From positions 5,443-69,442 of the forward strand of contig CANMBF010000001.1 of assembly GCA_947496065.1 (NCBI GenBank): a stretch of 64,000 bases of DNA, given 5' to 3'. The notes beneath the pieces were generated by a model that saw only the letters and a list, made by a program, of their open reading frames with translations, did not search any database and was not told the origin of the DNA. This document shows, one piece after another, positions 1-64,000 of the stretch. Source of the stretch: Bacteroidota bacterium (GTDB lineage Bacteria; Bacteroidota; Bacteroidia; NS11-12g; UBA955). The translations under genes and the position numbers were made by a program. How positions within the stretch are numbered: the stretch's first letter is position 1; each line of letters opens with the position of its first letter.

Positions 1-1
1 A

Positions 2-367
2 TTAGGTGCTTGTGTGATAGAAAAGCATTTTACACTCGATAAGAATTTACCGGGACCCGATCATTTAGCATCGCTCGAGCCTGCAGAACTAAAGCAATTG
101 GTAAGCTCAATAAGGTTAACAGAAAGAATGTTAGGCAGTGCCGAAAAAACGCCTACTGCAAGTGAACTACCCAATAAGGCAGTGGCACGCAAAAGCATTC
201 ATGCGGCTGCAACGCTTAATCAAGGGGATTTATTGACGATGGATAAATTATCTTTTTTACGTCCTGGCATAGGCATTTCACCTATGCAATACAAGGCATT
301 GTTAGGTAAAAAAGTAAAGCATACAATCGAAAAAGGTGCAATTTTAAAATGGGAGGATTTTGAGTAA
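2..367 (+). CDS. neuB: Nonulosonic acid synthase (NeuB/LegI family), C-terminal fragment; the 5' end lies outside the window
   Basis: The frame is open from the window edge (LGACVIEKHFTLDKNLPGPDHLASLEP.EL..LV...). The SAF-domain-like tail (ARKSIHAA..L..GD.L....L.F.RPG.GISP) is typical of sialic/legionaminic acid synthases. Its stop overlaps the next gene's start. Confidence 0.8.
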   Translation, partial: LGACVIEKHFTLDKNLPGPDHLASLEPAELKQLVSSIRLTERMLGSAEKTPTASELPNKAVARKSIHAAATLNQGDLLTMDKLSFLRPGIGISPMQYKALLGKKVKHTIEKGAILKWEDFE

Positions 368-1475
368 ATCAATTGCCATATTAACCAGCTCTAGAGCCGA
401 CTTTGGGATTTATTTGCCTTTGTTAAATCTTTTGAAAAAAGATGCATCTTTCGATTTAAAATTAATTGTTTTTGGCACCCATTTATCAAAATTACATGGC
501 CATACTGTTGATGAAATAATGGCAGAAGGTTTTAATCCAGATTATACTCTCTATGCAGAAATCAATAATAACAGTGCGGAAGATATTGCCAATAATTATG
601 CTGAATACACGCAATTATTTTCAACTTTTTGGGCCAGTCATACTTTTGATTTAGTACTCGCCTTGGGCGATCGTTTTGAAATGGCTGCTGCTGTTCTTGC
701 TGGAATTCCTTATAATGTTAAATTTGGCCATCTACATGCTGGTGAAACCACTTTAGGCGCCATCGATAACATTTACAGACACTGCATTACCTTGGCTTCA
801 TCCATTTGCTTTACCTCAACGCAAATGTATAGCGAACGTGTGCATCAGTTAGTGGAGGCTACTGTTCCCGCAATAAATGTTGGAGCCCTAAGTTTAGATG
901 GATTAGAAAAACTTGAATTGCCAAGCCAAGAAGACCTTGCCCTTAAGTTTAACCTTGATTTTTCTAAGCCGCTCGTCATGGTTGTTTTTCATCCAGAAAC
1001 AGTGGAGTCGAATAAAAATGAATTCTATATTAACGAGGTATTAAAAGCGATTGAATTAATGCCAGAATTTGCTTTTGCTATCAATATGCCGAATACCGAT
1101 ACTGGTGCTGATATTATTCGAAAAGCCATCCTTGATTTCAAAAATAAACACGCGGACAACCAAAGTATTTCTATAATTGAACATTTTGGAAAGCGTAATT
1201 ATTTTGCGTGTTTAAACTTTGCCAACTTACTTATTGGAAATTCTTCAAGTGGTATTATTGAGGCTGCCTCCTTTAATAAATTTGTCATCAACATGGGCGA
1301 TAGACAGAAAGGCCGTGCAAAGAGTGAGAATATAATAGATTTAACGATTGAAACATCATCGATAGTGTCTATGACAAAGCAATTGATAAACTTAGGTCAA
1401 TATTTAGGAAACAATATTTATAAGCATCAGGACCTAGCTGCAACTGCTATCCTCAATACTCTCAAAACATTTTAG
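360..1475 (+). CDS. neuC: UDP-N-acetylglucosamine 2-epimerase, hydrolysing type (NeuC/LegG family)
   Basis: 371 aa with a TTG start. The N-terminus IAILTSSRADFGIYLPLL, the GDRFEMAAAV motif, and HLHAGE.T.GAIDN are hallmarks of NeuC-type epimerases. It is translationally coupled to neuB. Confidence 0.8.
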   Translation: MSKSIAILTSSRADFGIYLPLLNLLKKDASFDLKLIVFGTHLSKLHGHTVDEIMAEGFNPDYTLYAEINNNSAEDIANNYAEYTQLFSTFWASHTFDLVLALGDRFEMAAAVLAGIPYNVKFGHLHAGETTLGAIDNIYRHCITLASSICFTSTQMYSERVHQLVEATVPAINVGALSLDGLEKLELPSQEDLALKFNLDFSKPLVMVVFHPETVESNKNEFYINEVLKAIELMPEFAFAINMPNTDTGADIIRKAILDFKNKHADNQSISIIEHFGKRNYFACLNFANLLIGNSSSGIIEAASFNKFVINMGDRQKGRAKSENIIDLTIETSSIVSMTKQLINLGQYLGNNIYKHQDLAATAILNTLKTF

Positions 1476-1493
1476 TATCTCAAAGACTTGAGG

Positions 1494-1516
1494 GCACTAC
1501 TAAGTAGTGCGTTTTT
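1494..1516 (+). terminator. Rho-independent terminator-like hairpin after neuC
   Basis: GCACTAC-taa-GTAGTGC (7-bp stem) is followed by GTTTTTC. It lies in the 96-bp gap between neuC and the next CDS. Confidence 0.5.
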
Positions 1517-1571
1517 CTGCGCTTTTTCCTTTATCTCAAAAAAATATTACCTTCGCCCAATAAGGTAAACA

Positions 1572-2615
1572 ATGTCCCAAGTTAACGCCCACTCTATACA
1601 TATCAATAGCAGTATCCATCAAGCCATGCAGCAGCTCGAGGTTTTAAGCCCTGTGCTAATTCTTTTTGCTGTTGATGATGACAACAAACTGAAGGGTGTA
1701 TTGACGGATGGCGATATCAGAAGATTTTTGACCAAAGGTGGAAATATGCAACACGATATTTCAACCGCTATTAATGGCCATTTTCTTGCTTTAATAGAAG
1801 ATCAATATTCAATTCAAGACATTCTATCTATCAAAGAAAAACAAATTGATTTTGTGCCAGTCATCAATGCACAAAACCAATTAGTTGATATATTAAATCT
1901 CAAAACGCATAAAAGCAGATTGCCTCTACAAGCAGTTATCATGGCTGGAGGAAAAGGCGAACGCTTAATGCCTCTGACTGAGAATATGCCTAAACCACTT
2001 TTGAAAGTTGGCAACAAAGCCATTATTCAATACAATGTCGATTTGTTAAACCAATATGGTATTAAGAAAATTGTCATTACAATTAATTATTTGGGTTCGT
2101 TGATTCGTCAGTATTTTGATACAACCAATCAAAATGATGAGGTATTTATGGTTGAAGAACCAGCGCCACTCGGCACCATTGGTTCCTTAGCACTGGCTAA
2201 AAAACACATTACAAAAGATGTGTTATTAATGAACAGCGACCTACTAACCAATATTGATTTGGAAGCTTTTTATACGCATTTTATCGAGCAAGGTGCCGAT
2301 ATAGCAGTAGCTTGTATTCCTTACAACGTTGAGATACCTTATGGTGTAATGGAAACAGAAAATCACCAAATCAAAACAGTAAAAGAAAAGCCAACCTATA
2401 CCTTTTATTCTAACGCAGGTATCTATTTAATCAAACACGATTTGTTAAATGCCATTCGCGAAAACGAAAGATTAGATGCCACAACTTTTATAGAAAATTG
2501 CATAGCAGACGGTAAAAAAGTAGTATCATATCCACTGCTATCCTATTGGTTAGACATAGGCAAACACGAAGATTTTCAGAAGGCACAAACAGATGTTTTA
2601 CAACTCATAAAATGA
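1572..2615 (+). CDS. CBS-domain sugar-phosphate nucleotidyltransferase (PtmE-like, as found in legionaminic acid loci)
   Basis: 347 aa. The N-terminal ~110 aa look like a CBS pair (GVLTDGDIRRFL). Then comes IMAGGKGERLMPLT...PKPLL, the NTP-transferase G-rich loop. Confidence 0.7.
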   Translation: MSQVNAHSIHINSSIHQAMQQLEVLSPVLILFAVDDDNKLKGVLTDGDIRRFLTKGGNMQHDISTAINGHFLALIEDQYSIQDILSIKEKQIDFVPVINAQNQLVDILNLKTHKSRLPLQAVIMAGGKGERLMPLTENMPKPLLKVGNKAIIQYNVDLLNQYGIKKIVITINYLGSLIRQYFDTTNQNDEVFMVEEPAPLGTIGSLALAKKHITKDVLLMNSDLLTNIDLEAFYTHFIEQGADIAVACIPYNVEIPYGVMETENHQIKTVKEKPTYTFYSNAGIYLIKHDLLNAIRENERLDATTFIENCIADGKKVVSYPLLSYWLDIGKHEDFQKAQTDVLQLIK

Positions 2616-3301
2616 ACTTATTCCTAATACCTGCAAGAGGGGGTTCCAAAGGTTTACCTGGTAAAAATATCAAACCATTGAGCGGCAAACCACTCATTAT
2701 TCACTCACTTGAATTTGCTCATCAATGTAAAAATGAAGAAGACATTGTTTTGTTATCTACTGATGATAATGAGATTAAAGCGGTTGCGGAACAATACGGA
2801 TTCACGGTTCCTTTTTTAAGACCCGCTGAACTGGCTTCTGACACAGCATCAGTCGAAGAAGCAATTCACTTTGCAATTGAGGAATACAAAAAACAAGGAC
2901 TTACTTTTAATAAAATAATTCTTTTACAACCCACTTCTCCCTTCCGAAATATGCAACATTACCAAGACATGTTAGCATTGCACAATGGGGAAACCGAAAT
3001 GGTGGTGAGTGTTTCATTGAGCAAACAAAATCCCTATTTCAATCTTTTTGAAGAGCAAGCAAATGGATACTTAACCTTGTCTAAAAAAAGTGATTTTGCA
3101 AGAAGACAAGATTGCCCTGACGTTTACCAATACAATGGCAATATTTATATCATCGATGTAAACGCATTGATTTCAAAAAAACGGGTGGTCTATTTCGATA
3201 AAATAAAGAAATACGTGATAGGACCTGAATACGCTATTGATATAGATACAGAATTAGACTTTAAATTTGCAGAAGAAATAGCGAAAAACAACCATGGATA
3301 A
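2612..3301 (+). CDS. neuA: CMP-nonulosonic acid synthetase (acylneuraminate cytidylyltransferase, NeuA/LegF family)
   Basis: I chose the start at ATG 2612, in an ATGA overlap with the upstream stop. MNLFLIPARGGSKGLPGKNIKPL is the CMP-sugar synthetase P-loop-like motif. The longer track ORF (2546) overlaps the upstream gene. Confidence 0.8.
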   Translation: MNLFLIPARGGSKGLPGKNIKPLSGKPLIIHSLEFAHQCKNEEDIVLLSTDDNEIKAVAEQYGFTVPFLRPAELASDTASVEEAIHFAIEEYKKQGLTFNKIILLQPTSPFRNMQHYQDMLALHNGETEMVVSVSLSKQNPYFNLFEEQANGYLTLSKKSDFARRQDCPDVYQYNGNIYIIDVNALISKKRVVYFDKIKKYVIGPEYAIDIDTELDFKFAEEIAKNNHG

Positions 3302-4094
3302 AAGTTTTAATGCCTCTTACACCGACTATTGGGCCGAGCGAGTGAAACAACTTTCTGACGGAACAAAGATTGCTGATGATGGTATTGTTGAACTTTTTTT
3401 GCCCCTTTTAAAAATTGATAAAAATGACTGGCTCTTGGACATGGGCTGCAGTTATGGTCGCTTTTTTCCTTTGCTTTCTAAATATTCCAACCATGTTGTT
3501 GGCATCGATATTGAGGCTAGCGCCATTGAAAGAGCTTCAGAATATGAATATCAAGAGTTAGCAGTTGGAGCATTAGAGAATTTGCCTTTTTCAGATGAAA
3601 GTTTTGATAAAGCTTTTTGTTGGGCAACCTTTGATTGTACTGAGCAAGAACAAGCCTTGCTAGAAGCCAATAGAATTTTAAAATTTGGTGGTTCTCTATT
3701 GCTTACCGGAAAAAATATCGCCTATCCAGAAGATGATGCTGTAGCTTTTATCGCAGAACGGAATGCAAAACTCAAAGCCTTCCCTAACCATTTTACAGAT
3801 ATTAAAAAATTATATGCTTTAAGTACACAATTTGGATTTGAAATTACGCATGGCTTTGTTTTTAAATACCGCGGTGATTTTGGTCTAGCCAAGGCAGTGC
3901 CAATTGACGAAGCCGTCTTAAATTCGCCATTTTATGAATATCTATTAGTCCTTAAAAAAACTGATTCACATAATAATTTAACAGATTTAATTTGTGATAC
4001 ATTTTCTCTCACTGCTAAAGGATTCGCTCAAACAGAAGGCTATACAGATTTGATTGAATTTTTTAAAATGCATCAAGAAAAAAACGGTATATAA
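3294..4094 (+). CDS. Class I SAM-dependent methyltransferase
   Basis: 266 aa. Motif I is LLDMGCSYGRF, followed by a downstream acidic loop and FDKAFCWATF. It overlaps neuA by 8 nt. Confidence 0.65.
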   Translation: MDKSFNASYTDYWAERVKQLSDGTKIADDGIVELFLPLLKIDKNDWLLDMGCSYGRFFPLLSKYSNHVVGIDIEASAIERASEYEYQELAVGALENLPFSDESFDKAFCWATFDCTEQEQALLEANRILKFGGSLLLTGKNIAYPEDDAVAFIAERNAKLKAFPNHFTDIKKLYALSTQFGFEITHGFVFKYRGDFGLAKAVPIDEAVLNSPFYEYLLVLKKTDSHNNLTDLICDTFSLTAKGFAQTEGYTDLIEFFKMHQEKNGI

Positions 4095-4097
4095 CTG

Positions 4098-5441
4098 ATG
4101 AATAAACCAACCGTACATATTGTTCACCATGTAGATACCGAAGGGCCCATGTGCGAGCCTTTAGATGAATTATTTGAGCGCATACAAAATACATTAGGTT
4201 ACCCAATAAATTTAGCCCCTAGTAAAGAAAATTTACAATTGCTTCAATCGCAAGACTATGTTTTTGTGAATGCTGAAGTTGATCAACTTCTGAAGAAATT
4301 AATAGATTCAAAACTTCTTAATTTCAAAAATACGTGGGAAGAAGTCGACGAGATGTTGGATAGAATTTTGGTGCCAGCCTACAGAAACAAATTCGAAGAC
4401 AGTTTTGGAAAAGGTTGGATTTACAATTGGCATTTGCTCGATCACGTCGGTTTTGAAACCAATCCCAGATATAGAATATTAGGTTATAGTGGTATTTTCA
4501 ATTTGTATAAAACCAAACTTGAAAAACTGAATATTCAACAAGATGCACTGCAATGGCACTTCCATCCAATACCGTTTAATAAGGCAGCCCATACAAGTGC
4601 TATTTCCTACATGAACAGCGCCTATGAATTGCAGCAGGTAATGTGCAGAAGATTGATTGACCATAACTGGTTTCCAGTGGTGAACCGCGCAGGCTTCCAT
4701 ACGGTAAGGCCAGATATTAATTGGTGGCTAGAGCAATGGTTGCCGTTCGATGCTAGCAATCAAGCCATGATAACAGATAATACAGGTTTTAACGATAATA
4801 TCAATGGTCGTTTTGGTGATTGGCGCGGAGCACCTGATGATTGGAGCTTATACAATCCTGACTTATACGATTGGCGAAAAAAAGGTACACTGAAACGCAC
4901 AATCTCAAGGTGTTTAAATATGAACACACGCTTTCGTAACATTGATAATAATGAACTGAGCCGTGCTTTCAAACTAGCCGAAACATCTGGTAAAGATGTT
5001 TATGTTGGAATTACCAACCACGATTTTAGAGAAATGTCTGTTGAAATCGAATCATTTTATGAATTATTGAAGAAGGTAGCTGCTAATTATAAAAATGTCA
5101 ATTTTGCGTTTTCAGATACCATTACCGCTTTCAGAAATGCAATAGGCTTTACGGAAAAAGAAGTGGTCGACAATAACCTTGAGTTTAAATTAGAATTAAA
5201 TGGTGATACTTTAAAAATTCAAGTGATCAATGGCGAACTTTTTGGAGCCCAGCCCTTCATTGGCCTTTTAACAAAAGATGGCAGATACTTGACAGACAAC
5301 TTCAACTGGGGCGAGCCAGGTAGTCAATCTTATTTTTATACATTTGATTTTCTAACCATACCACTAGAAAACATAACGACAATTGCAGTTGCATCGAATG
5401 ACAAATACGGCAATACCTGCATTAGAAGGATTGATTTATGA
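4098..5441 (+). CDS. Hypothetical protein of unknown function in the polysaccharide locus
   Basis: 447-aa ORF, tightly packed in the operon. The N-terminal VHIVHHVDTEGP resembles metal-dependent carbohydrate esterase or glycosidase starts, but I cannot assign a family. Confidence 0.6.
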   Translation: MNKPTVHIVHHVDTEGPMCEPLDELFERIQNTLGYPINLAPSKENLQLLQSQDYVFVNAEVDQLLKKLIDSKLLNFKNTWEEVDEMLDRILVPAYRNKFEDSFGKGWIYNWHLLDHVGFETNPRYRILGYSGIFNLYKTKLEKLNIQQDALQWHFHPIPFNKAAHTSAISYMNSAYELQQVMCRRLIDHNWFPVVNRAGFHTVRPDINWWLEQWLPFDASNQAMITDNTGFNDNINGRFGDWRGAPDDWSLYNPDLYDWRKKGTLKRTISRCLNMNTRFRNIDNNELSRAFKLAETSGKDVYVGITNHDFREMSVEIESFYELLKKVAANYKNVNFAFSDTITAFRNAIGFTEKEVVDNNLEFKLELNGDTLKIQVINGELFGAQPFIGLLTKDGRYLTDNFNWGEPGSQSYFYTFDFLTIPLENITTIAVASNDKYGNTCIRRIDL

Positions 5442-6823
5442 GTGAACAGGTAGACATATTAAATTTTGAATTTTCAACCAGAGGTATCAGGGATATTGGT
5501 ATCGTTGAGCCTTCACTTTCCTACCTAGAATTAAAATACAAACTTAAAATTGTGAGAGCTTGTATCTCCGATAATTTTTGTGCACTTATAAAAAAATACA
5601 AACCAAGTCTTATCGTTACCTCAAATGGTATTGGAACCGTTAACCATCATGAAATGGTTAAGTACGCCAGTTTGAAGGGTATTAAAGTGATTACCTTCAT
5701 CTCTGAAGGTGATATGGTAGACATAAAGGAAAATGTAGAAATACTGTTTTGGGGCAACAATAAAGACAAAGTTTTTTACGAACATGCCAACCTGCAATGG
5801 TCTGAAAAAAACATTCAACTCATTCTTAAACACATTTCTGAAGCAAAAGAATACAACTTGTTTTGCGCTGGTGGTACTGGATTTGACCGCTATCAGTTTT
5901 TACAACTAAAATCGAAAACAACTTTTTATTCTCAATACCCACAATTTAAACATTACAAAAAAATTATTGGGTTAGCGGGCTTTCCATTTTACTTTTTTTT
6001 AAGTGATTTATATAAAAAAGATGGGCAATGGAATAATATGCACCTCGATCACGATGCCTGTGATACCATGGCCGCCCAAAAAGAACCCTTGCGATTAATG
6101 TACCATGAACTTGTTAAAAACAATCCTGATACATTGTTCATTTTAAAATACCATCCTTCTGATATCATGCAAGAATTGAGTGAATTTTATCAACTCAATC
6201 AATATGAAAATACACTTTCCATTTTCAGAGAAGAAAATATTGACGATGTGATTAATATCTCAGATTTATGGATAGGCTTCGAATCAACTACTTGTTTAGA
6301 GGCTTGGTTGATAGGCAAAACAACCTTCATAGCCAACCCCGAGAACGTTCCTTTTGTGCGCTCTATAATTTCTTCTGGTAGTCCACATTATGGCAGTTAT
6401 GAAAGCTTAAATGCTGCCATCAAAGCTTTTTTTGAGAGTGGTCATTCAAATGATTTTGAAAACCTTAAAAGAGAAAGAGACAATGCCATTGCACAAGTTA
6501 TTGGATTTGGCGATGGTCTGAATCACAAGCGAGCAGGCGACTTTATTTATAACGCCCTTAGTGAAAAGAGTAAAGCGCGCAAAGAAGACACTGATTTTAT
6601 TGCTGCCATTGAAAAAAAATATGCAAGCATGGATTTTAGAAAAAAAATGAGAAGTATCCTTTACAAAACACCGCTCATATTCATTCCTAAAATAAAAAAA
6701 GAGTACTTGAAAGATCAGCAAAAAGCCAATGAATTTACAACTGAAAAACGCGAAGCTTTTGCAAGTTTATACCGAAATTCATTGATTGAATTTTATAAAA
6801 TAAATAACATTCACCTTAATTGA
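5438..6823 (+). CDS. Hypothetical protein; possible GT-B 'HP-motif' (sialyl/Kdo/glycerophosphate-type) transferase
   Basis: 461 aa with a 4-nt overlap on the previous gene. FILKYHPSD followed by a ...GFESTTCLEAWL... arrangement resembles the HP and S/T motifs of capsule/NulO transferases. The family assignment is tentative. Confidence 0.55.
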   Translation: MSEQVDILNFEFSTRGIRDIGIVEPSLSYLELKYKLKIVRACISDNFCALIKKYKPSLIVTSNGIGTVNHHEMVKYASLKGIKVITFISEGDMVDIKENVEILFWGNNKDKVFYEHANLQWSEKNIQLILKHISEAKEYNLFCAGGTGFDRYQFLQLKSKTTFYSQYPQFKHYKKIIGLAGFPFYFFLSDLYKKDGQWNNMHLDHDACDTMAAQKEPLRLMYHELVKNNPDTLFILKYHPSDIMQELSEFYQLNQYENTLSIFREENIDDVINISDLWIGFESTTCLEAWLIGKTTFIANPENVPFVRSIISSGSPHYGSYESLNAAIKAFFESGHSNDFENLKRERDNAIAQVIGFGDGLNHKRAGDFIYNALSEKSKARKEDTDFIAAIEKKYASMDFRKKMRSILYKTPLIFIPKIKKEYLKDQQKANEFTTEKREAFASLYRNSLIEFYKINNIHLN

Positions 6824-8301
6824 GTAATACAGACATTCATAGTGGCAGTTGGGCAAAATCTATTTTTAAAGTAGGCAAATGGTATGTGTTGGCGAGTCTT
6901 TTAGTGAAAGGCATTAATGCCTTTACACTGCCTATTTTTACCCATTACATGTCGCCTTCTGAAATGGGAATTTACAACAGTATTAATTCACTGAAAGCCT
7001 TTATTCCCCTTATCATTTCATTAGGTCTTGATGGCGCTTTCATTCGTTTTTTTCATGAGTACAAAAAAGACCATCAGAAGCTCGCCTCAATGTTTTCGAG
7101 TACTTTTTGGTTTGTACTGTTTTTCGGTTCTGTGGCCTGTGTACTTCTATTTTTTGGTCTTAAGCATTACCATCAGGATTACAATCCCCTTTCAATTGCC
7201 TTGGCCGTTTTTCCGCCTATCTTTTTCCAATTGGGCATGTTGGGCATTGCTTTTTTCAATCAAAGTCTTGAGTCATATAAAACCACCTTATTTCAAATCA
7301 TTTCAACATTGATTGGCGTTGGTTTTTCAATCTACTTTGTTGTAAGCCTAAACAGTGGTGTGCAAGGCCGATTGATTGGCGATAGTATCATTGCGTTAAT
7401 TTTAATGCTGATGGTGATTATCTATTTCGTAAGAAACAATATTCTACAATTCAAATTTGATAAAGCTTACATTAAAACTGCTTTGTTATTCTCACTGCCT
7501 TTATTACCTGTTAGCTTATCGGCATGGGTGAATACACAAAGTTCGTTATTAATTATACAAAGATATTTTCCTGGTCAGTCTGTTGCGGGTTTATTCGGCT
7601 TAGCTACGAGTGTTGCATTGTTAATGTATTACGCCATCGATGCCATTACCCAAGTGTTAAATCCTGTGGTGATGAGTGGCTTAATCAACGACAGATTGCG
7701 CACCCATCAAAAAATACGAGAACTGATGTTAATGTTTACGGTGGTTATTCTTTTTATCCATTTATTAATCGTCTATTTTTCTAAAGAATTGGTGATTGTT
7801 TTCACAGCCAACGCACAAGCTTATAAAAGTGCTTACTTGTTTATTGCACCCTTGTGCATCACCTACATGTTTGGCATCTATCATCGACTTTTCACGACAG
7901 TTATCAGTTTTCACAAGAAAAACATTTACATCACTTATGCGGTTATTGCAGGTGCTATCTGCATGTTCATGTGCAATATTGTATTATTGCCACTCTATGG
8001 GCCTAAAATTGCCATTGTTTCACAAATTATTGGTACACTCATCATGGTAGGTTTAGAATTTTATTTTGCACGCAAACTCGAGCACATTAAATTTGGCTTA
8101 ATCCGTTACTGGCCATTTCTACTTATATACTTTTTGGGTGTTGCCCTATTTTATGGCTATCTAAACGTTGATACCCACTTTATACAAACCCTAGTTTTAA
8201 AAATCGGCATTGTAACAGTCGTTGGTTTACTTTTCATCTATTTTGGAAATTATATCCAACCGCTCAAAGAATTTTTAAAACGAAAATTAAAATTGAATTA
8301 A
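6820..8301 (+). CDS. wzx: MOP-superfamily polysaccharide flippase (Wzx-like)
   Basis: 493 aa with a TTG start. The sequence is hydrophobic throughout and I estimate about 12-14 predicted TM helices. This is the typical position for a flippase in an O-antigen/capsule locus. Confidence 0.7.
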   Translation: MSNTDIHSGSWAKSIFKVGKWYVLASLLVKGINAFTLPIFTHYMSPSEMGIYNSINSLKAFIPLIISLGLDGAFIRFFHEYKKDHQKLASMFSSTFWFVLFFGSVACVLLFFGLKHYHQDYNPLSIALAVFPPIFFQLGMLGIAFFNQSLESYKTTLFQIISTLIGVGFSIYFVVSLNSGVQGRLIGDSIIALILMLMVIIYFVRNNILQFKFDKAYIKTALLFSLPLLPVSLSAWVNTQSSLLIIQRYFPGQSVAGLFGLATSVALLMYYAIDAITQVLNPVVMSGLINDRLRTHQKIRELMLMFTVVILFIHLLIVYFSKELVIVFTANAQAYKSAYLFIAPLCITYMFGIYHRLFTTVISFHKKNIYITYAVIAGAICMFMCNIVLLPLYGPKIAIVSQIIGTLIMVGLEFYFARKLEHIKFGLIRYWPFLLIYFLGVALFYGYLNVDTHFIQTLVLKIGIVTVVGLLFIYFGNYIQPLKEFLKRKLKLN

Positions 8302-8302
8302 A

Positions 8303-9448
8303 ATGAGCACCATTTATTTTATAACACGTTCCTTTACAAATGTTGGTACTTCGAGTGGTGGTGGCGCCCTCGCAAGGCAAGCACAAGTAGATGTTCTGAG
8401 GGCATGCGGTTATAATGTAAAAGTAGTCGTACCTAATCCAGATGGACCAACTTACGAGGAAAATGATATCATTTATATTGGTTTCAAACGTTATAAAAAA
8501 TTTTGGAGCGGCTTAGAGAAAATTGGTATCATAGGCGATGCCTTTTACCCTTGGGTATTGGCCATTCACAAATACTTAAGAACACGCGTTACAGTTACAG
8601 ATTATATCTTGTCTGTTACAGGTGGTTCTTTAGATACTTTTTTAGTTGGAAAAAAATTGAAAGAAAGCAATGGTTGTAAATTAATTCTAAGCTATCACGA
8701 CCCTATTAATTACACCACCTTTAATGGCCTAGTGGTAAACAAACAATACATTTTCAAGAAAGATCATTTTGAAAAAAACATATTAGCCTCGGCCGATTTA
8801 ATTTTTACTTCTTCCAATACTTTTAAAGCAGCATTAATTAAAAAATATCCTTTCATAAGTAACAGGATACATAATTTTTATTTTGGGTATAACGACCCAC
8901 AATCAACCGATTCAAAAACATTTCAATTCCCCCTCAATATTGCCTATGCTGGTTCTTTTAATGCACACCAGTCGCCAGAAATTTTAAATAAAGTAGCGCA
9001 TAATATCACCAATTATAACATGTTGTTTTTGGGTTACTATCAAAATTATGAACCCATTAAACCCTATATCAATGAAAAGGAATTTTTAGGTTCGCTCGAT
9101 CATAAAGCATTTTTAAAATTTGCAAAAGAAAAAATTGACATTGGATTTGTGAGCCTCACCAACAACTATTTAGCCGCTTGTTTCCCTTCCAAAATTTTCG
9201 AATACATCAACCTTGGTCTTCCAATATTAGGGGCCTTGCCCAATAGCGATGCCATGGATTTTATAAATCAAAATGGCATAGGAAAAGCCTTCCATTTCAC
9301 CGAAATAGAAGCCATGCAAGATTATCTCAAACATTTAACTTTAGAAGAATTAGCTGTACAAAGAGAAAAGGTTTTGAAACTAAAAGAGCACTTATACTTT
9401 AAAGAAACCTTAGGTGGAATGTGCGAGCAAATTAAAAATTTGAGTTAA
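8303..9448 (+). CDS. Glycosyltransferase (GT-B fold, GT4-like)
   Basis: 381 aa. The C-terminal half has a P.K.FEY...G.PI motif, similar to the E-x7-E region of GT4 enzymes. The operon context also supports the call. Confidence 0.6.
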   Translation: MSTIYFITRSFTNVGTSSGGGALARQAQVDVLRACGYNVKVVVPNPDGPTYEENDIIYIGFKRYKKFWSGLEKIGIIGDAFYPWVLAIHKYLRTRVTVTDYILSVTGGSLDTFLVGKKLKESNGCKLILSYHDPINYTTFNGLVVNKQYIFKKDHFEKNILASADLIFTSSNTFKAALIKKYPFISNRIHNFYFGYNDPQSTDSKTFQFPLNIAYAGSFNAHQSPEILNKVAHNITNYNMLFLGYYQNYEPIKPYINEKEFLGSLDHKAFLKFAKEKIDIGFVSLTNNYLAACFPSKIFEYINLGLPILGALPNSDAMDFINQNGIGKAFHFTEIEAMQDYLKHLTLEELAVQREKVLKLKEHLYFKETLGGMCEQIKNLS

Positions 9449-9450
9449 TA

Positions 9451-10569
9451 TTGCAAGTATTGAAAACCCTATTCATATTTGGAACGCGACCAGAGGCTAT
9501 AAAACTAGCGCCCTTAATTCTTAAATATAAAAAGCATTATCCTGCCTCCACATTTGTTTGTGTTTCTGCTCAGCATCGCCAATTGCTCGATCAAGTTTTA
9601 AGTTTTTTTTCAATTCAACCCGATTTTGATTTGAACTTAATGAAGCCTAACCAAACATTGAGCGAATTAACCGCGAATATTATTACGGCCCTTACTCCAG
9701 TAATTAATGAAGTAAAACCAGATTGTGTTTTTGTACAAGGCGATACAACGACTGTTTTTGCTGGTGCACTTTGTGCATTTTACAATCAAACCAAGGTGGT
9801 GCATATCGAAGCAGGCTTGAGAAGTGGTAATAAGTATTCTCCATTCCCTGAAGAAATTAATCGAGAGCTTACTTCAAAGTTGAGCGACTTTCATTTCACA
9901 CCTACAGCCTTGGCTTCTGCAAATCTTGAAAAAGAAGGCATCACCAAAAATGTTTACCAAGTAGGCAATACTGTTATCGATGCGCTGATTATTGCAAAGG
10001 ACAAAGTGAACAATGAAGATGCTTTTTACAAAGCATTCTTTTCGAATATCGATTTTAGCAAAAAAATTATTCTAGTGACTTGTCATAGAAGAGAAAGTTT
10101 TGGAGAAGGCATTCAAAATATCTTTGGCGCCATTCGCGAATTGGCATTAACGCACCCCAACGTGGCATTTATCTACCCTGTTCACCCTAATCCGAATGTT
10201 AAAATTGAAGCCGAAAAACAATTATCAGATATTAAAAATGTGCACTTAATTGCCCCTTTAGATTATCCGTATTTGGTGTGGCTATTAACGCGCGTTAACA
10301 TTGTGCTTACCGATTCAGGCGGACTGCAAGAAGAGGCGCCAACCTTTGGCAAACCAGTACTTGTGTTAAGAGAAGTTACAGAACGTGTTGAAGGCATTGA
10401 CGCTGGAACCGCTAAATTGGTTGGAAATAATAAAGCAACCATCATCCATGAAGTCAATTTATTGCTGACGGATGAAAGTAAATACACAGCAATGGCCAAT
10501 GCTATTAATCCTTATGGCGATGGGTTGACTTCACAACGCATATTTGAAATTTTAGAAAAACTGATTTAA
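9451..10569 (+). CDS. wecB: UDP-N-acetylglucosamine 2-epimerase, non-hydrolysing
   Basis: 372 aa with a TTG start. Conserved WecB blocks are present: FGTRPEAIKLAPL, VQGDTTT, HIEAGLRS, and DSGGLQEEAP.FGKPVLVLR..TER.E. Confidence 0.85.
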   Translation: MQVLKTLFIFGTRPEAIKLAPLILKYKKHYPASTFVCVSAQHRQLLDQVLSFFSIQPDFDLNLMKPNQTLSELTANIITALTPVINEVKPDCVFVQGDTTTVFAGALCAFYNQTKVVHIEAGLRSGNKYSPFPEEINRELTSKLSDFHFTPTALASANLEKEGITKNVYQVGNTVIDALIIAKDKVNNEDAFYKAFFSNIDFSKKIILVTCHRRESFGEGIQNIFGAIRELALTHPNVAFIYPVHPNPNVKIEAEKQLSDIKNVHLIAPLDYPYLVWLLTRVNIVLTDSGGLQEEAPTFGKPVLVLREVTERVEGIDAGTAKLVGNNKATIIHEVNLLLTDESKYTAMANAINPYGDGLTSQRIFEILEKLI

Positions 10570-11282
10570 TGGAACAAGAAGAAATTTGGAAAAAACATAC
10601 CATGGGCTTAAAGCCTGAGGATTTATTTAAGAGAATTCAAAATCCTGCACAATTTCAAATTGAGTTAAATGCAATGTTAAGTCAATTAATTACTGAAAAT
10701 GGCTATAAAAGTGCCATTGAAGTTGGCTGTGAAGCGGGTACTTCAAGCGCTATGTTAGACAAATCAATAGAAGTTACCTTATTAGATTTAAATGACGACA
10801 TCATTAAATTAGATCAAGAGGCTTATGCAACTACCTATCCTAATTTTAAATACTGTGTAGCCGATATGTTTGCCATGCCTTTTGAAGATGAAAGTTTTGA
10901 TTTGGTATTCAATGCAGGAGTAATTGAACACTTTGATTTTGATGATAGAGCGCGTGCCATCAAAGAATATTGGCGAGTGCTAAAAAAGGGAGGAACCATG
11001 GTAATTGCTTTTCCTAATCATTATTCATTGCCTTATCGATTTGCTTATTTAGTAAGAACCATTACTAAAAAATGGATTTTTCCACCCGAAAATAAAATGT
11101 ACAACCTTAAAAAAGAATTACAAGCGAGTGGCATTGATGGTTTACAAAGAACTGTTTTAAGTAAAGCCAGTATTTTCAATTGGAATAGCTATTCTCCTTT
11201 GGTAAATAATTGCTTTAAGGCCCTTGACAAGGTATTTAACTTTGAAGGTTATTTAACTGCTATTTGGGTTAAAAAAAATTAA
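10569..11282 (+). CDS. Class I SAM-dependent methyltransferase
   Basis: 237 aa. It has EVGCEAGTSS (motif I), LLDLNDD, and FDLVFNAGVIEHF (Methyltransf_11-like). Confidence 0.65.
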   Translation: MEQEEIWKKHTMGLKPEDLFKRIQNPAQFQIELNAMLSQLITENGYKSAIEVGCEAGTSSAMLDKSIEVTLLDLNDDIIKLDQEAYATTYPNFKYCVADMFAMPFEDESFDLVFNAGVIEHFDFDDRARAIKEYWRVLKKGGTMVIAFPNHYSLPYRFAYLVRTITKKWIFPPENKMYNLKKELQASGIDGLQRTVLSKASIFNWNSYSPLVNNCFKALDKVFNFEGYLTAIWVKKN

Positions 11283-11293
11283 TTTCTAATCTA

Positions 11294-11989
11294 CTATCTT
11301 AAAAATAGAAGATTGCACTTCAAACCAATATTTGAAATGTTGGTTTTAAATTGAGCTGCGTTAGCATTCAATATTGTAAATTGAAAAGTCGGTTCAACCC
11401 TTATGGCATAGGTAACATCCATATCAAATTCGAGTCCATATGCCAACGAAAAAGAAGGTTTATAAACCTTATAATCTGAAGAGACATTGTAGACATTTTT
11501 GGTCAATGGGGCATTATTATATTCTATCGTTTGATAAAGCAATTGCTTTGTTGGTAGCGCTAAATTGAGTGCAAAAGAAGGTAAGTGTCTTCCATATTTA
11601 CTTCTTATAGGCACTGCTAATTTTAAAGGCAGCATGATAGAATAAAACTTATATTCATTTGAAACTTTGTTCACATTGTTTTTGCTTTCAACAGTTGTAG
11701 AATAAGCATATCCTTCACTCATATAATTCAACCCAGTCTCAAAAAAATACGTTTTCATTCTAAAGCTCGCCACGCCACCAAGCGAAAATCCAGCAACTGG
11801 TTTTTTATTGAATATAATGCCTACTAGTTTTGGATTTGCTGAACTTGAATAAACACCTAAACTAATTCCATACGCAAATGGGGTTTGATTGGGGTCTGCA
11901 GTTTGGGCATTGCATTTTAAATATACCATTAGATATAAAATAAATAGGCCATAGGTAAAAGGTATTTCATTTAAATGTGCTTTAAACAA
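11294..11989 (-). CDS. Putative outer-membrane beta-barrel (porin-family) protein
   Basis: 231 aa. It has a signal-peptide-like N-terminus ending ...KCNAQ and alternating hydrophobic beta-strand patterning. It is the only minus-strand gene inside the locus. Confidence 0.5.
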   Translation of the reverse strand: MFKAHLNEIPFTYGLFILYLMVYLKCNAQTADPNQTPFAYGISLGVYSSSANPKLVGIIFNKKPVAGFSLGGVASFRMKTYFFETGLNYMSEGYAYSTTVESKNNVNKVSNEYKFYSIMLPLKLAVPIRSKYGRHLPSFALNLALPTKQLLYQTIEYNNAPLTKNVYNVSSDYKVYKPSFSLAYGLEFDMDVTYAIRVEPTFQFTILNANAAQFKTNISNIGLKCNLLFLR

Positions 11990-11998
11990 ATGTAGAAA

Positions 11999-12006
11999 TA
12001 ATTTTG
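11999..12006 (+). promoter_or_regulatory. Bacteroidota -7 promoter box TAATTTTG upstream of the MBOAT gene
   Basis: Exact TAnnTTTG match, 53 nt upstream of ATG 12060, in a divergent intergenic region. Confidence 0.5.
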
Positions 12007-12059
12007 ATTAATTCGATAGTTTCGCAAAGTCGTTTAATAAAACGCGCCAATAAACCTTT

Positions 12060-13472
12060 ATGCTTTTTAACTCCATACCATTCCTTGCATTTATTTTGCT
12101 ATTCTTTGGTATATGGCCTTTGGTAAAACATAAGAACACCCTCAAATGGCTTTGGATTTGCTGCATGTCAGCTGTATTTTATGGTTGGTGGGATTGGCGT
12201 TTTCTCTTCTTATTATTTTCCACTGGAGCAATCGATTATTGGGCAGGTAAATTCATACTTCAATTTCCTTCTAAAAAGAAATTTTGGCTTTGGCTATCCT
12301 TAACTACCAATATAGGATCCTTGGTAATTTTCAAATATAGCACCTGGCTTGCAACTGCGATTGATAGTGGCTTTGCATACTGTAATGTGCATACTGAATT
12401 TAAAAATGCCATACCTGAATTTACCCTTGTCTTACCAGTAGGCATCAGCTTTTATACATTTAACTCTATGAGTTATACCATCGATTTATACCGCGGTAAA
12501 TCAAAGCCAGCTGAAAATATTCTGCATTTCTTTGCATTCATTTCTTTCTTCCCACATTTGGTGGCAGGACCAATAATCAGAGCCAAAGACATCCTTCAAC
12601 AATTAACAAAACCTATACATACCAATGCTGTTCAAATTTTTCATGGCATTAAAATATGCATTTGGGGCCTCTTTCAAAAAATGGTCTTGGCAGACAATAT
12701 TGCTGTTTTGGTAAACGATCAATTTAGCAGCGTTAGCGAACACTCTGATTCTGCACAGTGGTGGATTTGCATGGTTGCCTTTGCATTTCAAATTTACTTT
12801 GATTTTAATGGTTATAGCACAATCGCAAGGGGCATTGCAAAATTATGTGGCATCCACTTCCGACTTAATTTCAATCACCCTTATTTTGCAAATTCATTTC
12901 AAAATTTCTGGCAACGTTGGCATATTTCGCTCTCGAGTTTTTTCCGCGATTATGTTTACATTTCTCTGGGTGGCAATAGAAAAGGTAAATTTAGAACACA
13001 TATTAATTTATGGACAACCATGTTGCTCTCTGGTTTATGGCATGGCGCCAATATTACGTTTGTTATTTGGGGCGCCTTGCACGCTTTCTATTTAACAATA
13101 GAACGTTTGTTTTATAAGACAACTTTCAAAGTTTCAAATAAACCCGTTCAATTCTTACTTCGTTTTCTGTTCGTTTTTATACCCGTGCTAGTCGCTTGGA
13201 CCTTCTTTCGATCCAAAGATTGGAATGAGGCTATAACTATTATTCGCTGCTTATTTAGCTTTAATTTACACTTAGGGCTCAAGGAACTATTAATTAGCAA
13301 TGCCATTTTCTGGCTTGTTGTTGGTGTGTTAACTGAGTTATTTTTATTCTATAAATTAAAATTAACAAGAAGCAATTCCCCAATATTGCAAGCGGTAATG
13401 TTGAGTTTATTAATCTCCATTATTGTCTTTTTTAGAGGACCCGAACAGCAATTTATTTATTTTCAATTCTAA
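12060..13472 (+). CDS. MBOAT-family membrane O-acyltransferase (AlgI/DltB-like)
   Basis: 470 aa and polytopic. It has WWDWRF, FFPHLVAGPI, FW.RWHISLS.F.RDY.Y..LGG, and the conserved His in LSGLWHGA. Confidence 0.85.
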   Translation: MLFNSIPFLAFILLFFGIWPLVKHKNTLKWLWICCMSAVFYGWWDWRFLFLLFSTGAIDYWAGKFILQFPSKKKFWLWLSLTTNIGSLVIFKYSTWLATAIDSGFAYCNVHTEFKNAIPEFTLVLPVGISFYTFNSMSYTIDLYRGKSKPAENILHFFAFISFFPHLVAGPIIRAKDILQQLTKPIHTNAVQIFHGIKICIWGLFQKMVLADNIAVLVNDQFSSVSEHSDSAQWWICMVAFAFQIYFDFNGYSTIARGIAKLCGIHFRLNFNHPYFANSFQNFWQRWHISLSSFFRDYVYISLGGNRKGKFRTHINLWTTMLLSGLWHGANITFVIWGALHAFYLTIERLFYKTTFKVSNKPVQFLLRFLFVFIPVLVAWTFFRSKDWNEAITIIRCLFSFNLHLGLKELLISNAIFWLVVGVLTELFLFYKLKLTRSNSPILQAVMLSLLISIIVFFRGPEQQFIYFQF

Positions 13473-14384
13473 TTGTACATGACTGAAAATAAAAAAATAA
13501 AAAATAGTCGGTGGGCAATTGTTCTATCAATAACACTTACCCCTGTTATGTTGTATTTAATGGGTCTGTGTTTGCCGAAATTACCTTATTCGCAAATGTC
13601 CATGGATGCATTTTGGGCAAAAAAAATAGCAAACCCAAAGAAGTATGACATCATATTTATTGGTGACTCTCGCATTTACAGGGGCATCAATCCTTCTATC
13701 GTTTCGGAAATGACAAATGCAAGTGTTTTGAACTATGGCTTTAGCGCTGCTGGTTTAGATTCAATTATTATTTATGAAGCCATTAAACAACTTGATACCA
13801 AAGGGAAAAAAATGGTTGTGTTTGGTATATCACCAAGTGCCTTCACCAATGAGGCCATAAAGAATGAACATTTTCATTCACTCAAAAAAATAAACAACAA
13901 AGATTTATGGATTCGTAAAAACATTTATCCTAAATTAACCTATTTCGATGCTTATAGTCTAGCTGAAATTAAAAAACATCTGAACAAAGAAGCCTATTCG
14001 CAGATCTGCAGAGCAGATGGTTTTATAGAAAGTAATAAGTCACCCGCAGATAGTAATGCTGCAATCAGCGCCTATGAAGATTATTTTAAGCACAATATGA
14101 TAAGCGATTTGCAACAACAAAAGTTTATTGCTTTGCTACAAATTCTGCAAACCAAAGGCATCAAATGTTATGCATTCAGAGTTCCAACGGCACTACCAAT
14201 GACTGTTTTGGAAAATAGTGTCTTTGACAAACAGCACTTAAAATTAAAAATCAATCAAACCGGAGCACATTGGTTTTTTATACCTCAAAATGGCTTTAAA
14301 AGTTATGATGGTAGCCATCTCAACGGAGCATCTGCAAATAAACTTTCACAAATCGTGGGAGATTCAATTCTAATTTATCACTAA
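13473..14384 (+). CDS. SGNH/AlgJ-DltD-like partner protein of the MBOAT acyltransferase
   Basis: 303 aa with one N-terminal TM segment. The FIGDSRIY (GDS) block resembles SGNH acyl-transfer proteins. It lies immediately downstream of the MBOAT gene. The start could be TTG 13473 or ATG 13479. Confidence 0.55.
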   Translation: MYMTENKKIKNSRWAIVLSITLTPVMLYLMGLCLPKLPYSQMSMDAFWAKKIANPKKYDIIFIGDSRIYRGINPSIVSEMTNASVLNYGFSAAGLDSIIIYEAIKQLDTKGKKMVVFGISPSAFTNEAIKNEHFHSLKKINNKDLWIRKNIYPKLTYFDAYSLAEIKKHLNKEAYSQICRADGFIESNKSPADSNAAISAYEDYFKHNMISDLQQQKFIALLQILQTKGIKCYAFRVPTALPMTVLENSVFDKQHLKLKINQTGAHWFFIPQNGFKSYDGSHLNGASANKLSQIVGDSILIYH

Positions 14385-14395
14385 TTTCGCAAGCA

Positions 14396-15580
14396 ATGAA
14401 AGTCGTATTTCTATTTGGAGGGCTCCCACATTATCTTAATAAAGTATTAAATAAAATTAATGCTGAGTCGGATATTGAAGTGGTGGTAATTGTGCCAGAA
14501 GGAAACAGCTTAACCTTTGGAAGTGGTGTTCATCAAAGCGAAGTCGGCATTGATTTTAAAGTGATTCGTTTGGTTGAATCCAGTGCATGGTATGGCAAAC
14601 CGTTTTTCAAAAATTTTTATAAAACGATTGCATCTGAAAAACCAGATGTTATCGTTACCGGATGGCCTTATTTTTTAGCTTATATGCTCATGCCCTTGCT
14701 ACTTTTAAGACTAAAAATAAAGGGTATTAAGCTATATGCTAGAGAAATTCCATTTACGGTTCCAGCCTATAATGAAACCTTTGAGGCATTTGAAAAGCGT
14801 TGTGTTGACGGCCAAAAAAATGAATTAATTTTTAAAAATGGATTGGCTTTCTGGTTATTAAAACTGATGAGAAAATACCTTTACACTGTAGTTTTTGATA
14901 AAGCGCTGCTTTATACCGAACAAGGTATAGATATCATTTACTCCTATGGCCTAGCAAAAGAAAATATTACGGTTACTTACAATTCTCCTGATACAGATGA
15001 AATTTTTGAAACGATTAAGGAGATTAAATTAAAACACCCTCATTTAACTAGTAAGCCACACCGATTACTACATATCGGTCGCTTAGTAAAATGGAAAAAC
15101 ATTGATCTTCTCATAAAAGCAGTACAAGTTCTAAAACCCAAATACCCTAATATTGAGCTAGCAATTATTGGTAAAGGTGAGGAGGAAGTAAACTTAAAAA
15201 CGCTTGTAAACACCTTGAATCTTACTGATAATATTTCGTTTTTAGGGGCTATTTATGAGGGAGAAGGTCAAACCATTGAGTTTTTAAAGTCTGGTGTATA
15301 TGTATTAGCGGGTATGGGAGGACTTTCAATTAATGAAGCCATGGCGCATAGTTTACCTATCATATGTTCGGTGGCCGATGGAACAGAAAAGCATTTGGTT
15401 TTTGAGGATAAAAATGGCTTTTATTTTAAAGATAGCAATCTTGAAAGTTTAGTGGATGCCATTGATAAAATGTTTACCTCAGATACTATTGAAATGGGGG
15501 CTAGGTCAAAAGCCATTATAGAACAAAAAATAAATCTGCCATTTGTAAGCTCGCAATTTATTGGCGCTTTGAGAAGTTAG
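14396..15580 (+). CDS. Glycosyltransferase family 4 (GT-B)
   Basis: 394 aa. It has LLHIGRLVKWKN, GKGEEE, and GGLSINEAMA...P.I......G..E......NG (E-x7-E-like). Confidence 0.7.
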   Translation: MKVVFLFGGLPHYLNKVLNKINAESDIEVVVIVPEGNSLTFGSGVHQSEVGIDFKVIRLVESSAWYGKPFFKNFYKTIASEKPDVIVTGWPYFLAYMLMPLLLLRLKIKGIKLYAREIPFTVPAYNETFEAFEKRCVDGQKNELIFKNGLAFWLLKLMRKYLYTVVFDKALLYTEQGIDIIYSYGLAKENITVTYNSPDTDEIFETIKEIKLKHPHLTSKPHRLLHIGRLVKWKNIDLLIKAVQVLKPKYPNIELAIIGKGEEEVNLKTLVNTLNLTDNISFLGAIYEGEGQTIEFLKSGVYVLAGMGGLSINEAMAHSLPIICSVADGTEKHLVFEDKNGFYFKDSNLESLVDAIDKMFTSDTIEMGARSKAIIEQKINLPFVSSQFIGALRS

Positions 15581-15584
15581 CTTC

Positions 15585-15624
15585 AAAAAAAAAGCCACCT
15601 GTATTGCTACAGGCGACTTTTTTT
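15585..15624. terminator. Bidirectional terminator hairpin between convergent genes
   Basis: An A-run, then GCCACCTGTA-ttgc-TACAGGCGAC (6 perfect bp plus partial pairing), then a T-run. It closes the polysaccharide locus. Confidence 0.6.
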
Positions 15625-15641
15625 AACACTACACTATAAAA

Positions 15642-15905
15642 CTATCTTTTGATAAATTTAGCAGATGTTAAGCTGCCATCATTGTTTAATATATTTAGAA
15701 AATAAATGCCTTTTACTAATTGTCTGATATCAAATTGTACATTAGACCCATTGATATTTGAAGTTGTTGTTAAAGTTACTGCTTTGCCATTGGCATCCAT
15801 AATGCTAATCGCTGATTCAACTTCTACTGTTTCGGTGAAACTTATATTTAAATAATCTGAAGTTGGGTTAGGGTATACACTTACTGTGCTGATAACATTG
15901 TTCAA
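15642..15905 (-). CDS. Orphan T9SS type-A C-terminal sorting domain ORF (CTD only; an expressed mini-protein or a gene remnant)
   Basis: 87 aa: VYPNPTSDYLNISF...ISIMDANGK......GIYFLNI....GSLTSAKFIKR is a complete Por/T9SS CTD. There is no signal peptide or cargo domain. The frame is closed by TGA immediately upstream, and the only available start is TTG. Confidence 0.45.
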   Translation of the reverse strand: MNNVISTVSVYPNPTSDYLNISFTETVEVESAISIMDANGKAVTLTTTSNINGSNVQFDIRQLVKGIYFLNILNNDGSLTSAKFIKR

Positions 15906-15959
15906 TCATATTTATTTTAGTTTTTAATCTTAAAGCTGTTTTAATTCTTAAAGACGGCA

Positions 15960-15967
15960 CAAATATA
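15960..15967 (-). promoter_or_regulatory. -7 promoter box TATATTTG upstream of the orphan CTD ORF
   Basis: Exact TAnnTTTG on the minus strand, 54 nt upstream of TTG 15905. Confidence 0.45.
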
Positions 15968-15969
15968 AG

Positions 15970-15987
15970 ATAGTACTTTTATACTAT
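15970..15987. promoter_or_regulatory. Palindromic operator candidate, ATAGTA-cttta..-TACTAT (TAGTA-N6-TACTA), copy C
   Basis: TAGTA (15971-15975), a 6-nt spacer, TACTA (15982-15986). The half-sites and spacing match the copies at 19173 and 19364. It abuts the -7 box at 15960-15967. Confidence 0.5.
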
Positions 15988-16232
15988 GTTCATAAACTAA
16001 GTATAAAACGGTAAAATATTTTGCAAAACGCTGTTTTACACTGTAATAATTTTTTATGGCACTAAGTACTTTTACACAATTAAAGAAATATATTTATAAT
16101 TTAGTATGAAATACTTTAAGGTTTTTAGCTCAAAAAGCGAATTTAAAAAAATTAAAAAATTACTAGCTAACTAAAAATTAATTGAGATTGAAATGAAATT
16201 TTTGACCCTAAAATTCCAAATTCAGTCGGCAT

Positions 16233-16264
16233 AAAAAAACCCCATTTGAAAAAACAAATGGGGT
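16233..16264 (-). terminator. Rho-independent terminator of the AOS-fusion/small-ORF transcription unit
   Basis: The minus strand reads CCCCATTTG-tttttt-CAAATGGGG followed by TTTTTTT. This is a 9-bp GC-containing stem in otherwise AT-rich DNA, 33 nt after the small ORF stop. Confidence 0.75.
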
Positions 16265-16296
16265 TCAAAATTTAAAATATGGTTAAGTTGTATTGC

Positions 16297-16548
16297 TTAT
16301 ATTTCTTTGTCTAAATCAAAATTTCTACAATAGAAATTAGCAACATAAGTAAGGGTTAATGGTTTGACATCTAAAGTATTACCCATATTATCAACCAGCA
16401 CCTCAACGAAATAATTGTAAATAGAATAAAGTTCTAATTTGAATCCTTTGGTAAGTTTTACTTCGCATACAAATAGCGATTTGTTGCTCAAGATTTGCAA
16501 CCTTGAGTTGTTGTTAAAAGTGTTTAATTCGAGTTGTGTAATCAGCAT
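16297..16548 (-). CDS. Small hypothetical protein co-transcribed with the AOS fusion (83 aa from ATG 16548; 104 aa if TTG 16611 is used)
   Basis: The ORF lies between the fusion-gene stop (16633) and the terminator. I recognise no family. The longer form adds a hydrophobic VIILLLLLW segment. Confidence 0.4.
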   Translation of the reverse strand: MLITQLELNTFNNNSRLQILSNKSLFVCEVKLTKGFKLELYSIYNYFVEVLVDNMGNTLDVKPLTLTYVANFYCRNFDLDKEI

Positions 16549-16632
16549 TATTTTAGTTTTGGATAGTTTTAAATTCCATAACAAAAGTAAAAGAATAATT
16601 ACTTTAAACAAAAATATTTTTAAATTTTACAA

Positions 16633-19098
16633 CTAATTGACAGCGTTTTCGCCCTCATAAACATTAACACTTTGATTACTTGATATTTGCATAGATTCTA
16701 TTACAGCTGCATTAAAGTGATCGTTGGCTTGCATGTAAGCAACAGTTTTATAAGCATCAGCACCCATTCTACGCTTTTCTAATGAAGCAGTAAATCCAAG
16801 ATTTATTGAAGTGCATTTTAAATAGTTGGCTCTCAAAATTACTTGATATAGTGCCTGACGGTAAACATTTATTTCAAATTGTTCAGATTTATCGACGCCA
16901 ATGAAAATAGCATTGTACACATCGCCTGATTTGTAATTGAACACAACGGCTACTTCTTTTAGTTCATCCTTGGCTTCGCCAGTTTTTAGCTTAACAGATA
17001 AAACTTCCCAATTGGGTGAATTGGCTATATTTTCAAATAAGTTAATGGGTAAATCAAACGTATTCAGTTTAAAACTGCTCCCTTTAATTTGGTTATAAAG
17101 TTTAAACCAATGCTTAATTTGTTGATCTGTAGGATTTTTAACAACCTCACATTCTATTAAATTGACGTGTTTTAAAACTTGACCTCTAAAATGCTTTCTT
17201 GCTTTGTGGGTCAAAGAAGCGATAAATTCAGTTTCATTGGTCCAAGTTAATTCCTGGTGCACATTTCTCTCTGGCATTTGGGTTTTAAAATAGCCATTAC
17301 CTAACATCGCTTTATCTAATTCTGTATTGCCATCATCAAAATCTCTCAACATAATAGAACCCGCATTGTATTTTTTCATTAAGGCAGAGGCCATCCAATA
17401 CAATTCGTTAAACGCTTGTTTTTTATATTCACTTTTTTCATTGATATAGACATGTCCACCTTCTGTTAGCAATGAACCGGTCATTACCATTAAAGAAGTT
17501 AGATAATAGGGATCGCTTGTTTTTCTTATTATTTCAATTTTATGAGAAATGGTTTCATGAGAAAGCATGTCATCTTTGCACAAAGCAGTTGTAAAGAAAG
17601 TTGCTAGCACAACTCTTTGGCTTTTGTCCTTTACTATGAGATAGTCAAATTCCCAATTGTTTTCAATCAAACTATTGTTTTTAAATGTTTTTTCAAGAAA
17701 TAACAAGCCTTCATAGTCAAAACTACCTTTTCCTTGAAAAATCGCATTCCACTCTTCCTTCTTGATTTCGGAAATGGATTGGTACTTTTCTAGAATTAAA
17801 TTAGATGGCTTAATAATTGGCTGGAAGGTGTCTTCTGTATTCGTTTCGCCTGGATTATCAATCTTAAATGCTTTATATATTTGGTCTCTAGAAATATTTT
17901 GTTCAAGTAAAACCTCATCAAAATGTCTAGCCATGGAGGTGATCATACCTTCAATTTGTTTAAATGTGTGCAATCTAGTAATGGTAAATCTCACACCTGT
18001 ATTTTTCATTGGCACTGCTGGAAAAGCACCAAGATTTGTGTAATAACCATCATCTAGCATTCTTTTGATTAATTGGTAACCTACCTTTGGTAAACAAACA
18101 CCAATAAAGAATACGGGTGAGTTTAATTCCTTAATAAGCGGTAAGCCAGCCTTCTTAATCATTAGGTTGGCAAACTTGATATTTTCTTGCAAGTCTTCTT
18201 GCATTTTTATTATTTCATCGGATAAATGTATATCAGCTGCTGCTAATGCTGCTCCTAATGCTGCAGGCTGCATAGGTCCAGAAGTAATCATTGGACCGCC
18301 GCAAGTTCTTACTAGGCTTGCCATTTCTTCATTAGGAAAAATCATAGCACCACCACCACTTGCAAAGGCTTTGTTCAAACTTGTAGTCAAAACCATTCTT
18401 TCGTGCAAATCATGATTTTGAAGTACAAATCCTCTTCCATTCTTGCCGAAACTACTCATGCCATGCGCATCGTCAACATAAAAGTTAAACTTAGGGTATT
18501 TATCTAATAAGTCATATATGGCATCAATAGGCGCGCCATCACCATACATTGAATAAATACCATCTGCCATATACCAAACCTTTTCGTACTTCTTGCTAAG
18601 TTGGATAATTCTATCTTCTAATAAGTCCATTCTATTATGTCTCAGTAATTCGATGAGAATTCCTTTTGGCTTTAGAAGTGTTGTCGCTGTTTGAATAGAA
18701 CTGTGTACCTGGTGGTCTAGAACTACAGCATCTTTTTCTCCTATTATAACAGGTAATGTAGAGATGTGCCCCAACGTTGTCGTAGGAGTAACTACACAAT
18801 AACCTCCAAATAACTGGTTTAACTTAGATTCAAGTTGTTGATAATGTATGGAGGATAAATAAGCCCTTGAAGCTGAAAATTGTGTTCCGTAACCTTCCAA
18901 AGCTTTAATAGCGCCAGCCTTTAAACGCGGGTCAAATTCTAAACCAAGATAACTACAAGAGCTAAAATTGACTAGTTCTTTGTCGTTGATTTTTAGCATA
19001 TTACCTTCTAATATTTCATTAGAAACATTTAGATGTAAGATGCCACTGTTCTTTCCATCGGTAATCACGTCATTGATGGTTGTAAGAAAATTGTTCAT
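16633..19098 (-). CDS. Fusion protein: N-terminal PLP-dependent alpha-oxoamine synthase (BioF/Kbl/Spt/CqsA family) plus C-terminal FemAB/BioF2-like GNAT-fold acyltransferase domain
   Basis: 821 aa. The AOS part (about aa 40-400) has SCSYLGL, HSSIQ, YVDDAHGMSSFGKNGRG, and the PLP lysine in TTSLNKAFASGGG. The C-terminal ~380 aa (WN.IF......FDYEGL.FLE..., ...YRQALYQ.I..A......INLGFTA) resemble the DUF482/Acetyltransf_6 type. Confidence 0.8.
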   Translation of the reverse strand: MNNFLTTINDVITDGKNSGILHLNVSNEILEGNMLKINDKELVNFSSCSYLGLEFDPRLKAGAIKALEGYGTQFSASRAYLSSIHYQQLESKLNQLFGGYCVVTPTTTLGHISTLPVIIGEKDAVVLDHQVHSSIQTATTLLKPKGILIELLRHNRMDLLEDRIIQLSKKYEKVWYMADGIYSMYGDGAPIDAIYDLLDKYPKFNFYVDDAHGMSSFGKNGRGFVLQNHDLHERMVLTTSLNKAFASGGGAMIFPNEEMASLVRTCGGPMITSGPMQPAALGAALAAADIHLSDEIIKMQEDLQENIKFANLMIKKAGLPLIKELNSPVFFIGVCLPKVGYQLIKRMLDDGYYTNLGAFPAVPMKNTGVRFTITRLHTFKQIEGMITSMARHFDEVLLEQNISRDQIYKAFKIDNPGETNTEDTFQPIIKPSNLILEKYQSISEIKKEEWNAIFQGKGSFDYEGLLFLEKTFKNNSLIENNWEFDYLIVKDKSQRVVLATFFTTALCKDDMLSHETISHKIEIIRKTSDPYYLTSLMVMTGSLLTEGGHVYINEKSEYKKQAFNELYWMASALMKKYNAGSIMLRDFDDGNTELDKAMLGNGYFKTQMPERNVHQELTWTNETEFIASLTHKARKHFRGQVLKHVNLIECEVVKNPTDQQIKHWFKLYNQIKGSSFKLNTFDLPINLFENIANSPNWEVLSVKLKTGEAKDELKEVAVVFNYKSGDVYNAIFIGVDKSEQFEINVYRQALYQVILRANYLKCTSINLGFTASLEKRRMGADAYKTVAYMQANDHFNAAVIESMQISSNQSVNVYEGENAVN

Positions 19099-19124
19099 AA
19101 CTTATGGATAATTAATTATTGATA

Positions 19125-19132
19125 CAAAGATG
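19125..19132 (-). promoter_or_regulatory. Near-consensus -7 box (CATCTTTG) for the AOS-fusion gene
   Basis: 7/8 match to TAnnTTTG, 26 nt upstream of ATG 19098. Confidence 0.3.
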
Positions 19133-19171
19133 AGGGATTAAAATCATTAATCAAACAGTTTTCAACATTTT

Positions 19172-19189
19172 TTAGTATTTTTTTACTAG
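19172..19189. promoter_or_regulatory. Palindromic operator candidate TAGTA-tttttt-TACTA, copy A
   Basis: TAGTA (19173-19177), N6, TACTA (19184-19188). It lies 75-90 bp upstream of the fusion-gene ATG, roughly at -45 to -65 relative to the putative promoter. Confidence 0.5.
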
Positions 19190-19362
19190 GTCTATGTGTT
19201 TTTTTATCTAAGAATATGAAAATAAACAAATTACATATTTAAAAAAAAATTATAATTATAATTGCCTGTTTTCAAATGCTTTAATTTAATTTTTTTAGCA
19301 TTTTTACACTTTTTAACCCCTATATTTAACTATTTATAGCTTGTATTATTATCACTATTTAT

Positions 19363-19380
19363 CTAGTATTATAATACTAG
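19363..19380. promoter_or_regulatory. Perfect 18-bp palindrome CTAGTATTATAATACTAG (TAGTA-N6-TACTA), copy B
   Basis: Self-complementary over all 18 nt. It sits in the centre of the ~510-bp divergent intergenic region and can be read as a 7-2-7 inverted repeat. Confidence 0.55.
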
Positions 19381-19579
19381 TTTTTTTACATGTATTTTTA
19401 CTATAATTCTATTAATCATGTTTTTATAGTTATTTTATAAAAATTATAATTTTCATATAAAGACATCAAATTGCAAACCGGCCAAATTTGTTAATAAGAT
19501 GTTATTGGATTTAATGATGTGTTATTTTGAAAAAATCGTCGGGCAATTTGAAAAACAACAATAAAATTCATTTTATTCC

Positions 19580-19587
19580 TATATTTG
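19580..19587 (+). promoter_or_regulatory. -7 promoter box TATATTTG for the STAS/kinase/regulator operon
   Basis: Exact TAnnTTTG, 23 nt upstream of ATG 19611. This position argues against the longer track ORF start at 19527. Confidence 0.55.
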
Positions 19588-19610
19588 CATCTAATACAGC
19601 AAATATTAAA

Positions 19611-19997
19611 ATGACCAAAGCAATGGAAATTTATGAAAATCAACAAATTAAGATGGAAATTATAGATGGCATCATCCATGCCCACTACAAAGCAGGTCTT
19701 AAAATTACTTTACCAGATGCCAAAACAATCGTTGCAGAGCGATTGAATTTACTAAAAGCCAGAGTACTTCCTGGTCTTGTTTTGGATGGTGGTGTTGTAA
19801 GCATGGATAAAGCAGCCCGCGACTATTTTTCATCTCCAGAGGGAATTCAAGGTTTAAAATCAGTTGCCATTGTTGAAAATTCTTTCTTTAGCAAAATGTT
19901 AATTAACTTTTTCATGCGCATTACCAATGCCTCTATTAAAGTGAAAGCTTTTAGCAATGAGGCAGAAGCTTTGGAGTGGTTAAAAAAAGATGCTTAA
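19611..19997 (+). CDS. STAS/SpoIIAA-like small protein
   Basis: 128 aa from ATG 19611. The C-terminal pattern ...KSVAIVENSFFSKM..NFF.....A.IKVKAF.NE.EALEWL is typical of SpoIIAA-like/STAS proteins, which often precede sensor kinases in Bacteroidota. Confidence 0.55.
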   Translation: MTKAMEIYENQQIKMEIIDGIIHAHYKAGLKITLPDAKTIVAERLNLLKARVLPGLVLDGGVVSMDKAARDYFSSPEGIQGLKSVAIVENSFFSKMLINFFMRITNASIKVKAFSNEAEALEWLKKDA

Positions 19998-20043
19998 CCA
20001 AATTAAACCTCTAAAATAATTGACTGTATAAAAATAACTAGAC

Positions 20044-21201
20044 TTGAAAGATATTAATAATTTTGACTTGGACGAGCGCTTCATGCAGCTCGAAGATGTA
20101 CTACTAGCCTATTCACATGGAGATTTTTCAAAAAAACTCTCTATTTCTGATAGGTTAGATCCCATAGATACTGTGATGTCTGGAATAAACATGCTTGGAG
20201 AGGAACTTGAAGAGACAACTATAAAAAGGGACTTTTTTAACTCGGCGTTTCACTCTATTACAGATAGTTTAGTGGTGATTAATAATTCGGGTATTATTAT
20301 AGATTTAAACGAAAGTTTCATTTGTCTGCTTGAATTACAGAAAGAGGATATTATTGGCAAGAATTTAACAAGTTTTTTAAAGTTTAAAAGTTTTGAGAAG
20401 ACCATTCAATCCTTATATAAGAATCAAAAAACAATCGATTTCGAATCCGAAATTCAAACTTCGCAAGATAAAAAAATAATGGTTGAATGCCATGTTTCTG
20501 TGATTGATAATAACAAATGCCATTCTTTGGTAAAAATTCACGATTTAACCTATAAAATTCAACAGGAAGCATCAAGAATTGCCACCATTATTAAAACACA
20601 GGAAGAGGAAAGAAATCGAGTTGCCTCAGATTTACATGATAGCATTGGACAGCAAATATCTGCTTTAAAATTTTATTTTGATTCTATTCAAAAGCAAAAA
20701 GATGATAAGCTGAGAACAGTGCTTTTGAAAAAGACTGAATCTTTGATTGATAACGTGGCAGATGAAATCAGAAATATTTGCTTCCAATTAATGCCAAGAT
20801 CTGTTGAAAAATTTGGATTATCCGATTCTATTAAACAATTGGCCGACATCATTCAATTTAGTACTGGTATTCAATTTGATTTGAAATTACAAGAGTCAAA
20901 AATAAAAATTGACTCCAATGTTTCGATGTCTGTTTACAGAATTATACAAGAGTTTGTAAATAACTCTATTAAGCATGCCAAATGCAAGAATATAAAGGTT
21001 AATTTTGAGGTCAAACCAAAAGTATTAACGCTAATAATGATCGACGATGGTGTTGGTTTTGGAGAATCTACAAGTAAAAGAAAAGGCAATGGATTAGACA
21101 ACATTAACTTGCGGGTCAAATACCTAAATGGAGAAGTTGAATTCATTTCAGAAAAAGATAAGGGCGTTATATTGAATATTAGCATACCTTTGAACTTATA
21201 A
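20044..21201 (+). CDS. Cytoplasmic sensor histidine kinase (PAS + HisKA_3 + HATPase_c, NarX/DegS class)
   Basis: 385 aa with a TTG start and no TM segments. It has a PAS-like block (FHSITDSLVVINNSGIIIDLNESF...IGKN), the H-box EERNRVASDLHDSIGQQ, the N-box IIQEFVNNSIKHA, and the G-box DDGVGF...GNGL.N. Confidence 0.8.
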   Translation: MKDINNFDLDERFMQLEDVLLAYSHGDFSKKLSISDRLDPIDTVMSGINMLGEELEETTIKRDFFNSAFHSITDSLVVINNSGIIIDLNESFICLLELQKEDIIGKNLTSFLKFKSFEKTIQSLYKNQKTIDFESEIQTSQDKKIMVECHVSVIDNNKCHSLVKIHDLTYKIQQEASRIATIIKTQEEERNRVASDLHDSIGQQISALKFYFDSIQKQKDDKLRTVLLKKTESLIDNVADEIRNICFQLMPRSVEKFGLSDSIKQLADIIQFSTGIQFDLKLQESKIKIDSNVSMSVYRIIQEFVNNSIKHAKCKNIKVNFEVKPKVLTLIMIDDGVGFGESTSKRKGNGLDNINLRVKYLNGEVEFISEKDKGVILNISIPLNL

Positions 21202-21205
21202 CATT

Positions 21206-21922
21206 ATGCAAAAACTAGTAAAAATATTGATTGTAGATGACCATCCAATGATTAGAGATGGTTTAAAAACCATGCTTGAGATAGGATGTGAAGACATGGT
21301 TTTCAAAGTATTTGATTGCGATAATACTGAAGAAGCTGTTGAGTATCTAAAAAATGAAAAAATGAAAGTCGCTTTAGTTGATTATCAGTTAATTGATCTT
21401 GATGGTGCCTTAGTTACTTCAGCGCTAATGGAAGTGAACCCCAAAATTAACATTTTAGGCATTTCAAATTATAATGAAATAAACCACATTCATGATATGT
21501 TAAAGGCCGGAGCAAAAGGTTATACGTTAAAAAATATTTCTTCAGAAAACCTTTTTAACGGTATAAAAATCTTATTGAATGGCGGAACATTCTTCTCTCC
21601 AGAGGTAGCGCATCTGCTAGCCAATCAGTACTATAAAAAATTAACTGAAAAATCAGGTAAAAAGAAAGGCCCTAACTTCATTAGCAATTCTGAACAAACT
21701 GATGGCAACGAGCTTTTAGATAGACTTTCAAAAAGAGAAATAGAAATTTTAACATGCATTGCAAACGAAATGACGAATGAGGAAATTGCGGTAAAACTTG
21801 AATTAAGCAAAAGAACAGTCGACAACCACCGTCAAAACATGTTGAATAAACTTAAAGTAAAAAACTCTATGGGGTTACTACTTATAGCAATGAAAGCTGG
21901 TTTATTGGAATACAAAAAGTAG
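21206..21922 (+). CDS. NarL/FixJ(LuxR)-family response regulator
   Basis: 238 aa. The REC domain has ILIVDDHPMIRDGL, ..LVDYQL.DLDG, and KAGAKGY. A long basic linker follows, then the GerE HTH LSKREIEILTCIANEMTNEEIA..L.LS.RTVDNHRQN...KL. Confidence 0.85.
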   Translation: MQKLVKILIVDDHPMIRDGLKTMLEIGCEDMVFKVFDCDNTEEAVEYLKNEKMKVALVDYQLIDLDGALVTSALMEVNPKINILGISNYNEINHIHDMLKAGAKGYTLKNISSENLFNGIKILLNGGTFFSPEVAHLLANQYYKKLTEKSGKKKGPNFISNSEQTDGNELLDRLSKREIEILTCIANEMTNEEIAVKLELSKRTVDNHRQNMLNKLKVKNSMGLLLIAMKAGLLEYKK

Positions 21923-21957
21923 CACCTAATTATTTTACACCTTTTATTAAATGCTAG

Positions 21958-21988
21958 GTTTTATGCCTATTTGTCATAAAACTTTATT
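21958..21988 (+). terminator. Terminator-like hairpin after the response-regulator gene
   Basis: GTTTTATG-cctatttgt-CATAAAAC (8-bp stem) followed by TTTATT. Confidence 0.45.
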
Positions 21989-22017
21989 AGCATCAATATT
22001 GTTATTATTTAACCGTC

Positions 22018-22716
22018 ATGAACAAATCAAATGAATTTCAAAAATATGCCACTGGGCATTTAGGCATTAACAGCCTCACTCTCGATCGTTATATTCAAAA
22101 TGCTACTCCACAAGTCATAACGAATTTAACACCTAATATTATTGAAGAAAGGCCCTTAAATATTGCGGCAATGGATATTTTTTCAAGATTAATGATGGAT
22201 AGAATTATATTTCTTGGTGTACCTATTAACGATGAGGTAGCCAATATCGTTATGGGTCAACTTTTATTTTTAGAAAGCACCAATCCAAACAGAGACATTC
22301 AAATTTATATCAATAGTCCAGGAGGCAGTGTATATGCAGGCTTAGGAATATATGATACGATGCAATTTATTACCAGTAATGTAGCAACTATTTGTACAGG
22401 AATTGCAGCGAGTATGGCTGCTGTGCTGATGTGTGCCGGCGAAAAAGGTAAAAGAACTGCTCTAAAACACAGCCGTGTAATGATTCACCAACCATTAGGC
22501 GGTGTTCAAGGACAGGCAACAGAAATAGAAATAACTTACAGAGAAATTTCAAAGTTAAAAACAGAGCTTTATGATATTATCGCGCACCATAGCGGACAAA
22601 CATTCGAAAAAGTTGAAAAAGATAGCGATAGAGACTATTGGATGACTTCTGAAGAGGCAAAAGCGTATGGTATGGTCGATGATATTCTTATACGCAGCAA
22701 AGACAAAGTAAAATAA
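22018..22716 (+). CDS. clpP: ATP-dependent Clp protease proteolytic subunit
   Basis: 232 aa. It has RIIFLG..I.D..AN....QLLFLES, the catalytic Ser in GIAASMAAVL, and the His in RVMIHQP.GG. Confidence 0.9.
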   Translation: MNKSNEFQKYATGHLGINSLTLDRYIQNATPQVITNLTPNIIEERPLNIAAMDIFSRLMMDRIIFLGVPINDEVANIVMGQLLFLESTNPNRDIQIYINSPGGSVYAGLGIYDTMQFITSNVATICTGIAASMAAVLMCAGEKGKRTALKHSRVMIHQPLGGVQGQATEIEITYREISKLKTELYDIIAHHSGQTFEKVEKDSDRDYWMTSEEAKAYGMVDDILIRSKDKVK

Positions 22717-23954
22717 TGGCAAGTAAAAAATCAGGTTCCTTTTGTTCTTTTTGTGGCAAACCCAAAGAAGAGGCAACAATGTTAATTTCAGGCATTGAGG
22801 CCAATATTTGTGATGCTTGCGTTGAACAAGCTTCTAAAATTGTAGATGTTGAATTGGGAGGAGTGGCCAAAAAAAGAACCTCAAAGGATAGCGATTTTAA
22901 AATAAACTTACCAAAGCCAAATGAAATTAAAAAACATTTGGATGAATACGTCATTGGTCAAGATCAAGCCAAAAAAGTATTAGCCGTGGCTGTATACAAT
23001 CACTACAAAAGAGTGATGCACAACCCAAATAATGAGGACATCGAGATTGAAAAATCAAATGTATTAATGGTTGGGGAAACTGGAACTGGTAAAACTTTAC
23101 TGGTTCGAACACTCGCCAAAGCATTAAAGGTGCCTTTTTGTATTGCAGATGCAACGGTTCTTACTGAAGCAGGATATGTTGGAGAAGATGTCGAAAGTGT
23201 CATCTCTCGCTTATACCAAGCATCAGATTATGATCTTGAAGCAACTCAACGCGGTATTGTTTACATTGATGAAATAGATAAAATTGCGCGTAAGGGCGAT
23301 AATCCATCTATTAGTCGTGATGTGAGCGGTGAAGGTGTTCAACAGGGTTTATTAAAGTTGTTAGAGGGCACTGTTGCTAATATTGCACCAGAAGGCGGTA
23401 GAAAGCATCCTGATCAAAAATTTGTTAAAATTGATACGCGCAACATTTTATTTATATGTGGGGGGGCTTTTAATGGAATCGAAAAGTTAATTGCACGCAG
23501 ATTAAATAATTCATCGGTTGGATTTTTAACACAAGGGAAAGAAAGAATAATGGATATCAACCTTATTGAACAAATCGCCCCAACAGACTTAAAGAGTTTT
23601 GGCTTAATTCCAGAAATCATCGGTAGAATGCCTATGATTACTTTCTTACAGCCATTGGACAGAGAAGCCCTTAAAAATATTTTAATTAAACCAAAAAATG
23701 CGTTACTGAAGCAATATATCAAATTAATGGAAATTGAAGGGATATTATTAGACTTTGATAAAAAAGCAATTGAGCTAATTGTTAGCAAAGCAGTTGAATT
23801 TAAATTAGGTGCGCGAGGTCTTCGCACTATTTGCGAAAAATTGATGTTAGATGTGATGTTTGACGCACCTTCTAAAAATGATAAAGCCATTACAATAACA
23901 GCCGATATGGTGGTCGAAAAGTTGGCCGACCTTGATGCTTCGAAAGCAGCATAA
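22716..23954 (+). CDS. clpX: ATP-dependent Clp protease ATP-binding subunit ClpX
   Basis: 412 aa. It has the C4 zinc finger CSFCGK...CDAC, Walker A GETGTGKT, Walker B VYIDEIDK, and the pore loop GYVGEDVE. Confidence 0.92.
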   Translation: MASKKSGSFCSFCGKPKEEATMLISGIEANICDACVEQASKIVDVELGGVAKKRTSKDSDFKINLPKPNEIKKHLDEYVIGQDQAKKVLAVAVYNHYKRVMHNPNNEDIEIEKSNVLMVGETGTGKTLLVRTLAKALKVPFCIADATVLTEAGYVGEDVESVISRLYQASDYDLEATQRGIVYIDEIDKIARKGDNPSISRDVSGEGVQQGLLKLLEGTVANIAPEGGRKHPDQKFVKIDTRNILFICGGAFNGIEKLIARRLNNSSVGFLTQGKERIMDINLIEQIAPTDLKSFGLIPEIIGRMPMITFLQPLDREALKNILIKPKNALLKQYIKLMEIEGILLDFDKKAIELIVSKAVEFKLGARGLRTICEKLMLDVMFDAPSKNDKAITITADMVVEKLADLDASKAA

Positions 23955-23965
23955 ACTTACAAAAA

Positions 23966-23991
23966 GGGCCTGAAATTCAGGCCCTTTTTTA
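23966..23991 (+). terminator. Rho-independent terminator after clpX
   Basis: GGGCCTGA-aat-TCAGGCCC followed by TTTTTT. Confidence 0.8.
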
Positions 23992-24012
23992 TTAAATACC
24001 CTCGATTTCGCC

Positions 24013-24020
24013 TACCTTTG
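24013..24020 (+). promoter_or_regulatory. -7 promoter box TACCTTTG upstream of the helicase gene
   Basis: Exact TAnnTTTG, 17 nt before GTG 24038. Confidence 0.5.
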
Positions 24021-24037
24021 CAGACTAATAAATACCT

Positions 24038-25363
24038 GTGACTTTCGACCAACTTAATATAACTAGACCCCTTCTGAATGCATTGAATGATTTAGGTTTT
24101 GACCATCCTACACCTATTCAAGCGCAAATTTTTCCTGTGATTATGTCAGGCAAAGATGTAGTTGGAATTGCGCAAACAGGCACAGGTAAAACATTTGCCT
24201 ATTTATTGCCTTTGTTAAGACAATTAAAATATTCAGAACAACAACATCCTCGCATTCTAATCCTTGTTCCAACAAGGGAGCTTGTCATACAAGTGGCCGA
24301 AGAAATTAGCAAACTAACTACCTATATGAAAGTTAGGGTAACAGGAATCTATGGAGGTGTCAATATTAATACCCAAAAAACTGCAGTGTTTAAAGGATTA
24401 GACCTATTGGTTGCAACACCAGGGCGTTTATTAGATCTAGCACTCAATGGTGTATTAAGATTTAAAACCATACAAACTTTAGTCATAGATGAAATGGATG
24501 AAATGTTAACACTTGGATTTCGTTCTCAACTGACGAGAATAATGGATTTATTGCCCATTAAAAGACAAAACTTACTATTCTCTGCTACTAATTCACCAGA
24601 TATTGAAACCCTTATAGCCACCTTCTTTAATAACCCAGTAAAAGTTGAAATTGCTACCTCTGGTACGCCTCTATTACAAATTATTCAAAAAGGCTATAAA
24701 GTTCCCAATTTTCACACAAAAATTAATTTTTTAGAATATTTACTAAAAGACAAATCTGCCTTCAATAAGGTGCTAGTATTTGTTAGTACTAAGAAAATTG
24801 CTGATCAGGTTTATGATTTAATAAAGACTAAATTTATAGGTGAGATTGATGTCATGCATGCGAATAAATCTCAAAACTACCGACTGAATGCTATCAAATT
24901 TTTTGATGAAGGTGAATTTAGAGTTTTGATCGCAACAGATATCATTGCGCGTGGTTTAGATATAAAAGATATTAGCCATGTAATAAACTTTGATATACCT
25001 CAAGAACCTGAAGATTATATGCATCGTATTGGCAGAACAGGTAGAGCTCAAAAAGCTGGTGATTCAATTACTTTTATTATGGAATCTGACCAACACTACC
25101 AATACGCTATCGAAAACCTAATGGCTACCAAAATTCCAATGGAAGAAATGCCAAAAGAAGTTGTAATATCTAAGCTTTTATTAGAAGAAGAATTACCACA
25201 AAAGCCTGAAAAGGATTACTTAAAAGACGTTAGAAAGAAGGTAGTGAAGAGTACTGCATTTCAACAAAAAAGTGCAAAAAACAGCAAGATCAATCTTGGG
25301 GGATCTTATAAACGAATAATTAAAGCAAAATACAAGAAACCTAAAAGTAAAGGCAATAATTAA
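24038..25363 (+). CDS. DEAD-box ATP-dependent RNA helicase (RhlE-like)
   Basis: 441 aa with a GTG start. It has the Q-motif PTPIQ, AQTGTGKT, PTRELV, DEMDEM (a DEAD variant), SAT, HRIGRTGRA, and a Lys-rich tail. Confidence 0.88.
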   Translation: MTFDQLNITRPLLNALNDLGFDHPTPIQAQIFPVIMSGKDVVGIAQTGTGKTFAYLLPLLRQLKYSEQQHPRILILVPTRELVIQVAEEISKLTTYMKVRVTGIYGGVNINTQKTAVFKGLDLLVATPGRLLDLALNGVLRFKTIQTLVIDEMDEMLTLGFRSQLTRIMDLLPIKRQNLLFSATNSPDIETLIATFFNNPVKVEIATSGTPLLQIIQKGYKVPNFHTKINFLEYLLKDKSAFNKVLVFVSTKKIADQVYDLIKTKFIGEIDVMHANKSQNYRLNAIKFFDEGEFRVLIATDIIARGLDIKDISHVINFDIPQEPEDYMHRIGRTGRAQKAGDSITFIMESDQHYQYAIENLMATKIPMEEMPKEVVISKLLLEEELPQKPEKDYLKDVRKKVVKSTAFQQKSAKNSKINLGGSYKRIIKAKYKKPKSKGNN

Positions 25364-26167
25364 TTACTGCAGATACTTAGACATCTCTTCTTGCAGTAAT
25401 TTAGCCTCTTCGGCTGCTTTATCGGCATAGTCTTCGCCATTTGATGCATAAAGTATGCTTCTGCTAGCATTAATTAAAAGACCTCCTTCAGAGGTGACAG
25501 CATTGCTGCATACATCTGCCACACTGCCGCCTTGCGCACCTACGCCTGGCACTAATAAAAAATGATTTGGTATAATACTGCGCAGGCTTTTTAAATCACT
25601 GGCTTTAGTTGCGCCTGTTACGAACATTAAATTATCTAGAGTACCCCATTTACTTACTGTTTCTATTACTTGTTCGTATAAATGTTTACCATTCACCTTC
25701 AAAATTTGAAAGTCCTTACTTCCAGCATTGCTTGTTAAACCTAAACAAATCACCCATTTGCCATTGAATTCGAAAAAAGGTTTTAATGAATCTTCGCCCA
25801 TATACGGCGCCACAGTAATGGCATCAAAATTCATATTTTCGAAAAATGCCCGTGCATACATACTACTTGTGTTGCCAATATCACCGCGTTTTGCATCGGC
25901 TATCGTTAAACAATCTGGAGGAATACTGTTAAGTGTCGCTTCCATACATTGCCAACCTTTGGCGCCATACTGTTCGTAGAATGCTGTGTTTATTTTATAA
26001 CAAACGGTATAGCGTTTAGTAGCATTTATAATAGCTCTATTAAATTTTAACATCCCATCTATAGTGCGTTCAATGCCCTTGGGAAGCTTATCCATATCTG
26101 TATCTAATCCAACACACAACATACTTTTCTTAATTTGTATTTGCGCTATTAATTCTAATCTTGTCAT
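25364..26167 (-). CDS. pyrF: Orotidine 5'-phosphate decarboxylase (type 2)
   Basis: I chose the start at ATG 26167 (MTRLELIAQI...). It has LCVGLD, ADAKRGDIGNTS, and VPGVGAQGG. The longer track ORF would add an implausible 59-aa leader that overlaps the divergent gene. Confidence 0.85.
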   Translation of the reverse strand: MTRLELIAQIQIKKSMLCVGLDTDMDKLPKGIERTIDGMLKFNRAIINATKRYTVCYKINTAFYEQYGAKGWQCMEATLNSIPPDCLTIADAKRGDIGNTSSMYARAFFENMNFDAITVAPYMGEDSLKPFFEFNGKWVICLGLTSNAGSKDFQILKVNGKHLYEQVIETVSKWGTLDNLMFVTGATKASDLKSLRSIIPNHFLLVPGVGAQGGSVADVCSNAVTSEGGLLINASRSILYASNGEDYADKAAEEAKLLQEEMSKYLQ

Positions 26168-26234
26168 AAATATATCTGCAAAAATGCAATAAAAATTAAT
26201 GATACTTAAAAAAATGATTAATTTCGAGACCTTT

Positions 26235-27911
26235 ATGAAGCAAGTATTTTTATTCATTTGTTTTTTGGCAATTGCATTGATATCAAATGCACAAGGAAAT
26301 AGCGCAGATAAAGGAACTTTTACCGGAAATTTCCAGAGTAGCACTCAACTTTATGATAGAGACAATAAAATTGGGGCAAATACCGAAGTTTACAATAAAT
26401 ACAAAAGCAGTGTCGATGCATGGTTAATGCTCAATTATGGCATTAAGGGTTATAATTTTTCGTTGCGTTATGATATGTACAACAACTCACCTTTGCTTAA
26501 TCCCCAAGGCGTTTATAATAAACAAGGTGTTGGTTTTTGGCAAGCTTCAAAGGATATTGGCGGTTTAAATATTACTGCTGGCTATTTCTATGACCAATTT
26601 GCGAGTGGTATTATTTTCCGTGCATATGAGGATCGTTTGATTGGTATCGATTTTGCCGTTCAAGGCTTAAGAGTAAAATACAACTACAAAAATCTTGCAA
26701 TTAAAGCCTTTGCAGGGCAACAAAAGGGCAATATTTTTAGCGGTGATAGATTCTCAGTTTCACCCGAGGCGATTAAAGGGGCCAATGCACAATATAATTT
26801 CAAAATAAAACAAAAGATTGCTGTAGAAATCGGTTCCTCTATGGTCAATAGAGCACTTGATCAAACAACCATGAATGCAGTTGTTGCAGCTATTAATTCA
26901 CAACCTTTGTCCACCCGATTTATCCCTAAATACAATTCCTATTCAGCCAATGGATATGGAAGTTTAGGTTTTAAAGATTTGCGATTATCTGGTGAATATG
27001 TTTATAAAACCAAAGAAGCTATAAAAAATCAGAATGGTGATTTATTAATCAATAAGTCTGGAACTGTTTTATTCACCTCATTGGGCTATTCGAAGGCTAA
27101 TTTAGGAAAGAAAAAACAATTTTCATTTGGTGCAAATTTGCAGTATAAACGAATAGAAAATTATAGCTTTCGTACTTCACCATTCGAAATATTGAACAAT
27201 GGTAGTATCTCCTATTTACCATCCATTACCAAACAAAATACCTATCGTCTACTAGCGAGATACAATGCAGTAACACAAGTATTAGGCGAGGAGGCCTATC
27301 AAGCTGATTGGTTATTTACGCCAAAAAGGGGGACTACCTTTGCTTTTAATGTTTCGCAAGTAAAAAGCCTAGCAGCAAATGGTGATGGGAAAGGCAATGC
27401 AAAAAAATTATTTCATGAGTTATATGGGGAGGTTCAACACAAATTCACTAAAAAGTTTAAGGCAAAAGTAGGTTTACAATCCATTTTTTATGACCAACAA
27501 CGCTACGAGCAGAAGGATAGCACATATCCAACCGTAAAAAGCCTGACTCCTTTTATGGAATTAACTTATAAAATTACCAAAAAAACTTCATTAAGAGTTG
27601 AGAGTCAGTATTTGGAAACTGGTCAAGATTTAGGCAGTTTTGTCAATGGAATTATTGAATTAAACCATGCACCTCATTGGAGTGTAAGTGTTGGTGATAT
27701 GGTGAATGTAAAACCTCATCGTTCTCCTTCAAGCACAATTCCTTCGGAAATTATACACTATTACAGTGGTTTCCTTGGTTATACCGATGGGCCCACAGTG
27801 CTAACCCTTGCTTATATCAAACAAGTGCAAGGGGTTAACTGTACTGGTGGTATTTGTAGGGTAGAGCCTGCCTTTAGTGGGGTTAGATTAACATTAAGTA
27901 GTAGTTTTTAA
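26235..27911 (+). CDS. Putative outer-membrane beta-barrel protein (DUF6029-like)
   Basis: Start at MKQVFLFICFLAIALISNAQ (signal peptide). About 558 aa rich in Y/G/N beta-strand repeats, ending ...RLTLSSSF (terminal Phe, an OMP beta-signal). Confidence 0.6.
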   Translation: MKQVFLFICFLAIALISNAQGNSADKGTFTGNFQSSTQLYDRDNKIGANTEVYNKYKSSVDAWLMLNYGIKGYNFSLRYDMYNNSPLLNPQGVYNKQGVGFWQASKDIGGLNITAGYFYDQFASGIIFRAYEDRLIGIDFAVQGLRVKYNYKNLAIKAFAGQQKGNIFSGDRFSVSPEAIKGANAQYNFKIKQKIAVEIGSSMVNRALDQTTMNAVVAAINSQPLSTRFIPKYNSYSANGYGSLGFKDLRLSGEYVYKTKEAIKNQNGDLLINKSGTVLFTSLGYSKANLGKKKQFSFGANLQYKRIENYSFRTSPFEILNNGSISYLPSITKQNTYRLLARYNAVTQVLGEEAYQADWLFTPKRGTTFAFNVSQVKSLAANGDGKGNAKKLFHELYGEVQHKFTKKFKAKVGLQSIFYDQQRYEQKDSTYPTVKSLTPFMELTYKITKKTSLRVESQYLETGQDLGSFVNGIIELNHAPHWSVSVGDMVNVKPHRSPSSTIPSEIIHYYSGFLGYTDGPTVLTLAYIKQVQGVNCTGGICRVEPAFSGVRLTLSSSF

Positions 27912-27933
27912 GAATTATTTTAAAGTTTAAATA

Positions 27934-27958
27934 GTTTAATTACTGTAGGTAATTAAAC
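27934..27958 (+). terminator. AT-rich hairpin after the OMP gene (weak terminator candidate)
   Basis: GTTTAATTAC-tgtag-GTAATTAAAC, a perfect 10-bp stem with no clear T-tract. Confidence 0.3.
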
Positions 27959-28057
27959 ACCAATTAAATAGTGCCTATTTAGTTGTCTTTAGAGGTGTTC
28001 ACAAATTATGAATTACAAATATTTCAGAGGTATTGTAATCTATTTTGATTAAAATTG

Positions 28058-28065
28058 TAACTTTG
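28058..28065 (+). promoter_or_regulatory. -7 promoter box TAACTTTG upstream of the enoyl-CoA hydratase gene
   Basis: Exact TAnnTTTG, 11 nt before ATG 28077. Confidence 0.5.
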
Positions 28066-28076
28066 AATAACCCATC

Positions 28077-28859
28077 ATGAACTACAATTGCATACTTTAT
28101 ACAAAAGAAGGAAATACATTAACCATAACTTTAAATCGTCCTGATGTTTTTAATGCATTTAATGATGAGCAAAGTTATGAATTACAAGATGCTTTGAAGG
28201 TTGCAAAAAAGGATGAGGAGGTTAGAGTAGTCGTTCTTACAGGTGCTGGCAAGGCCTTTTGCAGTGGTCAAGATTTAAAAGCCATTGCAGGTGCTGAAAA
28301 GCGTTCATTTATCGATTCGCTTCATAAGCGCTATAATCCCATAATTCGCGAAATGCGAAACATGCCAAAACCTATTATTTGCAAGTTAAATGGAGTTGCT
28401 GCTGGTGCAGGTTGCAGTTTAGCTTTGGCATCAGATTTTATCATTGCTTCAGAAAATGCAAGTCTTATTGAAGTTTTCATTCATGTGGGTTTAGTTTTAG
28501 ATAGTGGTTCTTCGTTCTTTCTGCCGCGTTTAGTTGGCAGTGCACGTGCATTTGAATTGAGTACAATGGGAAGTAAGGTGAGCGCAACACAGGCACTCGA
28601 ATGGGGCATGATTAACCGTTGTGTAAGTGCAGATAAATTAGATGATGAGACAAAAATAATCACTGATTATTATGCTAATGCACCAACAAAAGCGATTGGT
28701 TTAATGAAAAAAATGCTTAACAAATCATTCAATAGCAATCTTGAAACAATGTTAGAGTATGAGGCCTATTGCCAAGAAACAGCAGGCAGTAGTGCCGATA
28801 ATAAAGAAGGTGTTGCCGCTTTCAACGAAAAAAGAAAACCACAATTTAAAGGACAATAA
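28077..28859 (+). CDS. Enoyl-CoA hydratase/isomerase family protein (crotonase fold, PaaG-like)
   Basis: 260 aa. It has LNRPD..NAF, GAGKAFCSGQDL, G.AAGAG..LALA.D, and EG..AF.EKR.P.F. Confidence 0.8.
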   Translation: MNYNCILYTKEGNTLTITLNRPDVFNAFNDEQSYELQDALKVAKKDEEVRVVVLTGAGKAFCSGQDLKAIAGAEKRSFIDSLHKRYNPIIREMRNMPKPIICKLNGVAAGAGCSLALASDFIIASENASLIEVFIHVGLVLDSGSSFFLPRLVGSARAFELSTMGSKVSATQALEWGMINRCVSADKLDDETKIITDYYANAPTKAIGLMKKMLNKSFNSNLETMLEYEAYCQETAGSSADNKEGVAAFNEKRKPQFKGQ

Positions 28860-28866
28860 AGTAGCA

Positions 28867-30249
28867 ATGATGCATTCTCAATTTTTTAAAATCCTCTTTC
28901 TAAATATTGCCATTTTTATAGTTGGTTCTAATAATCTTTTGGCTCAAAACACCCCGGTAGAAATTTGTGGTTATCAACATGAGTTAGAAAAGATCATTCA
29001 AAAACAACCTAATTATTTAGCCTTACAAAATGAATGGTATAGAAGAGCCAACGAGGCATATCTTGAAACACAAAGCACAAAAAGAAAAATCACTGCAGAC
29101 ACCCTTGTCTATGAAATTCCAGTTGTATTTCACGTTATTTACAATACAAATTCTCAAAATATTTCAGATGCCTTAATTCTAAGTCAGTTAAATGAATTAA
29201 ACCTCGATTATAGAAAATTAAATCCAGATACGTCTAGAATTAGACCCGTTTTTAAGTCATTAGCAGCTGATATTAAAATTCGGTTTATACTTGCCAATAA
29301 GGATCCAAATGGCAATCCAGCCAATGGTATTAATAGAATCAATTCAAGTAGAAGTACTTTTGCTACCAATATCTATGGAAGCTATAGCGAGGATATGAAG
29401 AGTACTAGCAATGGAGGACAAACCGCATGGAATCCATCCAGGTATTTAAATATTTGGGTTTGCAACATGGAATATCCAAGTTATATTGGAATAACCTATG
29501 GTTTTGCAACACCACCTACCGGCTCACCTAATTGGGCGCAATTTCAAAGTTCGACAAAAGATAGTACCGACCCTAAAAGTGGTGTTGTGTTGCATTATAA
29601 AATAGTTGGTAAAAACAATCCTTTGGCACCAACTAATTATAAAGAAGCAAATACTGCTACGCACGAAGTTGGACATTACCTTGGCCTAAGACATATTTGG
29701 GGTGATGCAGCCAATCCATTTACACAGGGATGCAATGTTGATGATGGTATATTTGATACCCCAAATGCCAAAGACAAAAATTATACATGCAATGCCAATA
29801 TAAACTCTTGTCCAGATGCTGTGGATGACAAACCAGATATGACAGAGAATTATATGGATTATGCCTTAGATGGATGTGCCGCCATGTTTACACGAGAACA
29901 GGCCTTTATGATGCGTTATGTGCTGAATAATTTTAGAACAGGCCTACCAATTCGCACCATTGTCTACGATACTACAACTGAATACAAAGAGACGGTTGTA
30001 AGCATATATCCTAATCCTACAAAAGCTAACGATTATTTAACAGTTGTTGTCAATTCTAACAACACTTTAGGAAGTTTTAGCGTAACACTATTTGATAACA
30101 ACGGAAAGGAAGTTTTACAAAAACGTATTCAAGCCAATCAAAAAACCGAAGTCTTTACCGCATCTTATTCCGTTGGTGTTTACTATCTTTTAGTAAAAGA
30201 TAGCAATGGCAATATTATTAAAAAGGAAAAATTGATCCTTAATTTATAA
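28867..30249 (+). CDS. Secreted M43 (pappalysin/cytophagalysin-type) zinc metalloprotease with T9SS C-terminal domain
   Basis: Start at ATG 28867 (MMHSQFFKILFLNIAIFIV... signal peptide). The zinc site is HEVGHYLGLRHIW. The CTD is VSIYPNPT...GVYYLLVKD....IKKEKLILNL. Confidence 0.8.
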   Translation: MMHSQFFKILFLNIAIFIVGSNNLLAQNTPVEICGYQHELEKIIQKQPNYLALQNEWYRRANEAYLETQSTKRKITADTLVYEIPVVFHVIYNTNSQNISDALILSQLNELNLDYRKLNPDTSRIRPVFKSLAADIKIRFILANKDPNGNPANGINRINSSRSTFATNIYGSYSEDMKSTSNGGQTAWNPSRYLNIWVCNMEYPSYIGITYGFATPPTGSPNWAQFQSSTKDSTDPKSGVVLHYKIVGKNNPLAPTNYKEANTATHEVGHYLGLRHIWGDAANPFTQGCNVDDGIFDTPNAKDKNYTCNANINSCPDAVDDKPDMTENYMDYALDGCAAMFTREQAFMMRYVLNNFRTGLPIRTIVYDTTTEYKETVVSIYPNPTKANDYLTVVVNSNNTLGSFSVTLFDNNGKEVLQKRIQANQKTEVFTASYSVGVYYLLVKDSNGNIIKKEKLILNL

Positions 30250-30250
30250 A

Positions 30251-30688
30251 TTAAGCCATCAATCGATTCCAAGGAATACCTGCCAAAATTAAAACCAAAG
30301 CAATGCCGAAATAAATTAGGCTTGTGCGTTTTAGCTTATCGAGTTCCATTACCTTTTTTACTTTAGAATAACCAATGTGGACTAAAACCAATGCTATTAG
30401 CATTAATACCACATGTTCAACAGCAATTTTTCTCAATTCTGCATTTTTCATAACTGCACCGACCCCATTATTAAATGCTGAAATACCATAACCGCTATAC
30501 TTAAAGTATAATACTGAACCAAGGAGTAATTGAATATCACACATAATCATTAGGAATAAGGCTGGTAATTTGTCCTTTTTAGAAACTGTTGTATTGTTAT
30601 TTAAAATTGGTAATACCATGGCCAGAATTCCTGCTAGTAAAACTAACCATCTGATGTATGAATGGGTGCTCTGTAAAAATTGTTGCAT
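30251..30688 (-). CDS. Hypothetical small integral membrane protein (about 4 TM)
   Basis: 145 aa with four hydrophobic segments. I recognise no family. Confidence 0.5.
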   Translation of the reverse strand: MQQFLQSTHSYIRWLVLLAGILAMVLPILNNNTTVSKKDKLPALFLMIMCDIQLLLGSVLYFKYSGYGISAFNNGVGAVMKNAELRKIAVEHVVLMLIALVLVHIGYSKVKKVMELDKLKRTSLIYFGIALVLILAGIPWNRLMA

Positions 30689-30794
30689 AATAAAAATTAA
30701 TGGTAGCGAAAATAGTAAATAAGTTGAATAACCTTGTATTAAATGACATTAAATTTATATTCTACAAAAGGTCAAAATAAATTTAAACCATTTG

Positions 30795-32546
30795 TTATGA
30801 GCACAGGTCTATTATAGCCTTTTCAATTGCTCCCATCGCTAATCCCTCCATTTCAAAAAGCTCAGACATTGAACCATGGGTTGTAAAATGATCGTTTATG
30901 CCAATTGATTTAAGCTGTCCATTGTAGCCCATTTCACTAGCAAACAGGGCTATAGTGCTTGCTAATCCTCCTAGCTTCTGACCTTCTTCTACCACTAATA
31001 CCTTCGTGAAATTGGAAAATATTTGAGTGAGTATTTCAGTATTCAATGGCTTTACAAATTTAAAATCATAATGCGCAACACTGTATCTATCATTTAACGA
31101 TGCAATGGCTGCCTCACACTCAGCCACAATAGTACCATTACTAATTATGCACATTTGACGTCCTTCTCTTAAGCATTCTGTTTCACCAATTGCCATGGGT
31201 TTACTATTGGGGCTTACAGTATTATTCTGTGCAAGTCCCCTCGGGTACCTTATAGCCACAGGTGATTCTAGATGCAATACCGCCATATCCATTGCCTTTA
31301 TTAATTCAGTTTCATTTCGAGGTGAAACAATAACCAAGTTAGGAATCGTCTGTAAAAAAGAAATATCGAATACACCATGGTGAGTCGGGCCATCTTCTCC
31401 TACTAGGCCTGCTCTATCAATTGCAAATATGACTGGTAAATTTTGAAGGGCTACATCGTGTATTAATTGATCATACCCGCGTTGTAAAAAGGTTGAATAA
31501 ATGCAACAGAACGGTCTTAGGCCAGCTGCAGCCAAACCAGCTGCAAAAGTGACTGCGTGCTGCTCGGCAATGCCAACATCAAACACCCTCTCTGGAAATT
31601 TTTGCTGCATAAAATGTAAAGAACTACCCGAAATCATTGCAGGTGTAATGGCAACAATTGACTCGTTGTTTTTAGCTAATTCCAGAAGATAATTTCCAAA
31701 AATATCTTGGTATTTTGGGCGGTTTGATTTGATGGCTAAACTTTTTCCAGATAATTTATCGAACTGCGACGTACTATGCCATTTTGTTTGTTCTTCCTCT
31801 GCTGCTTTGTAACCCTTGCCCTTGACTGTTTTTATATGTATAACCTTCGGACCTTTCACCCATTTTGTTTCATTGAAAACTGTCAATAATTCCGCAATAT
31901 TATGCCCATCAATAGGACCATAATATTGAAAACCAAAGTCGGTAAAAAGATTCACTTGCTTATATTCTAATTGCTCTAAATATTCACCAAGTGCGCCTTG
32001 GCTTGGGTCAATTCCAATATGGTTATCATTTATGATGACTGTAATATTTGTATTAGAAACTCCCGCATTATTAAGCCCTTCGAAAGCTTGTCCTGCACTT
32101 AATGCGCCGTCTCCAATAATTGCAATATTTTGTCTGTCTAAGCGTTGGATATTGGCTGCAACAGCGTAACCTAAAATGGCAGATATAGCAGTTGATGAAT
32201 GACCTGTGCCAAAAGCGTCGTGTTCGCTTTCACTCATTTTAGGAAAACCACTTATACCATTGAGTTGTCTAATATTATTAAAGACCTTCTTTCTGCCAGT
32301 CAAGATTTTATGTGCATAGGCCTGATGGCCAACATCCCATACCATTTTATCAGTAGGAGAATTAAAAACATAGTGAAGTGCAATACTAAGCTCAACTGTT
32401 CCTAAATTAGCCGCAAAATGTCCGCCCTGTTCGGCAATCTTTTCAATCAAAAAATGTCTGAGATAATTTGCATAATCTGACAACTCAACAGGGGTAAGTT
32501 GCTTTAATAATTCAGGTGAATCTATTGCTTCGAAAGTCTTAAACAC
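30795..32546 (-). CDS. dxs: 1-deoxy-D-xylulose-5-phosphate synthase
   Basis: 583 aa with a GTG start. It has GGHFAANLGTVEL..ALHYVF, WDVGHQAY.HK, GHSSTAISA, the thiamine-PP motif GDGALSAGQAFEGLNNAG, and IAEQHAVTFAAGLA. Confidence 0.9.
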   Translation of the reverse strand: MFKTFEAIDSPELLKQLTPVELSDYANYLRHFLIEKIAEQGGHFAANLGTVELSIALHYVFNSPTDKMVWDVGHQAYAHKILTGRKKVFNNIRQLNGISGFPKMSESEHDAFGTGHSSTAISAILGYAVAANIQRLDRQNIAIIGDGALSAGQAFEGLNNAGVSNTNITVIINDNHIGIDPSQGALGEYLEQLEYKQVNLFTDFGFQYYGPIDGHNIAELLTVFNETKWVKGPKVIHIKTVKGKGYKAAEEEQTKWHSTSQFDKLSGKSLAIKSNRPKYQDIFGNYLLELAKNNESIVAITPAMISGSSLHFMQQKFPERVFDVGIAEQHAVTFAAGLAAAGLRPFCCIYSTFLQRGYDQLIHDVALQNLPVIFAIDRAGLVGEDGPTHHGVFDISFLQTIPNLVIVSPRNETELIKAMDMAVLHLESPVAIRYPRGLAQNNTVSPNSKPMAIGETECLREGRQMCIISNGTIVAECEAAIASLNDRYSVAHYDFKFVKPLNTEILTQIFSNFTKVLVVEEGQKLGGLASTIALFASEMGYNGQLKSIGINDHFTTHGSMSELFEMEGLAMGAIEKAIIDLCS

Positions 32547-32550
32547 TTTG

Positions 32551-32558
32551 CAAAGTTA
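32551..32558 (-). promoter_or_regulatory. -7 promoter box TAACTTTG, 4 nt upstream of the dxs GTG
   Basis: The minus strand reads TAACTTTG-caaa-GTG. Confidence 0.5.
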
Positions 32559-32671
32559 AAAGATTTTAAGCAAAGCAATCTTTATAATCTTATAGCTATC
32601 ATCAATAGAATAAAGTTAAACCAACCCTCGGCACTAATAAAGAGAGGAAATTAAGCATAAAAAGAAGGGTG

Positions 32672-32709
32672 ATTGATTTTTCATCTTTAAAAGATGAAGC
32701 AAAATCAAT
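32672..32709. terminator. Extended imperfect hairpin between the GNAT gene stop and the dxs promoter
   Basis: ATTGATTTT-TCATCTTT-a-AAAGATGA-agc-AAAATCAAT, 17 paired positions with a 3-nt bulge. It has no classical T-tract, so it may be a terminator or a regulatory palindrome. Confidence 0.35.
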
Positions 32710-32732
32710 TAAAATAAAAAACTACAGACAAC

Positions 32733-33176
32733 CTAAATTAGTTTTTTTTGCATCTTAATATGTGGAATACCAACTTCCAAAAAGATTTCACCTGAAGTTA
32801 CATAATTCATTGATTTGTAAAATGAAACTGCGTTTAAACGGGCATGTAAAGTAATTTGCGATTGATCATTTTGCAAAGCCCATGTCTCAGAAAATTTCAC
32901 CAATTTTTTGCCAACTCCTTTGCCTTGCCAATTTTCGTCAATTGCTAGTTGGCGCATTTTAACTTTATGTGCTTCGTAATTTGTCAGAATTAATACCCCA
33001 ATAACTTGCGATGCAGCAAGAGCTGCAAAATGAAATTGTTCAAATTCTGCTGCTAAATCCTTCTCATCAAAATCAAGACCTAATGGCAGTCTCAATATTT
33101 TTAGTCTTAAGGCTATACTTTCTAATTGTTGGGGTGAGCCGAATTCAACCAATTGACACGAAATATTTGTTTCCAT
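32733..33176 (-). CDS. GNAT-family N-acetyltransferase
   Basis: 147 aa. The acetyl-CoA-binding motif is Q.AI.E.WQGKGVGKKLV. Confidence 0.75.
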   Translation of the reverse strand: METNISCQLVEFGSPQQLESIALRLKILRLPLGLDFDEKDLAAEFEQFHFAALAASQVIGVLILTNYEAHKVKMRQLAIDENWQGKGVGKKLVKFSETWALQNDQSQITLHARLNAVSFYKSMNYVTSGEIFLEVGIPHIKMQKKLI

Positions 33177-33241
33177 AATTTTGCTTTGTTAATCTCTTTT
33201 TTTTAAGGACTTTTGAAATCCTGAATCAAACTTCAAAATAA

Positions 33242-34441
33242 ATGAAAAATCTAATAGTTTTATTAAGCTTTCTAAGTATCCTAAAATTTGCTAATGCACA
33301 AGATACAATTAGAAACAAAAAGAATGGTCAATATTTTTTCAAAACCATTGCCAATTGCGAATCGACCGAAGTACAAGACCAAAGCAGGACCAGTACTTGT
33401 TGGAGTTTTTCAAGTTTGTCTTTCTTTGAAAGTGAGCTTCTTCGCATGAAAAAAGGCAAACACAATTTAAGTGAGATGTTTGTTGTTCGGAATGCTTATG
33501 TTGGCAAGGCTGAGACATACGTAAGAATGAACGGAATGCATAACTTTGGACCAGGTGGGGCATTTCACGACTTACCATGGGTTATTAAAAGATATGGCAT
33601 TGTGCCCGAGGAGGTCTATAAAGGATTAAATTATGGCTACAATAAACATAACCATGCAGAAATGGACGCTGTTCTAAAGGGCATTGTAGACGCTGTAAAG
33701 GCAAATCCACAAGGAAAACTTACAACCTCATGGAAAAGTGCTTTTGCAGGTGCTATTGACGCTTATTTAGGCCCTGTTCCAACAACATTTACATATCAAG
33801 GAAAAAACTATACACCTATGAGTTTTTCAAATTCATTGGGATTAAACATGGATGATTATGTTTCTTTGACTTCTTTCACACATCATCCTTATTACACCCA
33901 ATTTGCTATAGAGGTTCCAGACAATTGGGCGATGTTGCAAAGTTATAATGTGACTTTAGATGAATTGCAAAATGTTGCTGAGAAAGCGCTTATTGGCGGA
34001 TACACATGGGCTTGGGGAGCTGATGTCAGTGAAAAAGGATTTTCATTTAAAAATGGTGTAGCCATTGTGCCTGTTCATGATTCATTGATTACCCACACTG
34101 GAAAAGATAATAAGGCATTTAATGATGCAGGTGCTTTAAGAATTGGGAGTGCTTTTGATTCACCTAAAGCAGAAAAAATTATTACAGATAGTTTGCGTCA
34201 AGTAGCTTTTGATAATTATGAAACCACCGATGATCATGGCATGCACGCTACTGCATTAATGACAGATCAGTTCGGTAATAAATATTTTAAAATTAAAAAC
34301 AGCTGGGGAACTGCCAATGATTGTGCTGGTTACTTGTATTGCTCGATGAGTTATTTCAGATATAAAACATTGAATATTTATGTTCACAAAAGCGCATTGC
34401 CCAAAGACTTGGCTAAAAAACTTGGTATTACGCAGAATTAA
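33242..34441 (+). CDS. pepC: C1-family cysteine aminopeptidase (aminopeptidase C / bleomycin hydrolase-like), secreted
   Basis: 399 aa with a signal peptide ...KFANAQ. The catalytic Cys is in QSRTSTCWSFSS, the His in DDHGMHAT, and it ends with IKNSWG. Confidence 0.75.
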   Translation: MKNLIVLLSFLSILKFANAQDTIRNKKNGQYFFKTIANCESTEVQDQSRTSTCWSFSSLSFFESELLRMKKGKHNLSEMFVVRNAYVGKAETYVRMNGMHNFGPGGAFHDLPWVIKRYGIVPEEVYKGLNYGYNKHNHAEMDAVLKGIVDAVKANPQGKLTTSWKSAFAGAIDAYLGPVPTTFTYQGKNYTPMSFSNSLGLNMDDYVSLTSFTHHPYYTQFAIEVPDNWAMLQSYNVTLDELQNVAEKALIGGYTWAWGADVSEKGFSFKNGVAIVPVHDSLITHTGKDNKAFNDAGALRIGSAFDSPKAEKIITDSLRQVAFDNYETTDDHGMHATALMTDQFGNKYFKIKNSWGTANDCAGYLYCSMSYFRYKTLNIYVHKSALPKDLAKKLGITQN

Positions 34442-34510
34442 CTTCTACAAAAGAATGATTTTATAATTGAGTGGAAAAGCCGCGGCTAAACCTTACAAAA
34501 ATTAAGTTAT

Positions 34511-34556
34511 AAAAAAGCCCCGATCCTTGAATAATATCAAAGGTCGGGGCTTTTTA
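34511..34556. terminator. Bidirectional rho-independent terminator between convergent genes
   Basis: AAAAAA, then GCCCCGA(t)CCTT, an 11-nt loop, AAGGTCGGGGC, then TTTTT. Confidence 0.8.
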
Positions 34557-34569
34557 TTGTGAAGGTTAA

Positions 34570-37500
34570 TTATTCGACCTTGCTGAATGATTTAGTTATT
34601 ATACCGCTTTCGGTTTCAATTGAAACGTTGTAAATACCTTTGCTAAAATTCTCTGTATTTAAAATGGTTTCATACGCATTGATTGCTTTTGCAGCATATA
34701 CAATTCTACCAGATATATCATAAACCGCAATGGCAGTAATCAAAGCAGTTGTGGTAATATTGATATTGTTCTTTGCAGGATTAGGGAATAATTTGGTTTC
34801 TGAAGATAATCTTGTAACAGCTATTCCAACAGATTCATCATCTATTAATGTATCTCTATGAATACTATCTTTACTAATTAAAGTGCCATATTGGTTGCCT
34901 CTTATTACCCACTCAATGGTCTCTGGTTGTTCTGTCATTGCATCATCAATCAGTTTTACTTTAATAACGACACTTGGTTGTGATGGTGTTAGATTAAAGG
35001 TGCGGGTTGTTGATGCTGCTTGGTAATCAATATTTCTTGTTGCTGAACCACCTCTAATTACAGCTGAAATTTGCTCTGGACCTGTTAAATTAGTCCCCAA
35101 TAATACAAATCCGTAGGTACTATCTCTGTTTTCAGGTGTATTAGTAGCTAAAGTTTTAAAACTAAAGGTCGGTGAGGTAACAATTAAAATATCTGATAAT
35201 CTTCTTGGTGCAATATGGTAATTGCTGGTATATGGTGAAGTAGCATCTGCTTGTCCACCCAAACCAATTACATTGATAAAGCCATTAGGTGCAGGCGTAC
35301 CATCAATATCTGTTTCGCTATCGATATAAAGTGTGAATGAATCTGTTTGATTAACCAATTTTACTTTAGCAATTGTATTAGCAGCCATTGCAGCACTTGG
35401 CCACTGCGATGGGATGGCCAATTTAAGCACATTCATGCGTATTAGTTTCGATTCAGTAGATTCATCTAATAAGCCCACGGTAGTGGTTTTCTTAAGGGTT
35501 CTACCACTTGCCAACTTAACCAATGAATCGATGGTTTGTAATTGAACCATGCCATTCAGTTGTCCAACAGTTCCAATTACATAAACACTATCACCTTCTG
35601 TCACTGTATAGCCTTTGTTGCCTGAAGAATTAATCACTTGAATTCCGCCAGTCGCATCGATGAGTGTAAATAAGAAACCGTTCGGAGTGCCTGTTGGTTG
35701 TAAATTCACACCATAAACAACACCTCTCAATTTACATTTGGTGTTTATACTGTCAGCAATACCAGTTGCAACTTTATAAGTGGTTACCTTATTGATAGGA
35801 TATTCAATAATATCATCATCTAAAATTGAGATGCGGATGGTATCCGGTTTTCCCACTTTCGCATTTAAGAAAGGGGTTAGAATAAATATACCGGTTTCAG
35901 TCTTTTCGTTTTGACTATCATTCAAAATTGGAATGGTTAAGATAAAGCTGTCTGGGTCGGTAGTGAGTACCGTTTTAATTTGTGTTGTTGGATTGAAAGA
36001 TAAATCTTTGCTTTCAGTTGCAGAAGAAGCACTAGCAACAAATTTAACAGCAATATCACTTTGGTTTTTATTTCTACCAACCAAATTCACTCTTATTTTA
36101 ACGCTACCTGCATTTTCTTTTACAGCAATTGTTTTTTTCGAAAAAGAGAATATTGGTGGTGCATCATCATCGGTTACAACTAAAGTAAACAAAGAGTCTT
36201 TAGTGATTATAGCTGGAAAGGTCGGGCTTCTCAATACGAAGATAATGGTATCATTTCTGTCTTCGGCTAAATTATCATTGATAACGTTCAATTTCAAGTC
36301 GATACTGTCTTTGGTTCTTATACCACCGGCAAATGTAAAAGTGGTATCCTTGTTATTGATACCAAGTTTGAATTCTTTTGGAACCAAAGTACTATCGCTT
36401 TTGTATTTAACATATAATTTTACATCTGTGGCATTTGGCGGACAGATTAACATTTTAACTTTCAATTTTACAGAACCAACTGTTTCACTAACCGTGATTG
36501 TTTTCTTGTCAAAGAAAACAGTTGGAATATCATTATCAATAATATTTACAGTATTGGTTGATTGCGACCCGATCACACTGTTATATGGATTGATTAATTT
36601 GATAGCAATATTTTCACTAGGATCACTAAATGCATCATCTAAAATATTAAGGGTTAAAGTTGTTGAATCAATCTGATCGCCATAAGGCTTAAATCTTAAT
36701 GTTTTGGCAGTATTAATTGTGTAATCGGCGCCAGGCGTTGCATTACCAGAAACAACAAAAAATTCTGCTTTCGATGAGTCGTTATTGCCGTATCTTCTTT
36801 TTACGGATAGTTTTACTGTTACATTTGATTCAGTAACATTGGTAACGTTGGTTAAAAATTGAATTTCAGGTGCAACAAGCGGTGCATAGTCTGACTTAAG
36901 ATAAATTGGTTTTGATCCTCCATGAGGGTTAACAGTACTATCGATTCCCCAAGTTGCATCAAATTCTGTATTTGCATATTCAACTGCAAAATTAGATTTA
37001 GGGTCTTTCACTTCAATTCTTTTGATACCATTTGAGAGTGTATTTGGTATAATTGTTCCCCAAGCGCTTGCAACTGCATTTACCTTAGTAGCATAAAAAT
37101 TGGGCATTTTTGTAATTACATTGCCATCATTTTCAAGATAAGCAATAGAAATAGGTCTTCTAGTACTGCCAATTGCATCATCATATAAAAGAACTAGGTT
37201 TTTACTTTTAGCAAATGAATTTCCATAAATAGCTGTTCCATTGCTGCTTCCAGCGGCTTTATTGTAGGTTAAAACCTGCACAGAATCTCTTAAATAGAAT
37301 TTTTGTGTAGGTTGAATTAAGGAATCAACTTCTTGTAAAACTACCATTGGATAAACGTATTTACCAGCCGTGAAACGCACATCGTTGTTAGTTATTGCTC
37401 CAAACCAACCCACAAACTCCCCTGTGAAATCTATTGTTAAAGTATCGTGATTACCAGGTATAAATCCTGGGGTAGCAGTATATCCAATTGAGCCATTTGC

Positions 37501-38943
37501 TTTTACAAATATATTTCCACCCGCTCCGGTTGCAGATGTACTGCTTGTATCGGCTATGTTGATATAAGAAACATAGTATTTAAATTTAGTACCAGGGCTA
37601 AATCCTGAAACACGTGCTTGAAATAATACCGGTGTTCTGGTAGTATCGCCAGAAGCACAATAGGCAGGAATTTTAATGCCGTTTAAAAATATACTTATCT
37701 TTGGTTTTTTGGGATCAAGAATATTTGAGGTATGGGTTGAATTTGCTCCCGAAATCGAATTTACTAATTTAGCTAACTTAATATTTATTGATTCCGTTGG
37801 TTCATCAATATTATCATTCAAAATAGTAACATAGACTGTATCTGTTGCAAAACCATAGGGTTTAAACGTGATCTTCTTTGTTGTGTCTATTTTAAAATCC
37901 GCTCCATAGGTGGCAGTTGAGGCCATTATTGAAATTGATACTTTTGAAGAATCTGCATTTCCATATTTTCTTGATACCACAACTTTAGAGATAAATGCAC
38001 CTTCATTTATATTGATTTTAGTTCTCGAAAATTCAATTTCAGGAGCTACTAGTGGCGCTATATCTGGTCGAATAAAAATTGGCTTAAAGCCTCCTCTTTG
38101 ATTAATTGTACTATCATTTCCCCAAGTAGCATCAATTTCTTTATTTGCATAAGCAATTGCATTGCCACCAAAAGGCTTTTTTGTTTCAATTCTTTTTATA
38201 CCATTTGCTAGAGCATTTGGAATAATGGTTCCCCATGCGCCTGCCTTAGCGTTAACTTTATTTCTATAAAAGTAAGGATTATCGTTGATTGAATTTCCAT
38301 CACTTTCGGCAAAGGTTATACTAATCGGACGTTTGCTAGAACCAGAAGTATCATCGTAAAGTAAAACAATGTTTTTTCCAGCAGTGTAGGAGTTACCATA
38401 AATGGCTGAACCGTTATTACCAGCAGGATTTGCTGCATAAAGTAAAACCTTTATAGAATCTTTTAAATAATATTTTTGAGTTGGAGGTGTTCCACTTTTA
38501 ACTTCTTGCAAAACAATCATTGGATATACATATTTACCAGACGAGAACCTATTATCATTGGTATTCAGTGCCCCAAACCATCCTGCAAAGGCACCACCAG
38601 AACTCATAGTAAGGGTATCATGATTACCGGCAGTGAAGCCTGGTGTTTTGCTGTAAACTACATTACCGTCTGTTCTAAACAACAAATCATTTCCCACACC
38701 AGTTGCTGCAGCATTACTTGTATCCGCTAAAGAAATAAACATTACATAATATTTATATTTTGCGCTTGCAGTAAAACCTGTTAATTGTGCTTGAAATAAG
38801 ATAGGTGTTCTAGTTGTATCGCCAGAGGCGCAATAACCAGGTACCTTTAAACCTGTTACATTAGAAGAACTGACTGGTTTTTGGGCCCTTATAATCATCG
38901 TAAAAGCTACCAAATAAATAAGCAGTAAGATTGTTTTTTTCAT
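34570..38943 (-). CDS. Large T9SS-secreted surface protein with a duplicated N-terminal module, multiple Calx-beta-like domains, an OB-fold-like domain and a type-A CTD
   Basis: 1457 aa with a signal peptide ...IIRAQ. Two ~380-aa paralogous modules each start at (V/I)P(G/A)YCASGDTTRTP. Calx-beta-like blocks are present (GADF.I......F.P......V.V.I..D...E..E.....L). The CTD is KLFPNPAKNNINI...GIYNVSIETESG.ITKSFSKVE. Confidence 0.8.
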   Translation of the reverse strand: MKKTILLLIYLVAFTMIIRAQKPVSSSNVTGLKVPGYCASGDTTRTPILFQAQLTGFTASAKYKYYVMFISLADTSNAAATGVGNDLLFRTDGNVVYSKTPGFTAGNHDTLTMSSGGAFAGWFGALNTNDNRFSSGKYVYPMIVLQEVKSGTPPTQKYYLKDSIKVLLYAANPAGNNGSAIYGNSYTAGKNIVLLYDDTSGSSKRPISITFAESDGNSINDNPYFYRNKVNAKAGAWGTIIPNALANGIKRIETKKPFGGNAIAYANKEIDATWGNDSTINQRGGFKPIFIRPDIAPLVAPEIEFSRTKININEGAFISKVVVSRKYGNADSSKVSISIMASTATYGADFKIDTTKKITFKPYGFATDTVYVTILNDNIDEPTESINIKLAKLVNSISGANSTHTSNILDPKKPKISIFLNGIKIPAYCASGDTTRTPVLFQARVSGFSPGTKFKYYVSYINIADTSSTSATGAGGNIFVKANGSIGYTATPGFIPGNHDTLTIDFTGEFVGWFGAITNNDVRFTAGKYVYPMVVLQEVDSLIQPTQKFYLRDSVQVLTYNKAAGSSNGTAIYGNSFAKSKNLVLLYDDAIGSTRRPISIAYLENDGNVITKMPNFYATKVNAVASAWGTIIPNTLSNGIKRIEVKDPKSNFAVEYANTEFDATWGIDSTVNPHGGSKPIYLKSDYAPLVAPEIQFLTNVTNVTESNVTVKLSVKRRYGNNDSSKAEFFVVSGNATPGADYTINTAKTLRFKPYGDQIDSTTLTLNILDDAFSDPSENIAIKLINPYNSVIGSQSTNTVNIIDNDIPTVFFDKKTITVSETVGSVKLKVKMLICPPNATDVKLYVKYKSDSTLVPKEFKLGINNKDTTFTFAGGIRTKDSIDLKLNVINDNLAEDRNDTIIFVLRSPTFPAIITKDSLFTLVVTDDDAPPIFSFSKKTIAVKENAGSVKIRVNLVGRNKNQSDIAVKFVASASSATESKDLSFNPTTQIKTVLTTDPDSFILTIPILNDSQNEKTETGIFILTPFLNAKVGKPDTIRISILDDDIIEYPINKVTTYKVATGIADSINTKCKLRGVVYGVNLQPTGTPNGFLFTLIDATGGIQVINSSGNKGYTVTEGDSVYVIGTVGQLNGMVQLQTIDSLVKLASGRTLKKTTTVGLLDESTESKLIRMNVLKLAIPSQWPSAAMAANTIAKVKLVNQTDSFTLYIDSETDIDGTPAPNGFINVIGLGGQADATSPYTSNYHIAPRRLSDILIVTSPTFSFKTLATNTPENRDSTYGFVLLGTNLTGPEQISAVIRGGSATRNIDYQAASTTRTFNLTPSQPSVVIKVKLIDDAMTEQPETIEWVIRGNQYGTLISKDSIHRDTLIDDESVGIAVTRLSSETKLFPNPAKNNINITTTALITAIAVYDISGRIVYAAKAINAYETILNTENFSKGIYNVSIETESGIITKSFSKVE
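36535..38844 (-). repeat. Intragenic tandem duplication (two ~1.13-kb units: 37714-38844 and 36535-37671)
   Basis: Protein residues 34-410 and 425-803 align colinearly. By eye, at least half the positions are identical, including YCASGDTTRTP, GNHDTLT, GWFGA, GKYVYPM.VLQEV, LLYDD, RPISI, WGTIIPN, NGIKRIE, DATWG, and APLVAPEI. Confidence 0.8.
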
Positions 38944-38972
38944 TTTCGTATTCGGATAAGTATTGTAAAATA

Positions 38973-38980
38973 CAAATTTA
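38973..38980 (-). promoter_or_regulatory. -7 promoter box TAAATTTG upstream of the large adhesin gene
   Basis: Exact TAnnTTTG on the minus strand, 29 nt upstream of ATG 38943. Confidence 0.5.
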
Positions 38981-39019
38981 TACTTTTTTTTGAATTAAAT
39001 TTATACTTTTTTTTGAATT
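38974..39019. repeat. Perfect 23-bp tandem duplication (AAATTTATACTTTTTTTTGAATT x2)
   Basis: Copies at 38974-38996 and 38997-39019 are identical. The array fills the gap between the comF stop and the adhesin promoter, and the proximal copy overlaps the -7 box. Confidence 0.9.
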
Positions 39020-39712
39020 TTAATTAATTGCAAAACAGATGCTTAAGATACTTAAATCAGTATATTTATTTTTAAGTATAACCTTGCCACAAGCTTCCAT
39101 GGTTGCACCTGTGGTTATTACATCATCAATTAAAACAATGTGTTTATTTTCAATATCAATGCTTGAATTGAGTACAAATTTGTTTTCAATATTTTCCCAT
39201 CGGGTGTACCTTCTTTTTTTTGTTTGGGTTTCTGAAGCCTCAATTCTTTTAATTAAATTTGGTATAAATGGAATGCTTGTAGCCTTTGAAAATCCTTTTG
39301 CAATTTCATCGCTTTGGTTGTACCCCCTTTCTTTAATTTTCTTAGCATGGAGTGGCACTGTGGTTATGAAGTCTGCCTTTATTTCTAAAATTTTGTCTTT
39401 TATTTCTTGTCCATACAGATAGCCAAGATGATACCCTATTTCGAAGCGCCCTTTGTATTTCAATTGATGAATTAAGCGTTGCGTTAATCCTGTTTTTCTA
39501 AAATATAAAAAAGAGGAAGCATGTTTTATTTGGAGTCTTCCCCAAAATAATTTTTCAATAGGGTTTTCGGGCTTTAATTCAAATTCAGTTCTCGGAAGTT
39601 TGATATGACAATTTAAGCATATAATCGATTCACCATTTAATAAGGGCGTTCCACATCCATTGCAGATTCTTGGATAAAAGAGTTCAATAATGGATTGGAA
39701 ATAAGCATTCAT
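39020..39712 (-). CDS. comF: ComF-family protein (phosphoribosyltransferase domain)
   Basis: 230 aa. It has an N-terminal 4-Cys cluster C..C......C..C and the C-terminal PRPP-binding motif IVLIDDVITTGATM. Confidence 0.8.
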   Translation of the reverse strand: MNAYFQSIIELFYPRICNGCGTPLLNGESIICLNCHIKLPRTEFELKPENPIEKLFWGRLQIKHASSFLYFRKTGLTQRLIHQLKYKGRFEIGYHLGYLYGQEIKDKILEIKADFITTVPLHAKKIKERGYNQSDEIAKGFSKATSIPFIPNLIKRIEASETQTKKRRYTRWENIENKFVLNSSIDIENKHIVLIDDVITTGATMEACGKVILKNKYTDLSILSICFAIN

Positions 39713-39713
39713 T

Positions 39714-40574
39714 TTATTCTAACAGCCGAAACATCGCACCAATCCAATTCTTTTTTAGTTTTTTTGATATAAATTCAAGCTTGTGCTTTTCACATTCAGT
39801 TTTAATATCCTCAAAATCTTCGAGATAAAACCCACTTAACAGCAAAATAGAATTAGGTTTCATCGATTTAACATAATATTTAATGTCTGCCAATAAAATA
39901 TGTCTATTTATATTTGCTATAAAGATATCGAATTGGTTCGGATAAGCCTTTAATAATCCCGCATCTCCTAAACGCATTTCGAAGTTTTCAATCTTATTCA
40001 ACACTAAATTTTCTTGTGCATTTTCATAACACCAACTATCATTATCAATACCAAGAATAGATTTAGCATTCAGCATAGAGGCTAATATCCCTAAAATACC
40101 AGTGCCTGTGCCCATATCAATCACCGTTTTATCTTTTAAATCGATTTCTAAAAGATACTCCACCATCATGCTTGTTGTCTCATGATGGCCAGTTCCGAAG
40201 CTCATTTTTGGATCAATTATAATTTGATATTTTGCTTCAAGATTGGTGGTATGAAAACTACTTTTTATTAAACATTGGTCGCCTATAATAATGGGTTGAA
40301 AATAATTTTTTTCCCATTCCTCATTCCAATTTTTGGGTTTAATTATTTCAATTATATAATCATCATAGCAAAGATTTTTTTCAATTAATTCTGTCACCAA
40401 AACTTTAATCTCTTCAACTGAAATTTCATTCTCTGCCCTGTATGCTTTTATGCTTTCGTCTTCTGCAGATCCTTCAAAACCAAATTCACCTAAATATGCT
40501 GAAATAATCTCTATATTTTCGTCAATGGGTTCGCAAGCTGTTAGGCTTAATTCATAATAATTCAATAATTGCAT
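39714..40574 (-). CDS. prmA: Ribosomal protein L11 methyltransferase
   Basis: 286 aa. It has IIDPKMSFGTGHHETT, the SAM motif DMGTGTGILGI, and NI....LL. Confidence 0.85.
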   Translation of the reverse strand: MQLLNYYELSLTACEPIDENIEIISAYLGEFGFEGSAEDESIKAYRAENEISVEEIKVLVTELIEKNLCYDDYIIEIIKPKNWNEEWEKNYFQPIIIGDQCLIKSSFHTTNLEAKYQIIIDPKMSFGTGHHETTSMMVEYLLEIDLKDKTVIDMGTGTGILGILASMLNAKSILGIDNDSWCYENAQENLVLNKIENFEMRLGDAGLLKAYPNQFDIFIANINRHILLADIKYYVKSMKPNSILLLSGFYLEDFEDIKTECEKHKLEFISKKLKKNWIGAMFRLLE

Positions 40575-40576
40575 TG

Positions 40577-41848
40577 TTAATTTTTAAAGGATTGTAAAAT
40601 ACTGCCAAACTGATAAATATCTTCGAAAGAGTTATAGAGCGGAACTGTTGCCATTCGAATAACATTTGGATTTCGCCAATCGGCAATCACACCATTTTTT
40701 GTCAAATGATCAAATAACCCTTTGCCATTTTCATTTGTTAGCAAGCTCAATTGACACCCTCTTTCGGGAGCAGCTGGCGTAATTATTTGTAGTACAAGTT
40801 CGGAATTAATTTTCATGGCTTCTAAAATGACAAACTCTAGATATGCATTCAATTCTTTGCCCTTTTTTACTAAGTTGTCAATTCCTGCATCTGCGAATAT
40901 TTCAAGTGATGCTTTATGAACCGCCATACTAAATACTGGCGCATTGCTTAATTGCCAGCCAGCAGCGCCATATTCAGGCTCAAAGCCCTTTAACATTTTA
41001 AATCTATCCTTTTCATTATGACCCCACCAACCCGCTAATCTGGGTAAAGTAGAATCATTCGCATATTTTTCATTGATGTAAACACCACCAACACTTCCAG
41101 GTCCAGAATTTAAATATTTATAACTGCACCATGCTGCAAAATCTACACTCCATTCATTTAATTTTAATTCAATATTACCTGCAGCATGGGCTAAATCAAA
41201 ACCAGCAATAGCCCCACATTGGTGGGCCTTTTCTGTAATTGCCTTGATATTAAAAACTTGACCTGTATAATATTGTACACCACTAAAGAAAACCAATGCT
41301 AGCTCATCTTTGTGCATTTCAATCATCGCTTCAATATCATTTTGCCTTAAATTGCTTTCATTTTCTCTTGGTTTGATTTCAATGATACTTTCATCTGGAT
41401 TGAATCCATGTAATTTAACTTGAGATTCAACCATGTACATATCACTTGGAAATGCCGCAACCTCCATGATAATTTTATGGCGTTTTGGCGTTGGGCGATA
41501 GAAACTAATAAATAACAAATGTAGATTGGTGGTAAGTTGGTTCATGACAACAACTTCATGTTCTTTTGCTCCAACAATTAAAGCCGAATTTTTTGTTAAA
41601 AAATGGTGGTAACTAAACCAAGGATTCTTGCCATGAAAATGGCCTTCTACGCCAAGGTTTTTCCAATCTTCTAGCTCTTGAGTTATGGCTTGTGGCACTG
41701 ATTTCGGCTGCAATCCCAATGAATTGCCAGTGAAATAAATGGATGGTTTACCATTTACTTCAGGAATAAAAAACTGATCTCTATATTTTCTTAATGAATC
41801 TTTTGAATCGCACTGTTGAGCAAACGACAAATTATTTTCAAATTGCAT
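40577..41848 (-). CDS. kynU: Kynureninase
   Basis: 423 aa. It has IYF.GNSLG.QPK, WCSYKYLN.GPG (the PLP lysine region), GW.GH, and the ending R..P.PLYNSF.D. Confidence 0.88.
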   Translation of the reverse strand: MQFENNLSFAQQCDSKDSLRKYRDQFFIPEVNGKPSIYFTGNSLGLQPKSVPQAITQELEDWKNLGVEGHFHGKNPWFSYHHFLTKNSALIVGAKEHEVVVMNQLTTNLHLLFISFYRPTPKRHKIIMEVAAFPSDMYMVESQVKLHGFNPDESIIEIKPRENESNLRQNDIEAMIEMHKDELALVFFSGVQYYTGQVFNIKAITEKAHQCGAIAGFDLAHAAGNIELKLNEWSVDFAAWCSYKYLNSGPGSVGGVYINEKYANDSTLPRLAGWWGHNEKDRFKMLKGFEPEYGAAGWQLSNAPVFSMAVHKASLEIFADAGIDNLVKKGKELNAYLEFVILEAMKINSELVLQIITPAAPERGCQLSLLTNENGKGLFDHLTKNGVIADWRNPNVIRMATVPLYNSFEDIYQFGSILQSFKN

Positions 41849-41852
41849 ATGG

Positions 41853-41860
41853 CAAAGGTA
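41853..41860 (-). promoter_or_regulatory. -7 promoter box TACCTTTG, 4 nt upstream of the kynU ATG
   Basis: The minus strand reads TACCTTTG-ccat-ATG and lies in the 13-nt gap after the upstream stop. Confidence 0.45.
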
Positions 41861-41861
41861 A

Positions 41862-43337
41862 CTAGTGTTGTTTAAGCTTCCAAAGAATTACATTTTTTCC
41901 ATATTTTGCCTTCACACTGTCTAATTTTTCATAGTTTCCATAGTAAAGATTCTTATCAGGGATATGCCAATACATATAGGATGAGCTTTGTTCTGTAATT
42001 AAATACGTTGGCTTATTGCCACTAAGTTCCTTATAGATTCTATTTCGATTGATCAATCCATTTTCACTATCCCCAAAGTGCGCAGCCACCGGCACAGGCA
42101 AAAAAGTAGGGAAAAGTTTATCCCCTTTTACATAATATCCGCTGGCGTCTACCAAGTCAATAAACAGAGTTGCATTTTTATCTCTAAGTAAAATTTGTGA
42201 AACCTTATCCGGTTCATAATAATGAATGGCCAATTTAAAATTTAATGTTTCTGTAGAACTAATTTTGTAAATAGTATAAAATAAAACGATGCCAATTAGA
42301 AGGTTGCTATTTGGATAAACCGTCTGACCTTGTTTAAAAAGCAAAATAAAAGATACAAAAAACACTGTAATAAAAGGAATGAAATAGTGATTAAAAATAT
42401 GGGGTGAAATTATTACAAACAAAATAGCAGTGATCAAAAGACCGATATTTAACAAGACATTTGGCCTCTCAACCTTGTTATTGATGCCTCTCAAAATATT
42501 GAATAAAATACTTAAAAATATAAACTTAAGCGGTGTAATAATATGATGCCATAAATGTTCTAGTTGTGCCTTTTTAGTTACAGATCCCTCAATGGATTCT
42601 GTAAAATTAAAATTATACCGAATCATCTTAAAAAATGCTAGTAAGGACCCATTAAACAACAAAAGAAATATAAATAAAAGAGTAGGTAAAGCAGTACTTA
42701 AAAGTACATACCCTCTAACCTTTGTAGACCTATTGTTGTATAAAATAAATATATAAATGGGAATTGTTATCAATAAAAATGGCTCCTTAAACCAAAACGT
42801 AAAACCAATTAAAATACTCGCTATGTATAAGTGATTAAGTTTTTTAGTTTGATTAAATTTAACTAAGAAACACAGGCTCCAAACGATAAAAACTGATCCA
42901 AATATTTCCGTGTACATGGCATAGCCGATGGTTTTATCATTCACTGTAAACAAAGAAAATAGCGCTATTAATAGGATAGAAATAAATAACGATTTACTGA
43001 GATTATAAACAAGCGTATACAATCCGCTTACCAAAGTCATTAAACCTATCATTGCCAAAAAATACATGGCTATAATTTTATTGGGTATTACTGCAAATAA
43101 AAATTCTAGAAAGTAGATTACGCCTGGGGGCTTGTTTTCCCATGCGGTTTGATAAAGGCTGCCACCGTTGATATCCTTCATAGCTACAGCAGCAAAAATG
43201 CCGCCATCCGTATCAATATCTCCCATTTCAAGGTAGCCCCAAAGGCAACCCAATGCTAGCATAATGGACGTAATGAGGCCAAAAATAAAGTCGACTTTAC
43301 TATTTTTAGAAGTGTTTATAAAGGATTGTATTTGCAA
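41862..43337 (-). CDS. Polytopic membrane glycosyltransferase, GT39/ArnT-like (tentative)
   Basis: 491 aa, which I estimate has more than 10 TM segments. The extracytoplasmic loop WENKPPGVIYF resembles the DxD/KPP loop of ArnT/PMT enzymes. The annotated start overlaps the upstream gene by 32 nt, so a later start is possible. Confidence 0.5.
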   Translation of the reverse strand: MQIQSFINTSKNSKVDFIFGLITSIMLALGCLWGYLEMGDIDTDGGIFAAVAMKDINGGSLYQTAWENKPPGVIYFLEFLFAVIPNKIIAMYFLAMIGLMTLVSGLYTLVYNLSKSLFISILLIALFSLFTVNDKTIGYAMYTEIFGSVFIVWSLCFLVKFNQTKKLNHLYIASILIGFTFWFKEPFLLITIPIYIFILYNNRSTKVRGYVLLSTALPTLLFIFLLLFNGSLLAFFKMIRYNFNFTESIEGSVTKKAQLEHLWHHIITPLKFIFLSILFNILRGINNKVERPNVLLNIGLLITAILFVIISPHIFNHYFIPFITVFFVSFILLFKQGQTVYPNSNLLIGIVLFYTIYKISSTETLNFKLAIHYYEPDKVSQILLRDKNATLFIDLVDASGYYVKGDKLFPTFLPVPVAAHFGDSENGLINRNRIYKELSGNKPTYLITEQSSSYMYWHIPDKNLYYGNYEKLDSVKAKYGKNVILWKLKQH

Positions 43338-43782
43338 CTTGGCTGGTAACTTTATTTAGCAAAGTAAAGACATTTTCGAAACCTTTCATATCACCAAAAT
43401 AGGGATCTGGAATGTTTTGAGAAATATAATCCTCCGATAAATCTGATAAAAGGAAGATTTTTTTACTTCCTACTTCATTCATAGTAAGTAAATCTCTCAT
43501 ATTCTGGTCATCCATGGCCAATATGTAGTCAAATTTCAAGAAATCTTCCTCTAAAATTTGCCTAGCCCTGTGGGTAATTGATAAGCCATTCGCTTCTGCT
43601 GTTTGCCTCATTCGCTTATCGGCTAATTCACCTTGATGCCAACCCCCGGTACCACAAGAATCCAAATAAAAAAAAGATGCTTTCCCTAATAATTTTAAAT
43701 GGTGTTCAAATAATATTTCGGCGACAGGGCTTCTACAAATATTACCAAGACGAACAAATAAAACTTTTATCTTTTCTTCCAT
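43306..43782 (-). CDS. Low-molecular-weight protein-tyrosine-phosphatase homologue with Arg in place of the catalytic Cys
   Basis: 158 aa. It reads VLFVRLGNICRSPVAE where the family signature is V-C-x-G-N-x-C-R-S. The DPYFG acid loop is present. Confidence 0.75.
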   Translation of the reverse strand: MEEKIKVLFVRLGNICRSPVAEILFEHHLKLLGKASFFYLDSCGTGGWHQGELADKRMRQTAEANGLSITHRARQILEEDFLKFDYILAMDDQNMRDLLTMNEVGSKKIFLLSDLSEDYISQNIPDPYFGDMKGFENVFTLLNKVTSQVANTILYKHF

Positions 43783-43784
43783 TT

Positions 43785-43907
43785 TTACATTTTACCCATT
43801 TCAACTCTTGTGCCTCTACCACCACCGCATTTTTTTGGTCCACCACAAGCGGTCATTAGTAATGTTAAGAACAATAAGGAAAATGTAAATATTTTAAAGC
43901 GTTTCAT
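43785..43907 (-). CDS. 40-aa putative lipoprotein (ORF below the track threshold)
   Basis: My own translation: MKRFKIFTFSLLFLTLLMTACGGPKKCGGGRGTRVEMGKM. It has a signal peptide plus a lipobox-like LMTA|C. Its stop lies 2 nt before the phosphatase ATG. Confidence 0.4.
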   Translation of the reverse strand: MKRFKIFTFSLLFLTLLMTACGGPKKCGGGRGTRVEMGKM

Positions 43908-44025
43908 GTTTTTAATAACGCAAATATTGTGCTAAAAATTGCACTGTACCAAATGAGCAAAGGAATTTGTTATGAAACGATGGCTTAAAGGCAAAAAATG
44001 TTCATTTCTATCGCTAAATTTACTT

Positions 44026-44033
44026 TAATTTTG
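44026..44033 (+). promoter_or_regulatory. -7 promoter box TAATTTTG, 5 nt upstream of the thyA ATG
   Basis: TAATTTTG-gaacc-ATG. Confidence 0.5.
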
Positions 44034-44038
44034 GAACC

Positions 44039-44863
44039 ATGTATAATCAATATGAAACCTTTTTAAAGCATGTTGTAGATCAGGGTGTATACAAAAGTGA
44101 CAGAACTGGGACTGGAACTAAAAGCGTATTTGGTTATCAAATGCGATTTGATTTAAAAAAAGGATTTCCTTTGATTTCAACAAAAAAAGTTCATTTAAAA
44201 TCCATCATACATGAACTATTATGGTTCTTGCAAGGCGATACAAATATTAAATATCTGAAGGAGAATAATGTTAGTATTTGGAATGAATGGGCAGATGAGA
44301 ATGGAAATCTCGGACCTGTTTATGGTAAACAATGGAGAAGTTGGGAAACCAGAGATGGTAAAACCATCGACCAAATTACAGATGTTGTCAATACCATTAA
44401 AAACAATCCAGATAGCAGAAGAATAATAGTATCTGCCTGGAATCCTGCCGATATTCCTAGCATGGCACTAGCGCCTTGCCATTGTTTATTTCAATTTTAT
44501 GTTGCAACGCCTGATCCATCTAAAGGGGAAACAAGGGGCAAGTTAAGCTGCCAATTGTACCAAAGAAGTGCAGATATTTTCTTGGGTGTTCCTTTTAATA
44601 TAGCCTCATATGCTTTGTTAACCATGATGATTGCTAAGATATGTGATTTAGATTACGGTGATTTTATTCACACATTTGGTGATGCCCATATTTATGCAAA
44701 TCATTTTGAACAGGTTGAACTTTTGCTTTCGAGGTCAACTAAACCTTACCCGGAAATGCGAATAAATAGCTCTGCAACTTCAATATTTGATTTCAAATTC
44801 GAAGATTTTGAATTAATAAATTACGACCCATGGCCCGCAATAAAAGCACCAGTGGCTGTTTAA
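44039..44863 (+). CDS. thyA: Thymidylate synthase
   Basis: 274 aa. It has DRTGTGT.S.FG, LWFL.GDTN, and the catalytic Cys in ALAPCH.LFQFYV, then [17 protein letters not shown]. Confidence 0.93.
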
Positions 44864-44865
44864 TT

Positions 44866-45468
44866 TTACTTGTTTTCAAATAGCTTAAGACCCTTATTTG
44901 TTAGATAAGGATAGATTAACCCATTAACATAGTAAATGTAATCCTGCTTTAGTGATTTTCTATTTTCATTGTCAGCCAAATTCATGAAAAACATGTTTTT
45001 TAAATCGGCTTGAATATCCAATAGATAATTTATTTCTGATTCTCCAATATCTAATCTAAAAAGACCTTGTTCTTTTAATTCATTATAAAGGTTAAAATGA
45101 TCGGCCTTACCTGCACTAATAAGTTGTTTTAGCATGACTGAGATACTTGCATAGTTTCTAGTTATTTCAACGGAATCTTGGAAAAGAAACAAATATTTAT
45201 AAAGTACATCGAAGGTTAATTCAGGCGATTTAATTACCGTTTCTAATGTAGAATTGCCATTTCTAATGACCTTATTCGCTTTGTCCAATTCTTCCATCAT
45301 TTGAACACATAGCCAAGTAATGATGTTTTCTTTATTGGGATAATGATAGGTGAGATTGCCATAACTTATTCCTATTTTTTTGGCTATATCTCTCAAAGAA
45401 ACTGACTTGATTCCAGCTCTATTAAACATTTCAAGACTTTTATTAAGAATTTGTTCTCTTGTTTTCAA
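44866..45468 (-). CDS. TetR/AcrR-family transcriptional regulator
   Basis: 200 aa with a TTG start. The N-terminal HTH is F...G.KSVSLRDIAKKIGISYGNLTYHY.NKE. Confidence 0.75.
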   Translation of the reverse strand: MKTREQILNKSLEMFNRAGIKSVSLRDIAKKIGISYGNLTYHYPNKENIITWLCVQMMEELDKANKVIRNGNSTLETVIKSPELTFDVLYKYLFLFQDSVEITRNYASISVMLKQLISAGKADHFNLYNELKEQGLFRLDIGESEINYLLDIQADLKNMFFMNLADNENRKSLKQDYIYYVNGLIYPYLTNKGLKLFENK

Positions 45469-45473
45469 GGCAA

Positions 45474-45481
45474 CAAAAATA
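45474..45481 (-). promoter_or_regulatory. -7 promoter box TATTTTTG, 5 nt upstream of the tetR-like start
   Basis: The minus strand reads TATTTTTG-ttgcc-TTG. Confidence 0.4.
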
Positions 45482-45484
45482 ATA

Positions 45485-45506
45485 AAATTAGTCCAATAGG
45501 ACTAAT
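45485..45506. terminator. 9-4-9 perfect inverted repeat: terminator of the GT2/YfhO unit and/or TetR operator
   Basis: AATTAGTCC-aata-GGACTAATT. On the minus strand it is followed by a T-rich tract, and it lies directly upstream of the tetR -7 box. Confidence 0.5.
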
Positions 45507-45523
45507 TAGCTATAAAAACACAT

Positions 45524-46258
45524 TTATTTAGCTATATGACGCATGCTAATCACAAAATGGCTCCATAGGTTAGACAATAGGCCGTAATGCAATTGTAGAA
45601 CCTTAAAACGCTCCTTATTGCTTGCCTTTCTATGAATGGTAGAATGGCCTTCGAGGGTAAAATTAACGAGTGTAGCATTTAAATTTAAAACCTTTTGACA
45701 TTGCTTTAAACACCTAATCATCCAATCAATATCGGCTACATGTTTCCATTGTGTATTATAGGGCAAAACCAAAGATCTTTTAATAATGAATGCCTGATGT
45801 CCAACATTCATTCCCCGTTTAAAGGATGCCCACGTTAGTTTTTCAGGCAGTTTTCTGGTTGTTTGTTCCGAACGGGTGCCAATTTCATTTCCATCATTAT
45901 CTACCAACATGGTTTCACCATACATGGCATCCGGCATTAATTTTACACCCTTTAAAACAGCGTTAAGACTGTCTTCACTATAAACATAGTCGCCAGCATT
46001 TAAGAACCAGACATACGCTCCTGTGGCCCTTTTTAAGCCCTTATTCATGGCATCGTATATGCCCTTATCTGGCTCGGAAACCCAATTATCAGTGAGGGTC
46101 TGTTGCTTCAAAAAATTAGCCGTTTCGTCTGTCGATCCACCATCAATTATGACAATTTCAATTTCTGAATGAAACTGATTGGATTGAAAAATGGCTAAAG
46201 TCTTAGATAGACCCTTGAAATTATTATACGTAATACTAATAATGGAGAGCCTTTTCAT
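45524..46258 (-). CDS. Glycosyltransferase family 2
   Basis: 244 aa. It has SIISITYNN, IIDGGSTD, and the DxD-like NAGD. It overlaps the YfhO gene stop by 1 nt. Confidence 0.75.
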   Translation of the reverse strand: MKRLSIISITYNNFKGLSKTLAIFQSNQFHSEIEIVIIDGGSTDETANFLKQQTLTDNWVSEPDKGIYDAMNKGLKRATGAYVWFLNAGDYVYSEDSLNAVLKGVKLMPDAMYGETMLVDNDGNEIGTRSEQTTRKLPEKLTWASFKRGMNVGHQAFIIKRSLVLPYNTQWKHVADIDWMIRCLKQCQKVLNLNATLVNFTLEGHSTIHRKASNKERFKVLQLHYGLLSNLWSHFVISMRHIAK

Positions 46259-48765
46259 TAAGCTTTCACAAAGTATGATTTAAGCCAAAGCAATATGCTA
46301 ATACCTAAAACTATTAAAATTAACACCGAGATTATAAAATCTATTTGATCTGAATTTGCATTCCCTTTATCAAAATAACAAACAATATTGTGTTTACCCG
46401 CAGGAACAGCAATGCCCCTTAAGGTGTAATTTACTTTGTTCAACTTGGAGTCTTTACCATCAACCAAAACTTTCCAATTTTCATAATAAATTTCTGAAAA
46501 TACAAGATAACCAGCGTTAGCGTTGTTCACCTCGTATTTCATGGTATCGGGATGATAGCTGGTTAATTTGGCATAAGCCAATGAATCTTTTATAAAGGTG
46601 GTGGCCTTTAGGCCTTTATTAACTTCAAAATCTCCATTATATGTTGCCTCTAATTTAACATTAATGGTTTTCAATTTATCCATTTCTAATTTGGCATTGG
46701 CTGTGCCAACCAATTGGTCGACATACCACGCATTGCCATTGGCACTTGGGCGAGGTATTAAACCCTTTCTATTCAATGAATCGGCTCCAATAATATATTT
46801 ACAATTCAACATATCAAGTCCTGCATTTTGATATTCATTGATGGCAAGCATTTCAGAAATAATATCTTGGTAACGGCTTAATTTTGCTGGGTCGTAACCG
46901 CCAATTAATTTATGAAAAGCAGCACCCTCGTTGCTATTAAAAGGGTTATTAGTTAAATCAAATACTCTGTAGGATAAATCTTTATCTGCCAATATTTGTT
47001 TATCCACTTCATCTTCGGTTCGCATGGTTACTTCGCCTTTTTCAAACTGAAAATCTGACCAGTTAAGGTATCTCCAATCAACGCCTATTAAATCAATTGC
47101 AGCAAACGCACCTATAATGGCAATTGCTACCTTTTTTTGAATTTTGTTGGTATACCATGCCCACAATAAACCAAACGAAAGGGCAATGAAGAAAAAGGAA
47201 CGAAAAGCATCTGCTCGCATTAAGCTTGCTCTGTCTTCTTTAAGAATTGGGATTAATTCAGTATTTCCACCCTTTTTTAATTCTTCATCTATCGCTCCGC
47301 CCATATCAACAATACTTGGGCCAAACAATGCCATCAATAAACAAAAACCACCAACAATATAAAATGTCAGTTGGATGTTTTTCCAAAGTTTTAAATTATT
47401 TGCACTAGTTCTTTCAATTTCATTATTATCGTTTGATTTTCCATTGGTTTTTTTGACTGTATTGTTATTCCAATTGTCATATAATTCTTTTAAGGCTAAA
47501 AAGCCCATCAATGGCATTGTAACCTGCGCAATACAAAAGGCCATCATTGGTGTTCGAAATTTATTAAAATATGGCAAGTGATCAAAAAGAAAATCGTTTA
47601 CAAGACCAAAATATTTTCCCCAACCTAAAATAAATGAAATGAGTGTAAGGGCTAGAATTGCCCATTTTATAGGGCTTTTAATTACTATTATACCTAGTAC
47701 AAATAGAAAAATAATAATGGCTCCGATGTAGATAGGGCCAGATATAATATCCAAACTACCATGGTACAGAGGTAAGCCTTGATTGATTGCTTCGTCGTTT
47801 TGTGTTCTTTTGTAGAACGCTGAATTCGTAGAAAGTTTTTCTGCCTGACTACCACCATAGAAGCCAGGGATTAGGATTGTAAACGTTTCACCTATTCCAT
47901 AACTATATGAAAAAGCATAGTCCTTTTTAAGTCCATTTTTACCTGTTTCTTTTTGTGTAGCCGTATTATCAACTTTGGCTATATCATTACCGCCCCTCAT
48001 TGTATTATCTGCAAACTTTGACGTTGAAGTGATTTTACTTGAGTTGCTCAAAACACCAGCTCCAACTGCTATGATAGAAACTAATGTTGAAATTAAAATT
48101 GGCTTTATATTTTTCGCTTTAATTCCTTGAAGGATGTAGTAAATTCCAAAAACTAAAAGACAAATAATTGAATAGAATGTGACTTGGTAATGGAAATAAT
48201 AAATTTGGAGTGCAAAATTGAAGGCTAATAAAACCCCTCCAAATAAATATCGGCCGTTAAATAACCATTGAACTGAGGCTATCAAAGCTGGCATAAGTGC
48301 CATGGCCATAACTTTGGTATAATGACCTGCCTCAACGCTGCTAATGCTATAAGTTGCGAAGCCATAGGCAATGGCAGCAAAAAGCCCAAACAATGGTTTG
48401 ACTTTAAATGAACACATTAATAAATAAAACCCAATGAAAGATAAGAATAATATCTTAAAGGGATAGCTTGTTGAGCCAAAAGGACTCAAATAATTAAAAT
48501 AAGAAACTTCGTTAGCGCTTGGTTTGCCATATATTAATGTTGATGGCATCCCGGAGAAAATACCATTGGTCCATCCTGGCACTTGGCCTTCCTTTTCTTT
48601 ATACTTTACTATTTCTGTAGATTTAATAATTCCTTGTGTAACGTCCTCCTCACGGTTCGTGTAACCATTAAATGTTTTTATGAAATAAACATACCCTACT
48701 AAAAAGAAGATAAAGATTACCAAAAGATGAGGTTTAATGTCTTGAAAGAATTTATTGAAGTTCAT
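46258..48765 (-). CDS. YfhO-family polytopic membrane protein (putative glycan/lipid-linked sugar transferase)
   Basis: About 835 aa from ATG 48765 (MNFNKFFQD...). It has many TM helices in the N-terminal two-thirds, a large C-terminal soluble part and a terminal TM. The size and topology fit YfhO. Confidence 0.6.
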   Translation of the reverse strand: MNFNKFFQDIKPHLLVIFIFFLVGYVYFIKTFNGYTNREEDVTQGIIKSTEIVKYKEKEGQVPGWTNGIFSGMPSTLIYGKPSANEVSYFNYLSPFGSTSYPFKILFLSFIGFYLLMCSFKVKPLFGLFAAIAYGFATYSISSVEAGHYTKVMAMALMPALIASVQWLFNGRYLFGGVLLAFNFALQIYYFHYQVTFYSIICLLVFGIYYILQGIKAKNIKPILISTLVSIIAVGAGVLSNSSKITSTSKFADNTMRGGNDIAKVDNTATQKETGKNGLKKDYAFSYSYGIGETFTILIPGFYGGSQAEKLSTNSAFYKRTQNDEAINQGLPLYHGSLDIISGPIYIGAIIIFLFVLGIIVIKSPIKWAILALTLISFILGWGKYFGLVNDFLFDHLPYFNKFRTPMMAFCIAQVTMPLMGFLALKELYDNWNNNTVKKTNGKSNDNNEIERTSANNLKLWKNIQLTFYIVGGFCLLMALFGPSIVDMGGAIDEELKKGGNTELIPILKEDRASLMRADAFRSFFFIALSFGLLWAWYTNKIQKKVAIAIIGAFAAIDLIGVDWRYLNWSDFQFEKGEVTMRTEDEVDKQILADKDLSYRVFDLTNNPFNSNEGAAFHKLIGGYDPAKLSRYQDIISEMLAINEYQNAGLDMLNCKYIIGADSLNRKGLIPRPSANGNAWYVDQLVGTANAKLEMDKLKTINVKLEATYNGDFEVNKGLKATTFIKDSLAYAKLTSYHPDTMKYEVNNANAGYLVFSEIYYENWKVLVDGKDSKLNKVNYTLRGIAVPAGKHNIVCYFDKGNANSDQIDFIISVLILIVLGISILLWLKSYFVKA

Positions 48766-48848
48766 TTTGAAGTATAATAGCACAAACATAAAAGAAAAAG
48801 ATATTTTTTACTAAAGCATTTGATTAAAATTTAATTTAATTTGCAAAT

Positions 48849-50060
48849 ATGCAAAAGCCAATAAGGGTTGTACATTTAAGTGCTAGTGATAATGGCGGTG
48901 CCTATGTGGTTGCTCAAAATTTAGTGAAACAAATGCAAAGTGTTGGCATCGTTGCAGAACACCTGGTTTTTAGTGGCAAAAAATCCACATTAAAAATCAG
49001 CTTTTTGCCGATTATTGATAGATTATTCAAAACAGGATTGCATGTATTTGAAAAAATTATTCAATGGTTTTTTGAAAAAAACAAAGCGATTAGGTTTAAA
49101 TTTTCACTTGGAAAGCCTGGTATTCCATATTTTATAATTAACAACAAAATAAAATCTGCAGATATTATCCATATACATTGGATTAATAAGGGTTTTGTTG
49201 ATATTGGGGATTTAATTCGATTTAATACACCTATTGTATGGACCTGCCATGATATTTGGGCTGTTACAGGGGGTTGTCACTTAACCAATGGGTGCAATCA
49301 ATTCAAGACAGGTTGCGGAAATTGTCCAATGTTGGCAATGCCATATAGTCATGATCTATCAAAACAATTGGTATTAAAAAAAGACTATGTCTACAAAAAA
49401 CTGGATTTAACATTCGTAAGCCCTAGCAAATGGATGGATAAGAATATTGAAAATAGCTATCTCGGAAAAGACAAAGAACATCAAGTGATTACGAATGGTG
49501 TAAATACTGCTATTTATAACTATAAAGGCCTCGAAAAAAACGATAATATATTTGTCATTGGCTTTGTTGCAGCCAATTTAAATGACGAGAACAAAGCTTT
49601 ATACCGGTTAATAGAAGCAATTAAATTATTAACAGATTTACATACTTTTAAACTGCTTTTAGTTGGTAAAAAGAAAGGTGAATTTACTTTTGAAATTCCT
49701 TGTAATTATGAAATAGTTTCAGATGCGCATTCAGCAGATAAAATGGCTGAATTATATAATAAAATGGATGCCTTGGCTGTCACTTCCACACTAGAAACAT
49801 TTCCTACGACAATAATGGAAGCAACCTGTTGCGGGGTTTCTGTGATTGGTTTTAATGTTGGTGGAGTTGGTGAATTAATTATCCCTTTTAATGGTCAATT
49901 AATAGCCCCTTTTGAAATTGAAGCGTTTGCTAAAGGCATTCAACATTTTAGAGACAATAGGATGGAAAAAACCCTACTTTCTGAACACTCGATAGAACGT
50001 TATGGTATTCAAAAAATGGCTGATGCCTATTTGAAACTTTATAATGATAAACTTAATTAA
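48849..50060 (+). CDS. Glycosyltransferase family 4 (GT-B)
   Basis: 403 aa. The N-terminus is IRVVHLSASDNGGA. The C-terminal part, ...S..E.FP.T.MEA..CG..VIGF.VGG..E.I, is an E-x7-E-type motif. Confidence 0.7.
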   Translation: MQKPIRVVHLSASDNGGAYVVAQNLVKQMQSVGIVAEHLVFSGKKSTLKISFLPIIDRLFKTGLHVFEKIIQWFFEKNKAIRFKFSLGKPGIPYFIINNKIKSADIIHIHWINKGFVDIGDLIRFNTPIVWTCHDIWAVTGGCHLTNGCNQFKTGCGNCPMLAMPYSHDLSKQLVLKKDYVYKKLDLTFVSPSKWMDKNIENSYLGKDKEHQVITNGVNTAIYNYKGLEKNDNIFVIGFVAANLNDENKALYRLIEAIKLLTDLHTFKLLLVGKKKGEFTFEIPCNYEIVSDAHSADKMAELYNKMDALAVTSTLETFPTTIMEATCCGVSVIGFNVGGVGELIIPFNGQLIAPFEIEAFAKGIQHFRDNRMEKTLLSEHSIERYGIQKMADAYLKLYNDKLN

Positions 50061-51594
50061 TTATAATTCTCTGCGAATAAGATTTGTTGATACAATTTAA
50101 ACGAATAAAATAAACACCTGTTGCAACAGGTGTGGTTTCGAGTTTTAAAATACCATTCATTGGTGATTGTAAATTTTCTAGTATCAACTTGCCATTCATA
50201 TCTGTTAATTGTAGGGTCCAGGATTGATATTCATCCATTAGTTCAGCAACATTGATACTGATAATGCTTCCAAATTTAAGTGGATTTGGAAAAATATTAA
50301 TATGCTCCTTTGAAAGTTGCATTTCAATGACTCCATTTACCTCTGCGCAAGAATTAACATTAACTCGTCCAATGCCACTAGCACTATAGCTGCCATAAGA
50401 ATCTATTCGACCAGCGAATACAATTTTAGATTTATTAGCAACCACAAATGTTTCAATTGCTTCATTGTTGCTCAAATTAAAGCGTGTTGAGAATTCAGAG
50501 TTGTTTGCAAAATTAACATCAAGAGATCCATTAGTATTGAGTTTTTTTAGCAATATATCTGAACTAACTTTTGTTTTATACCCCCCAACATATATAGCAT
50601 CTTTACAATCTATTTGAAGTGTTATGAAAAATGATGGGCTACTAGAATAGTAATAGTAACCATTAGTTGAAAAAGCAGAGTCGGCAACTCCATTTTTATT
50701 AAATACAGCCACCAAACCAAAATATTCATTCGAAATGTTGGTATAAGCACCGCCACTTACTACCCTTCCATCACTCAAAATTCCCACACCTTTTAAATAC
50801 GTATTAGAGCCCTGGTAATTAACTTTTACATAGCCTTTAGAATTAAATTTCTTGTCTAAATTGCCTTGGGTATCCAAAACAGCAACAATTCCTTCGCATA
50901 TGCCATTTTTATTGCTATACCCAGAAACTGCAATTGTATTGGCCCTTAGTTCGATATCAAATAAACGTTCATTTTCGTTAGTAGTACTTAGAATTAATTC
51001 ACCAGAAGTTCCAAAATTTGATGCCAATGATCCATTTGTATTTAACTTCCAGATTGCGCAATTCATTTTACCATTGATGGTCTTATAGCCTGCTGCATAT
51101 ATTGAACCTTTTGGATCCACCGCCACATTCCATGCATCTGAATTGGCATTATTATCAATTATAGTGAATCCATTTTGCCCAAAAGTGTTATCAATTGTAC
51201 CATCGTTATTTAGACGCAATATAAAAGTTCTAAAATAGCTTCCCATTGAATTTTGACCACTAATAATATACTTGCCATCGCTCAAAGGCACAATACATCG
51301 GCCATAATCTCTATCATTATTTAAATCATTTTCGAATACCCCATTGGTGCCAAACATTTTGTCTACAGTACCGTTGTTTAAATATCGTTTGACGTAAATA
51401 TTATATCCACCGGTCGTATTATCATGCCCTAAGACCAATGTCTTATTTGAATTGTCTACACAAATACTATTAGAGGTTGCGTAATTTTCTTTAATCAAAC
51501 CTGACTGATTAAAGGTACTATCCGATGTGCCATTTTTTTGACTAAATGAGTCGAAAGCTGCTAAAAAGGCTAGAATTGATACTAAATATTTCAT
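50053..51594 (-). CDS. T9SS-secreted delta-60/beta-propeller-like repeat protein
   Basis: 513 aa with a signal peptide. It has repeated F(G/N/S)(T/Q/S)NG(V/F/Y) units (FGTNGV, FGQNGF, FGTSGE, FNSKGY, FSTNGY). The CTD is INIFPNPL...GVYFIRL......SQRIIIN. Its 3' end overlaps the convergent GT4 gene by 8 nt. Confidence 0.7.
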   Translation of the reverse strand: MKYLVSILAFLAAFDSFSQKNGTSDSTFNQSGLIKENYATSNSICVDNSNKTLVLGHDNTTGGYNIYVKRYLNNGTVDKMFGTNGVFENDLNNDRDYGRCIVPLSDGKYIISGQNSMGSYFRTFILRLNNDGTIDNTFGQNGFTIIDNNANSDAWNVAVDPKGSIYAAGYKTINGKMNCAIWKLNTNGSLASNFGTSGELILSTTNENERLFDIELRANTIAVSGYSNKNGICEGIVAVLDTQGNLDKKFNSKGYVKVNYQGSNTYLKGVGILSDGRVVSGGAYTNISNEYFGLVAVFNKNGVADSAFSTNGYYYYSSSPSFFITLQIDCKDAIYVGGYKTKVSSDILLKKLNTNGSLDVNFANNSEFSTRFNLSNNEAIETFVVANKSKIVFAGRIDSYGSYSASGIGRVNVNSCAEVNGVIEMQLSKEHINIFPNPLKFGSIISINVAELMDEYQSWTLQLTDMNGKLILENLQSPMNGILKLETTPVATGVYFIRLNCINKSYSQRIIIN

Positions 51595-51630
51595 ATGGTT
51601 TTAAATGAAACGAATTTAGTTTATTTAACT

Positions 51631-52383
51631 TTAGCAAAACAATCTTTGTCTTTTTGCTTCATAGATGATTATTGCAGCAGCAACAGAAACATTCATACTA
51701 TCTATTTTACCTAACATGGGTATTTTAATATTTGACTCTGAAAAGTTAATCCATTCGTCAGAAACCCCTGTTGCTTCGGTCCCTAATACAATAGCAGAAG
51801 CGCCTTTGTAATTTTGTAAATGATAATCTTCGGCCTTATGTAAATTAGTACAAAACGTCTTGATACCATTCAACTTTAACCATTGCATTGCATCTTGGCT
51901 ACTAGACATAGCAATTGGGACTGTAAAGACAGTGCCTAAACTAGCCCTAATAATATTGGGGTTATATAAATCAGTAGGGATTTCACAACATATAACCGCA
52001 TCAATTTTTGCAGCATCTGCGGTTCGGAACATAGCGCCTAGATTGCCCGGTTTTTCTACTCCTTCAATAATTAAAATTAAGGGGTTTGGGGGCAGTTTAA
52101 GATCATTTAATTCATTCCTCTTAGATTTAGCAATAGCTATTAAACCACCAGTCGTCTCACGATATGAAATTTTTGAAAATAGTTCCTTTGATAAAGCGAA
52201 TAATTCAATATTGGGATACTGTTTTTCTATTTGGTTTAAAAATATAGTATTGGCTAAATCCTTTTGAAAAAACAATGTTTCTAACTGAGCATTGGCAGTT
52301 ATGGCCATTTCAATTTCTTTCTCGCCTTCTATGGCTGTCATACCAAGACTTTTACGCGTCTTAGCCTTCTCCAAACTCTGCAA
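51631..52383 (-). CDS. TrmH/SpoU-family RNA 2'-O-methyltransferase
   Basis: 250 aa with an uncertain start (TTG 52383 or ATG 52341). It has GVEKPGNLGA..RTA.A, LGTEA.G.S, IPM.G..DS.NVSVAAAI..YE. Confidence 0.8.
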   Translation of the reverse strand: MQSLEKAKTRKSLGMTAIEGEKEIEMAITANAQLETLFFQKDLANTIFLNQIEKQYPNIELFALSKELFSKISYRETTGGLIAIAKSKRNELNDLKLPPNPLILIIEGVEKPGNLGAMFRTADAAKIDAVICCEIPTDLYNPNIIRASLGTVFTVPIAMSSSQDAMQWLKLNGIKTFCTNLHKAEDYHLQNYKGASAIVLGTEATGVSDEWINFSESNIKIPMLGKIDSMNVSVAAAIIIYEAKRQRLFC

Positions 52384-52437
52384 TAATTTAAATTTAGAAT
52401 TTGCGCTGCTCGATATTTCTATAACTGCTTTGATGGT

Positions 52438-53433
52438 TTATACTTTTAAAAACGCCTTTACTGATTCGCTGAATATTTTCTTTTTATCAGCATCCGATAT
52501 ATTCATGTTTTCCTCAATAAATTTACCATGTTCAAGGTCTCCTAGCGGAAACGGATAATCTGTGCCATAACAAATTTTATCCGCTCCAAATAAGTCTAAC
52601 AAGTAATCGAAAGTCTTGGTATCATGGGTTATCCCATCGACCCAAAATTTACCAATATAATCTTTTGGATTTCTTACATCATTTAAATTAACCAAATCAG
52701 GACGGACAGCCCAACCGTGAGCAATTCTACCTAAAGTAAAAGGAAACGAGCCACCTGCATGGGCAAACATTACGCGCAACTTTGGATATTTATCGAATAC
52801 ACCGCCAAAAATCATACTACAAATCGCTCTGCTTGTTTCAGCCGGCATGCCCACCAACCAAGGCAACCAGAATTTCTGAGTATACTCCTCTCCCATCATT
52901 TCCCAAGGATGCACAAATATGGCCATATCCAAGCTTTCTGCCGCCTCATAAAAAGGCATTAAGGACTCATCATCGAGGTTCATTTTGTTAATATTTGAAC
53001 CTATTTGAACCCCAGGAACACCGAGTGCTTTAAGTCTTTCCAATTCCTTAATAGCTAAGGGAATGTCTTGCATTGGCAAAGTTCCTAAAGCAATAAACTT
53101 TTCGGGATAATCACCTTGAACCTTGGCAATATGTTCGTTTAAATAGGTGGCCCACCAGGCTGTATCTTTTGGTTTTGCCCAATAGTTGAATAATACTGGT
53201 ACAGTGCAAAGCACCATTTTATCTACATTATGGGCTGTCATATCCCATAATATGGCTTCAGGGTTGAAACAATTTTGCTCTACTGTTCTGAAAAACTTAC
53301 CATCATCTCTCATCATGTTGGCGGTATTGGTTTTCGGATCTTGATCGAGATATATAAAACCTCCGTAACCAAATTTATACTTAAGATCGGGCCAATTCGC
53401 TGGCATTATGTGAGCATGACAATCGATTTTCAT
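52438..53433 (-). CDS. 2-amino-3-carboxymuconate-6-semialdehyde decarboxylase-like amidohydrolase (ACMSD)
   Basis: 331 aa from ATG 53433. It reads MKIDCHAHI.P..WPDLK.KFGYGG..., ...GTLPMQ, GVQIGS, FVHPW.M, KFWLPWLVGMPAETS.AICSMIFGGVF.K.PKL...FAH.GG.FPFT.GRI.HG, GTDYPFPLG. By memory it is colinear with animal ACMSD. Confidence 0.85.
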   Translation of the reverse strand: MKIDCHAHIMPANWPDLKYKFGYGGFIYLDQDPKTNTANMMRDDGKFFRTVEQNCFNPEAILWDMTAHNVDKMVLCTVPVLFNYWAKPKDTAWWATYLNEHIAKVQGDYPEKFIALGTLPMQDIPLAIKELERLKALGVPGVQIGSNINKMNLDDESLMPFYEAAESLDMAIFVHPWEMMGEEYTQKFWLPWLVGMPAETSRAICSMIFGGVFDKYPKLRVMFAHAGGSFPFTLGRIAHGWAVRPDLVNLNDVRNPKDYIGKFWVDGITHDTKTFDYLLDLFGADKICYGTDYPFPLGDLEHGKFIEENMNISDADKKKIFSESVKAFLKV

Positions 53434-53439
53434 GTCCTG

Positions 53440-53447
53440 CAAAAATA
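53440..53447 (-). promoter_or_regulatory. -7 promoter box TATTTTTG, 6 nt upstream of the ACMSD ATG
   Basis: The minus strand reads TATTTTTG-caggac-ATG. Confidence 0.5.
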
Positions 53448-53528
53448 CGTAAATTTATGTGTTCGAAGTGCTGTTATAGTTTTAAACCATTGGGGATATA
53501 GCATTTACTTGGTGCTAAATAAAATCAT

Positions 53529-53536
53529 TATCTTTG
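53529..53536 (+). promoter_or_regulatory. -7 promoter box TATCTTTG, 5 nt upstream of the M16 peptidase GTG
   Basis: TATCTTTG-caatt-GTG. Confidence 0.5.
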
Positions 53537-53541
53537 CAATT

Positions 53542-54780
53542 GTGATTAATTATAACATCCACAGCCTTTCCAACGGATTGACACTTATTCATCATTTGGA
53601 TTCAAGTACGAATTTATGTGTTACAAATTTGCTTTACAATGTAGGTGCAAGGGATGAAAATGAGAATAAAACTGGATTTGCCCATTTATTTGAACACTTA
53701 ATGTTTGGCGGGTCAATTAATATTCCTTCGTTTGACACCCCATTGCAGCTTGCTAGTGGCGAAAACAATGCTTTTACAAATAATGACATCACTAATTATT
53801 ACATCACATTGCCTTCAGAAAACATCGAAACGGCATTGTGGCTTGAGAGTGATAGAATGTTGCGACTCGATTTTTCGGAAAAATCATTAAGTACCCAAAA
53901 GGGGGTCGTAATTGAAGAGTTTAAACAACGGTATTTAAATCAGCCTTATGGCGATGCATGGCTTCATTTAAGACCACTTGCCTATACCAAACACCCTTAC
54001 CAATGGGCAACCATAGGTAAAGAAATTAGCCATGTAGAAAATGCTGAATTAACTGACGTTATTCATTTTTTTGAAACATTTTACAACCCCTCAAATGCTA
54101 TTTTATGCTTAGCTGGTAATATTTCGTTTGAAAAGGCAATAGCGTTAACCGAAAAATGGTTTGACGATATACCTGCAGGTCAAAAAAATTCTAATTTATA
54201 TCCTGCAGAACCTAAACAAATGGAGCGCAGAGAACAGACCATAGAAGCCGATGTTCCACAAAAATCAATCTATTTAGCCTTTCACATGGTAGATAGAATT
54301 CATCCACTGTATTATGCTTTTGATTTATTAAGTGATATTTTATCGCGATCAGAGTCTTCAAGATTTACAAAAATCCTAGTTAAGGAAAGTGGATTGTTTA
54401 ACAATGTTGAAGCATATGTTACAGGTGATATCAATGCAGGATTATTCGTGGTTGAGGGAAAATTAACGAAAGATACAAGTTTTGAGACTGCGGAATTGGG
54501 CATCCTTAAAATTTTAGAGGAAATGGTTGAAGAAGGTTTGGCTGATAGTGAGCTAGAAAAAGTAAAAAACAAAGCCCTTACAAGCAACTTGTTTGGGAAA
54601 ACATCGGTCTTGAATAAAGCAATGTCCATATGCTATGGTTACAATATTGGTCAAGTAAATTTAATAAATGATGAAACATCCATTATAAAAGCAATTACGA
54701 CCTCTGATATTGAAACAATTTGCAAGGATTATTTGCTTAAAGGTAATCATAGTGTTCTTAAATACCAACCCAAAATATGA
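53542..54780 (+). CDS. M16-family zinc peptidase (insulinase/pitrilysin-like), active subunit
   Basis: 412 aa from GTG 53542 (INYNIHSLSNGL...). It has the inverted zinc motif HLFEHLMFGG. The track ORF start at 53275 would overlap the divergent ACMSD gene. Confidence 0.8.
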   Translation: MINYNIHSLSNGLTLIHHLDSSTNLCVTNLLYNVGARDENENKTGFAHLFEHLMFGGSINIPSFDTPLQLASGENNAFTNNDITNYYITLPSENIETALWLESDRMLRLDFSEKSLSTQKGVVIEEFKQRYLNQPYGDAWLHLRPLAYTKHPYQWATIGKEISHVENAELTDVIHFFETFYNPSNAILCLAGNISFEKAIALTEKWFDDIPAGQKNSNLYPAEPKQMERREQTIEADVPQKSIYLAFHMVDRIHPLYYAFDLLSDILSRSESSRFTKILVKESGLFNNVEAYVTGDINAGLFVVEGKLTKDTSFETAELGILKILEEMVEEGLADSELEKVKNKALTSNLFGKTSVLNKAMSICYGYNIGQVNLINDETSIIKAITTSDIETICKDYLLKGNHSVLKYQPKI

Positions 54781-56024
54781 TCAATAGAGCCGTAGCCCCT
54801 AATATTTCTGTTATTTCAGAAATAAAAACATATTTTCCTGAGAGTGACAATAATTTGTTTAAGATTCATAGTGAGGAAGGTGTATTTAAACTTGATATTA
54901 TTTATCCAGATGCGGGTCAAGTGAATGGTAGAAATAAATTTGCTATTGCAATGGCAATAAACTTATTACTTGCTGGCGATTCTAATAAAAAAGCTGATGA
55001 AATCGCTGAAAACATTGATGCGCTGGGTGGTTTTGTTTTTAAATCCTCTGATTTTTACAATGCTAGCATTACCATTTATGGCTTAAATGAATACATTAAT
55101 GAAACCTTACAAATTGTTAAAAACGCGATTGATACAGCAAATTATCCTCAATATGAAATTGACATTTACAAGCGCAATCGCTTAAGCGAACTTGAAATTA
55201 ACAAACAAAAAACATCCTATCTAGCTGGTAAGGGTATTCATAAAATATTATTAGGTGCCGAACACGATATTAGTTTCGAAACCACTGAAGATATTATACA
55301 TTTAACCAAAAGAGAAGATCTGATTGAATTTAAAACCAAGCATTTAAATTCACCCTATTTCATTTTTACAGGAGCCACAGTTACGCCTATTGAAGAAATT
55401 CTTAGCCAAAATAATTTCAAAATAACTACACATCGCTATCAACCACATATTGATATGCCTATAAACAATAGCGGGGAGAAAAACCTTTTTATTAGTAAAA
55501 GTGCTACACAGAACTCTATCCGTTATGGTGCAGTATGGCCAAAAAGAGGCCATCAAGATTATTTTAAACTCTCTTTGTTAAACCTGATTCTAGGCGGGTA
55601 CTTTGGTTCGCGATTAATGAAGAATATAAGAGAGGACAAGGGTTTAACTTATGGCATTCAAAGTTCATTAACCCCCTATAATGATTTTAGCTTATTTAAA
55701 ATTTCTTGCGAATATAATTCAAAGTTTACCAAGGAGTTACAATTTGAATTAGATCTAGAAATCAACCGTTTAAAAACCGAATTAGTAGATCATTCGGAAT
55801 TAATCACAGCCAAAAATTACTTATTAGGTGCCATGTTAAGAAGCTTTGATGGCGCATTCCCAGTTTCAGAAAAGTTCAAACAATTTCAGGATTCAAATCT
55901 TCAAAAAGACTACTATCAAAGCTATTTTCAAGCTATAAATGAAACTAGTAGCGAAGACATTAAGGAGGTTGCAAACAATTATTTAAAAGAAAATACGTTA
56001 ACATATTGCATTGCTGGTGTTTAG
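54777..56024 (+). CDS. M16-family peptidase homologue lacking the HxxEH motif (non-catalytic partner)
   Basis: 415 aa with a 4-nt overlap on the upstream M16 gene. The C-terminal-domain block LGG.F.SRL...RE.KGLTYG is present, and I saw no HxxEH. Confidence 0.7.
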   Translation: MINRAVAPNISVISEIKTYFPESDNNLFKIHSEEGVFKLDIIYPDAGQVNGRNKFAIAMAINLLLAGDSNKKADEIAENIDALGGFVFKSSDFYNASITIYGLNEYINETLQIVKNAIDTANYPQYEIDIYKRNRLSELEINKQKTSYLAGKGIHKILLGAEHDISFETTEDIIHLTKREDLIEFKTKHLNSPYFIFTGATVTPIEEILSQNNFKITTHRYQPHIDMPINNSGEKNLFISKSATQNSIRYGAVWPKRGHQDYFKLSLLNLILGGYFGSRLMKNIREDKGLTYGIQSSLTPYNDFSLFKISCEYNSKFTKELQFELDLEINRLKTELVDHSELITAKNYLLGAMLRSFDGAFPVSEKFKQFQDSNLQKDYYQSYFQAINETSSEDIKEVANNYLKENTLTYCIAGV

Positions 56025-57807
56025 GAAAATACAATATATTGCATTATTCGTTATATTAGTTGCTTTTTTGCAGTTGAAAGGATTTGCTGTAGAAGGTGGC
56101 ATTAAGATGCGAAGAGCGTGTTTAAATAAAGGTGACTCCACCGTGACATTGCTGTGGTTCAAGCCTACAGATAACTGCAATACCTTTACTTCTTTTAGTA
56201 TATATGGTCGCGAAGATGCTTTAAGTGTTTTTAAGTACCTTGGTGGTTCCACAAATTTTAGTTTAAATTCTACTCAAACTAAAATAAACAATCAAAAAAA
56301 CTGGGAATTCTACTTAGTTTATTCAAAAGCATGCAATGGAACCGATAGTATTTATAGTGATACCTTAATAATTGATGACCAACAGCCCTTCAATAGTAGC
56401 ATTGACTCAGTAAGTGTTGAATTAGTTTCTCAAAAAACTATCATTGGTTGGTCGAAAAGTGCAAGCAATGATGTTGCTGGATATATCATCTACAATTATA
56501 CCGGAAACACTTTTGTAAGTTTTGATAACACCAAAGGAACACAATCAAAAGATACAGACCCTAGCAGAGATCCAAGTAAAAAGCATTACGATTATAGCAT
56601 AGCGGCCTATGATAGTTGCGGAAATCTCTCTTTAATAAGCTCTACACACGCAACAATGGTACTTTCAAATAAATATTCTGAGTGTTCGCGAAGCATTGAT
56701 TTAACATGGGAGGCATACACTGGTTGGGGCGTTAACAACATCGAGAACTACACTGTCTATATGAATTTAAACAATACTGGTTATGTGCCAATAGTCACCA
56801 TTAATGGCAATGTAAGCAGGAAATTTACATATAATTTTACACATTTTGGCGACACTTATTGTTTTTATGTACGGGCTAAAAAAACAGGTCAAAATATAAC
56901 TTCAAGTTCTAATATTAGTTGTTTAGGCACTTATTCAATTATCGAACCTAGCAAATCCTATATTGCAAAAGCGTCTGTGGAACTAGAAAATGTTGAGATG
57001 ACATTTGTAACTCAGGTTGGCACGTCATTGACAAAAATAAATATTTACAAAGCCGAAGACAACAATGGTTTCTCATTATGGAAAACCATCAATACATCGG
57101 GCGGAACGCTTAATATAATAGATAATCAAGTTAAGGTTCATAATAAAAATTATTCGTACTACTTTACCACCGAAGGAAATTGTATCAACTTAATCTTTGA
57201 CAGTTCACAAATATGCAAAACGATTCTTCTAAAACTTAATATGCAAGCCCTTGGAAGCCAAAATTTAGCTTGGAATAATTACACTTTATTTAAGAAAAAC
57301 ACAGAAAAACAAGAATTACTCCTAACGAATACACCAAACGCTAGCAAAAGTTCCCCGTGGAACACCATAAATACCTTTAATCCAAATATTATTATTGCCA
57401 ACGATCAAAGTATGTTTAGTACAACAATGCAACAGCTATGTTATTGTATCAGGGCTATAGAAAATCCTATCAATCAGTTCTACAAGCGGCAAGATACCAG
57501 TTATAGCAATATTGAATGTGTAACCGCAGACCCTATTGTATATTTTCCTAATGCAATACAGATAAATGGATTCAATACGGTATTTTATCCTGAAGGTGTA
57601 TTCTTAGATTATACCAGAAGCTCTTTTCAAATATTTAATCGCTGGGGCCAACTATTATTCGAAACCAATGACATAAAAGGTGGCTGGGATGGCAAATTAA
57701 TTGATGGAGAATATGTGGAAGAAGATATTTACGCCTATAGTGCAACGATTATTGGCATTAATGGAAAAGAATTAAATTTTTATGGAACAGTCACTGTACT
57801 TAAATAA
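56011..57807 (+). CDS. Secreted protein with FN3-like repeats and a T9SS type-B (gliding-motility-associated) C-terminal domain
   Basis: 598 aa with a TTG start and a hydrophobic N-terminus. The C-terminus is FPNA...NG.N..F.P.G.......F.IFNRWGQLLFE......GWDG...G......D.Y.Y...........G.VTVLK. Confidence 0.7.
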   Translation: MLVFRKIQYIALFVILVAFLQLKGFAVEGGIKMRRACLNKGDSTVTLLWFKPTDNCNTFTSFSIYGREDALSVFKYLGGSTNFSLNSTQTKINNQKNWEFYLVYSKACNGTDSIYSDTLIIDDQQPFNSSIDSVSVELVSQKTIIGWSKSASNDVAGYIIYNYTGNTFVSFDNTKGTQSKDTDPSRDPSKKHYDYSIAAYDSCGNLSLISSTHATMVLSNKYSECSRSIDLTWEAYTGWGVNNIENYTVYMNLNNTGYVPIVTINGNVSRKFTYNFTHFGDTYCFYVRAKKTGQNITSSSNISCLGTYSIIEPSKSYIAKASVELENVEMTFVTQVGTSLTKINIYKAEDNNGFSLWKTINTSGGTLNIIDNQVKVHNKNYSYYFTTEGNCINLIFDSSQICKTILLKLNMQALGSQNLAWNNYTLFKKNTEKQELLLTNTPNASKSSPWNTINTFNPNIIIANDQSMFSTTMQQLCYCIRAIENPINQFYKRQDTSYSNIECVTADPIVYFPNAIQINGFNTVFYPEGVFLDYTRSSFQIFNRWGQLLFETNDIKGGWDGKLIDGEYVEEDIYAYSATIIGINGKELNFYGTVTVLK

Positions 57808-58237
57808 TATATTGATTTATGGCAACAAGAACATACTTAAAGGTAAGATAACTGCCATAAAAAGAATTTTAAGCAAAATAGCAAAAGATCATAAATTATC
57901 AATAGCCAGTATAGAAATCAATTTGGTTTCAGACAATCAACTTCTCGAAATAAACAAATTATCTCTTAATCACGACTATTATACAGACATTATAACATTT
58001 GATTACACAGAAAGAAAAGACATCAATGGCGATATATATATTAGTCTTGACAGGATTAGAGAAAATGCAAAAACATACAACAATTCACCATATGAAGAAT
58101 TGCTAAGGGTAATGTGTCACGGAGTCTTGCATTTATGCGGATACAAAGATAAAAGTAAAATTGATAAAAAACAGATGACCGCAATGGAAAACAAATACTT
58201 AGAAATTTATAAAAACCAGTTCCACGTGGAACATTAA
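57782..58237 (+). CDS. ybeY: rRNA maturation endoribonuclease YbeY
   Basis: 151 aa. The zinc motif is HGVLHLCGYKD. The start is uncertain: ATG 57782 overlaps the upstream gene by 26 nt, and the alternative is TTG 57812. Confidence 0.8.
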   Translation: MEQSLYLNNILIYGNKNILKGKITAIKRILSKIAKDHKLSIASIEINLVSDNQLLEINKLSLNHDYYTDIITFDYTERKDINGDIYISLDRIRENAKTYNNSPYEELLRVMCHGVLHLCGYKDKSKIDKKQMTAMENKYLEIYKNQFHVEH

Positions 58238-58240
58238 AAG

Positions 58241-60097
58241 ATGTACTTAGATAAATATGATATAATAGTGGTAGGTGCCGGTCATGCTGGATGTGAAGCA
58301 GCGCATGCCGCCGCTACCATGGGGTCAAAAGTCTTAATTGTAACCATGAACATGGAAACAATCGCTAAGATGAGTTGTAATCCGGCCATGGGTGGGGTGG
58401 CCAAAGGACAAATCATCAGGGAGATTGATGCATTGGGTGGTATGTCAGGAATCATTACTGATTTAACAATGCTTCAATTTCGGATGTTAAATAGATCTAA
58501 AGGTGCTGCTATGTGGAGCCCAAGAGCACAATCAGATAGAATGAGGTTCTCTGAGGAATGGCGATTGAGATTAGAACAAAATTTAAATATAGACTTTCTT
58601 CAAGATAGTGTAGTCAATGTAATGTTCGAAAACAACACAGCAACTGCTGTAGTGACGAGTTTAGGATATACTATCAAAACTAGAAGTATTATATTGACCA
58701 GTGGTACTTTTCTAAATGGTTTAATACATATCGGCGAGAAACACTTCGGCGGAGGAAGAATGGCAGAAAAAAACAGCCAAGGCATTACAGAGTGTTTAGA
58801 GATGGCTGGATTTGAATCTGGAAGAATGAAGACAGGCACTCCTCCAAGGGTTGATGGTCGAAGTTTGAACTACCAAAAAATGGAAAGACAAGAAGGTGAT
58901 ACAGATGGCAATAAATTTTCATTTTCGAAAGAGACCAGCCCTTTAAGAAAACAATTGCCCTGCTATATCACCTACACAAACAATGCAGTTCATGACATTC
59001 TGAGAGAAGGATTTGATAAGTCGCCAATGTTTAATGGCAGCATCAAAGGTTTAGGGCCTAGATATTGTCCATCAATCGAAGATAAAATTAACAGATTTGC
59101 TGAAAGAGATAGACACCAAATATTTGTTGAACCCGAAGGATGGAAAACTGTTGAAATGTATATCAATGGATTTTCGACTTCACTACCAGAAGATATACAA
59201 TTCAAAGCAATCAGACAAATAGCTGGCTTTGAAAACGCAAAAATATTTCGCCCAGGATATGCAATAGAATACGATTACTTTCCACCAACCCAATTAAAGC
59301 AGACACTAGAAACCAAGCTAATTGATAATTTATACTTTGCAGGACAAATTAATGGTACGACAGGATATGAAGAAGCGGCATGCCAAGGTTTAATGGCTGG
59401 GATCAATGCCCATTTAAAAAACAACGGTAAGGACCCATTTATACTTTCGCGTTCTGAAGCTTATATAGGCGTTCTAATAGATGATTTAATTAACAAAGGT
59501 ACTGATGAGCCCTACAGGATGTTTACCTCTAGAGCAGAATTTAGAATATTGCTAAGACAAGATAACGCTGACTCAAGGCTTACGAGAATTGGCAACGCTA
59601 TTGGATTAGCCTCAGAAGAAAGATTGAATGACTTAACAAAGAAAGAAGAATCAATATTCAAACTTAAAAATTATATTGAAGACTATTCTATTGAACCTGA
59701 TTTGATTAATCCTAAACTAATAGACATGGGTACAACGGAAATATCGCAGAAAATAAAGTTAGACAAAATATTAAACAGACCACAAATCGATATAAATACT
59801 TTATTAAACATTATACCTGAACTTAATACATACGAAACTGAAATTTTAGAAGAAGTTGAGATCTTGATTAAATATAGCGGATATATAGAAAAAGAAAAGC
59901 TCTTGGCAGAGAAATTGATTAGATTAGATAAGATGAAAATAAATACGAACTTTGACTATCTATCAATTACATCTCTTTCTAAAGAAAGTAGAGAAAAATT
60001 AAGTAAGCAAAAACCAGAAAGTATCGGACAAGCCTCTAGAATAAGTGGTGTATCTCCTGCCGATGTATCAATATTGCTAGTGCATTTAGGAAGATGA
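58241..60097 (+). CDS. mnmG: tRNA uridine 5-carboxymethylaminomethyl modification enzyme MnmG (GidA)
   Basis: 618 aa. It has the FAD motif DIIVVGAGHAGCEAA, then SCNPA.GG.AKG...REIDALGG, GPRYCPSIEDK, FAGQINGT.GYEEAA.QG. Confidence 0.93.
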   Translation: MYLDKYDIIVVGAGHAGCEAAHAAATMGSKVLIVTMNMETIAKMSCNPAMGGVAKGQIIREIDALGGMSGIITDLTMLQFRMLNRSKGAAMWSPRAQSDRMRFSEEWRLRLEQNLNIDFLQDSVVNVMFENNTATAVVTSLGYTIKTRSIILTSGTFLNGLIHIGEKHFGGGRMAEKNSQGITECLEMAGFESGRMKTGTPPRVDGRSLNYQKMERQEGDTDGNKFSFSKETSPLRKQLPCYITYTNNAVHDILREGFDKSPMFNGSIKGLGPRYCPSIEDKINRFAERDRHQIFVEPEGWKTVEMYINGFSTSLPEDIQFKAIRQIAGFENAKIFRPGYAIEYDYFPPTQLKQTLETKLIDNLYFAGQINGTTGYEEAACQGLMAGINAHLKNNGKDPFILSRSEAYIGVLIDDLINKGTDEPYRMFTSRAEFRILLRQDNADSRLTRIGNAIGLASEERLNDLTKKEESIFKLKNYIEDYSIEPDLINPKLIDMGTTEISQKIKLDKILNRPQIDINTLLNIIPELNTYETEILEEVEILIKYSGYIEKEKLLAEKLIRLDKMKINTNFDYLSITSLSKESREKLSKQKPESIGQASRISGVSPADVSILLVHLGR

Positions 60098-61452
60098 AGT
60101 ATATAACAAACTTTTTTATAATCATACTACTGTGTAGTTGTGCGAACATGGTAGTTCCAACTGGCGGGAAGAAAGATGAAAAAATTCCAACGTTACAATC
60201 AACCAATTTACAAAAAATTAACTTTAAGGAAACTTTAATAAAACTTCAATTTGATGAATACATAACGATTCACGAACCCACACAAAGTATTACCATTCAA
60301 CCGAATCACACAACTTTTAAAACAGAGGTAGTTAATAAGGCTGTTTACATCAAATTAGACAGTAATTTACACGATAACACAACATATACTTTAAATATTG
60401 ATAACGGAATTAAGGACTTAAACGAAAACAATAGCTACAATTTTTGTTATTCATTTGCAACTGGTGGTAATATTGATACAAATTATACTGAATATGTAAT
60501 TGATAACTTTAATAAGTATAAAAATTTAAAAATAGGGTTAACACTACAACAAGTTGATTCTATAGAATTATTAAAATTCGACTATTTGTATAGTATAAAA
60601 ACAGGTTCCGTGCGAATTGACGGTTTAAACCATCTTCCTTATAAAATATGGATATTTACAGATAAAAATTCTGACAAAATACCGGATTTATATTGTCCAA
60701 TTTATTATGATACCATCGCCATAAATAGTAGTCATAAAATTGAACTTAATAATTGGATAAATTTTAGTAATGAAAAAGTAAAGCTTTATAATACTTTTAC
60801 TAAGATTTATAAACCCATTTCAAACATTGAATCATATGGAAAGAAAAATATTTATTACATCGATCAAGATTCTGCCCTTTTCCTAAATAAAAATTCTGAT
60901 ACATTGCCTAAACTAAATTTAATAAAAGAAATTAATGATAAAATAAATAGTAATATTAAGGCTATTAATACCGGTAAAGATTATATCATAATTATTGATA
61001 AATGCGGTTTTATAAATCTAAAATTAAAAGAAAAATATAACTATACAGAGGATGGTAATTACATCTATATTGAATCTAAAACAAGGCTTGATTCTATTGG
61101 TTTTAAATTTGAAGCAAACCAAGATTCTTTTAGTTTCTATACAGTAGTTAAATATTATATAGAATCAAATAAGTTATCTTTATTAAAAATAAATAAAATA
61201 CAAAAAAATAATACATTGATTATGGTAATGTTTAAAGATGAAAAAAAAATATTTAATAAAAAAATAGTATTAAATAAAGACCAAAAATTTTACTTATATC
61301 CTGGTAAGTATTATGTTGAATTTTATAAGACGGAATACTATGAAGAACTAAGTTTTAACTTACAAAAATTAAAAAGAAGTTCTACCCCTATAATTAAACA
61401 GGAAATTATATTAAAACCTAATTGGGACGAGGTTTTACAGCTTTTATTTTAA
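60094..61452 (+). CDS. Hypothetical lipoprotein (Ig-like N-terminal domain, very AT-rich Lys/Asn/Ile-rich C-terminal half)
   Basis: 452 aa. It has a lipobox-like IILLCS|C. The N-terminal ~120 aa resemble SbsA-type Ig-like domains (P....ST......F.E.....FDEYI). It overlaps mnmG by 4 nt. Confidence 0.55.
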   Translation: MKYITNFFIIILLCSCANMVVPTGGKKDEKIPTLQSTNLQKINFKETLIKLQFDEYITIHEPTQSITIQPNHTTFKTEVVNKAVYIKLDSNLHDNTTYTLNIDNGIKDLNENNSYNFCYSFATGGNIDTNYTEYVIDNFNKYKNLKIGLTLQQVDSIELLKFDYLYSIKTGSVRIDGLNHLPYKIWIFTDKNSDKIPDLYCPIYYDTIAINSSHKIELNNWINFSNEKVKLYNTFTKIYKPISNIESYGKKNIYYIDQDSALFLNKNSDTLPKLNLIKEINDKINSNIKAINTGKDYIIIIDKCGFINLKLKEKYNYTEDGNYIYIESKTRLDSIGFKFEANQDSFSFYTVVKYYIESNKLSLLKINKIQKNNTLIMVMFKDEKKIFNKKIVLNKDQKFYLYPGKYYVEFYKTEYYEELSFNLQKLKRSSTPIIKQEIILKPNWDEVLQLLF

Positions 61453-61854
61453 TAAAGAAATTAACATAGTTAACAACACTGTTGCGTGTAAATATTAATA
61501 AAACAGTATAACCATTTATATCATATTTTTTAGTCTAATAACTTCTAAAAAATATGGATAAACTAAGTCTAACTTAAACATTATAACCAAAAGTAATAAT
61601 TCATTAATTTTAAATTAACATACATATTTAAATGTTAATAATATAGTAAAAAATATAGTAATACCAACGTTTTTAATAGAGTCGTAATAAGTCAATAGAT
61701 TGATAGTAAAAATATTTAACCTGTTTTTATAAATTAATTTTACTAAGTTATCACGATATCAACAGCCCTGTATTATTACTATATATTTTTTTGAATAATT
61801 ATAATACAATATTGGGAGTGGAAAACCGTATGATTGAAATACTGAAATTTGAAA

Positions 61855-61862
61855 TACTTTTG
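61855..61862 (+). promoter_or_regulatory. -7 promoter box TACTTTTG, 4 nt upstream of the pheS ATG
   Basis: TACTTTTG-tacc-ATG. Confidence 0.5.
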
Positions 61863-61866
61863 TACC

Positions 61867-62880
61867 ATGATTGAAAAGATAAATCATTTGAAAGAAAAAA
61901 TACAAACGTTTAATATTTCTAATTCTGAAACATTAGAAAATTACCGTTTAAAGTTCCTTTCAAAAAAAGGGGAACTTACAGAATTATTTGAGGCGTTTAA
62001 ATTAATTTCTGGCGCGGAAAAAAAATATATAGGGCAACAGTTAAATACCGTTCGCCAAGAAATAGAATCTAAATTTAATGAGGCTAAGGAAAAATTTTCA
62101 TCAGCTAATAAAAAATTAAATTTAATTAGTGATTTAACATTACCAGGATCAGCGTACAAAATTGGCAGCGCACATCCTATCACCAATGTTAAAAATGAAA
62201 TACTTCAAATATTTGAATCGATAGGATTTACTGTAGCAAAAGGACCAGAAGTTGAAGATGATTGGCATAATTTTTCAGCTTTAAATTTTCCAGAGAACCA
62301 CCCAGCACGGGATATGCAGGATACATTTTTTATTGATAGTTCAAGCGAAGAGAAATATGCTCTAAGAACCCATACCAGTAGCGTACAAGTTCGTTTAATG
62401 GAAACTACAAAACCACCGATTCGATCATTAATGCCAGGCAGAGTATACAGAAATGAGGCGATTTCAGCCCGTTCTAACTGTTTTTTTCATCAAGTGGAGG
62501 GTTTATATATAGACGAGGCAGTTAGTTTCGCAGATTTAAAAAAAACCTTATATTATTTTGTGTCACAATTTTTTGGTGAACGTGAAATACGCTTCCGTCC
62601 TTCTTATTTTCCATTCACTGAGCCAAGCGCTGAAATGGATATTTATTTAGGTACTGCAACCGAACAAGATTATAGATTAACCAAAGGCACTGGTTGGTTA
62701 GAAATTTTAGGATGCGGCATGGTTGATCCTAATGTTTTAATTAATTGTAAAATTGATCCTGAAAAATTTTCTGGCTATGCCTTTGGTATGGGAATAGATA
62801 GAATTACCATGTTAAAATATGGAATAAAAGATATCAGACAAATGTTTGAAAATGATATTCGATTTTTAGAACAATTTTAA
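61867..62880 (+). CDS. pheS: Phenylalanine--tRNA ligase alpha subunit
   Basis: 337 aa from ATG 61867. It has HP.......I..IF...GF, RTHTS.VQ.R.M, the class II motifs R.YR.E..SAR....FHQ.EG and [14 protein letters not shown], then GCGMV.P.VL......D.....G.AFGMG.DR..M. Confidence 0.92.
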
Positions 62881-64000
62881 TAAGCTTTAGCAAATAATAC
62901 CCTTTGTTTAGAAGGATTACCTGTTAATATACATTGTCCTTCTTCAACATTATTATCTAAAGGAATGCAACGTATCGTTGCTTTTGTTAGTTGTTTAATT
63001 TTTTCTTCAGTTTCACTTGTGCCATCCCAATGCGCTGAAATAAACCCTCCTTTTTCCTCTAAAACGCTTTGAAATTCTATCCAATTATCAACTTTGCGAA
63101 TATTATTATCTCTAAAAACTTTAGCCCTATTAAAGATTGAGTTTTGAATTTCTTCTAATAAGTTTTTAACGGTATTTTCAATTCCTTCAATACTTGTAAC
63201 TGACTTTTCTTTTGTATCTCTTCGCGCCAATTCTACAGTACCGTTTTGAATATCACGAGGACCGATACCAATTCTTAAAGGCACACCTTTTAATTCCCAT
63301 TCAGCGAATTTAAAACCAGGTTTTTGTGTATCGCGGTTATCAAATTTTACAGAAATATTATTGGCTTCTAGTTTTTTCTTAATTGCCTTTGATGCGTCTT
63401 CAACTTTTTCTCTTTCTTCGTCTGTTCTATAAATAGGCACAATTACTATTTGATGAGGTGCCAAGTTAGGCGGCAACACTAATCCTTCATCATCACTATG
63501 TGCCATAATTAATGCTCCCATTAAACGAGTAGAAACACCCCAACTTGTAGCCCAAACATATTCAAGTTTACCCTCCTTTGTTTGAAACTTTACATCAAAA
63601 GCCTTTGCAAAATTTTGACCTAAAAAGTGCGAAGTTCCCATCTGTAAAGCTTTTCCATCTTGCATTAAACCTTCAATACAATATGTTTCTAATGCTCCTG
63701 CAAAAGTTTCATTAGGGGTTTTAACACCTCTCACAACAGGAACACCTAAAAATGTTTCAGCAAATTCAGCATAAATATCCAACATTTGTTTGGTTTCAAT
63801 TAATGCTTCTTCTGCTGTGGCATGCGCTGTATGACCTTCTTGCCAAAGAAATTCTGAGGTTCGAAGGAATAAACGTGTTCTCATTTCCCAACGCACCACA
63901 TTGGCCCATTGGTTTAATAATATTGGCAAATCTCTATAGCTTTGAATCCAACTTTTATAGGTGTTCCAAATTATAGCTTCGCTAGTTGGACGAATAATTA
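62877..64000 (-). CDS. proS: Proline--tRNA ligase (archaeal/eukaryote-like type), C-terminal ~374 aa; the 5' end lies outside the window
   Basis: The frame stays open to the window edge (..[56 protein letters not shown]). The anticodon-binding and C-terminal Zn-domain-like tail ends with ....VLFAKAY. Confidence 0.9.

What the first reader, a model, noticed from the sequence alone, without database searches (positions are those of the whole stretch)
15642..21988. Candidate undescribed module: alpha-oxoamine-synthase/acyltransferase fusion divergent from a STAS / soluble PAS kinase / LuxR regulator set, tied together by a shared palindrome
What the sequence shows: a compact block sits between two terminator hairpins (15585-15624 and 21958-21988) and is unrelated to the flanking polysaccharide and clpPX genes. 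(i) On the minus strand there is an 821-aa fusion of a PLP-dependent alpha-oxoamine synthase (AOS) to a ~380-aa FemAB/BioF2-like GNAT-fold domain, then a small ORF and a strong terminator. (ii) Divergently there is a STAS/SpoIIAA-like protein, a histidine kinase with no TM segment (PAS + HisKA_3), and a NarL/LuxR response regulator. (iii) Three copies of TAGTA-N6-TACTA lie in the AT-rich DNA on both sides of the fusion operon. (iv) An orphan T9SS-CTD ORF lies behind one of those palindromes. Established knowledge: AOS-family enzymes next to dedicated sensors define the alpha-hydroxyketone quorum-sensing systems CqsA/CqsS (Vibrio) and LqsA/LqsS/LqsR (Legionella). Inference: this may be a Bacteroidota analogue in which an AOS-derived (possibly N-acylated) alpha-aminoketone is made and sensed intracellularly. 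Alternatively, the two-component system may control production of an AOS-derived lipid. I know of no described system with this architecture. Adjacency alone could still be coincidental.
Basis: partly seen in the sequence, partly recalled or inferred. Interest (0 to 1): 0.8.

Follow-up and report, generated by a model that had tools for sequence, protein, structure and literature searches.

The report
Conserved aminoketone-synthase and sensor gene cassette
This is a real, widely conserved and undescribed five-gene cassette of Bacteroidota, pairing a two-domain enzyme that probably makes a small amino-ketone compound with its own cytoplasmic sensor and regulator, so it is a good candidate for a chemical signalling system in a phylum where none of this kind is known.

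Summary
The 821-aa protein is an alpha-oxoamine synthase (AOS) fused to a Fem-like tandem-GNAT domain. It sits divergently from a DUF7793/STAS protein, a soluble PAS-HisKA_3 kinase and a REC-GerE regulator.

In 80 related loci (40-96% fusion identity) the STAS gene is present in 70, the kinase in 68 and the regulator in 66. An unannotated ~80-aa protein follows the fusion in 51. Nothing else is conserved.

The palindrome TAGTA-N6-TACTA is conserved at the same positions in the close clade. Distant clades carry TAnGT-N6-ACnTA, about 230-fold enriched in the divergent intergenic region. Operator type covaries with one residue of the regulator's recognition helix.

The third palindrome precedes a ~400-aa T9SS cargo gene in relatives. 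The window's "orphan CTD" is a deletion remnant of that gene.

Loci that lack the trio still place other histidine kinases next to the fusion.

The product and the sensed ligand are untested. My best reading is a self-regulated signal-synthase/sensor circuit (about 0.45). The main rival is a regulated metabolite or lipid. No literature describes this cassette.

The parts
15587..15624 (.). Bidirectional terminator hairpin (A-run, stem-loop, T-run) that marks the left boundary of the block
   Evidence: -13.6 kcal/mol, z=-4.3; I3
15642..15905 (-). 87-aa remnant of a T9SS cargo gene. Only the C-terminal sorting domain is left. It starts with TTG, has no signal peptide, and is out of frame with the nearby ATG at 15909-15907. 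Probable pseudogene.
   Evidence: Por_Secre_tail E=4e-18. 88% identical to residues 318-404 of the intact 404-aa gene in L001.
15971..15986 (.). Palindrome P3, TAGTACTTTTATACTA, 66 nt upstream of the cargo-gene remnant. Putative regulator operator.
   Evidence: The same palindrome lies 65-85 nt upstream of intact cargo genes in L001, L002, L006, L007 (two genes) and L010, and at the matching position near the contig end in L003.
16065..16080 (.). Degenerate second copy (AGTACTTTTACACAAT) upstream of P3
   Evidence: D3. A similar element is present in L001.
16237..16266 (-). Intrinsic terminator ending the fusion/small-protein operon
   Evidence: 12-bp stem, 5 GC pairs, T-run; -17.6 kcal/mol, z=-4.0
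16297..16548 (-). Small conserved protein, 83 aa, in no Pfam family. Fifth member of the cassette. Function unknown.
   Evidence: An HMM built from 19 homologues finds it directly downstream of the fusion in 51 of 80 loci plus the window. The gene caller gives 83 aa. No Pfam hit.
16633..19098 (-). Bifunctional enzyme, 821 aa. N-terminal PLP-dependent alpha-oxoamine synthase (residues ~1-400, nt 17899-19098), flexible linker (~400-432), C-terminal Fem-like tandem-GNAT transferase (residues ~433-806, nt 16681-17802).
   Evidence: AOS TM 0.87-0.89 to Alb29, KBL, SPT; FemX, FemA, Sbb17
19173..19188 (.). Palindrome P2, TAGTATTTTTTTACTA, 75-90 nt upstream of the fusion ATG. Putative operator of the fusion promoter.
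   Evidence: Conserved at about -92 in L001, L004, L006 and L010, with one mismatch in L002, L005 and L011.
19291..19310 (.). Degenerate copy (TTTTTTAGCATTTTTACACT) between P2 and P1
   Evidence: D1
19364..19379 (.). Palindrome P1, TAGTATTATAATACTA, about 280 nt upstream of the fusion ATG and about 230 nt upstream of the STAS ATG. Putative operator of the regulatory operon.
   Evidence: Conserved at about -261 to -284 in L001-L005, L010 and L011.
19611..19997 (+). DUF7793 / SpoIIAA-like (STAS-fold) protein, 128 aa (the gene caller starts it at TTG 19548). First gene of the regulatory operon and the partner most tightly linked to the fusion.
   Evidence: 3bl4; 70 of 80 loci
20044..21201 (+). 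Soluble histidine kinase, 385 aa. Conserved N-terminal helical segment, PAS, HisKA_3 (H-box ...SDLHDS...), HATPase_c.
   Evidence: 68 loci; no TM segment; the N-terminal 60 aa and the H-box are conserved, the PAS domain is variable
21206..21922 (+). NarL/LuxR-type response regulator, 238 aa (REC + GerE HTH; recognition helix ...SKRTVDNHRQNML...)
   Evidence: 66 loci; recognition-helix residue covaries with operator type
21951..21993 (+). Weak AT-rich hairpin after the regulator gene. A possible terminator, but not convincing.
   Evidence: -13 kcal/mol, z=-3.1. Not found by the terminator scan.

Best explanation
The block is a self-contained, self-regulated cassette of five genes, found mainly in Bacteroidota (Chitinophagales, Flavobacteriales, Cytophagales).

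Shown by comparative genomics: the fusion enzyme, the small ~80-aa protein, the DUF7793/STAS protein, the soluble PAS-HisKA_3 kinase and the REC-GerE regulator travel together. GTA-N4-6-TAC inverted repeats occupy the divergent promoter region. In the window's clade they also occupy the promoters of T9SS-secreted proteins.

Inferred mechanism:
1. The AOS domain condenses an amino acid with an acyl-thioester to give an alpha-aminoketone.
2. The fused Fem-like tandem-GNAT domain immediately caps the reactive amine with an acyl or aminoacyl group. This yields a small, membrane-permeant N-substituted aminoketone, or a heterocycle derived from it.
3. No exporter, carrier protein or reductase is needed.
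4. The product is sensed in the cytoplasm by the PAS kinase, with the STAS protein as co-sensor or modulator.
5. The kinase phosphorylates the LuxR-type regulator.
6. The regulator dimer binds the palindromes and controls the enzyme operon, its own operon and secreted-protein genes.

This would be an autoinducer-like feedback circuit that works like CqsA/CqsS or LqsA/LqsS/LqsR but is built from different parts.
For: - Synteny. In 80 loci from GTDB species representatives, ORF clustering finds the fusion in 79, STAS in 70, the kinase in 68 and the regulator in 66, and no other conserved neighbour. The kinase sits in the divergent operon in 60 loci and the regulator in 59. The small protein is present in 51.
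- Flanks. The window's clpP, clpX and GT flanks are shared only with L002 and L003.
- Co-divergence. Identities of STAS, kinase and regulator fall together with fusion identity (Spearman 0.55-0.64, p<1e-6).
- Operators, close clade. TAGTA-N6-TACTA is conserved at about -92 and -284.
- Operators, distant clades. TAnGT-N6-ACnTA occurs at 3.29 per kb in the fusion-STAS intergenic region (34 of 56 loci) against 0.0145 per kb elsewhere.
- Covariation. The recognition helix reads TVDNHR in all TAGTA (N6/N5) loci, including the distant L058, and TVD[T/S]HR in nearly all TAnGTA-N4 loci.
- Other kinases. Where the trio is missing, the fusion still abuts other kinases. Cytophagales have STAS plus soluble PAS-HisKA-REC hybrid kinases. 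L067, L074, L076 and L078 have other HisKA kinases. L066 has a REC-only protein.
- C-domain. This subfamily is almost exclusively found fused at the C-terminus of ~800-aa proteins (564 representative clusters).
- Catalytic residues. The AOS residues are invariant: Lys243 in TSLNK, His132 and DDAHG 209-213.
- Solubility. All cassette proteins lack TM segments.
- Literature. Nothing describes it.
Against: - No chemistry was tested. The amino-acid and acyl substrates, the donor of the GNAT domain (acyl-CoA or aminoacyl-tRNA) and the product are all unknown.
- Nothing shows that the kinase or the STAS protein binds the product. A two-component system that responds to an unrelated cue would give the same synteny and autoregulatory operators.
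- The AOS domain is nearer to SPT, KBL and AONS than to CqsA. That fits a lipid or metabolite role equally well.
- Operator spacing differs between clades (N4, N5, N6), and some loci have no recognisable exact site (L083; 22 of 56).
- The helix-operator covariation is partly confounded by phylogeny.
- In the cargo promoter the palindrome lies only about 4 nt upstream of a TAnnTTTG-like box. That position would suit repression rather than activation.
- DUF7793 also occurs without the fusion (L085).
Confidence: 0.45

Rival explanations
1. Regulated effector, not a signal. The STAS/PAS-kinase/LuxR system senses some other intracellular cue (redox state, a metabolite, envelope or nutritional state). 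It switches on the fusion enzyme, whose product is an end-product such as an antibiotic-like or protective metabolite, together with secreted T9SS proteins. The product is not the ligand of the kinase.
For: - The same synteny and autoregulatory operators are expected under this model.
- PAS domains sense many cues.
- The regulon contains secreted proteins.
- The kinase PAS region is poorly conserved, while its N-terminal segment is highly conserved.
- DUF7793 can occur without the enzyme.
Against: - The enzyme is paired with a kinase in essentially every lineage, even where the kinase family is replaced (HisKA_3 by HisKA hybrids). That is more easily explained if the kinases read the enzyme's product.
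- No tailoring, resistance or export genes are conserved, which is unusual for an antibiotic-type product.
Confidence: 0.3
2. Membrane-lipid enzyme. The AOS domain acts like serine palmitoyltransferase and the GNAT domain like a bacterial ceramide synthase. Together they make an N-acyl-3-keto long-chain base (an oxidised-ceramide-like or capnine-like lipid) for envelope remodelling under control of the two-component system.
For: - The best characterised sequence relatives of the AOS domain include SPTs: SerpalmtaseCFB 163 bits and 3a2b E=5e-31.
- AOS followed by N-acylation of the keto intermediate is the order suggested for Caulobacter ceramide synthesis (PMC11324152).
- Bacteroidota make sphingolipids and sulfonolipids (PMC9304779).
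Against: - All SPT, BioF and KBL equivalog scores are far below their cut-offs: 163 against 640, 150 against 426, 137 against 460.
- No ketoreductase, ACP, acyl-ACP synthetase, flippase or head-group gene is conserved nearby.
- The enzyme has no membrane segment.
- The distribution is patchy, the model sphingolipid producers are not among the hits, and some genomes carry two paralogous copies (L021 and L077).
- The closest structural relatives of the C-domain are aminoacyl-tRNA transferases, not lipid N-acyltransferases.
Confidence: 0.15
3. Coincidental adjacency. The enzyme gene and the regulatory genes are unrelated neighbours and the palindromes are chance features of AT-rich DNA.
For: Only that no experiment links them.
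Against: - Conserved in about 60-70 of 80 loci down to 40% identity, while the flanks are not conserved.
- The palindromes are positionally conserved, about 230-fold enriched, and unlikely by local-composition shuffles.
Confidence: 0.01

Closest known systems
CqsA/CqsS (Vibrio) and LqsA/LqsS/LqsR (Legionella) alpha-hydroxyketone quorum sensing
   Same: An AOS-family PLP enzyme is encoded next to a dedicated histidine kinase and response regulator. A single enzyme, with no exporter, would suffice to make a diffusible product.
   Different: - The AOS domain fails the CqsA/LqsA equivalog (75 bits against 428), and CqsA structures are among its weakest AOS matches (E about 3e-8).
- The enzyme carries an extra 400-aa Fem-like tandem-GNAT domain.
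- The sensor is a soluble PAS-HisKA_3 kinase, not a multi-pass membrane kinase.
- The regulator is NarL/LuxR type.
- There are two extra conserved partners (DUF7793/STAS and an ~80-aa protein).
Mycobacterium tuberculosis BioF2 (Rv0032)
   Same: Also an AOS-type PLP enzyme with an extra domain. It is not a biotin enzyme and remains uncharacterised (PMC12910592). It lends its name to the 'BioF2-like' acetyltransferase domain, PF13480 (from my own knowledge).
   Different: - The extra domain in Rv0032 is N-terminal; here it is C-terminal.
- Rv0032 did not appear among the listed relatives of the C-domain (best 150 only).
- No associated two-component system is known for Rv0032.
Fem aminoacyl-tRNA transferases (FemX, FemA) and aminoacyl-tRNA-dependent peptide synthases Sbb17/Sba18
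   Same: They are the best structural matches of the C-domain: tandem GNAT fold, E about 3e-11 to 1e-9, TM 0.5-0.7. They belong to the same Pfam clan as the PF13480 and PF04339 hits of homologues.
   Different: - Only 8-13% sequence identity, with no sequence-level PDB hit.
- Acetyl-CoA-dependent tandem GNATs (MAB_4324, VipF) score almost as well, so the donor substrate cannot be assigned.
DPO/VqmA (Vibrio) and AI-3-type pyrazinones
   Same: From my own knowledge: these are signals built from an alpha-aminoketone joined to an amino acid, sensed in the cytoplasm by a PAS domain coupled to a LuxR-type HTH. Here an aminoketone synthase is fused to a Fem-like (possibly aminoacyl-transferring) domain, and PAS and LuxR-HTH are split across a kinase and a regulator.
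   Different: - In those systems the aminoketone comes from threonine dehydrogenase, and no dedicated coupling enzyme is known.
- VqmA is a one-component regulator.
- The resemblance here is functional speculation. It is not homology-tested.
Bacterial Spt + ceramide synthase (Caulobacter) and SulA/CapB sulfonolipid enzymes (Bacteroidota)
   Same: An AOS condensation followed by N-acylation (PMC11324152; PMC9304779).
   Different: - Those are separate enzymes encoded with ACP, reductase and ligase genes.
- The equivalog scores are not met here, and no such partner genes are conserved.

Membership tests
Alpha-oxoamine synthase (fold-type I PLP, CoA-dependent acyltransferase) superfamily | Aminotran_1_2 domain and AOS fold | tested here: met
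   PF00155 E=1e-18. Foldseek TM(target) 0.86-0.89 to Alb29, KBL, SPT, AONS and ALAS.
Alpha-oxoamine synthase superfamily | Catalytic residues: Schiff-base Lys, PLP-stacking His, Asp-x-x-His | tested here: met
   Lys243 (TSLNK), His132 and D209-D210-A211-H212 are invariant in 60 homologues. The assignment to these roles is by motif position and my own knowledge, not by a residue-level structural alignment.
CqsA/LqsA alpha-hydroxyketone autoinducer synthase (NCBIfam NF005526/PRK07179) | Score above the equivalog cut-off (428 bits) | tested here: not met
   75.5 bits. CqsA PDB chains reach only E about 3e-8.
CqsA/LqsA systems | Adjacent membrane-bound CqsS/LqsS-type sensor kinase | tested here: not met
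   The kinase has no TM segment and has PAS + HisKA_3 architecture.
CqsA/LqsA systems | Product is an alpha-hydroxyketone or amino-enone autoinducer | not testable with these tools
   Needs enzymology and LC-MS.
Serine palmitoyltransferase (NF047600 SerpalmtaseCFB), BioF (TIGR00858), KBL (NF005394) | Score above the equivalog cut-off | tested here: not met
   162.7 against 640, 150 against 426, 137.5 against 460 bits. The best model is the uncharacterised subfamily PRK07505, at 256.6 against 342.
Fem / Acetyltransf_6 (BioF2-like) tandem-GNAT transferases | Pfam PF13480 or PF04339 match | tested here: inconclusive
   The window's own C-domain is below threshold. 13 of 17 homologous C-domains hit PF13480 (best 1.9e-8) and 2 hit PF04339. 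Precomputed hits exist for many full-length homologues.
Fem / Acetyltransf_6 tandem-GNAT transferases | Tandem GNAT fold | tested here: met
   AF2 model with pLDDT 85.5. Top PDB hits are FemX 6snr and 1ne9, FemA 1lrz, Sbb17 9wqx and the MprF C-domain.
Fem / Acetyltransf_6 tandem-GNAT transferases | Aminoacyl-tRNA as donor substrate | not testable with these tools
   Acetyl-CoA tandem GNATs score nearly as well.
NarL/LuxR-class two-component system | HisKA_3 + HATPase_c kinase with H-box; REC + GerE regulator with the acidic pocket | tested here: met
   Pfam hits. The H-box 'DLHDS' is conserved in 61 kinases. The DD pair and 'VALVD' Asp are read from the sequence.
STAS / SpoIIAA anti-sigma-antagonist partner-switching proteins | STAS-type fold family membership | tested here: met
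   DUF7793 107.7 bits, SpoIIAA-like 29.1 bits against a cut-off of 25. PDB 3bl4 E=2e-4.
STAS / SpoIIAA partner-switching proteins | Phosphorylatable Ser/Thr in the D-S-S-G-type motif, and an RsbW/SpoIIAB-type kinase partner | tested here: inconclusive
   The corresponding stretch reads 'GVVSMDKAAR' (family consensus gv.s.dK.AR), with Lys where SpoIIAA has the phospho-Ser. That placement is by eye, not by structural alignment. The neighbouring kinase is a HisKA_3 histidine kinase, not an RsbW type.
T9SS cargo protein | N-terminal signal peptide plus a cargo domain plus a C-terminal sorting domain | tested here: not met
   Only the CTD remains in the window. The intact 404-aa form is in L001.

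The most novel reading that the evidence does not exclude
This is the first dedicated small-molecule autoinducer system of Bacteroidota.

- The AOS domain makes an alpha-aminoketone.
- The fused Fem-like domain aminoacylates it from aminoacyl-tRNA (or acylates it). The resulting N-aminoacyl-aminoketone cyclises to a pyrazinone-type signal.
- The signal is read in the cytoplasm by the DUF7793/STAS protein and the PAS kinase.
- It drives positive feedback and the expression of T9SS-secreted proteins through the LuxR-type regulator.
- Signal and operator specificities have diversified between clades: N4, N5 and N6 palindromes, paralogous cassettes in one genome, and a variable PAS domain.
Probability: 0.25. 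Interest if true: 0.9.

Novelty: new variant of a known kind. Interest (0 to 1): 0.75.

Why it matters
Bacteroidota are abundant in soil, freshwater, oceans and guts, yet no phylum-specific small-molecule signalling system with a dedicated synthase and receptor has been described for them.

This cassette gives a concrete, compact and testable candidate:
- one enzyme gene to express for the product;
- one soluble kinase and one STAS protein to test for binding;
- defined palindromic operators for the regulator;
- cultured carriers to work in: Crocinitomix catalasitica ATCC 23190, Ferruginibacter paludis CECT 8366 and Ginsengibacter hankyongi BR5-29.

It would also assign a function to several uncharacterised items:
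- an AOS-tandem-GNAT enzyme architecture, whose only noted counterpart (M. tuberculosis BioF2) is itself unexplained;
- DUF7793;
- a family of ~80-aa proteins that is in no database family.

If the Fem-like domain uses aminoacyl-tRNA on a small-molecule amine, that would be a new biosynthetic logic for aminoketone- or pyrazinone-type compounds.

Tried and rejected
- Sequence search of the C-domain profile against the PDB found nothing, even at E<=10. Fold comparison was needed.
- A word-indexed homologue search with the C-domain alone returned only fragments of the same fusion family, with no named stand-alone relatives.
- Pfam and NCBIfam searches of the small protein, including 14 homologues at E<=1, found nothing.
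- Four literature searches (DUF7793; AOS + Bacteroidetes + N-acyltransferase; oxoamine synthase + GNAT + two-component; CqsA/LqsA + Bacteroidetes) found no description of this cassette.
- An Rfam scan of the window found no RNA family.
- The search for the operator upstream of the distant cargo homologue in L022 found none. The independent locus L083 has no exact match either. The operator model therefore does not cover every lineage.
- The first fold search, with the full-length model, was swamped by AOS hits. A separate C-domain model was required.
- I considered a LOV-type PAS domain. I rejected it on inspection because there is no NCRFLQ-like motif.
- I considered that the small protein might be an ACP. 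I rejected it because it has no DSL motif and no PP-binding hit.
- I did not attempt substrate prediction for the AOS domain from active-site residues. The family is too divergent from characterised members for that to be reliable.

Full report
**1. What is in the sequence**

- **Fusion enzyme.** The 821-aa minus-strand protein (16633-19098) has an Aminotran_1_2 domain at residues 41-373.
  - Against NCBIfam it scores best with the uncharacterised AOS subfamily PRK07505 (256.6 bits, below its cut-off of 342).
  - It falls far below the equivalog cut-offs of serine palmitoyltransferase, BioF, KBL, ALAS and the CqsA/LqsA autoinducer synthase (75.5 against 428).
  - Its closest solved relatives by sequence are Alb29, Sphingobacterium SPT and KBL (E 1e-34 to 1e-30). 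CqsA is among the weakest (E about 3e-8).
- **Regulatory genes.** The divergent genes encode three proteins.
  - A DUF7793/SpoIIAA-like protein.
  - A PAS_9 + HisKA_3 + HATPase_c kinase with no hydrophobic segment.
  - A Response_reg + GerE regulator.
- **Palindromes.** TAGTA-N6-TACTA occurs exactly three times in the 64-kb window, at 15971, 19173 and 19364, against 0.04 expected. When only the two AT-rich intergenic regions are shuffled, the mean is 0.005 and none of 20,000 shuffles reaches three.
- **Terminators.** The left boundary hairpin and the terminator after the small ORF are convincing. The right-hand 'terminator' is a weak AT-rich hairpin.

**2. The fusion enzyme**

More than 2,000 proteins match the fusion at E<=1e-5. 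The top 120 are all about 810-830 aa with the same architecture, and NCBI calls some of them 'bifunctional aminotransferase class I/II-fold PLP-dependent enzyme/GNAT family N-acetyltransferase'.

An AF2 model of the whole protein (60-sequence alignment) has pLDDT 85.5 and pTM 0.70, with a disordered linker at about 418-431.

- **N-domain.** It superposes on AOS enzymes with TM(target) 0.86-0.89. The PLP lysine (K243 in TSLNK), His132 and the DDAHG motif are invariant in 60 homologues.
- **C-domain.** Modelled on its own (pLDDT 85.5), residues about 433-806 form a tandem GNAT.
  - The best PDB matches are aminoacyl-tRNA-dependent transferases: FemX 6snr and 1ne9, FemA, the peptide synthases Sbb17/Sba18 and the MprF C-domains.
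  - Acetyl-CoA tandem GNATs (MAB_4324, VipF) follow closely, all at TM about 0.45-0.7 and about 10% identity.
  - Thirteen of 17 homologous C-domains hit PF13480 Acetyltransf_6 and two hit PF04339 FemAB_like.
  - A profile search of PDB sequences finds nothing.
  - An exhaustive HMMER search of 1.84 billion representatives finds only 564 clusters. In nearly all full-length cases the domain sits at positions about 430-810 of an ~800-aa protein.
  - This GNAT subfamily therefore exists essentially only as the C-terminal partner of this AOS. The donor substrate (acyl-CoA or aminoacyl-tRNA) cannot be decided from these data.

**3.

A scan of one genome per GTDB species returned 591 confirmed relatives. 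The 80 best loci (40-96% identity) were fetched with 10-kb flanks.

- **tblastn with the window's proteins.** STAS-kinase-regulator lies divergently upstream of the fusion throughout Chitinophagales and Flavobacteriales-type MAGs. It is also present in the cultured strains Crocinitomix catalasitica ATCC 23190, Ginsengibacter hankyongi BR5-29 and Ferruginibacter paludis CECT 8366. The window's clpP, clpX, DEAD and GT/MBOAT flanks recur only in the two nearest relatives.
- **Unsupervised ORF clustering.** This gives the same picture: fusion in 79 loci, STAS in 70, kinase in 68, regulator in 66, and no other family in more than 14 loci apart from antisense artefacts.
- **The small protein.** An HMM built from the small ORF finds it directly after the fusion in 51 loci plus the window. 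It matches no Pfam family.
- **Co-divergence.** The identities of the partners fall together with that of the fusion (Spearman 0.55-0.64).
- **Independent metagenome contigs.** Contigs reached through the STAS protein show the same cassette (L083). One orphan DUF7793 sits next to T9SS proteins (L085).
- **Caveat on taxonomy.** A few loci are labelled as proteobacterial, cyanobacterial or Margulisbacterial MAGs. Some of these may be mis-binned contigs.

**4. Loci that lack the trio**

These are informative because the fusion still sits beside signal-transduction genes.

- In Cytophagales (L069, L072, L080) the fusion keeps the STAS gene but is flanked by soluble PAS-HisKA-HATPase-REC hybrid kinases.
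- In L067 it is followed by a low-molecular-weight phosphatase and a TPR-HisKA kinase.
- In L076 it follows a Reg_prop/Y_Y_Y kinase and precedes a T9SS HYR protein.
- L074 has HisKA kinases on both sides.
- L078 has a hybrid kinase.
- L066 has a stand-alone receiver.

The constant theme is 'this enzyme next to a histidine kinase', even when the kinase family changes. That is why I favour a product-sensing relationship over a generic regulatory one.

**5. The palindromes are conserved operators**

- **Close clade.** In L001-L011 (66-96% identity), TAGTA-N6-TACTA, exact or with one mismatch, sits at about -92 and about -284 from the fusion start. These positions are orthologous to window 19173 and 19364.
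- **Distant clades.** The shorter intergenic region carries TA(n)GTA-N4-TAC(n)TA, for example TACGTATTTATACCTA, at about -130 to -160. A second, more degenerate site (TCnGTA-N4-TACnGA or CAGTATTTAATGGGTTG) abuts a TTG that looks like the Bacteroidota -33 element.
- **Enrichment.** The pattern TAnGT-N6-ACnTA occurs at 3.29 per kb in this intergenic region (34 of 56 loci) against 0.0145 per kb in the rest of the loci.
- **Sites outside the region.** Several of the few outside hits lie just downstream of the regulator gene, in front of ~146-aa ORFs, or upstream of fusions in loci without the trio.
- **Spacing variants.** L044, L054 and L058 have N5 variants such as CTAGTATTAAATACTAG.
- **Covariation.** The regulator's recognition helix reads ...TVDNHR... 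in every TAGTA (N6/N5) locus, including L058 whose fusion is only 44% identical. It reads ...TVD(T/S)HR... in almost all TAnGTA-N4 loci. This is what co-evolution of a regulator with its operator would give. The signal is partly phylogenetic, and binding itself is untested.

**6. The third palindrome and the 'orphan' CTD ORF**

- **Intact genes in relatives.** In L001, L002, L006, L007 (two genes) and L010, the same palindrome lies 65-85 nt upstream of genes for ~360-410-aa proteins, and L003 keeps it near its contig end. These proteins have a signal peptide, an N-domain with no Pfam or PDB match, and a T9SS sorting domain.
- **Copy number and extra sites.** The genes are often in two or three tandem copies. 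Several have a further N5-type site about 117 nt upstream.
- **The window's remnant.** The 87-aa ORF is 88% identical to the last 87 residues of the L001 protein. Alignment shows that promoter, palindrome and 5' leader are retained, but about 950 nt of coding sequence (codons 1 to about 316) are missing.
- **Coding status.** The remnant starts at a TTG that is out of frame with the nearby ATG. It has no signal peptide, so it is most likely a pseudogene.
- **Other copies.** No intact copy lies elsewhere in the window.
- **Scope.** The regulon of this clade thus includes secreted proteins. This cargo family is clade-specific, not part of the universal cassette. It occurs in L001, L006, L007 and L010, and distantly in L022, where I saw no operator.

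**7. How it most likely works**

Shown:
- a five-gene cassette with conserved divergent architecture;
- conserved inverted repeats in its promoters;
- an intact AOS catalytic set;
- a Fem-like tandem GNAT fused to the AOS;
- soluble signalling proteins throughout.

Inferred:
- The AOS domain condenses an amino acid with an acyl thioester.
- The free amine of an alpha-aminoketone is reactive, so the fused transferase probably caps it at once with an acyl or aminoacyl group.
- No carrier, reductase or exporter is conserved, so the product is probably small and membrane-permeant.
- The PAS kinase senses it in the cytoplasm, perhaps with the STAS protein acting through the kinase's highly conserved N-terminal 60 residues.
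- The kinase phosphorylates the LuxR-type regulator, which acts at the palindromes.

I give about 0.9 to 'functionally coupled, co-regulated cassette', and about 0.45 to the specific signal-synthase/sensor circuit.

The main rival (about 0.3) is a system that senses another cue and uses the enzyme product as an effector. A membrane-lipid role (about 0.15) is suggested by the SPT-like relatives. It is weakened by the missing pathway partners, the patchy distribution and the Fem-like second domain.

**8. Comparison with known systems**

- **Cqs and Lqs.** The cassette may work like these systems, but it is not a member. The CqsA equivalog test and the membrane-sensor feature both fail.
- **M. 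tuberculosis BioF2 (Rv0032).** This is the closest noted counterpart to the enzyme architecture. It is an AOS with an extra N-terminal domain, is not a biotin enzyme and has no known function (PMC12910592). The domain order is reversed there.
- **DPO/VqmA and AI-3 pyrazinones.** From my own knowledge, these are built from an aminoketone plus an amino acid and are read by a cytoplasmic PAS/LuxR-HTH protein. They offer an attractive chemical and sensory parallel if the Fem-like domain uses aminoacyl-tRNA. This is speculation and forms my 'novel case'.
- **Literature.** No paper in the searchable library mentions DUF7793 or this cassette.

**9. Verdict**

The finding is real and the module claim is supported. 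The two corrections noted in sections 1 and 6 apply: the orphan CTD is a deletion remnant, and the right-hand terminator is weak. Two additions came out of this work: the small protein is a fifth conserved member, and the operators are conserved and covary with the regulator.

The function remains inferred. I rate it as a new variant of a known kind of system (a synthase plus a dedicated two-component sensor), with high interest because it is compact, widespread, uncharacterised and directly testable in cultured strains.

Noticed in passing
L026:6697-7137(-), L029:6684-7097(-), L030:6675-7112(-); L047:6933-7424(-), L060:6590-7072(-), L019:5381-5821(-): Two unrelated families of ~140-160-aa ORFs lie just downstream of the regulator gene. 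Each is preceded by an exact TAnGT-N6-ACnTA operator. They may be further clade-specific regulon members. Their function is unknown.
   Followed up: partly
L040:12526-13766, L032:9293-10541, L050:12438-13653, L041:14482-15255, L033, L038, L039: In Chitinophagaceae/Ferruginibacter loci the small ORF is followed by one or two short AraC-type (HTH_18) genes and a MauE/DoxX-like membrane protein with a conserved CxC motif.
   Followed up: partly
L014:6695-9750, L060:9027-9801, L068:591-1501: These loci carry tandem paralogues of the DUF7793/STAS gene (three copies in L014, two in L060 and L068) upstream of the fusion.
   Followed up: no
L085:6001-6438: An orphan DUF7793 gene has no fusion, kinase or regulator nearby, but sits next to T9SS cargo proteins. 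The STAS protein is therefore not strictly confined to the cassette.
   Followed up: no
L021 and L077 (both contigs of MAG nzgw121): One genome carries two divergent fusion paralogues (50% and 41% identity to the window). One has the full trio and the other has only a STAS gene.
   Followed up: no
L002:13181-14257: The palindrome-preceded T9SS gene of L002 has the same sorting domain as in L001 but a different N-terminal cargo domain. Together with the deletion in the window, this makes the position a hot spot of variation.
   Followed up: partly
window 12060-15580: An MBOAT (470 aa), an unknown 303-aa protein and a GT1-family glycosyltransferase form the end of a polysaccharide-type cluster that continues leftwards (methyltransferase, epimerase, flippase in L081). 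It is shared only with L002.
   Followed up: no
window 22018-25363: clpP, clpX and a DEAD-box helicase follow the regulator gene. They are conserved next to the cassette only in L002 and L003, so they are unrelated to it.
   Followed up: no
window 50086-50517 (-): A weak tblastn match (24% identity, E=8e-4) to the C-terminal part of the L010 cargo protein. It is probably another T9SS-type protein elsewhere in the window.
   Followed up: no
L083:1-2032 and 8312-12378: In this locus the cassette is flanked by very large (3861 aa and at least 1631 aa) CHU_C/T9SS-type surface proteins.
   Followed up: no

Follow-up and report, generated by a model that had tools for sequence, protein, structure and literature searches.

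Three conserved palindromes around an alpha-oxoamine synthase fusion operon of a Bacteroidota bacterium as probable operators of the adjacent NarL/LuxR-type response regulator

In E. coli, NarL and NarP bind '7-2-7' sites, heptamer pairs of the form TACYYMT-N2-AKRRGTA, and the ComA box of Bacillus subtilis reads TTGCGG-N4-CCGCAA. DosR (DevR), a NarL-family regulator of Mycobacterium tuberculosis, also binds a palindrome. In the CqsA/CqsS and LqsA/LqsS/LqsR systems the gene of an AOS-family autoinducer synthase adjoins that of a sensor kinase. CqsS is described as a membrane-bound receptor kinase (PMC3285556).

We analyzed a window of 64,000 nucleotides (64 kb) from a Bacteroidota bacterium (GCA_947496065.1 CANMBF010000001.1:5443-69442), the whole stretch from whose first letter positions are counted. 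It carries three copies of the palindrome TAGTA-N6-TACTA and a cassette in which a fusion gene faces a DUF7793-kinase-regulator operon:

15971-15986: site C, TAGTACTTTTATACTA, exact match; putative operator within the core promoter of a now-deleted T9SS cargo gene
16237-16266, minus strand: intrinsic terminator of the fusion-orf104 operon (stem of 12 pairs, then a T run), conserved in L001
16297-16611, minus strand: orf104, small conserved ORF that follows the fusion gene
16633-19098, minus strand: fusion gene, 821 aa, assigned from Pfam, NCBIfam and precomputed Pfam matches of homologues
19173-19188: site A, TAGTATTTTTTTACTA (TAGTAAAAAAATACTA on the gene strand), exact match 75-90 nt upstream of the fusion ATG (19098, minus strand); putative promoter-proximal operator of the fusion operon
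19364-19379: site B, exact match, core of the perfect 18-bp palindrome CTAGTATTATAATACTAG (19363-19380); putative distal operator
19611-19997, plus strand: DUF7793 (SpoIIAA/STAS-like) protein, first gene of the regulator operon (Pfam)
20044-21201, plus strand: histidine kinase, PAS + HisKA_3 + HATPase (Pfam), with NCBIfam matches to LiaS/UhpB/NarX-type kinases
21206-21922, plus strand: response regulator, 238 aa, REC + GerE (LuxR/NarL-type) HTH (PF00072, PF00196)

The N-terminal half of the fusion is an alpha-oxoamine synthase (PLP aminotransferase class I/II), and the C-terminal half of its homologues matches PF13480/PF04339 (BioF2-like/FemAB-like acyltransferase); searched by sequence against the PDB, the C-terminal half gave no relative. 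Close-clade and mid-clade loci keep orf104, which matched no Pfam or NCBIfam family, behind the fusion gene, and the two are probably co-transcribed. The terminator at 16237-16266 closes this operon, which places site C in a separate transcription unit. Our literature searches brought up no account of the cassette, its control or DUF7793; besides DUF7793 they covered AOS fusions with two-component systems, CqsA/LqsA homologues in Bacteroidetes, bacterial ceramide-synthase fusions and the NarL-family regulators of Flavobacteria.

As read from the sequence, the putative operator is of a known kind, an ordinary two-component-system operator of the NarL family with a 7-2-7-like layout and a new sequence. 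Like the NarL/NarP system, the locus encodes a regulator with REC and a GerE HTH, and its palindrome consists of two short half-sites inverted within 16 bp, a layout compatible with a dimer, and can be written as 7-2-7 (TAGTATT-AT-AATACTA here, TACGTAT-TT-ATACGTA in distant cassettes). As in NarL/NarP sites, the heptamers start with TA, in the distant form with TAC, and the sites lie upstream of or within promoters. Unlike NarL/NarP, the half-sites have another sequence, the signal and kinase are unrelated to nitrate sensing (here a PAS kinase and the STAS-like DUF7793), transcription in the host relies on Bacteroidetes -33/-7 promoters, and the GTA-TAC spacing of these putative sites drifts from lineage to lineage (4, 5 or 6 bp). 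ComA is likewise a GerE-type response regulator whose 6-4-6 inverted repeat has the same layout as TAGTAT-N4-ATACTA, and its C-terminal domain is among the PDB relatives of our regulator, the best of which are VraR, NarL, DesR and DosR; its half-site sequence, the third half-site of ComA sites and its signalling input differ. The DosR box resembles the window site, where binding is putative, in being a palindrome of a NarL-family regulator, but it is a G+C-rich 20-bp one, and the regulon and signal of DosR (hypoxia/NO via haem kinases) are unrelated. The likeness to CqsA/CqsS and LqsA/LqsS/LqsR is an analogy of gene neighbourhood only: the fusion, with its extra acyltransferase half, matches the NCBIfam alpha-hydroxyketone autoinducer synthase model weakly (75 bits), far below the cut-off of 428, and the kinase, unlike CqsS, has no obvious membrane segment at its N-terminus, as read by eye.

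The 64-kb window has just three exact matches to TAGTA-N6-TACTA; dinucleotide shuffles of the window predict 0.04, and none of 100 shuffles gave three matches; a search of the window allowing one mismatch added zero sites where 2.3 were expected. In the two intergenic regions, which are 77-80% A+T, the motif has a probability of 6.5e-6 per position, or 0.006 sites in 903 bp. From 21 orthologous sites, whose extended consensus is CTAGTAT-N4-ATACTAG, we derived a symmetric PWM of 20 bp; in the window it reaches at least 12 bits solely at sites A, B and C, with site B scoring highest (25.3 bits). A preliminary description of this DNA had listed the three copies, which our exact pattern search of the window recovered, and had rightly placed one of them 75-90 bp upstream of the fusion ATG and read another as a perfect 18-bp palindrome at 19363-19380; its chance estimate, of order 1e-5 per position, is close to our computed value. 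Two weaker variants that it proposed (19296-19311 and 16102-16116) did not hold up: neither is conserved in the closest relatives, L001-L003, both are probably chance matches, and we rejected them as operator sites.

Persistence of the motif upstream of orthologous fusion genes had been named there as a check, and loci with fusion proteins of 66-97% identity indeed have the motif at constant positions relative to the fusion ATG (-282 and -90), with diverged sequence between the two sites. The site A orthologue lies at -89 to -91 in all 14 close-clade loci, each with the layout half-site, N6, TACTA, 17 nt (18 nt in L010), TTT[G/T], 19 nt, nAnnTTTG, 24-27 nt (mostly 26) and ATG, and the promoter-proximal half TACTA is invariant. 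Site B orthologues occur at -280 to -282 in L001-L003, L005, L010, L011, L081 and L082 and at -259 in L004, with a one-mismatch copy at -282 in L007, and the distance between sites A and B is kept at 191-192 bp. Across the close clade, the motif is enriched 39-fold in the divergent intergenic region; it is conserved at orthologous promoters and rare elsewhere, the 64-kb window having no site besides A, B and C.

The promoters next to these sites can be read as follows:

19125-19155, minus strand: predicted fusion-operon promoter, -33 TTTG (19152-19155), 19-nt spacer, -7-like box CATCTTTG (19125-19132)
19580-19587, plus strand: -7 box of the DUF7793 operon, TATATTTG, read from sequence, with -7 boxes in relatives too
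15960-15967, minus strand: -7 box of the cargo promoter, CAAATATA, minus-strand reading TATATTTG, 3 nt downstream of site C
15642-15905, minus strand: 'orphan CTD' ORF, 87 aa, Por_Secre_tail only (Pfam)

A sigma-70 promoter scan was uninformative (20 matches against 22.4 expected), and promoters and transcription starts were therefore read from the Bacteroidetes consensus alone. This consensus, -33 TTTG and -7 TAnnTTTG (PMC2483708; PMC6414381), is fitted by the fusion promoter, whose geometry (TTTG-N19-nAnnTTTG) is conserved in 14 of 14 close-clade loci with site A 17 nt upstream. With the transcription start placed by consensus, site A would be centred at about -61.

The third copy had been described as abutting a -7 box, and a Bacteroidetes -7 box, TATATTTG, does lie 3 nt away and is conserved in L001-L003. 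Orthologues of site C stand directly upstream of, or overlap, TAnnTTTG in L001, L002, L006, L007 (twice) and L010, L003 probably also carries one at its cargo promoter, and all cargo promoters examined in relatives have a site. The genes behind them encode proteins of 358-408 aa with a signal peptide and a Por_Secre_tail. Compared with L001 the window is short of about 966 bp, and compared with L081 of 814 bp, the junction lying near 15906; the ATG that it retains is out of frame, and no signal peptide is left. By this comparison, the orphan CTD ORF is all that a 0.8-1 kb deletion has left of a T9SS cargo gene.

The response regulator is the sole DNA-binding protein of the cassette, and the cassette is widespread. 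The fusion faces DUF7793-HK-RR in about 76 of 80 species-representative genome loci, at fusion identities down to 43%, and in most metagenome loci long enough to show the arrangement; overall, most of 160 loci keep the cassette, and they span diverse Bacteroidota, among them Chitinophagaceae, Crocinitomicaceae and other Flavobacteriales. In distant cassettes the same divergent intergenic region contains TACGT-N6-ACGTA, more generally TAnGT-N6-ACnTA, of which 22 exact sites lie in 11.6 kb of this intergenic DNA. Another 761 kb outside it contain 10, every one of them between genes, and the enrichment is 137-fold. No clear palindrome was found in the 6 kb of upstream sequence of L072, L098 and L145, which holds no two-component system. 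The distant motif may be an independent TACGT half-site in the 16-bp frame, or a core nGTAT whose spacing changed from 2 to 3 to 4 bp, and the data fit both.

The change in half-site also goes with a change at one recognition-helix residue of the regulator:

21815-21838, plus strand: codes for the recognition helix TVDNHRQN

With Asn regulators (T-V-D-N-H) the base 5' of GTA is A in 54 cases, G in 15, T in 5 and C in 0, and with Thr/Ser regulators it is most often C. In a neighbour-joining tree the Asn type comprises one large clade plus L018, so that only two independent origins stand behind the co-variation; a metagenome scan with the fusion protein of L018, the second Asn lineage, found no relatives. 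This Asn aligns without gaps with Asn183 of DosR, which contacts bases together with Lys179 and Lys182 of the DosR recognition helix (PMC5861037); the three aligned residues of the window regulator are Arg, Asp and Asn. The same recognition helix occurs with GTA-TAC spacings of 4, 5 or 6 bp, which would require a flexible dimer.

We infer the identity of the binder, like the promoter positions and the sign of regulation, from sequence, and think it likely that the NarL/LuxR-type response regulator encoded at 21206-21922 uses the three palindromes as its operators. That a single regulator, the adjacent LuxR-type one, serves all three had already been suggested in the preliminary description, and conservation at fixed positions, linkage to the cassette, the related distant palindrome and the difference in half-site with the helix residue, with its two Asn origins, now support it. 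The palindromes might instead be operators of a transcription factor encoded elsewhere, such as a Crp/Fnr-type dimer, which we consider unlikely. Sites of Crp/Fnr type have a 5-N6-5 geometry and a classic class-I position of -61.5, so that the 5-6-5 geometry and -61 position of site A would suit a CRP-like activator; in addition, L008 and L009 have lost site B and reduced site A to its promoter-proximal half, yet retain the regulator with an identical recognition helix. Against a factor encoded elsewhere stand the restriction of the motif to this locus within 64 kb, the related palindrome in the cassette's own divergent region down to 43% fusion identity, the half-site that differs along with a residue of the cassette's own regulator (again with two Asn origins) and the lack of any other DNA-binding gene conserved in the cassette. 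The CRP/FNR consensus is TGTGA-N6-TCACA or TTGAT-N4-ATCAA, and we rejected a site of this type here: only the 5-6-5 geometry is common, the half-sites differ at 3 of 5 positions, and the conserved cassette has no Crp/Fnr gene.

It is very improbable that the palindromes act as nucleic-acid structure, be it an RNA hairpin or terminator, a cruciform or a recombination site. Each copy could form a hairpin of 5-7 bp, and a T run follows site B, but at -2.3 to -5.4 kcal/mol these hairpins have little stability and are nearly all A-U, and sites A and C lie upstream of the -7 boxes of their predicted promoters and so would not be transcribed. Moreover, it is the half-site letters that are conserved, not pairing with free sequence, and at site A one half only is invariant. 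An intrinsic terminator or structured RNA was rejected, since the stems are weak, the sites are absent from the terminator scan, the real terminator of the operon lies elsewhere and no Rfam family matched; a dispersed repeat of REP/MITE type was also rejected, there being just three copies in 64 kb, at one locus and at positions orthologous across genomes. Chance is the least credible reading: 8 of the 10 fixed positions are A/T in DNA of 77-80% A+T, but three matches against 0.006-0.04 expected, at positions conserved across diverged orthologous loci, exclude it, and by this evidence the palindromes are conserved in evolution and are probably binding sites.

If the adjacent regulator is the binder, its phosphorylated dimer would bind (C)TAGTAT-N4-ATACTA(G) with a GerE helix-turn-helix at either half-site, the putative operator being the 16-bp site with its 7-2-7-like layout. 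Because site A is centred near -61 beside a conserved promoter, its occupation would most likely cause class-I-like activation of the fusion-orf104 operon, and since site C lies within or abuts the core promoter, its occupation would most likely repress T9SS cargo genes. Site B is too far from either promoter for simple contact with RNA polymerase: the distance is about 200 bp to the -7 box of the DUF7793 operon and about 255 bp to the fusion start. A search for a DUF7793-operon promoter near it gave weak -7-like matches only. It would be a high-affinity distal site, for which cooperativity, looping and autoregulation of the regulator's operon are candidate roles. Of the small regulon first proposed for the motif, the fusion operon remains a probable member, through the conserved site A; the CTD ORF gives way, as a deletion remnant, to the intact T9SS cargo genes (~360-410 aa) of relatives, and control of the regulator's own operon does not follow, in this clade, from a site ~200 bp from the -7 box.

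The operator and promoter geometry yield a first testable regulon for the cassette, one enzyme operon and a set of T9SS-secreted proteins, and the natural series of regulators (Asn versus Thr/Ser, changing half-site spacing) could be used in studies of NarL-family specificity. A bolder idea, to which we give little credence, is a self-contained signalling circuit widespread in Bacteroidota, in which the fusion would make an amino-ketone or lipid signal, the PAS kinase and DUF7793 would sense this signal or a precursor, and the regulator would activate the synthase via site A and switch T9SS surface proteins oppositely via operators of the site C type. If true, the circuit would parallel CqsA/CqsS or LqsA/LqsS as an autoinduction or quorum-like system; we know of no native circuit of that kind described in Bacteroidota.

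One further element lies near site C:

16063-16078, minus strand: possible half-degenerate site TGTGTAAAAGTACTTA, ~92 bp upstream of site C

The block is conserved in the window and in L001-L003, and it resembles the degenerate -90 site of L008 and L009.

Three exact copies of the palindrome TAGTA-N6-TACTA, here called sites A, B and C, lie around the gene for a fusion of an alpha-oxoamine synthase (AOS) to an acyltransferase, two upstream and one downstream, where the preliminary description had placed them. The region is laid out as follows (window coordinates).

After site C, minus strand: 87-aa ORF, a T9SS C-terminal sorting domain (CTD) alone
15960-15967, minus strand: -7 box near site C, TATATTTG
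15971-15986: site C, TAGTACTTTTATACTA, 3 nt from the -7 box
16063-16078, minus strand: candidate further operator, TGTGTAAAAGTACTTA, ~92 bp upstream of site C
16237-16266, minus strand: strong intrinsic terminator
16297-16611, minus strand: orf104, a small conserved ORF
16633-19098, minus strand: fusion gene, 821 aa, N-terminal half alpha-oxoamine synthase
19125-19132, minus strand: inferred -7 box of the fusion gene
19173-19188: site A, TAGTATTTTTTTACTA, 75-90 nt 5' of the fusion gene's start codon, the minus-strand ATG at 19098
19364-19379: site B, within the perfect 18-bp palindrome CTAGTATTATAATACTAG
19580-19587: -7 box of the DUF7793 gene
From ATG 19611, plus strand, divergent: DUF7793 (STAS-like) protein
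20044-21201, plus strand: histidine kinase, PAS-HisKA_3
21206-21922, plus strand: response regulator, REC-GerE, with PDB relatives VraR, NarL, DesR and DosR

Both intergenic regions holding the sites are 77-80% A+T. The chance of a match is 6.5e-6 per position, or 0.006 sites expected in 903 bp of intergenic DNA, and the earlier rough figure of order 1e-5 was sound. In the whole 64-kb window the three exact matches compare with 0.04 expected from dinucleotide shuffles, of which 0/100 gave at least three, and a search allowing one mismatch found 0 extra sites versus 2.3 expected. A position weight matrix built from 21 orthologous sites, whose consensus is (C)TAGTA[T/C]-W4-[A/G]TACTA(G), matches the known three in the window and no others. 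Two weaker variants proposed earlier are not conserved in relatives. The block at 16063-16078, kept in the window and in three related loci (L001-L003), has one good half (GTACT), is similar to the degenerate -90 site of L008 and L009, and looks like an operator.

The exact motif is present in 11 of 80 fusion-gene loci from species-representative genomes, which were found by a scan with a fusion-homologue alignment; nine of the 11 are the closest relatives, with fusion identities of 66-96%. In this group the motif is found at -282 and -90 from the fusion ATG and again 3' of the operon, and the DNA between the two upstream sites has freely diverged. The conservation that the preliminary description had proposed to look for upstream of orthologous fusion genes exists, at fixed offsets. 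Two close metagenome loci (L081 and L082) share the arrangement. Within the close clade, the group of near relatives, motif density in the divergent intergenic region is 39 times that of other DNA. The A-B distance is 191-192 bp in seven loci (the window, L001, L002, L005, L010, L011 and L082) and 168 bp in L004; this constancy despite diverged DNA may reflect cooperative binding, looping or some further, hidden element. In L008 and L009, also of the close clade, the recognition helix of the regulator is identical, yet site B is lost and of site A the promoter-proximal half alone remains (TGTGTATAAAGTACTA).

The fusion gene faces a DUF7793-kinase-regulator operon in ~76 of the 80 genome loci, at fusion identities down to 43%, and in most metagenome loci of sufficient length; carriers of this cassette include Chitinophagaceae, Crocinitomicaceae, other Flavobacteriales and further groups, with Crocinitomix catalasitica ATCC 23190 (L039), Ginsengibacter hankyongi BR5-29 (L045) and Ferruginibacter paludis CECT 8366 (L053) among the cultured ones. 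The whole set comprises loci L001-L160, in most of which the fusion begins close to locus position 6001. The regulator is its only DNA-binding protein. When 5-mer inverted repeats were counted in an unbiased way across the divergent intergenic regions, TACGT-N6-ACGTA ranked first and was present in 19 distant loci. Its exact sites number 22 in 11.6 kb of intergenic sequence versus 10 in 761 kb elsewhere (137-fold enrichment); its general form is TAnGTATTTATACnTA. All ten outside sites are intergenic, and eight lie ~50 bp 5' of a conserved 137-aa gene adjoining the regulator, probably another regulon member. From the distant enriched palindrome we infer that one 16-bp, 7-2-7-like operator type accompanies the cassette everywhere, and the window's clade would have the same operator with a different half-site. 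Three loci with 6 kb of upstream sequence and without the two-component system showed no clear palindrome. The 137-aa gene (MKLLPVFLKNNISNEFYITNF...) lies directly 3' of the regulator in one distant subclade (L025, L034, L036, L040, L042, L046 and L047), where the TACGT-N6-ACGTA sites fall near locus positions 3140-3175, ~50 bp 5' of it. Distant loci such as L020, L033 and L051 have a second, half-degenerate site (nAnGTnTTTAATgGGTTG) at about -85 from the fusion ATG, ending ~21 nt 5' of a -7-like box; its placement is therefore class-II-like and overlaps the fusion promoter's -33 region.

We consider it very probable that the three sites are protein operators, and likely that the adjacent regulator binds them. 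Positional conservation, cassette linkage and the related distant palindrome argue that the original reading, operators of the adjacent LuxR-type regulator, was essentially right. The recognition helix is T-V-D-N-H-R-Q-N in every TAGTA-type locus and mostly T-V/I-D-[T/S]-H in TAnGT-type loci. When GTA-N4-6-TAC palindromes were tallied in loci with a readable helix and divergent intergenic region, the base 5' of GTA was A 54, G 15, T 5 and C 0 for Asn-type regulators, A 13, C 21, G 16 and T 2 for Thr-type, and C 26, A 21, G 17 and T 4 for Ser-type. Distant Asn-type loci (L086, L092, L100, L151 and L080) have AAGTAT or GAGTAT half-sites even at other spacings. In a gap-free alignment the helix Asn takes the position of DosR Asn183 (DosR sequence and numbering checked against PDB chains 1zlk and 3c3w), which with Lys179 and Lys182 makes the DosR base contacts (PMC5861037). 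On a neighbour-joining tree built from 111 distinct regulators, all Asn-type members except L018 fall into one large clade, which means two origins only; the co-variation is consistent with the regulator-binding model but, with two origins, statistically thin. AGTAT-type half-sites occur with GTA and TAC set 4, 5 or 6 bp apart: GTA-N4-TAC in L086, L092, L100 and L151 (with second sites at N5 in the first three), 15-bp sites in L013, L061, L074 and L080, and N6 in the close clade. Regulators at all three spacings have the same or nearly the same helix (TVDNHRQN; TVDNHRNN in L080, TIDNQRNS in L151), and operator spacing appears to have drifted with half-site identity kept.

An unlinked factor may bind the sites instead, for example a Crp/Fnr-type dimer, with which they have a 5-6-5 geometry in common; however, such a factor leaves unexplained both the restriction of the motif to the cassette and its change alongside the cassette regulator. 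That the palindromes act as RNA or DNA structures is unlikely: the hairpins have A-U stems and are weak, at -2.3 to -5.4 kcal/mol, the sites are not terminators, match no Rfam family and sit 5' of the inferred -7 boxes, and conservation of site A falls on one half-site, not on pairing. Chance is excluded by three matches against 0.006-0.04 expected and by the offsets conserved in relatives.

We put activation at A combined with repression at C at about even odds. All 14 close-clade loci share the layout [distal half]-N6-TACTA, 17 nt (18 nt in L010), TTT[G/T], 19 nt, nAnnTTTG, ~26 nt, ATG. Because the downstream TTTG-N19-nAnnTTTG reads as a Bacteroidetes -33/-7 promoter, TTTG-N19-TAnnTTTG (PMC2483708; PMC6414381), we infer a centre near -61 for site A, which is where a class-I activator would sit. 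Its promoter-proximal half TACTA is invariant in the 14 loci; the distal half is TAGTA in 6/14, TGGTA in 4/14 and degenerate in L003, L007, L008 and L009. Some 200 bp separate site B from the -7 box of the DUF7793 gene. Sites of the C type always fall within core promoters: in L006, L007 and L010 the palindrome follows TTTG after 5 nt and shares its last two bases with TAnnTTTG, in loci of the window's subclade it ends 3 nt before TAnnTTTG, and a second set of paralogues of the downstream gene carries a 15-bp variant at the same promoter place. This placement suggests repression by occlusion; alternatively, site C may serve activation without a -33 element.

The preliminary description rightly set site C next to the -7 box of the 87-aa ORF; the ORF itself is a deletion remnant of a ~400-aa cargo gene rather than an orphan CTD gene. 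Site C precedes intact cargo genes in L001 (404 aa) and L002 (358 aa), whose products combine a signal peptide with a Por_Secre_tail sorting domain. Alignment of window 15642-15967 with L001:5896-7195 and L081:4323-5300 shows the window to be shorter than L001 by ~966 bp and shorter than L081, which is 97% identical, by 814 bp, with the junction at ~15906. Nearly the whole cargo gene is gone, the original cargo ATG is out of frame, the sorting domain alone is left, and promoter, operator and 5' leader were spared. An inverted repeat in the leader, immediately 3' of the cargo -7 box (15928-15953, TCTTAAAG-N11-CTTTAAGA), conserved in the cargo leaders of L001-L003 and imperfect in the window, may form an RNA hairpin.

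In layout the sites are like the NarL-family 7-2-7 operator, and they are similar in kind to the boxes of DosR and of ComA (6-4-6). With the NarL class they share a REC-GerE regulator encoded at the locus, a short inverted repeat suited to a dimer, and conservation at orthologous promoters with no further copy in the window. The element is very probably a new operator of a known type, not a new type. A literature search found no account of the cassette, of DUF7793 or of cassette regulation; the sites would give the NarL-type two-component system of this widespread Bacteroidota cassette, so far uncharacterised, its operator and its first regulon. The AOS half of the fusion scores well under the cut-offs for BioF, Spt, Kbl and CqsA/LqsA-type synthases. 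The C-terminal half has PF13480/PF04339 acyltransferase model matches in homologues, and a sequence search of solved structures returned no relative of it. Elsewhere in the window, a 452-aa Asn/Lys/Ile-rich, lipoprotein-like ORF (60094-61452) lies directly 3' of a mnmG/gidA-like gene, and the DNA at 60-62 kb has 24% G+C, a composition unlike that of the remaining window.

What the first reader, a model, noticed from the sequence alone, without database searches (positions are those of the whole stretch)
16633..19098. 821-aa single-polypeptide fusion of an alpha-oxoamine synthase with a FemAB/BioF2-like acyltransferase-fold domain
What the sequence shows: the N-terminal ~400 aa carry the diagnostic AOS motifs (YVDDAHGMSSFGKNGRG and the PLP-lysine block TTSLNKAFASGGG). 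They are joined by a short linker (..IDNPGETNTEDTFQP..) to a second ~380-aa domain that resembles the DUF482/Acetyltransf_6 double-GNAT fold. Established knowledge: AOS enzymes (BioF, Kbl, Spt, CqsA/LqsA, and the cysteate-fatty-acyl transferase of sulfonolipid synthesis) condense an amino acid with an acyl-thioester. As I recall it, M. tuberculosis BioF2 (Rv0032) combines the same two domain types in the opposite order and has no assigned function. Bacterial ceramide synthesis uses a separate GNAT-type N-acyltransferase acting directly on the Spt product. Inference: one polypeptide could perform the condensation and then N-acylate the resulting alpha-aminoketone. The product would be a ceramide-, sulfobacin- or signal-like N-acyl aminoketone. 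The substrate cannot be read from the sequence.
Basis: partly seen in the sequence, partly recalled or inferred. Interest (0 to 1): 0.7.

Follow-up and report, generated by a model that had tools for sequence, protein, structure and literature searches.

The report
Aminoketone synthase–acyltransferase fusion with own sensor
This is a real, widespread but uncharacterised two-domain Bacteroidota enzyme, predicted to build an amino-ketone and then cap its amino group, and it always sits beside its own cytoplasmic sensor kinase, regulator and DNA operator, which points to a regulated signal or specialised lipid rather than biotin or ordinary sphingolipid synthesis.

Summary
Window 16633-19098 on the minus strand is one 821-aa ORF. 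Residues ~14-400 are an alpha-oxoamine synthase (AOS) with an intact PLP site. A disordered linker (419-431) follows, then a ~375-aa tandem-GNAT domain. Orthologues of that domain match Pfam FemAB_like and Acetyltransf_6; the window copy itself does not.

It is not an artefact. Eighty genomes carry full-length copies, and split and larger fused versions exist. It is not BioF, Kbl, Spt, SulA or CqsA, because every NCBIfam equivalog cut-off is missed. The C-half is not homologous to bacterial ceramide synthase (tested against E. coli BL21 YghO).

The new result is a conserved five-gene module. The fusion and an 83-aa unknown protein are transcribed divergently from DUF7793 (STAS-like), a cytoplasmic PAS-HisKA_3 kinase and a LuxR-type regulator. 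This holds in 71-73 of 74 loci. A 7-2-7 palindrome lies in the shared promoter region.

Best reading: the AOS condenses an amino acid with a fatty acyl-thioester. The second domain then N-acylates the aminoketone. The product is made under, and possibly sensed by, the adjacent two-component system. The acyl donor (acyl-ACP/CoA or aminoacyl-tRNA) and the product's role are unresolved.

The parts
16633..19098 (-). Fusion gene, 821 aa: AOS domain, linker, FemAB-like tandem-GNAT domain
   Evidence: ORF and translation. The best 120 listed homologues are nearly all full-length. AF2 pLDDT 87.3, pTM 0.77.
17899..19059 (-). Alpha-oxoamine synthase domain (aa ~14-400). PLP-lysine K243 is the codon at 18370-18372. 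Catalytic residues are H132, D209/D210, H212 and R370.
   Evidence: PF00155. NF005697 PRK07505 at 256.6 bits over aa 14-391. Alignment to S. multivorum SPT 3a2b and Alb29 places K243 on the PLP lysine. These residues are invariant in 71 homologues. Foldseek TM about 0.86 to Kbl, Alb29, SPT and BioF.
17806..17844 (-). Disordered inter-domain linker (aa 419-431, within ..IDNPGETNTEDTFQPIIKP..)
   Evidence: pLDDT below 50 only here and at the C-terminus. This is the least conserved segment: 34% mean pairwise identity, against 66% for the N-half and 49% for the C-half.
16678..17796 (-). FemAB_like / Acetyltransf_6 tandem-GNAT domain (aa ~435-807)
   Evidence: Orthologues hit PF13480 (16 of 20) and PF04339 (4 of 20). 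AF2 pLDDT 87.1. Foldseek finds Sba18/Sbb17, FemX, MprF, VipF and other tandem GNATs. 29 polar or aromatic positions are at least 97% conserved, including K508, D510, H549, R585, E774 and K775.
16297..16548 (-). Conserved 83-aa protein of unknown family, 84 nt downstream of the fusion and probably co-transcribed
   Evidence: The family was found directly downstream in at least 43 of 68 loci, with shared motif E[FY]xxF...[FY][FYH]VE...EP[VI]. No Pfam or PDB match.
16237..16266 (-). Intrinsic terminator-like hairpin (12 pairs plus a T-run) that ends the two-gene operon
19363..19380 (.). Perfect 18-bp palindrome CTAGTATTATAATACTAG (7-2-7: TAGTATT-AT-AATACTA) in the divergent promoter region; putative operator of the LuxR-type regulator
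   Evidence: Single exact match in the window; 0.02 expected. The same 7-2-7 element lies about 280 nt upstream in close relatives. The family-wide version TAGGTAT-NN-ATACCTA occurs with 3 or fewer mismatches in 38 of 78 intergenic regions, against 2.8 expected by shuffling. It is about 180-fold enriched over the rest of the loci and sits mostly 114-154 nt upstream of the fusion ATG.
19173..19188 (.). Second, degenerate operator-like site TAGTATTTTTTTACTA, 75-90 nt upstream of the fusion start codon
   Evidence: four matches in the window with 2 or fewer mismatches, against 1.08 expected; none of 100 shuffles reached four.
19611..19997 (+). DUF7793 (SpoIIAA/STAS-like) protein, first gene of the divergent sensor operon. 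The ORF is callable from 19527; the likely ATG is at 19611.
   Evidence: PF25056 E 4.5e-31. Present divergently upstream in 71 of 74 loci. In the reverse test, 4 of 4 DUF7793 genes lie next to an 808-824-aa fusion.
20044..21201 (+). Cytoplasmic sensor histidine kinase (PAS, HisKA_3, HATPase_c; no transmembrane segment)
   Evidence: Pfam. Present in 73 of 74 loci. Maximum 19-residue hydropathy 1.28.
21206..21922 (+). Response regulator with a GerE/LuxR (NarL-type) DNA-binding domain
   Evidence: Pfam. Present in 72 of 74 loci.

Best explanation
The gene encodes a soluble bifunctional synthase. Step 1 is inferred from family chemistry and an intact active site. The PLP-dependent AOS domain condenses an amino acid with an acyl-thioester, most likely a fatty acyl-ACP or acyl-CoA, with loss of CO2. 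This gives a reactive alpha-aminoketone. Step 2 is inferred from the fusion, the split gene pairs and the fold. The C-terminal FemAB-like tandem-GNAT domain acylates the free amine, which stabilises the molecule as an N-acyl alpha-aminoketone (a keto-ceramide-like small lipid). The substrates cannot be read from sequence. The conserved gene order and the operator element are shown directly. The gene forms an operon with an 83-aa unknown protein. It is transcribed divergently from a DUF7793 (STAS-like) protein, a cytoplasmic PAS histidine kinase and a LuxR/NarL-type regulator. A conserved 7-2-7 palindrome sits in the shared control region. The inference is that the regulator binds this palindrome and controls the synthase operon. 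My favoured version is that the product, or its precursor pool, is the ligand sensed by DUF7793 or the PAS kinase. That would make the module a synthase-receptor circuit analogous to CqsA/CqsS or LqsA/LqsS.
For: AOS catalytic set. H132, D209/D210, H212, K243 and R370 are invariant in 71 homologues. They align with the catalytic residues of SPT 3a2b and Alb29. Fold match has TM about 0.86.

C-half. It has a tandem-GNAT fold. Orthologues match PF04339 and PF13480. It is strongly conserved, with 49% mean pairwise identity and 29 near-invariant polar or aromatic residues, so it is probably catalytic.

Functional coupling of the halves. The fusion occurs in 80 genomes. Separate adjacent AOS and FemAB-like genes occur in a Pseudomonadota MAG and another contig. 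A FAAL-ACP-ACP-AOS-FemAB-like protein occurs in Ca. Kentron. This last architecture points to fatty acyl-ACP as the donor. It parallels the FAAL / ACP / Spt / N-acyltransferase logic of the E. coli BL21 sphingolipid cluster (PMC9386255).

Regulatory coupling. DUF7793, the kinase and the regulator lie divergently adjacent in 71, 73 and 72 of 74 loci, even where the neighbours share only 30-45% identity. The reverse test gave 4 of 4. The palindrome is found in 38 of 78 intergenic regions against 2.8 expected, at a fixed distance. The window has a perfect copy plus a second site. All five proteins lack transmembrane segments.
Against: No activity was measured. The acyl donor of the C-half is unknown. 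Its best structural neighbours include aminoacyl-tRNA-dependent enzymes at E-values equal to those of acetyl-CoA tandem GNATs. TM-scores for the C-half are only 0.45-0.7. The window's own C-half does not reach Pfam significance. There is no reductase, carrier protein, ligase or exporter in the Bacteroidota module. Adjacency to a two-component system shows co-regulation, not that the product is the ligand. Regulator binding to the palindrome is inferred only from the 7-2-7 geometry typical of NarL/LuxR dimers (my own knowledge). The palindrome is recognisable in only about half of the loci with the single consensus I used.
Confidence: 0.55

Rival explanations
1. The first step is the same, but the C-half is a Fem-type aminoacyl-tRNA-dependent transferase. 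It would add an amino acid to the aminoketone. The resulting N-aminoacyl-aminoketone cyclises and oxidises spontaneously to a substituted pyrazinone. The enzyme would then be a dedicated pyrazinone autoinducer synthase paired with its receptor system.
For: The top Foldseek hits of the C-half are aminoacyl-tRNA-dependent enzymes: Sba18/Sbb17 (E 4e-10), FemX and MprF/L-PGS. The Pfam family is named FemAB_like. I did not see the Q/RxxGxG/A pyrophosphate-binding motif typical of CoA-using GNATs when reading the sequence (motif from my own knowledge). The chemistry has precedent: aminoacetone plus activated alanine gives N-alanyl-aminoacetone and then DPO, for which no dedicated synthase is known (PMC12930378). 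The module needs no donor-supplying genes, which fits aa-tRNA from primary metabolism. There is also tight linkage to a sensor system.
Against: Acetyl-CoA tandem GNATs (VipF, MAB_4324, the clavulanate ORF, NMT) score almost as well. The C-half is acidic, with median pI 5.9 and net charge -6, which is weak evidence against a tRNA-binding surface. The Kentron relative carries a FAAL and two ACPs, so the family handles fatty acyl chains, and a second ACP could deliver the N-acyl group. There is no sequence-level similarity to any solved Fem or MprF protein.
Confidence: 0.2
2. The enzyme makes a specialised envelope lipid, a sphingolipid-, ceramide- or sulfonolipid-like N-acyl long-chain base. The adjacent two-component system only switches its synthesis on in response to an unrelated cue. 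The product is structural and is not sensed.
For: The AOS half is about equally related to bacterial Spt and to Kbl (27% identity to BL21 Spt; 163 bits on the Bacteroidota Spt model). The FAAL-ACP-ACP fusion parallels sphingolipid clusters. Bacterial CerS acts directly on the Spt product (PMC10865984, PMC9304779). Dedicated two-component systems beside envelope-lipid modification genes are common (my own knowledge).
Against: The protein misses the Bacteroidota Spt equivalog by a wide margin (163 against 640). It scores lower against SulA/CapB structures (57-64 bits) than against Alb29 (123 bits). The C-half is unrelated in sequence to bCerS/YghO. The module has no reductase, flippase or head-group enzyme. 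The sensor is entirely cytoplasmic with a STAS-like partner that is found only with this enzyme in the cases examined. That fits sensing of an intracellular small molecule better than envelope stress.
Confidence: 0.17
3. The C-half does not act on the AOS product. It would be a regulatory, oligomerisation or substrate-loading domain, or would acylate a different acceptor such as the 83-aa protein or a cell-wall precursor.
For: No catalytic residue assignment is possible. TM-scores to known enzymes are modest. The window copy falls below Pfam thresholds. A conserved small protein of unknown role is co-transcribed.
Against: Conservation is high, with many invariant polar residues. The AOS + FemAB-like pair recurs as a fusion, as a split pair and inside a larger megasynthase across phyla. 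That is the classic signature of consecutive steps.
Confidence: 0.06
4. It is a housekeeping BioF, Kbl or Spt with an accessory domain, or a frameshift-merged pair of genes.
For: Public annotations call it '7-keto-8-aminopelargonate synthetase-like enzyme'.
Against: All equivalog cut-offs are missed: BioF 150 against 426, Kbl 137 against 460, Spt 163 against 640, CqsA 75 against 428. The single ORF is conserved in 80 genomes and many metagenomes. By analogy, M. tuberculosis BioF2 does not complement bioF (PMC12910592).
Confidence: 0.02

Closest known systems
M. tuberculosis BioF2 (Rv0032) and the Pfam PF13480 'BioF2-like' acetyltransferase domain
   Same: Both combine an AOS domain with a FemAB-like/GNAT-type N-acyltransferase-superfamily domain in one polypeptide. 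Neither has an assigned function, and Rv0032 is not a functional BioF (PMC12910592, PMC6923341).
   Different: The domain order is reversed; Rv0032 has the extra domain at the N-terminus. From my own recollection, Rv0032 lies beside an ACP and a FadD ligase and not beside a two-component system. I could not compare sequences here.
Bacterial ceramide pathway: Spt + bCerS (Caulobacter CC_1162/CC_1154; E. coli BL21 spt/yghO)
   Same: The logic is the same: an AOS makes a long-chain aminoketone, which an N-acyltransferase acylates directly. The Kentron relative even adds a FAAL and ACPs, like the BL21 cluster.
   Different: There is no homology between the C-half and YghO/bCerS (hhalign probability 0.06%). 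The AOS half is far below the Spt equivalog cut-offs. No CerR-type reductase is present in the module. The two activities are fused and are linked to a cytoplasmic sensor system.
CqsA/CqsS (Vibrio) and LqsA/LqsS/LqsR (Legionella) alpha-hydroxyketone signalling
   Same: An AOS-family synthase is encoded next to a dedicated sensor kinase and response regulator.
   Different: The AOS scores only 75 bits against a cut-off of 428 on the CqsA/LqsA model. It carries an extra acyltransferase domain. The kinase is a soluble PAS-HisKA_3 protein with a STAS-like partner and not a membrane receptor. The output is a LuxR/NarL-type regulator with a 7-2-7 operator.
Fem-type aminoacyl-tRNA-dependent transferases (FemX, Sba18/Sbb17, MprF synthase domain), and DhpH of dehydrophos biosynthesis (PLP domain fused to a Fem-like domain; from my own knowledge)
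   Same: They share the tandem-GNAT fold and are the best structural matches. DhpH gives a precedent for a PLP enzyme fused to an amine-acylating Fem-like domain.
   Different: There is no sequence-level similarity to any solved member. tRNA dependence is untested. The PLP domain here is an AOS, not a beta-eliminating enzyme.
DPO / AI-3 pyrazinone autoinducers
   Same: The proposed chemistry in the rival model is an aminoketone plus an activated amino acid, giving an N-aminoacyl-aminoketone and then a pyrazinone (PMC12930378).
   Different: In Vibrio no dedicated synthase exists, and the coupling step is spontaneous after adenylate release. Here a dedicated two-domain enzyme would perform both steps. 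No product is known.

Membership tests
Alpha-oxoamine synthase (PLP fold-type I; BioF/Kbl/Spt/ALAS/CqsA superfamily) | Aminotran_1_2 fold and HMM match | tested here: met
   PF00155 at aa 41-373, E 1e-18. Foldseek TM about 0.86 to Kbl, Alb29, SPT and BioF.
Alpha-oxoamine synthase (PLP fold-type I; BioF/Kbl/Spt/ALAS/CqsA superfamily) | PLP-binding lysine, stacking His, Asp-x-x-His and carboxylate-binding Arg in register with solved AOS enzymes | tested here: met
   K243, H132, D209/D210, H212 and R370 align to SPT 3a2b and Alb29. They are invariant in 71 homologues.
Alpha-oxoamine synthase (PLP fold-type I; BioF/Kbl/Spt/ALAS/CqsA superfamily) | Decarboxylative Claisen condensation activity | not testable with these tools
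   Requires an enzyme assay.
Canonical BioF / Kbl / Spt (CFB, alpha, beta) / ALAS / CqsA-LqsA equivalogs | Score at or above the NCBIfam curated cut-off | tested here: not met
   BioF 150 against 426; Kbl 137.5 against 460; Spt-CFB 162.7 against 640; ALAS 90.6 against 338; CqsA-type 75.5 against 428. The best model is NF005697 PRK07505 'hypothetical protein', 256.6 against 342.
SulA/CapB cysteate-fatty-acyl transferase | Closest sequence relationship to solved SulA/CapB | tested here: not met
   7u7h scores 64 bits and 28eh 57 bits, against 123 bits for Alb29 and 111 bits for SPT. The SulA-specific Lys281 was not examined.
FemAB_like (PF04339, DUF482) / Acetyltransf_6 (PF13480) | HMM match by the window protein itself | tested here: not met
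   No hit at E of 0.1 or below for aa 421-821.
FemAB_like (PF04339, DUF482) / Acetyltransf_6 (PF13480) | HMM match by orthologues aligned over the same region | tested here: met
   16 of 20 hit PF13480 (best E 2.8e-8) and 4 of 20 hit PF04339. P0076: PF04339 at aa 445-807, 29.6 bits against a gathering score of 27; PF13480 at 30.4 bits against 22.
FemAB_like (PF04339, DUF482) / Acetyltransf_6 (PF13480) | Tandem (double) GNAT fold | tested here: met
   AF2 pLDDT 87. Foldseek finds FemX, Sba18/Sbb17, MprF, VipF, MAB_4324 and NMT at probability 1.00.
Fem-type aminoacyl-tRNA-dependent transferases | Use of aminoacyl-tRNA as the acyl donor | not testable with these tools
   Structural neighbours are mixed between aa-tRNA and acyl-CoA users. 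The acidic pI of 5.9 is weak counter-evidence.
Bacterial ceramide synthase bCerS (CC_1154 / YghO) | Sequence or profile homology to a bCerS orthologue | tested here: not met
   C-half profile against E. coli BL21 YghO: hhalign probability 0.06%, E 0.74. YghO has no Pfam or NCBIfam hit. The orthology of YghO to CC_1154 is taken from PMC9386255.
Bacterial ceramide synthase bCerS (CC_1154 / YghO) | Genomic association with Spt, ACP, FAAL and a CerR reductase | tested here: not met
   None of these is in the window module or in related loci. Only the Kentron relative fuses a FAAL and ACPs.
CqsA/CqsS- or LqsA/LqsS-type autoinducer system | Synthase encoded next to a cognate sensor kinase and regulator | tested here: met
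   71-73 of 74 loci. The reverse test gave 4 of 4. The kinase type differs: it is soluble PAS-HisKA_3.
CqsA/CqsS- or LqsA/LqsS-type autoinducer system | The product is released and sensed by the adjacent kinase | not testable with these tools
   Requires chemistry and genetics.
M. tuberculosis BioF2 (Rv0032) architecture | Same two domain families, in reversed order | not tested
The literature reports an extra N-terminal domain and an N-acyltransferase superfamily region (PMC12910592, PMC6923341).

The most novel reading that the evidence does not exclude
The five-gene module is a self-contained chemical signalling circuit native to Bacteroidota (Chitinophagaceae, Crocinitomicaceae and relatives). 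A two-domain synthase makes a new class of diffusible N-acyl- or N-aminoacyl-aminoketone; in the aminoacyl case this cyclises to a pyrazinone. The molecule is sensed inside the cell by the STAS-like DUF7793 protein and the PAS kinase. The signal feeds back through a LuxR-type regulator on a 7-2-7 operator. This would be the first dedicated synthase-receptor pair of its kind in the phylum. In the pyrazinone version it would be the first dedicated pyrazinone autoinducer synthase.
Probability: 0.3. Interest if true: 0.85.

Novelty: new variant of a known kind. Interest (0 to 1): 0.66.

Why it matters
AOS enzymes start the synthesis of biotin, haem, sphingolipids, sulfonolipids and the CAI-1/LAI-1 quorum signals. 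This family is a large branch: 351 clusters at 50% identity with E of 1e-30 or better, and up to 560 species-level genomes. No function is assigned to it. It adds a second, amine-capping domain. In Bacteroidota it is also locked to a private cytoplasmic two-component system and operator.

If the product is a signal, this is a new chemical language in an abundant environmental phylum that has no well-defined quorum-sensing systems. If it is a lipid, it is a non-homologous, fused counterpart of the Spt + bCerS route. Either outcome would also suggest a testable function for the long-unexplained M. tuberculosis BioF2.

The module is directly testable in cultured strains: Crocinitomix catalasitica ATCC 23190, Ferruginibacter paludis CECT 8366, Flavihumibacter petaseus NBRC 106054 and Ginsengibacter hankyongi BR5-29.

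Tried and rejected
- Direct Pfam and NCBIfam scans of the window's C-half gave nothing. The family link came only through orthologues.
- A profile of 20 C-halves against all PDB sequences gave 0 hits at E of 10 or below.
- Foldseek on the full-length model returned only AOS hits, so the C-half was modelled separately.
- A search of 1.84 billion representatives with the C-half profile was meant to reveal distant named relatives. The top 150 were all the same family or fragments of it. It did yield the Kentron FAAL-ACP-ACP fusion and the stand-alone versions.
- The bCerS hypothesis was tested by fetching E. coli BL21 yghO. No similarity was found.
- No paralogue of either half lies in the 64-kb window. 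Whether the genome has a separate bioF, kbl or spt cannot be told from the window.
- The small downstream protein has no Pfam or PDB relative.
- No Rfam family or riboswitch lies in 15900-19700.
- A DUF7793 alignment was too variable for a metagenome locus scan.
- No DUF7793-kinase fusions were found.
- Literature searches for the fusion, DUF482/PF04339, Bacteroidota CqsA-like systems and AOS-pyrazinone links found no description of this module. The bCerS paper itself was not held.
- ClpP/ClpX and the polysaccharide cluster beside the module are syntenic only in close relatives and were dismissed as unrelated.

Full report
**Observation**

The interval 16633-19098 is a single open reading frame on the minus strand. 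It has an ATG start and encodes 821 codons. The quoted motifs are all present: YVDDAHGMSSFGKNGRG, TTSLNKAFASGGG and the linker IDNPGETNTEDTFQP.

Pfam finds Aminotran_1_2 at residues 41-373. NCBIfam aligns residues 14-391 end-to-end with the AOS-type model NF005697 (PRK07505, 'hypothetical protein') at 256.6 bits.

**N-terminal half**

The best sequence matches among solved structures are the L-glutamate-using AOS Alb29 (123 bits), Sphingobacterium SPT (111 bits) and Coxiella Kbl (107 bits). In these alignments K243 falls on the PLP lysine. H132, D209/D210-A-H212 and R370 fall on the other catalytic positions. All of these are invariant in 71 homologues. The AlphaFold2 model superposes on AOS crystal structures with TM about 0.86.

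The protein does not reach the curated cut-off of any functional equivalog:

| Model | Score (bits) | Cut-off (bits) |
|---|---|---|
| BioF | 150 | 426 |
| Kbl | 137 | 460 |
| Bacteroidota Spt | 163 | 640 |
| ALAS | 91 | 338 |
| CqsA/LqsA type | 75 | 428 |

It scores lower against SulA/CapB structures than against Alb29 or SPT. It is therefore an AOS of a separate clade. AOS partners of the same C-terminal family in other architectures also score best on PRK07505, at about 235-250 bits.

**C-terminal half**

The window's own sequence has no significant Pfam or NCBIfam hit. A profile of 20 orthologous C-halves finds nothing among PDB sequences.

The orthologues themselves do match. Sixteen of 20 hit PF13480 (Acetyltransf_6) and 4 of 20 hit PF04339 (FemAB_like, formerly DUF482). 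In P0076 the FemAB_like model covers residues 445-807, profile positions 1-350 of 369, above the gathering score.

A separate AlphaFold2 model of residues 421-821 is confident (pLDDT 87). Foldseek places it among tandem-GNAT enzymes:
- Aminoacyl-tRNA-dependent synthases Sba18/Sbb17 (E 4e-10).
- FemX.
- MprF/L-PGS synthase domains.
- Interleaved with these, the acetyl-CoA-using tandem GNATs VipF, MAB_4324, the clavulanate-pathway protein and N-myristoyltransferase.

The donor type cannot be decided from fold alone.

The domain is well conserved, with 49% mean pairwise identity against 66% for the AOS half and 34% for the linker. It has 29 near-invariant polar or aromatic positions. That argues for catalysis and against a passive appendage.

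**The fusion is real and ancient**

- The best 120 database hits listed are nearly all about 810-830 aa at 50-87% identity.
- A scan of one genome per species returned 80 full-length loci out of at least 560 candidates. They come from Chitinophagaceae, Crocinitomicaceae and other Bacteroidota, including cultured strains.
- A profile search of 1.84 billion representatives found 351 clusters at E of 1e-30 or better. Among the top 150, 79 are full-length fusions and most of the rest are fragments.
- The two halves also occur as adjacent separate genes: a Pseudomonadota MAG with 424 + 359 aa, and another contig with 374 + 378 aa.
- In Candidatus Kentron they occur inside a larger protein: fatty acyl-AMP ligase, ACP, ACP, AOS, FemAB-like.

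This recurrence as fusion, split pair and megasynthase indicates consecutive steps. The FAAL and ACP domains indicate that fatty acyl-ACP feeds the AOS in this family.

**Test of the ceramide analogy**

PMC9386255 identifies E. coli BL21 yghO as the orthologue of the Caulobacter N-acyltransferase CC_1154 (bCerS). I retrieved the BL21 cluster, which contains yghO, a FAAL, an epimerase/dehydratase-family protein, an ACP and spt.

YghO shows no similarity to the C-half profile (hhalign probability 0.06%, E 0.74). It has no Pfam or NCBIfam family. The AOS half is 27% identical to BL21 Spt, no closer than to other AOS enzymes.

The enzyme may therefore work like Spt + bCerS, but it is not a member of that system.

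**Genomic context: the main new finding**

In the window the fusion gene is followed after 84 nt by an 83-aa ORF (16297-16548) and then a strong terminator (16237-16266). It is preceded by about 0.5 kb of AT-rich DNA. Across that DNA lie three divergently transcribed genes:
- A DUF7793/SpoIIAA-like protein.
- A PAS-HisKA_3-HATPase kinase.
- A receiver-GerE (LuxR/NarL-type) regulator.

Of 74 related loci with enough upstream sequence, 71 have DUF7793, 73 the kinase and 72 the regulator in this divergent arrangement. This holds even where these neighbours are only 30-45% identical to the window's. More distant flanks (ClpP/ClpX, glycosyltransferases, MBOAT) are shared only by close relatives.

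The test also works in reverse. Four DUF7793 proteins taken from a DUF7793-profile search all sit next to an 808-824-aa fusion, a kinase and a regulator. The 83-aa protein belongs to a family found downstream of the fusion in at least 43 of 68 loci. It has no known relatives. None of the five proteins has a predicted membrane segment.

**Operator**

The divergent intergenic regions share a 7-2-7 inverted repeat with consensus TAGGTAT-NN-ATACCTA. It occurs with 3 or fewer mismatches in 38 of 78 regions, against 2.8 expected from shuffles (maximum 7). It is about 180-fold more frequent there than in the remaining 1.5 Mb of the loci. It lies at a nearly fixed 114-154 nt upstream of the fusion start codon.

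The window's clade uses the variant TAGTATT-NN-AATACTA. The window has a perfect 18-bp palindrome at 19363-19380 (0.02 expected) and a degenerate second site at 19173-19188.

The 7-2-7 geometry is that of NarL/LuxR-family dimers (my own knowledge). I infer that the adjacent regulator controls the synthase operon and probably its own operon. No riboswitch or other Rfam element is present.

**Mechanism**

Shown:
- An intact AOS active site.
- A conserved tandem-GNAT partner.
- Recurrent physical or genetic linkage of the two halves.
- Linkage to fatty-acyl activation in one relative.
- A conserved sensor and regulator set with an operator.

Inferred:
- The AOS makes a (fatty) alpha-aminoketone.
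- The second domain acylates its amine.
- The regulator binds the palindrome.

Unresolved:
- The amino acid substrate.
- The acyl chain.
- Whether the N-substituent comes from acyl-ACP/CoA or from aminoacyl-tRNA.
- Whether the product is the ligand of DUF7793 or the PAS kinase.

The aminoacyl-tRNA alternative is chemically attractive. An N-aminoacyl-aminoketone cyclises to a pyrazinone, as shown for the Vibrio autoinducer DPO, which lacks a dedicated synthase (PMC12930378). The acidic C-half (median pI 5.9) and the FAAL/ACP fusion lean slightly towards an acyl donor.

**Novelty and verdict**

The architecture is visible in databases. JGI annotates some members as '7-keto-8-aminopelargonate synthetase-like enzyme/predicted N-acyltransferase', and M. 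tuberculosis BioF2 is the reversed-order relative (PMC12910592, PMC6923341). I found no description of the family's function, of the five-gene module or of its operator.

I rate it a new variant of a known kind. It is an AOS-based synthase with a fused Fem-like amine-acylating domain and a private cytoplasmic two-component system. Interest is moderately high because it is widespread, uncharacterised and immediately testable in cultured strains.

Noticed in passing
window 15642-15905 (-) and 15971-15986: An 87-aa ORF consists of nothing but a type IX secretion C-terminal sorting domain (Por_Secre_tail, E 4e-18). It has no cargo domain or signal peptide and may be a remnant. An operator-like site (TAGTACTTTTATACTA, 2 mismatches to the window palindrome) lies about 70 nt upstream of it. 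In L001 a similar site lies upstream of a Por_Secre_tail protein downstream of the module. T9SS cargo may therefore belong to the regulon.
   Followed up: partly
L001 13535; L013 10368; L024 13015 and 13048; L032 5954: Additional near-consensus 7-2-7 sites lie in non-coding DNA a few kb from the module in several related loci. This hints at a small local regulon beyond the synthase operon.
   Followed up: partly
related loci L055, L056, L063-L065, L070, L071, L080, L081 (downstream of the fusion): In several Ferruginibacter and Chitinophagaceae loci, the first ORF called downstream of the fusion is a 114-127-aa protein that I judged by eye to be AraC-like, not a member of the small-protein family. 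L002 does carry a called HTH_18/AraC gene further downstream. I did not check whether the small protein lies further on in these loci.
   Followed up: no
loci L018-L021, L028, L031, L034, L040, L050, L059: In one group of loci the kinase is 468-516 aa instead of about 340-390 aa. It carries an extra N-terminal region that is probably a further PAS domain. DUF7793 stays a separate gene in these loci.
   Followed up: partly
window 1572-15580: A polysaccharide biosynthesis cluster lies here: nucleotidyl transferase, Wzx-like flippase, glycosyltransferases, UDP-GlcNAc 2-epimerase, methyltransferase, MBOAT O-acyltransferase and a GT1. It also holds two 447-aa and 461-aa proteins with no Pfam family (4098-5441, 5438-6823). 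It is syntenic with the module only in close relatives.
   Followed up: partly
window 34570-38943 (-): A 1457-aa predicted T9SS-secreted protein has three Calx-beta domains and a Por_Secre_tail sorting domain.
   Followed up: no
L077 (CAJCIQ010000126.1): One full-length fusion locus is labelled Beijerinckiaceae (Alphaproteobacteria). Its fusion is 46% identical to the window's, with the kinase and regulator adjacent as in the Bacteroidota loci, although no DUF7793 hit was found. It is probably a mis-binned contig and not lateral transfer.
   Followed up: no
L089/L090 (E. coli BL21(DE3) NC_012971 2989282-2994885): RefSeq annotates the BL21 sphingolipid-type cluster as yghO, fatty acyl-AMP ligase, epimerase/dehydratase, ACP and spt, followed by second copies of lptG and lptF. 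YghO (the bCerS orthologue according to PMC9386255) has no Pfam or NCBIfam family at all.
   Followed up: partly
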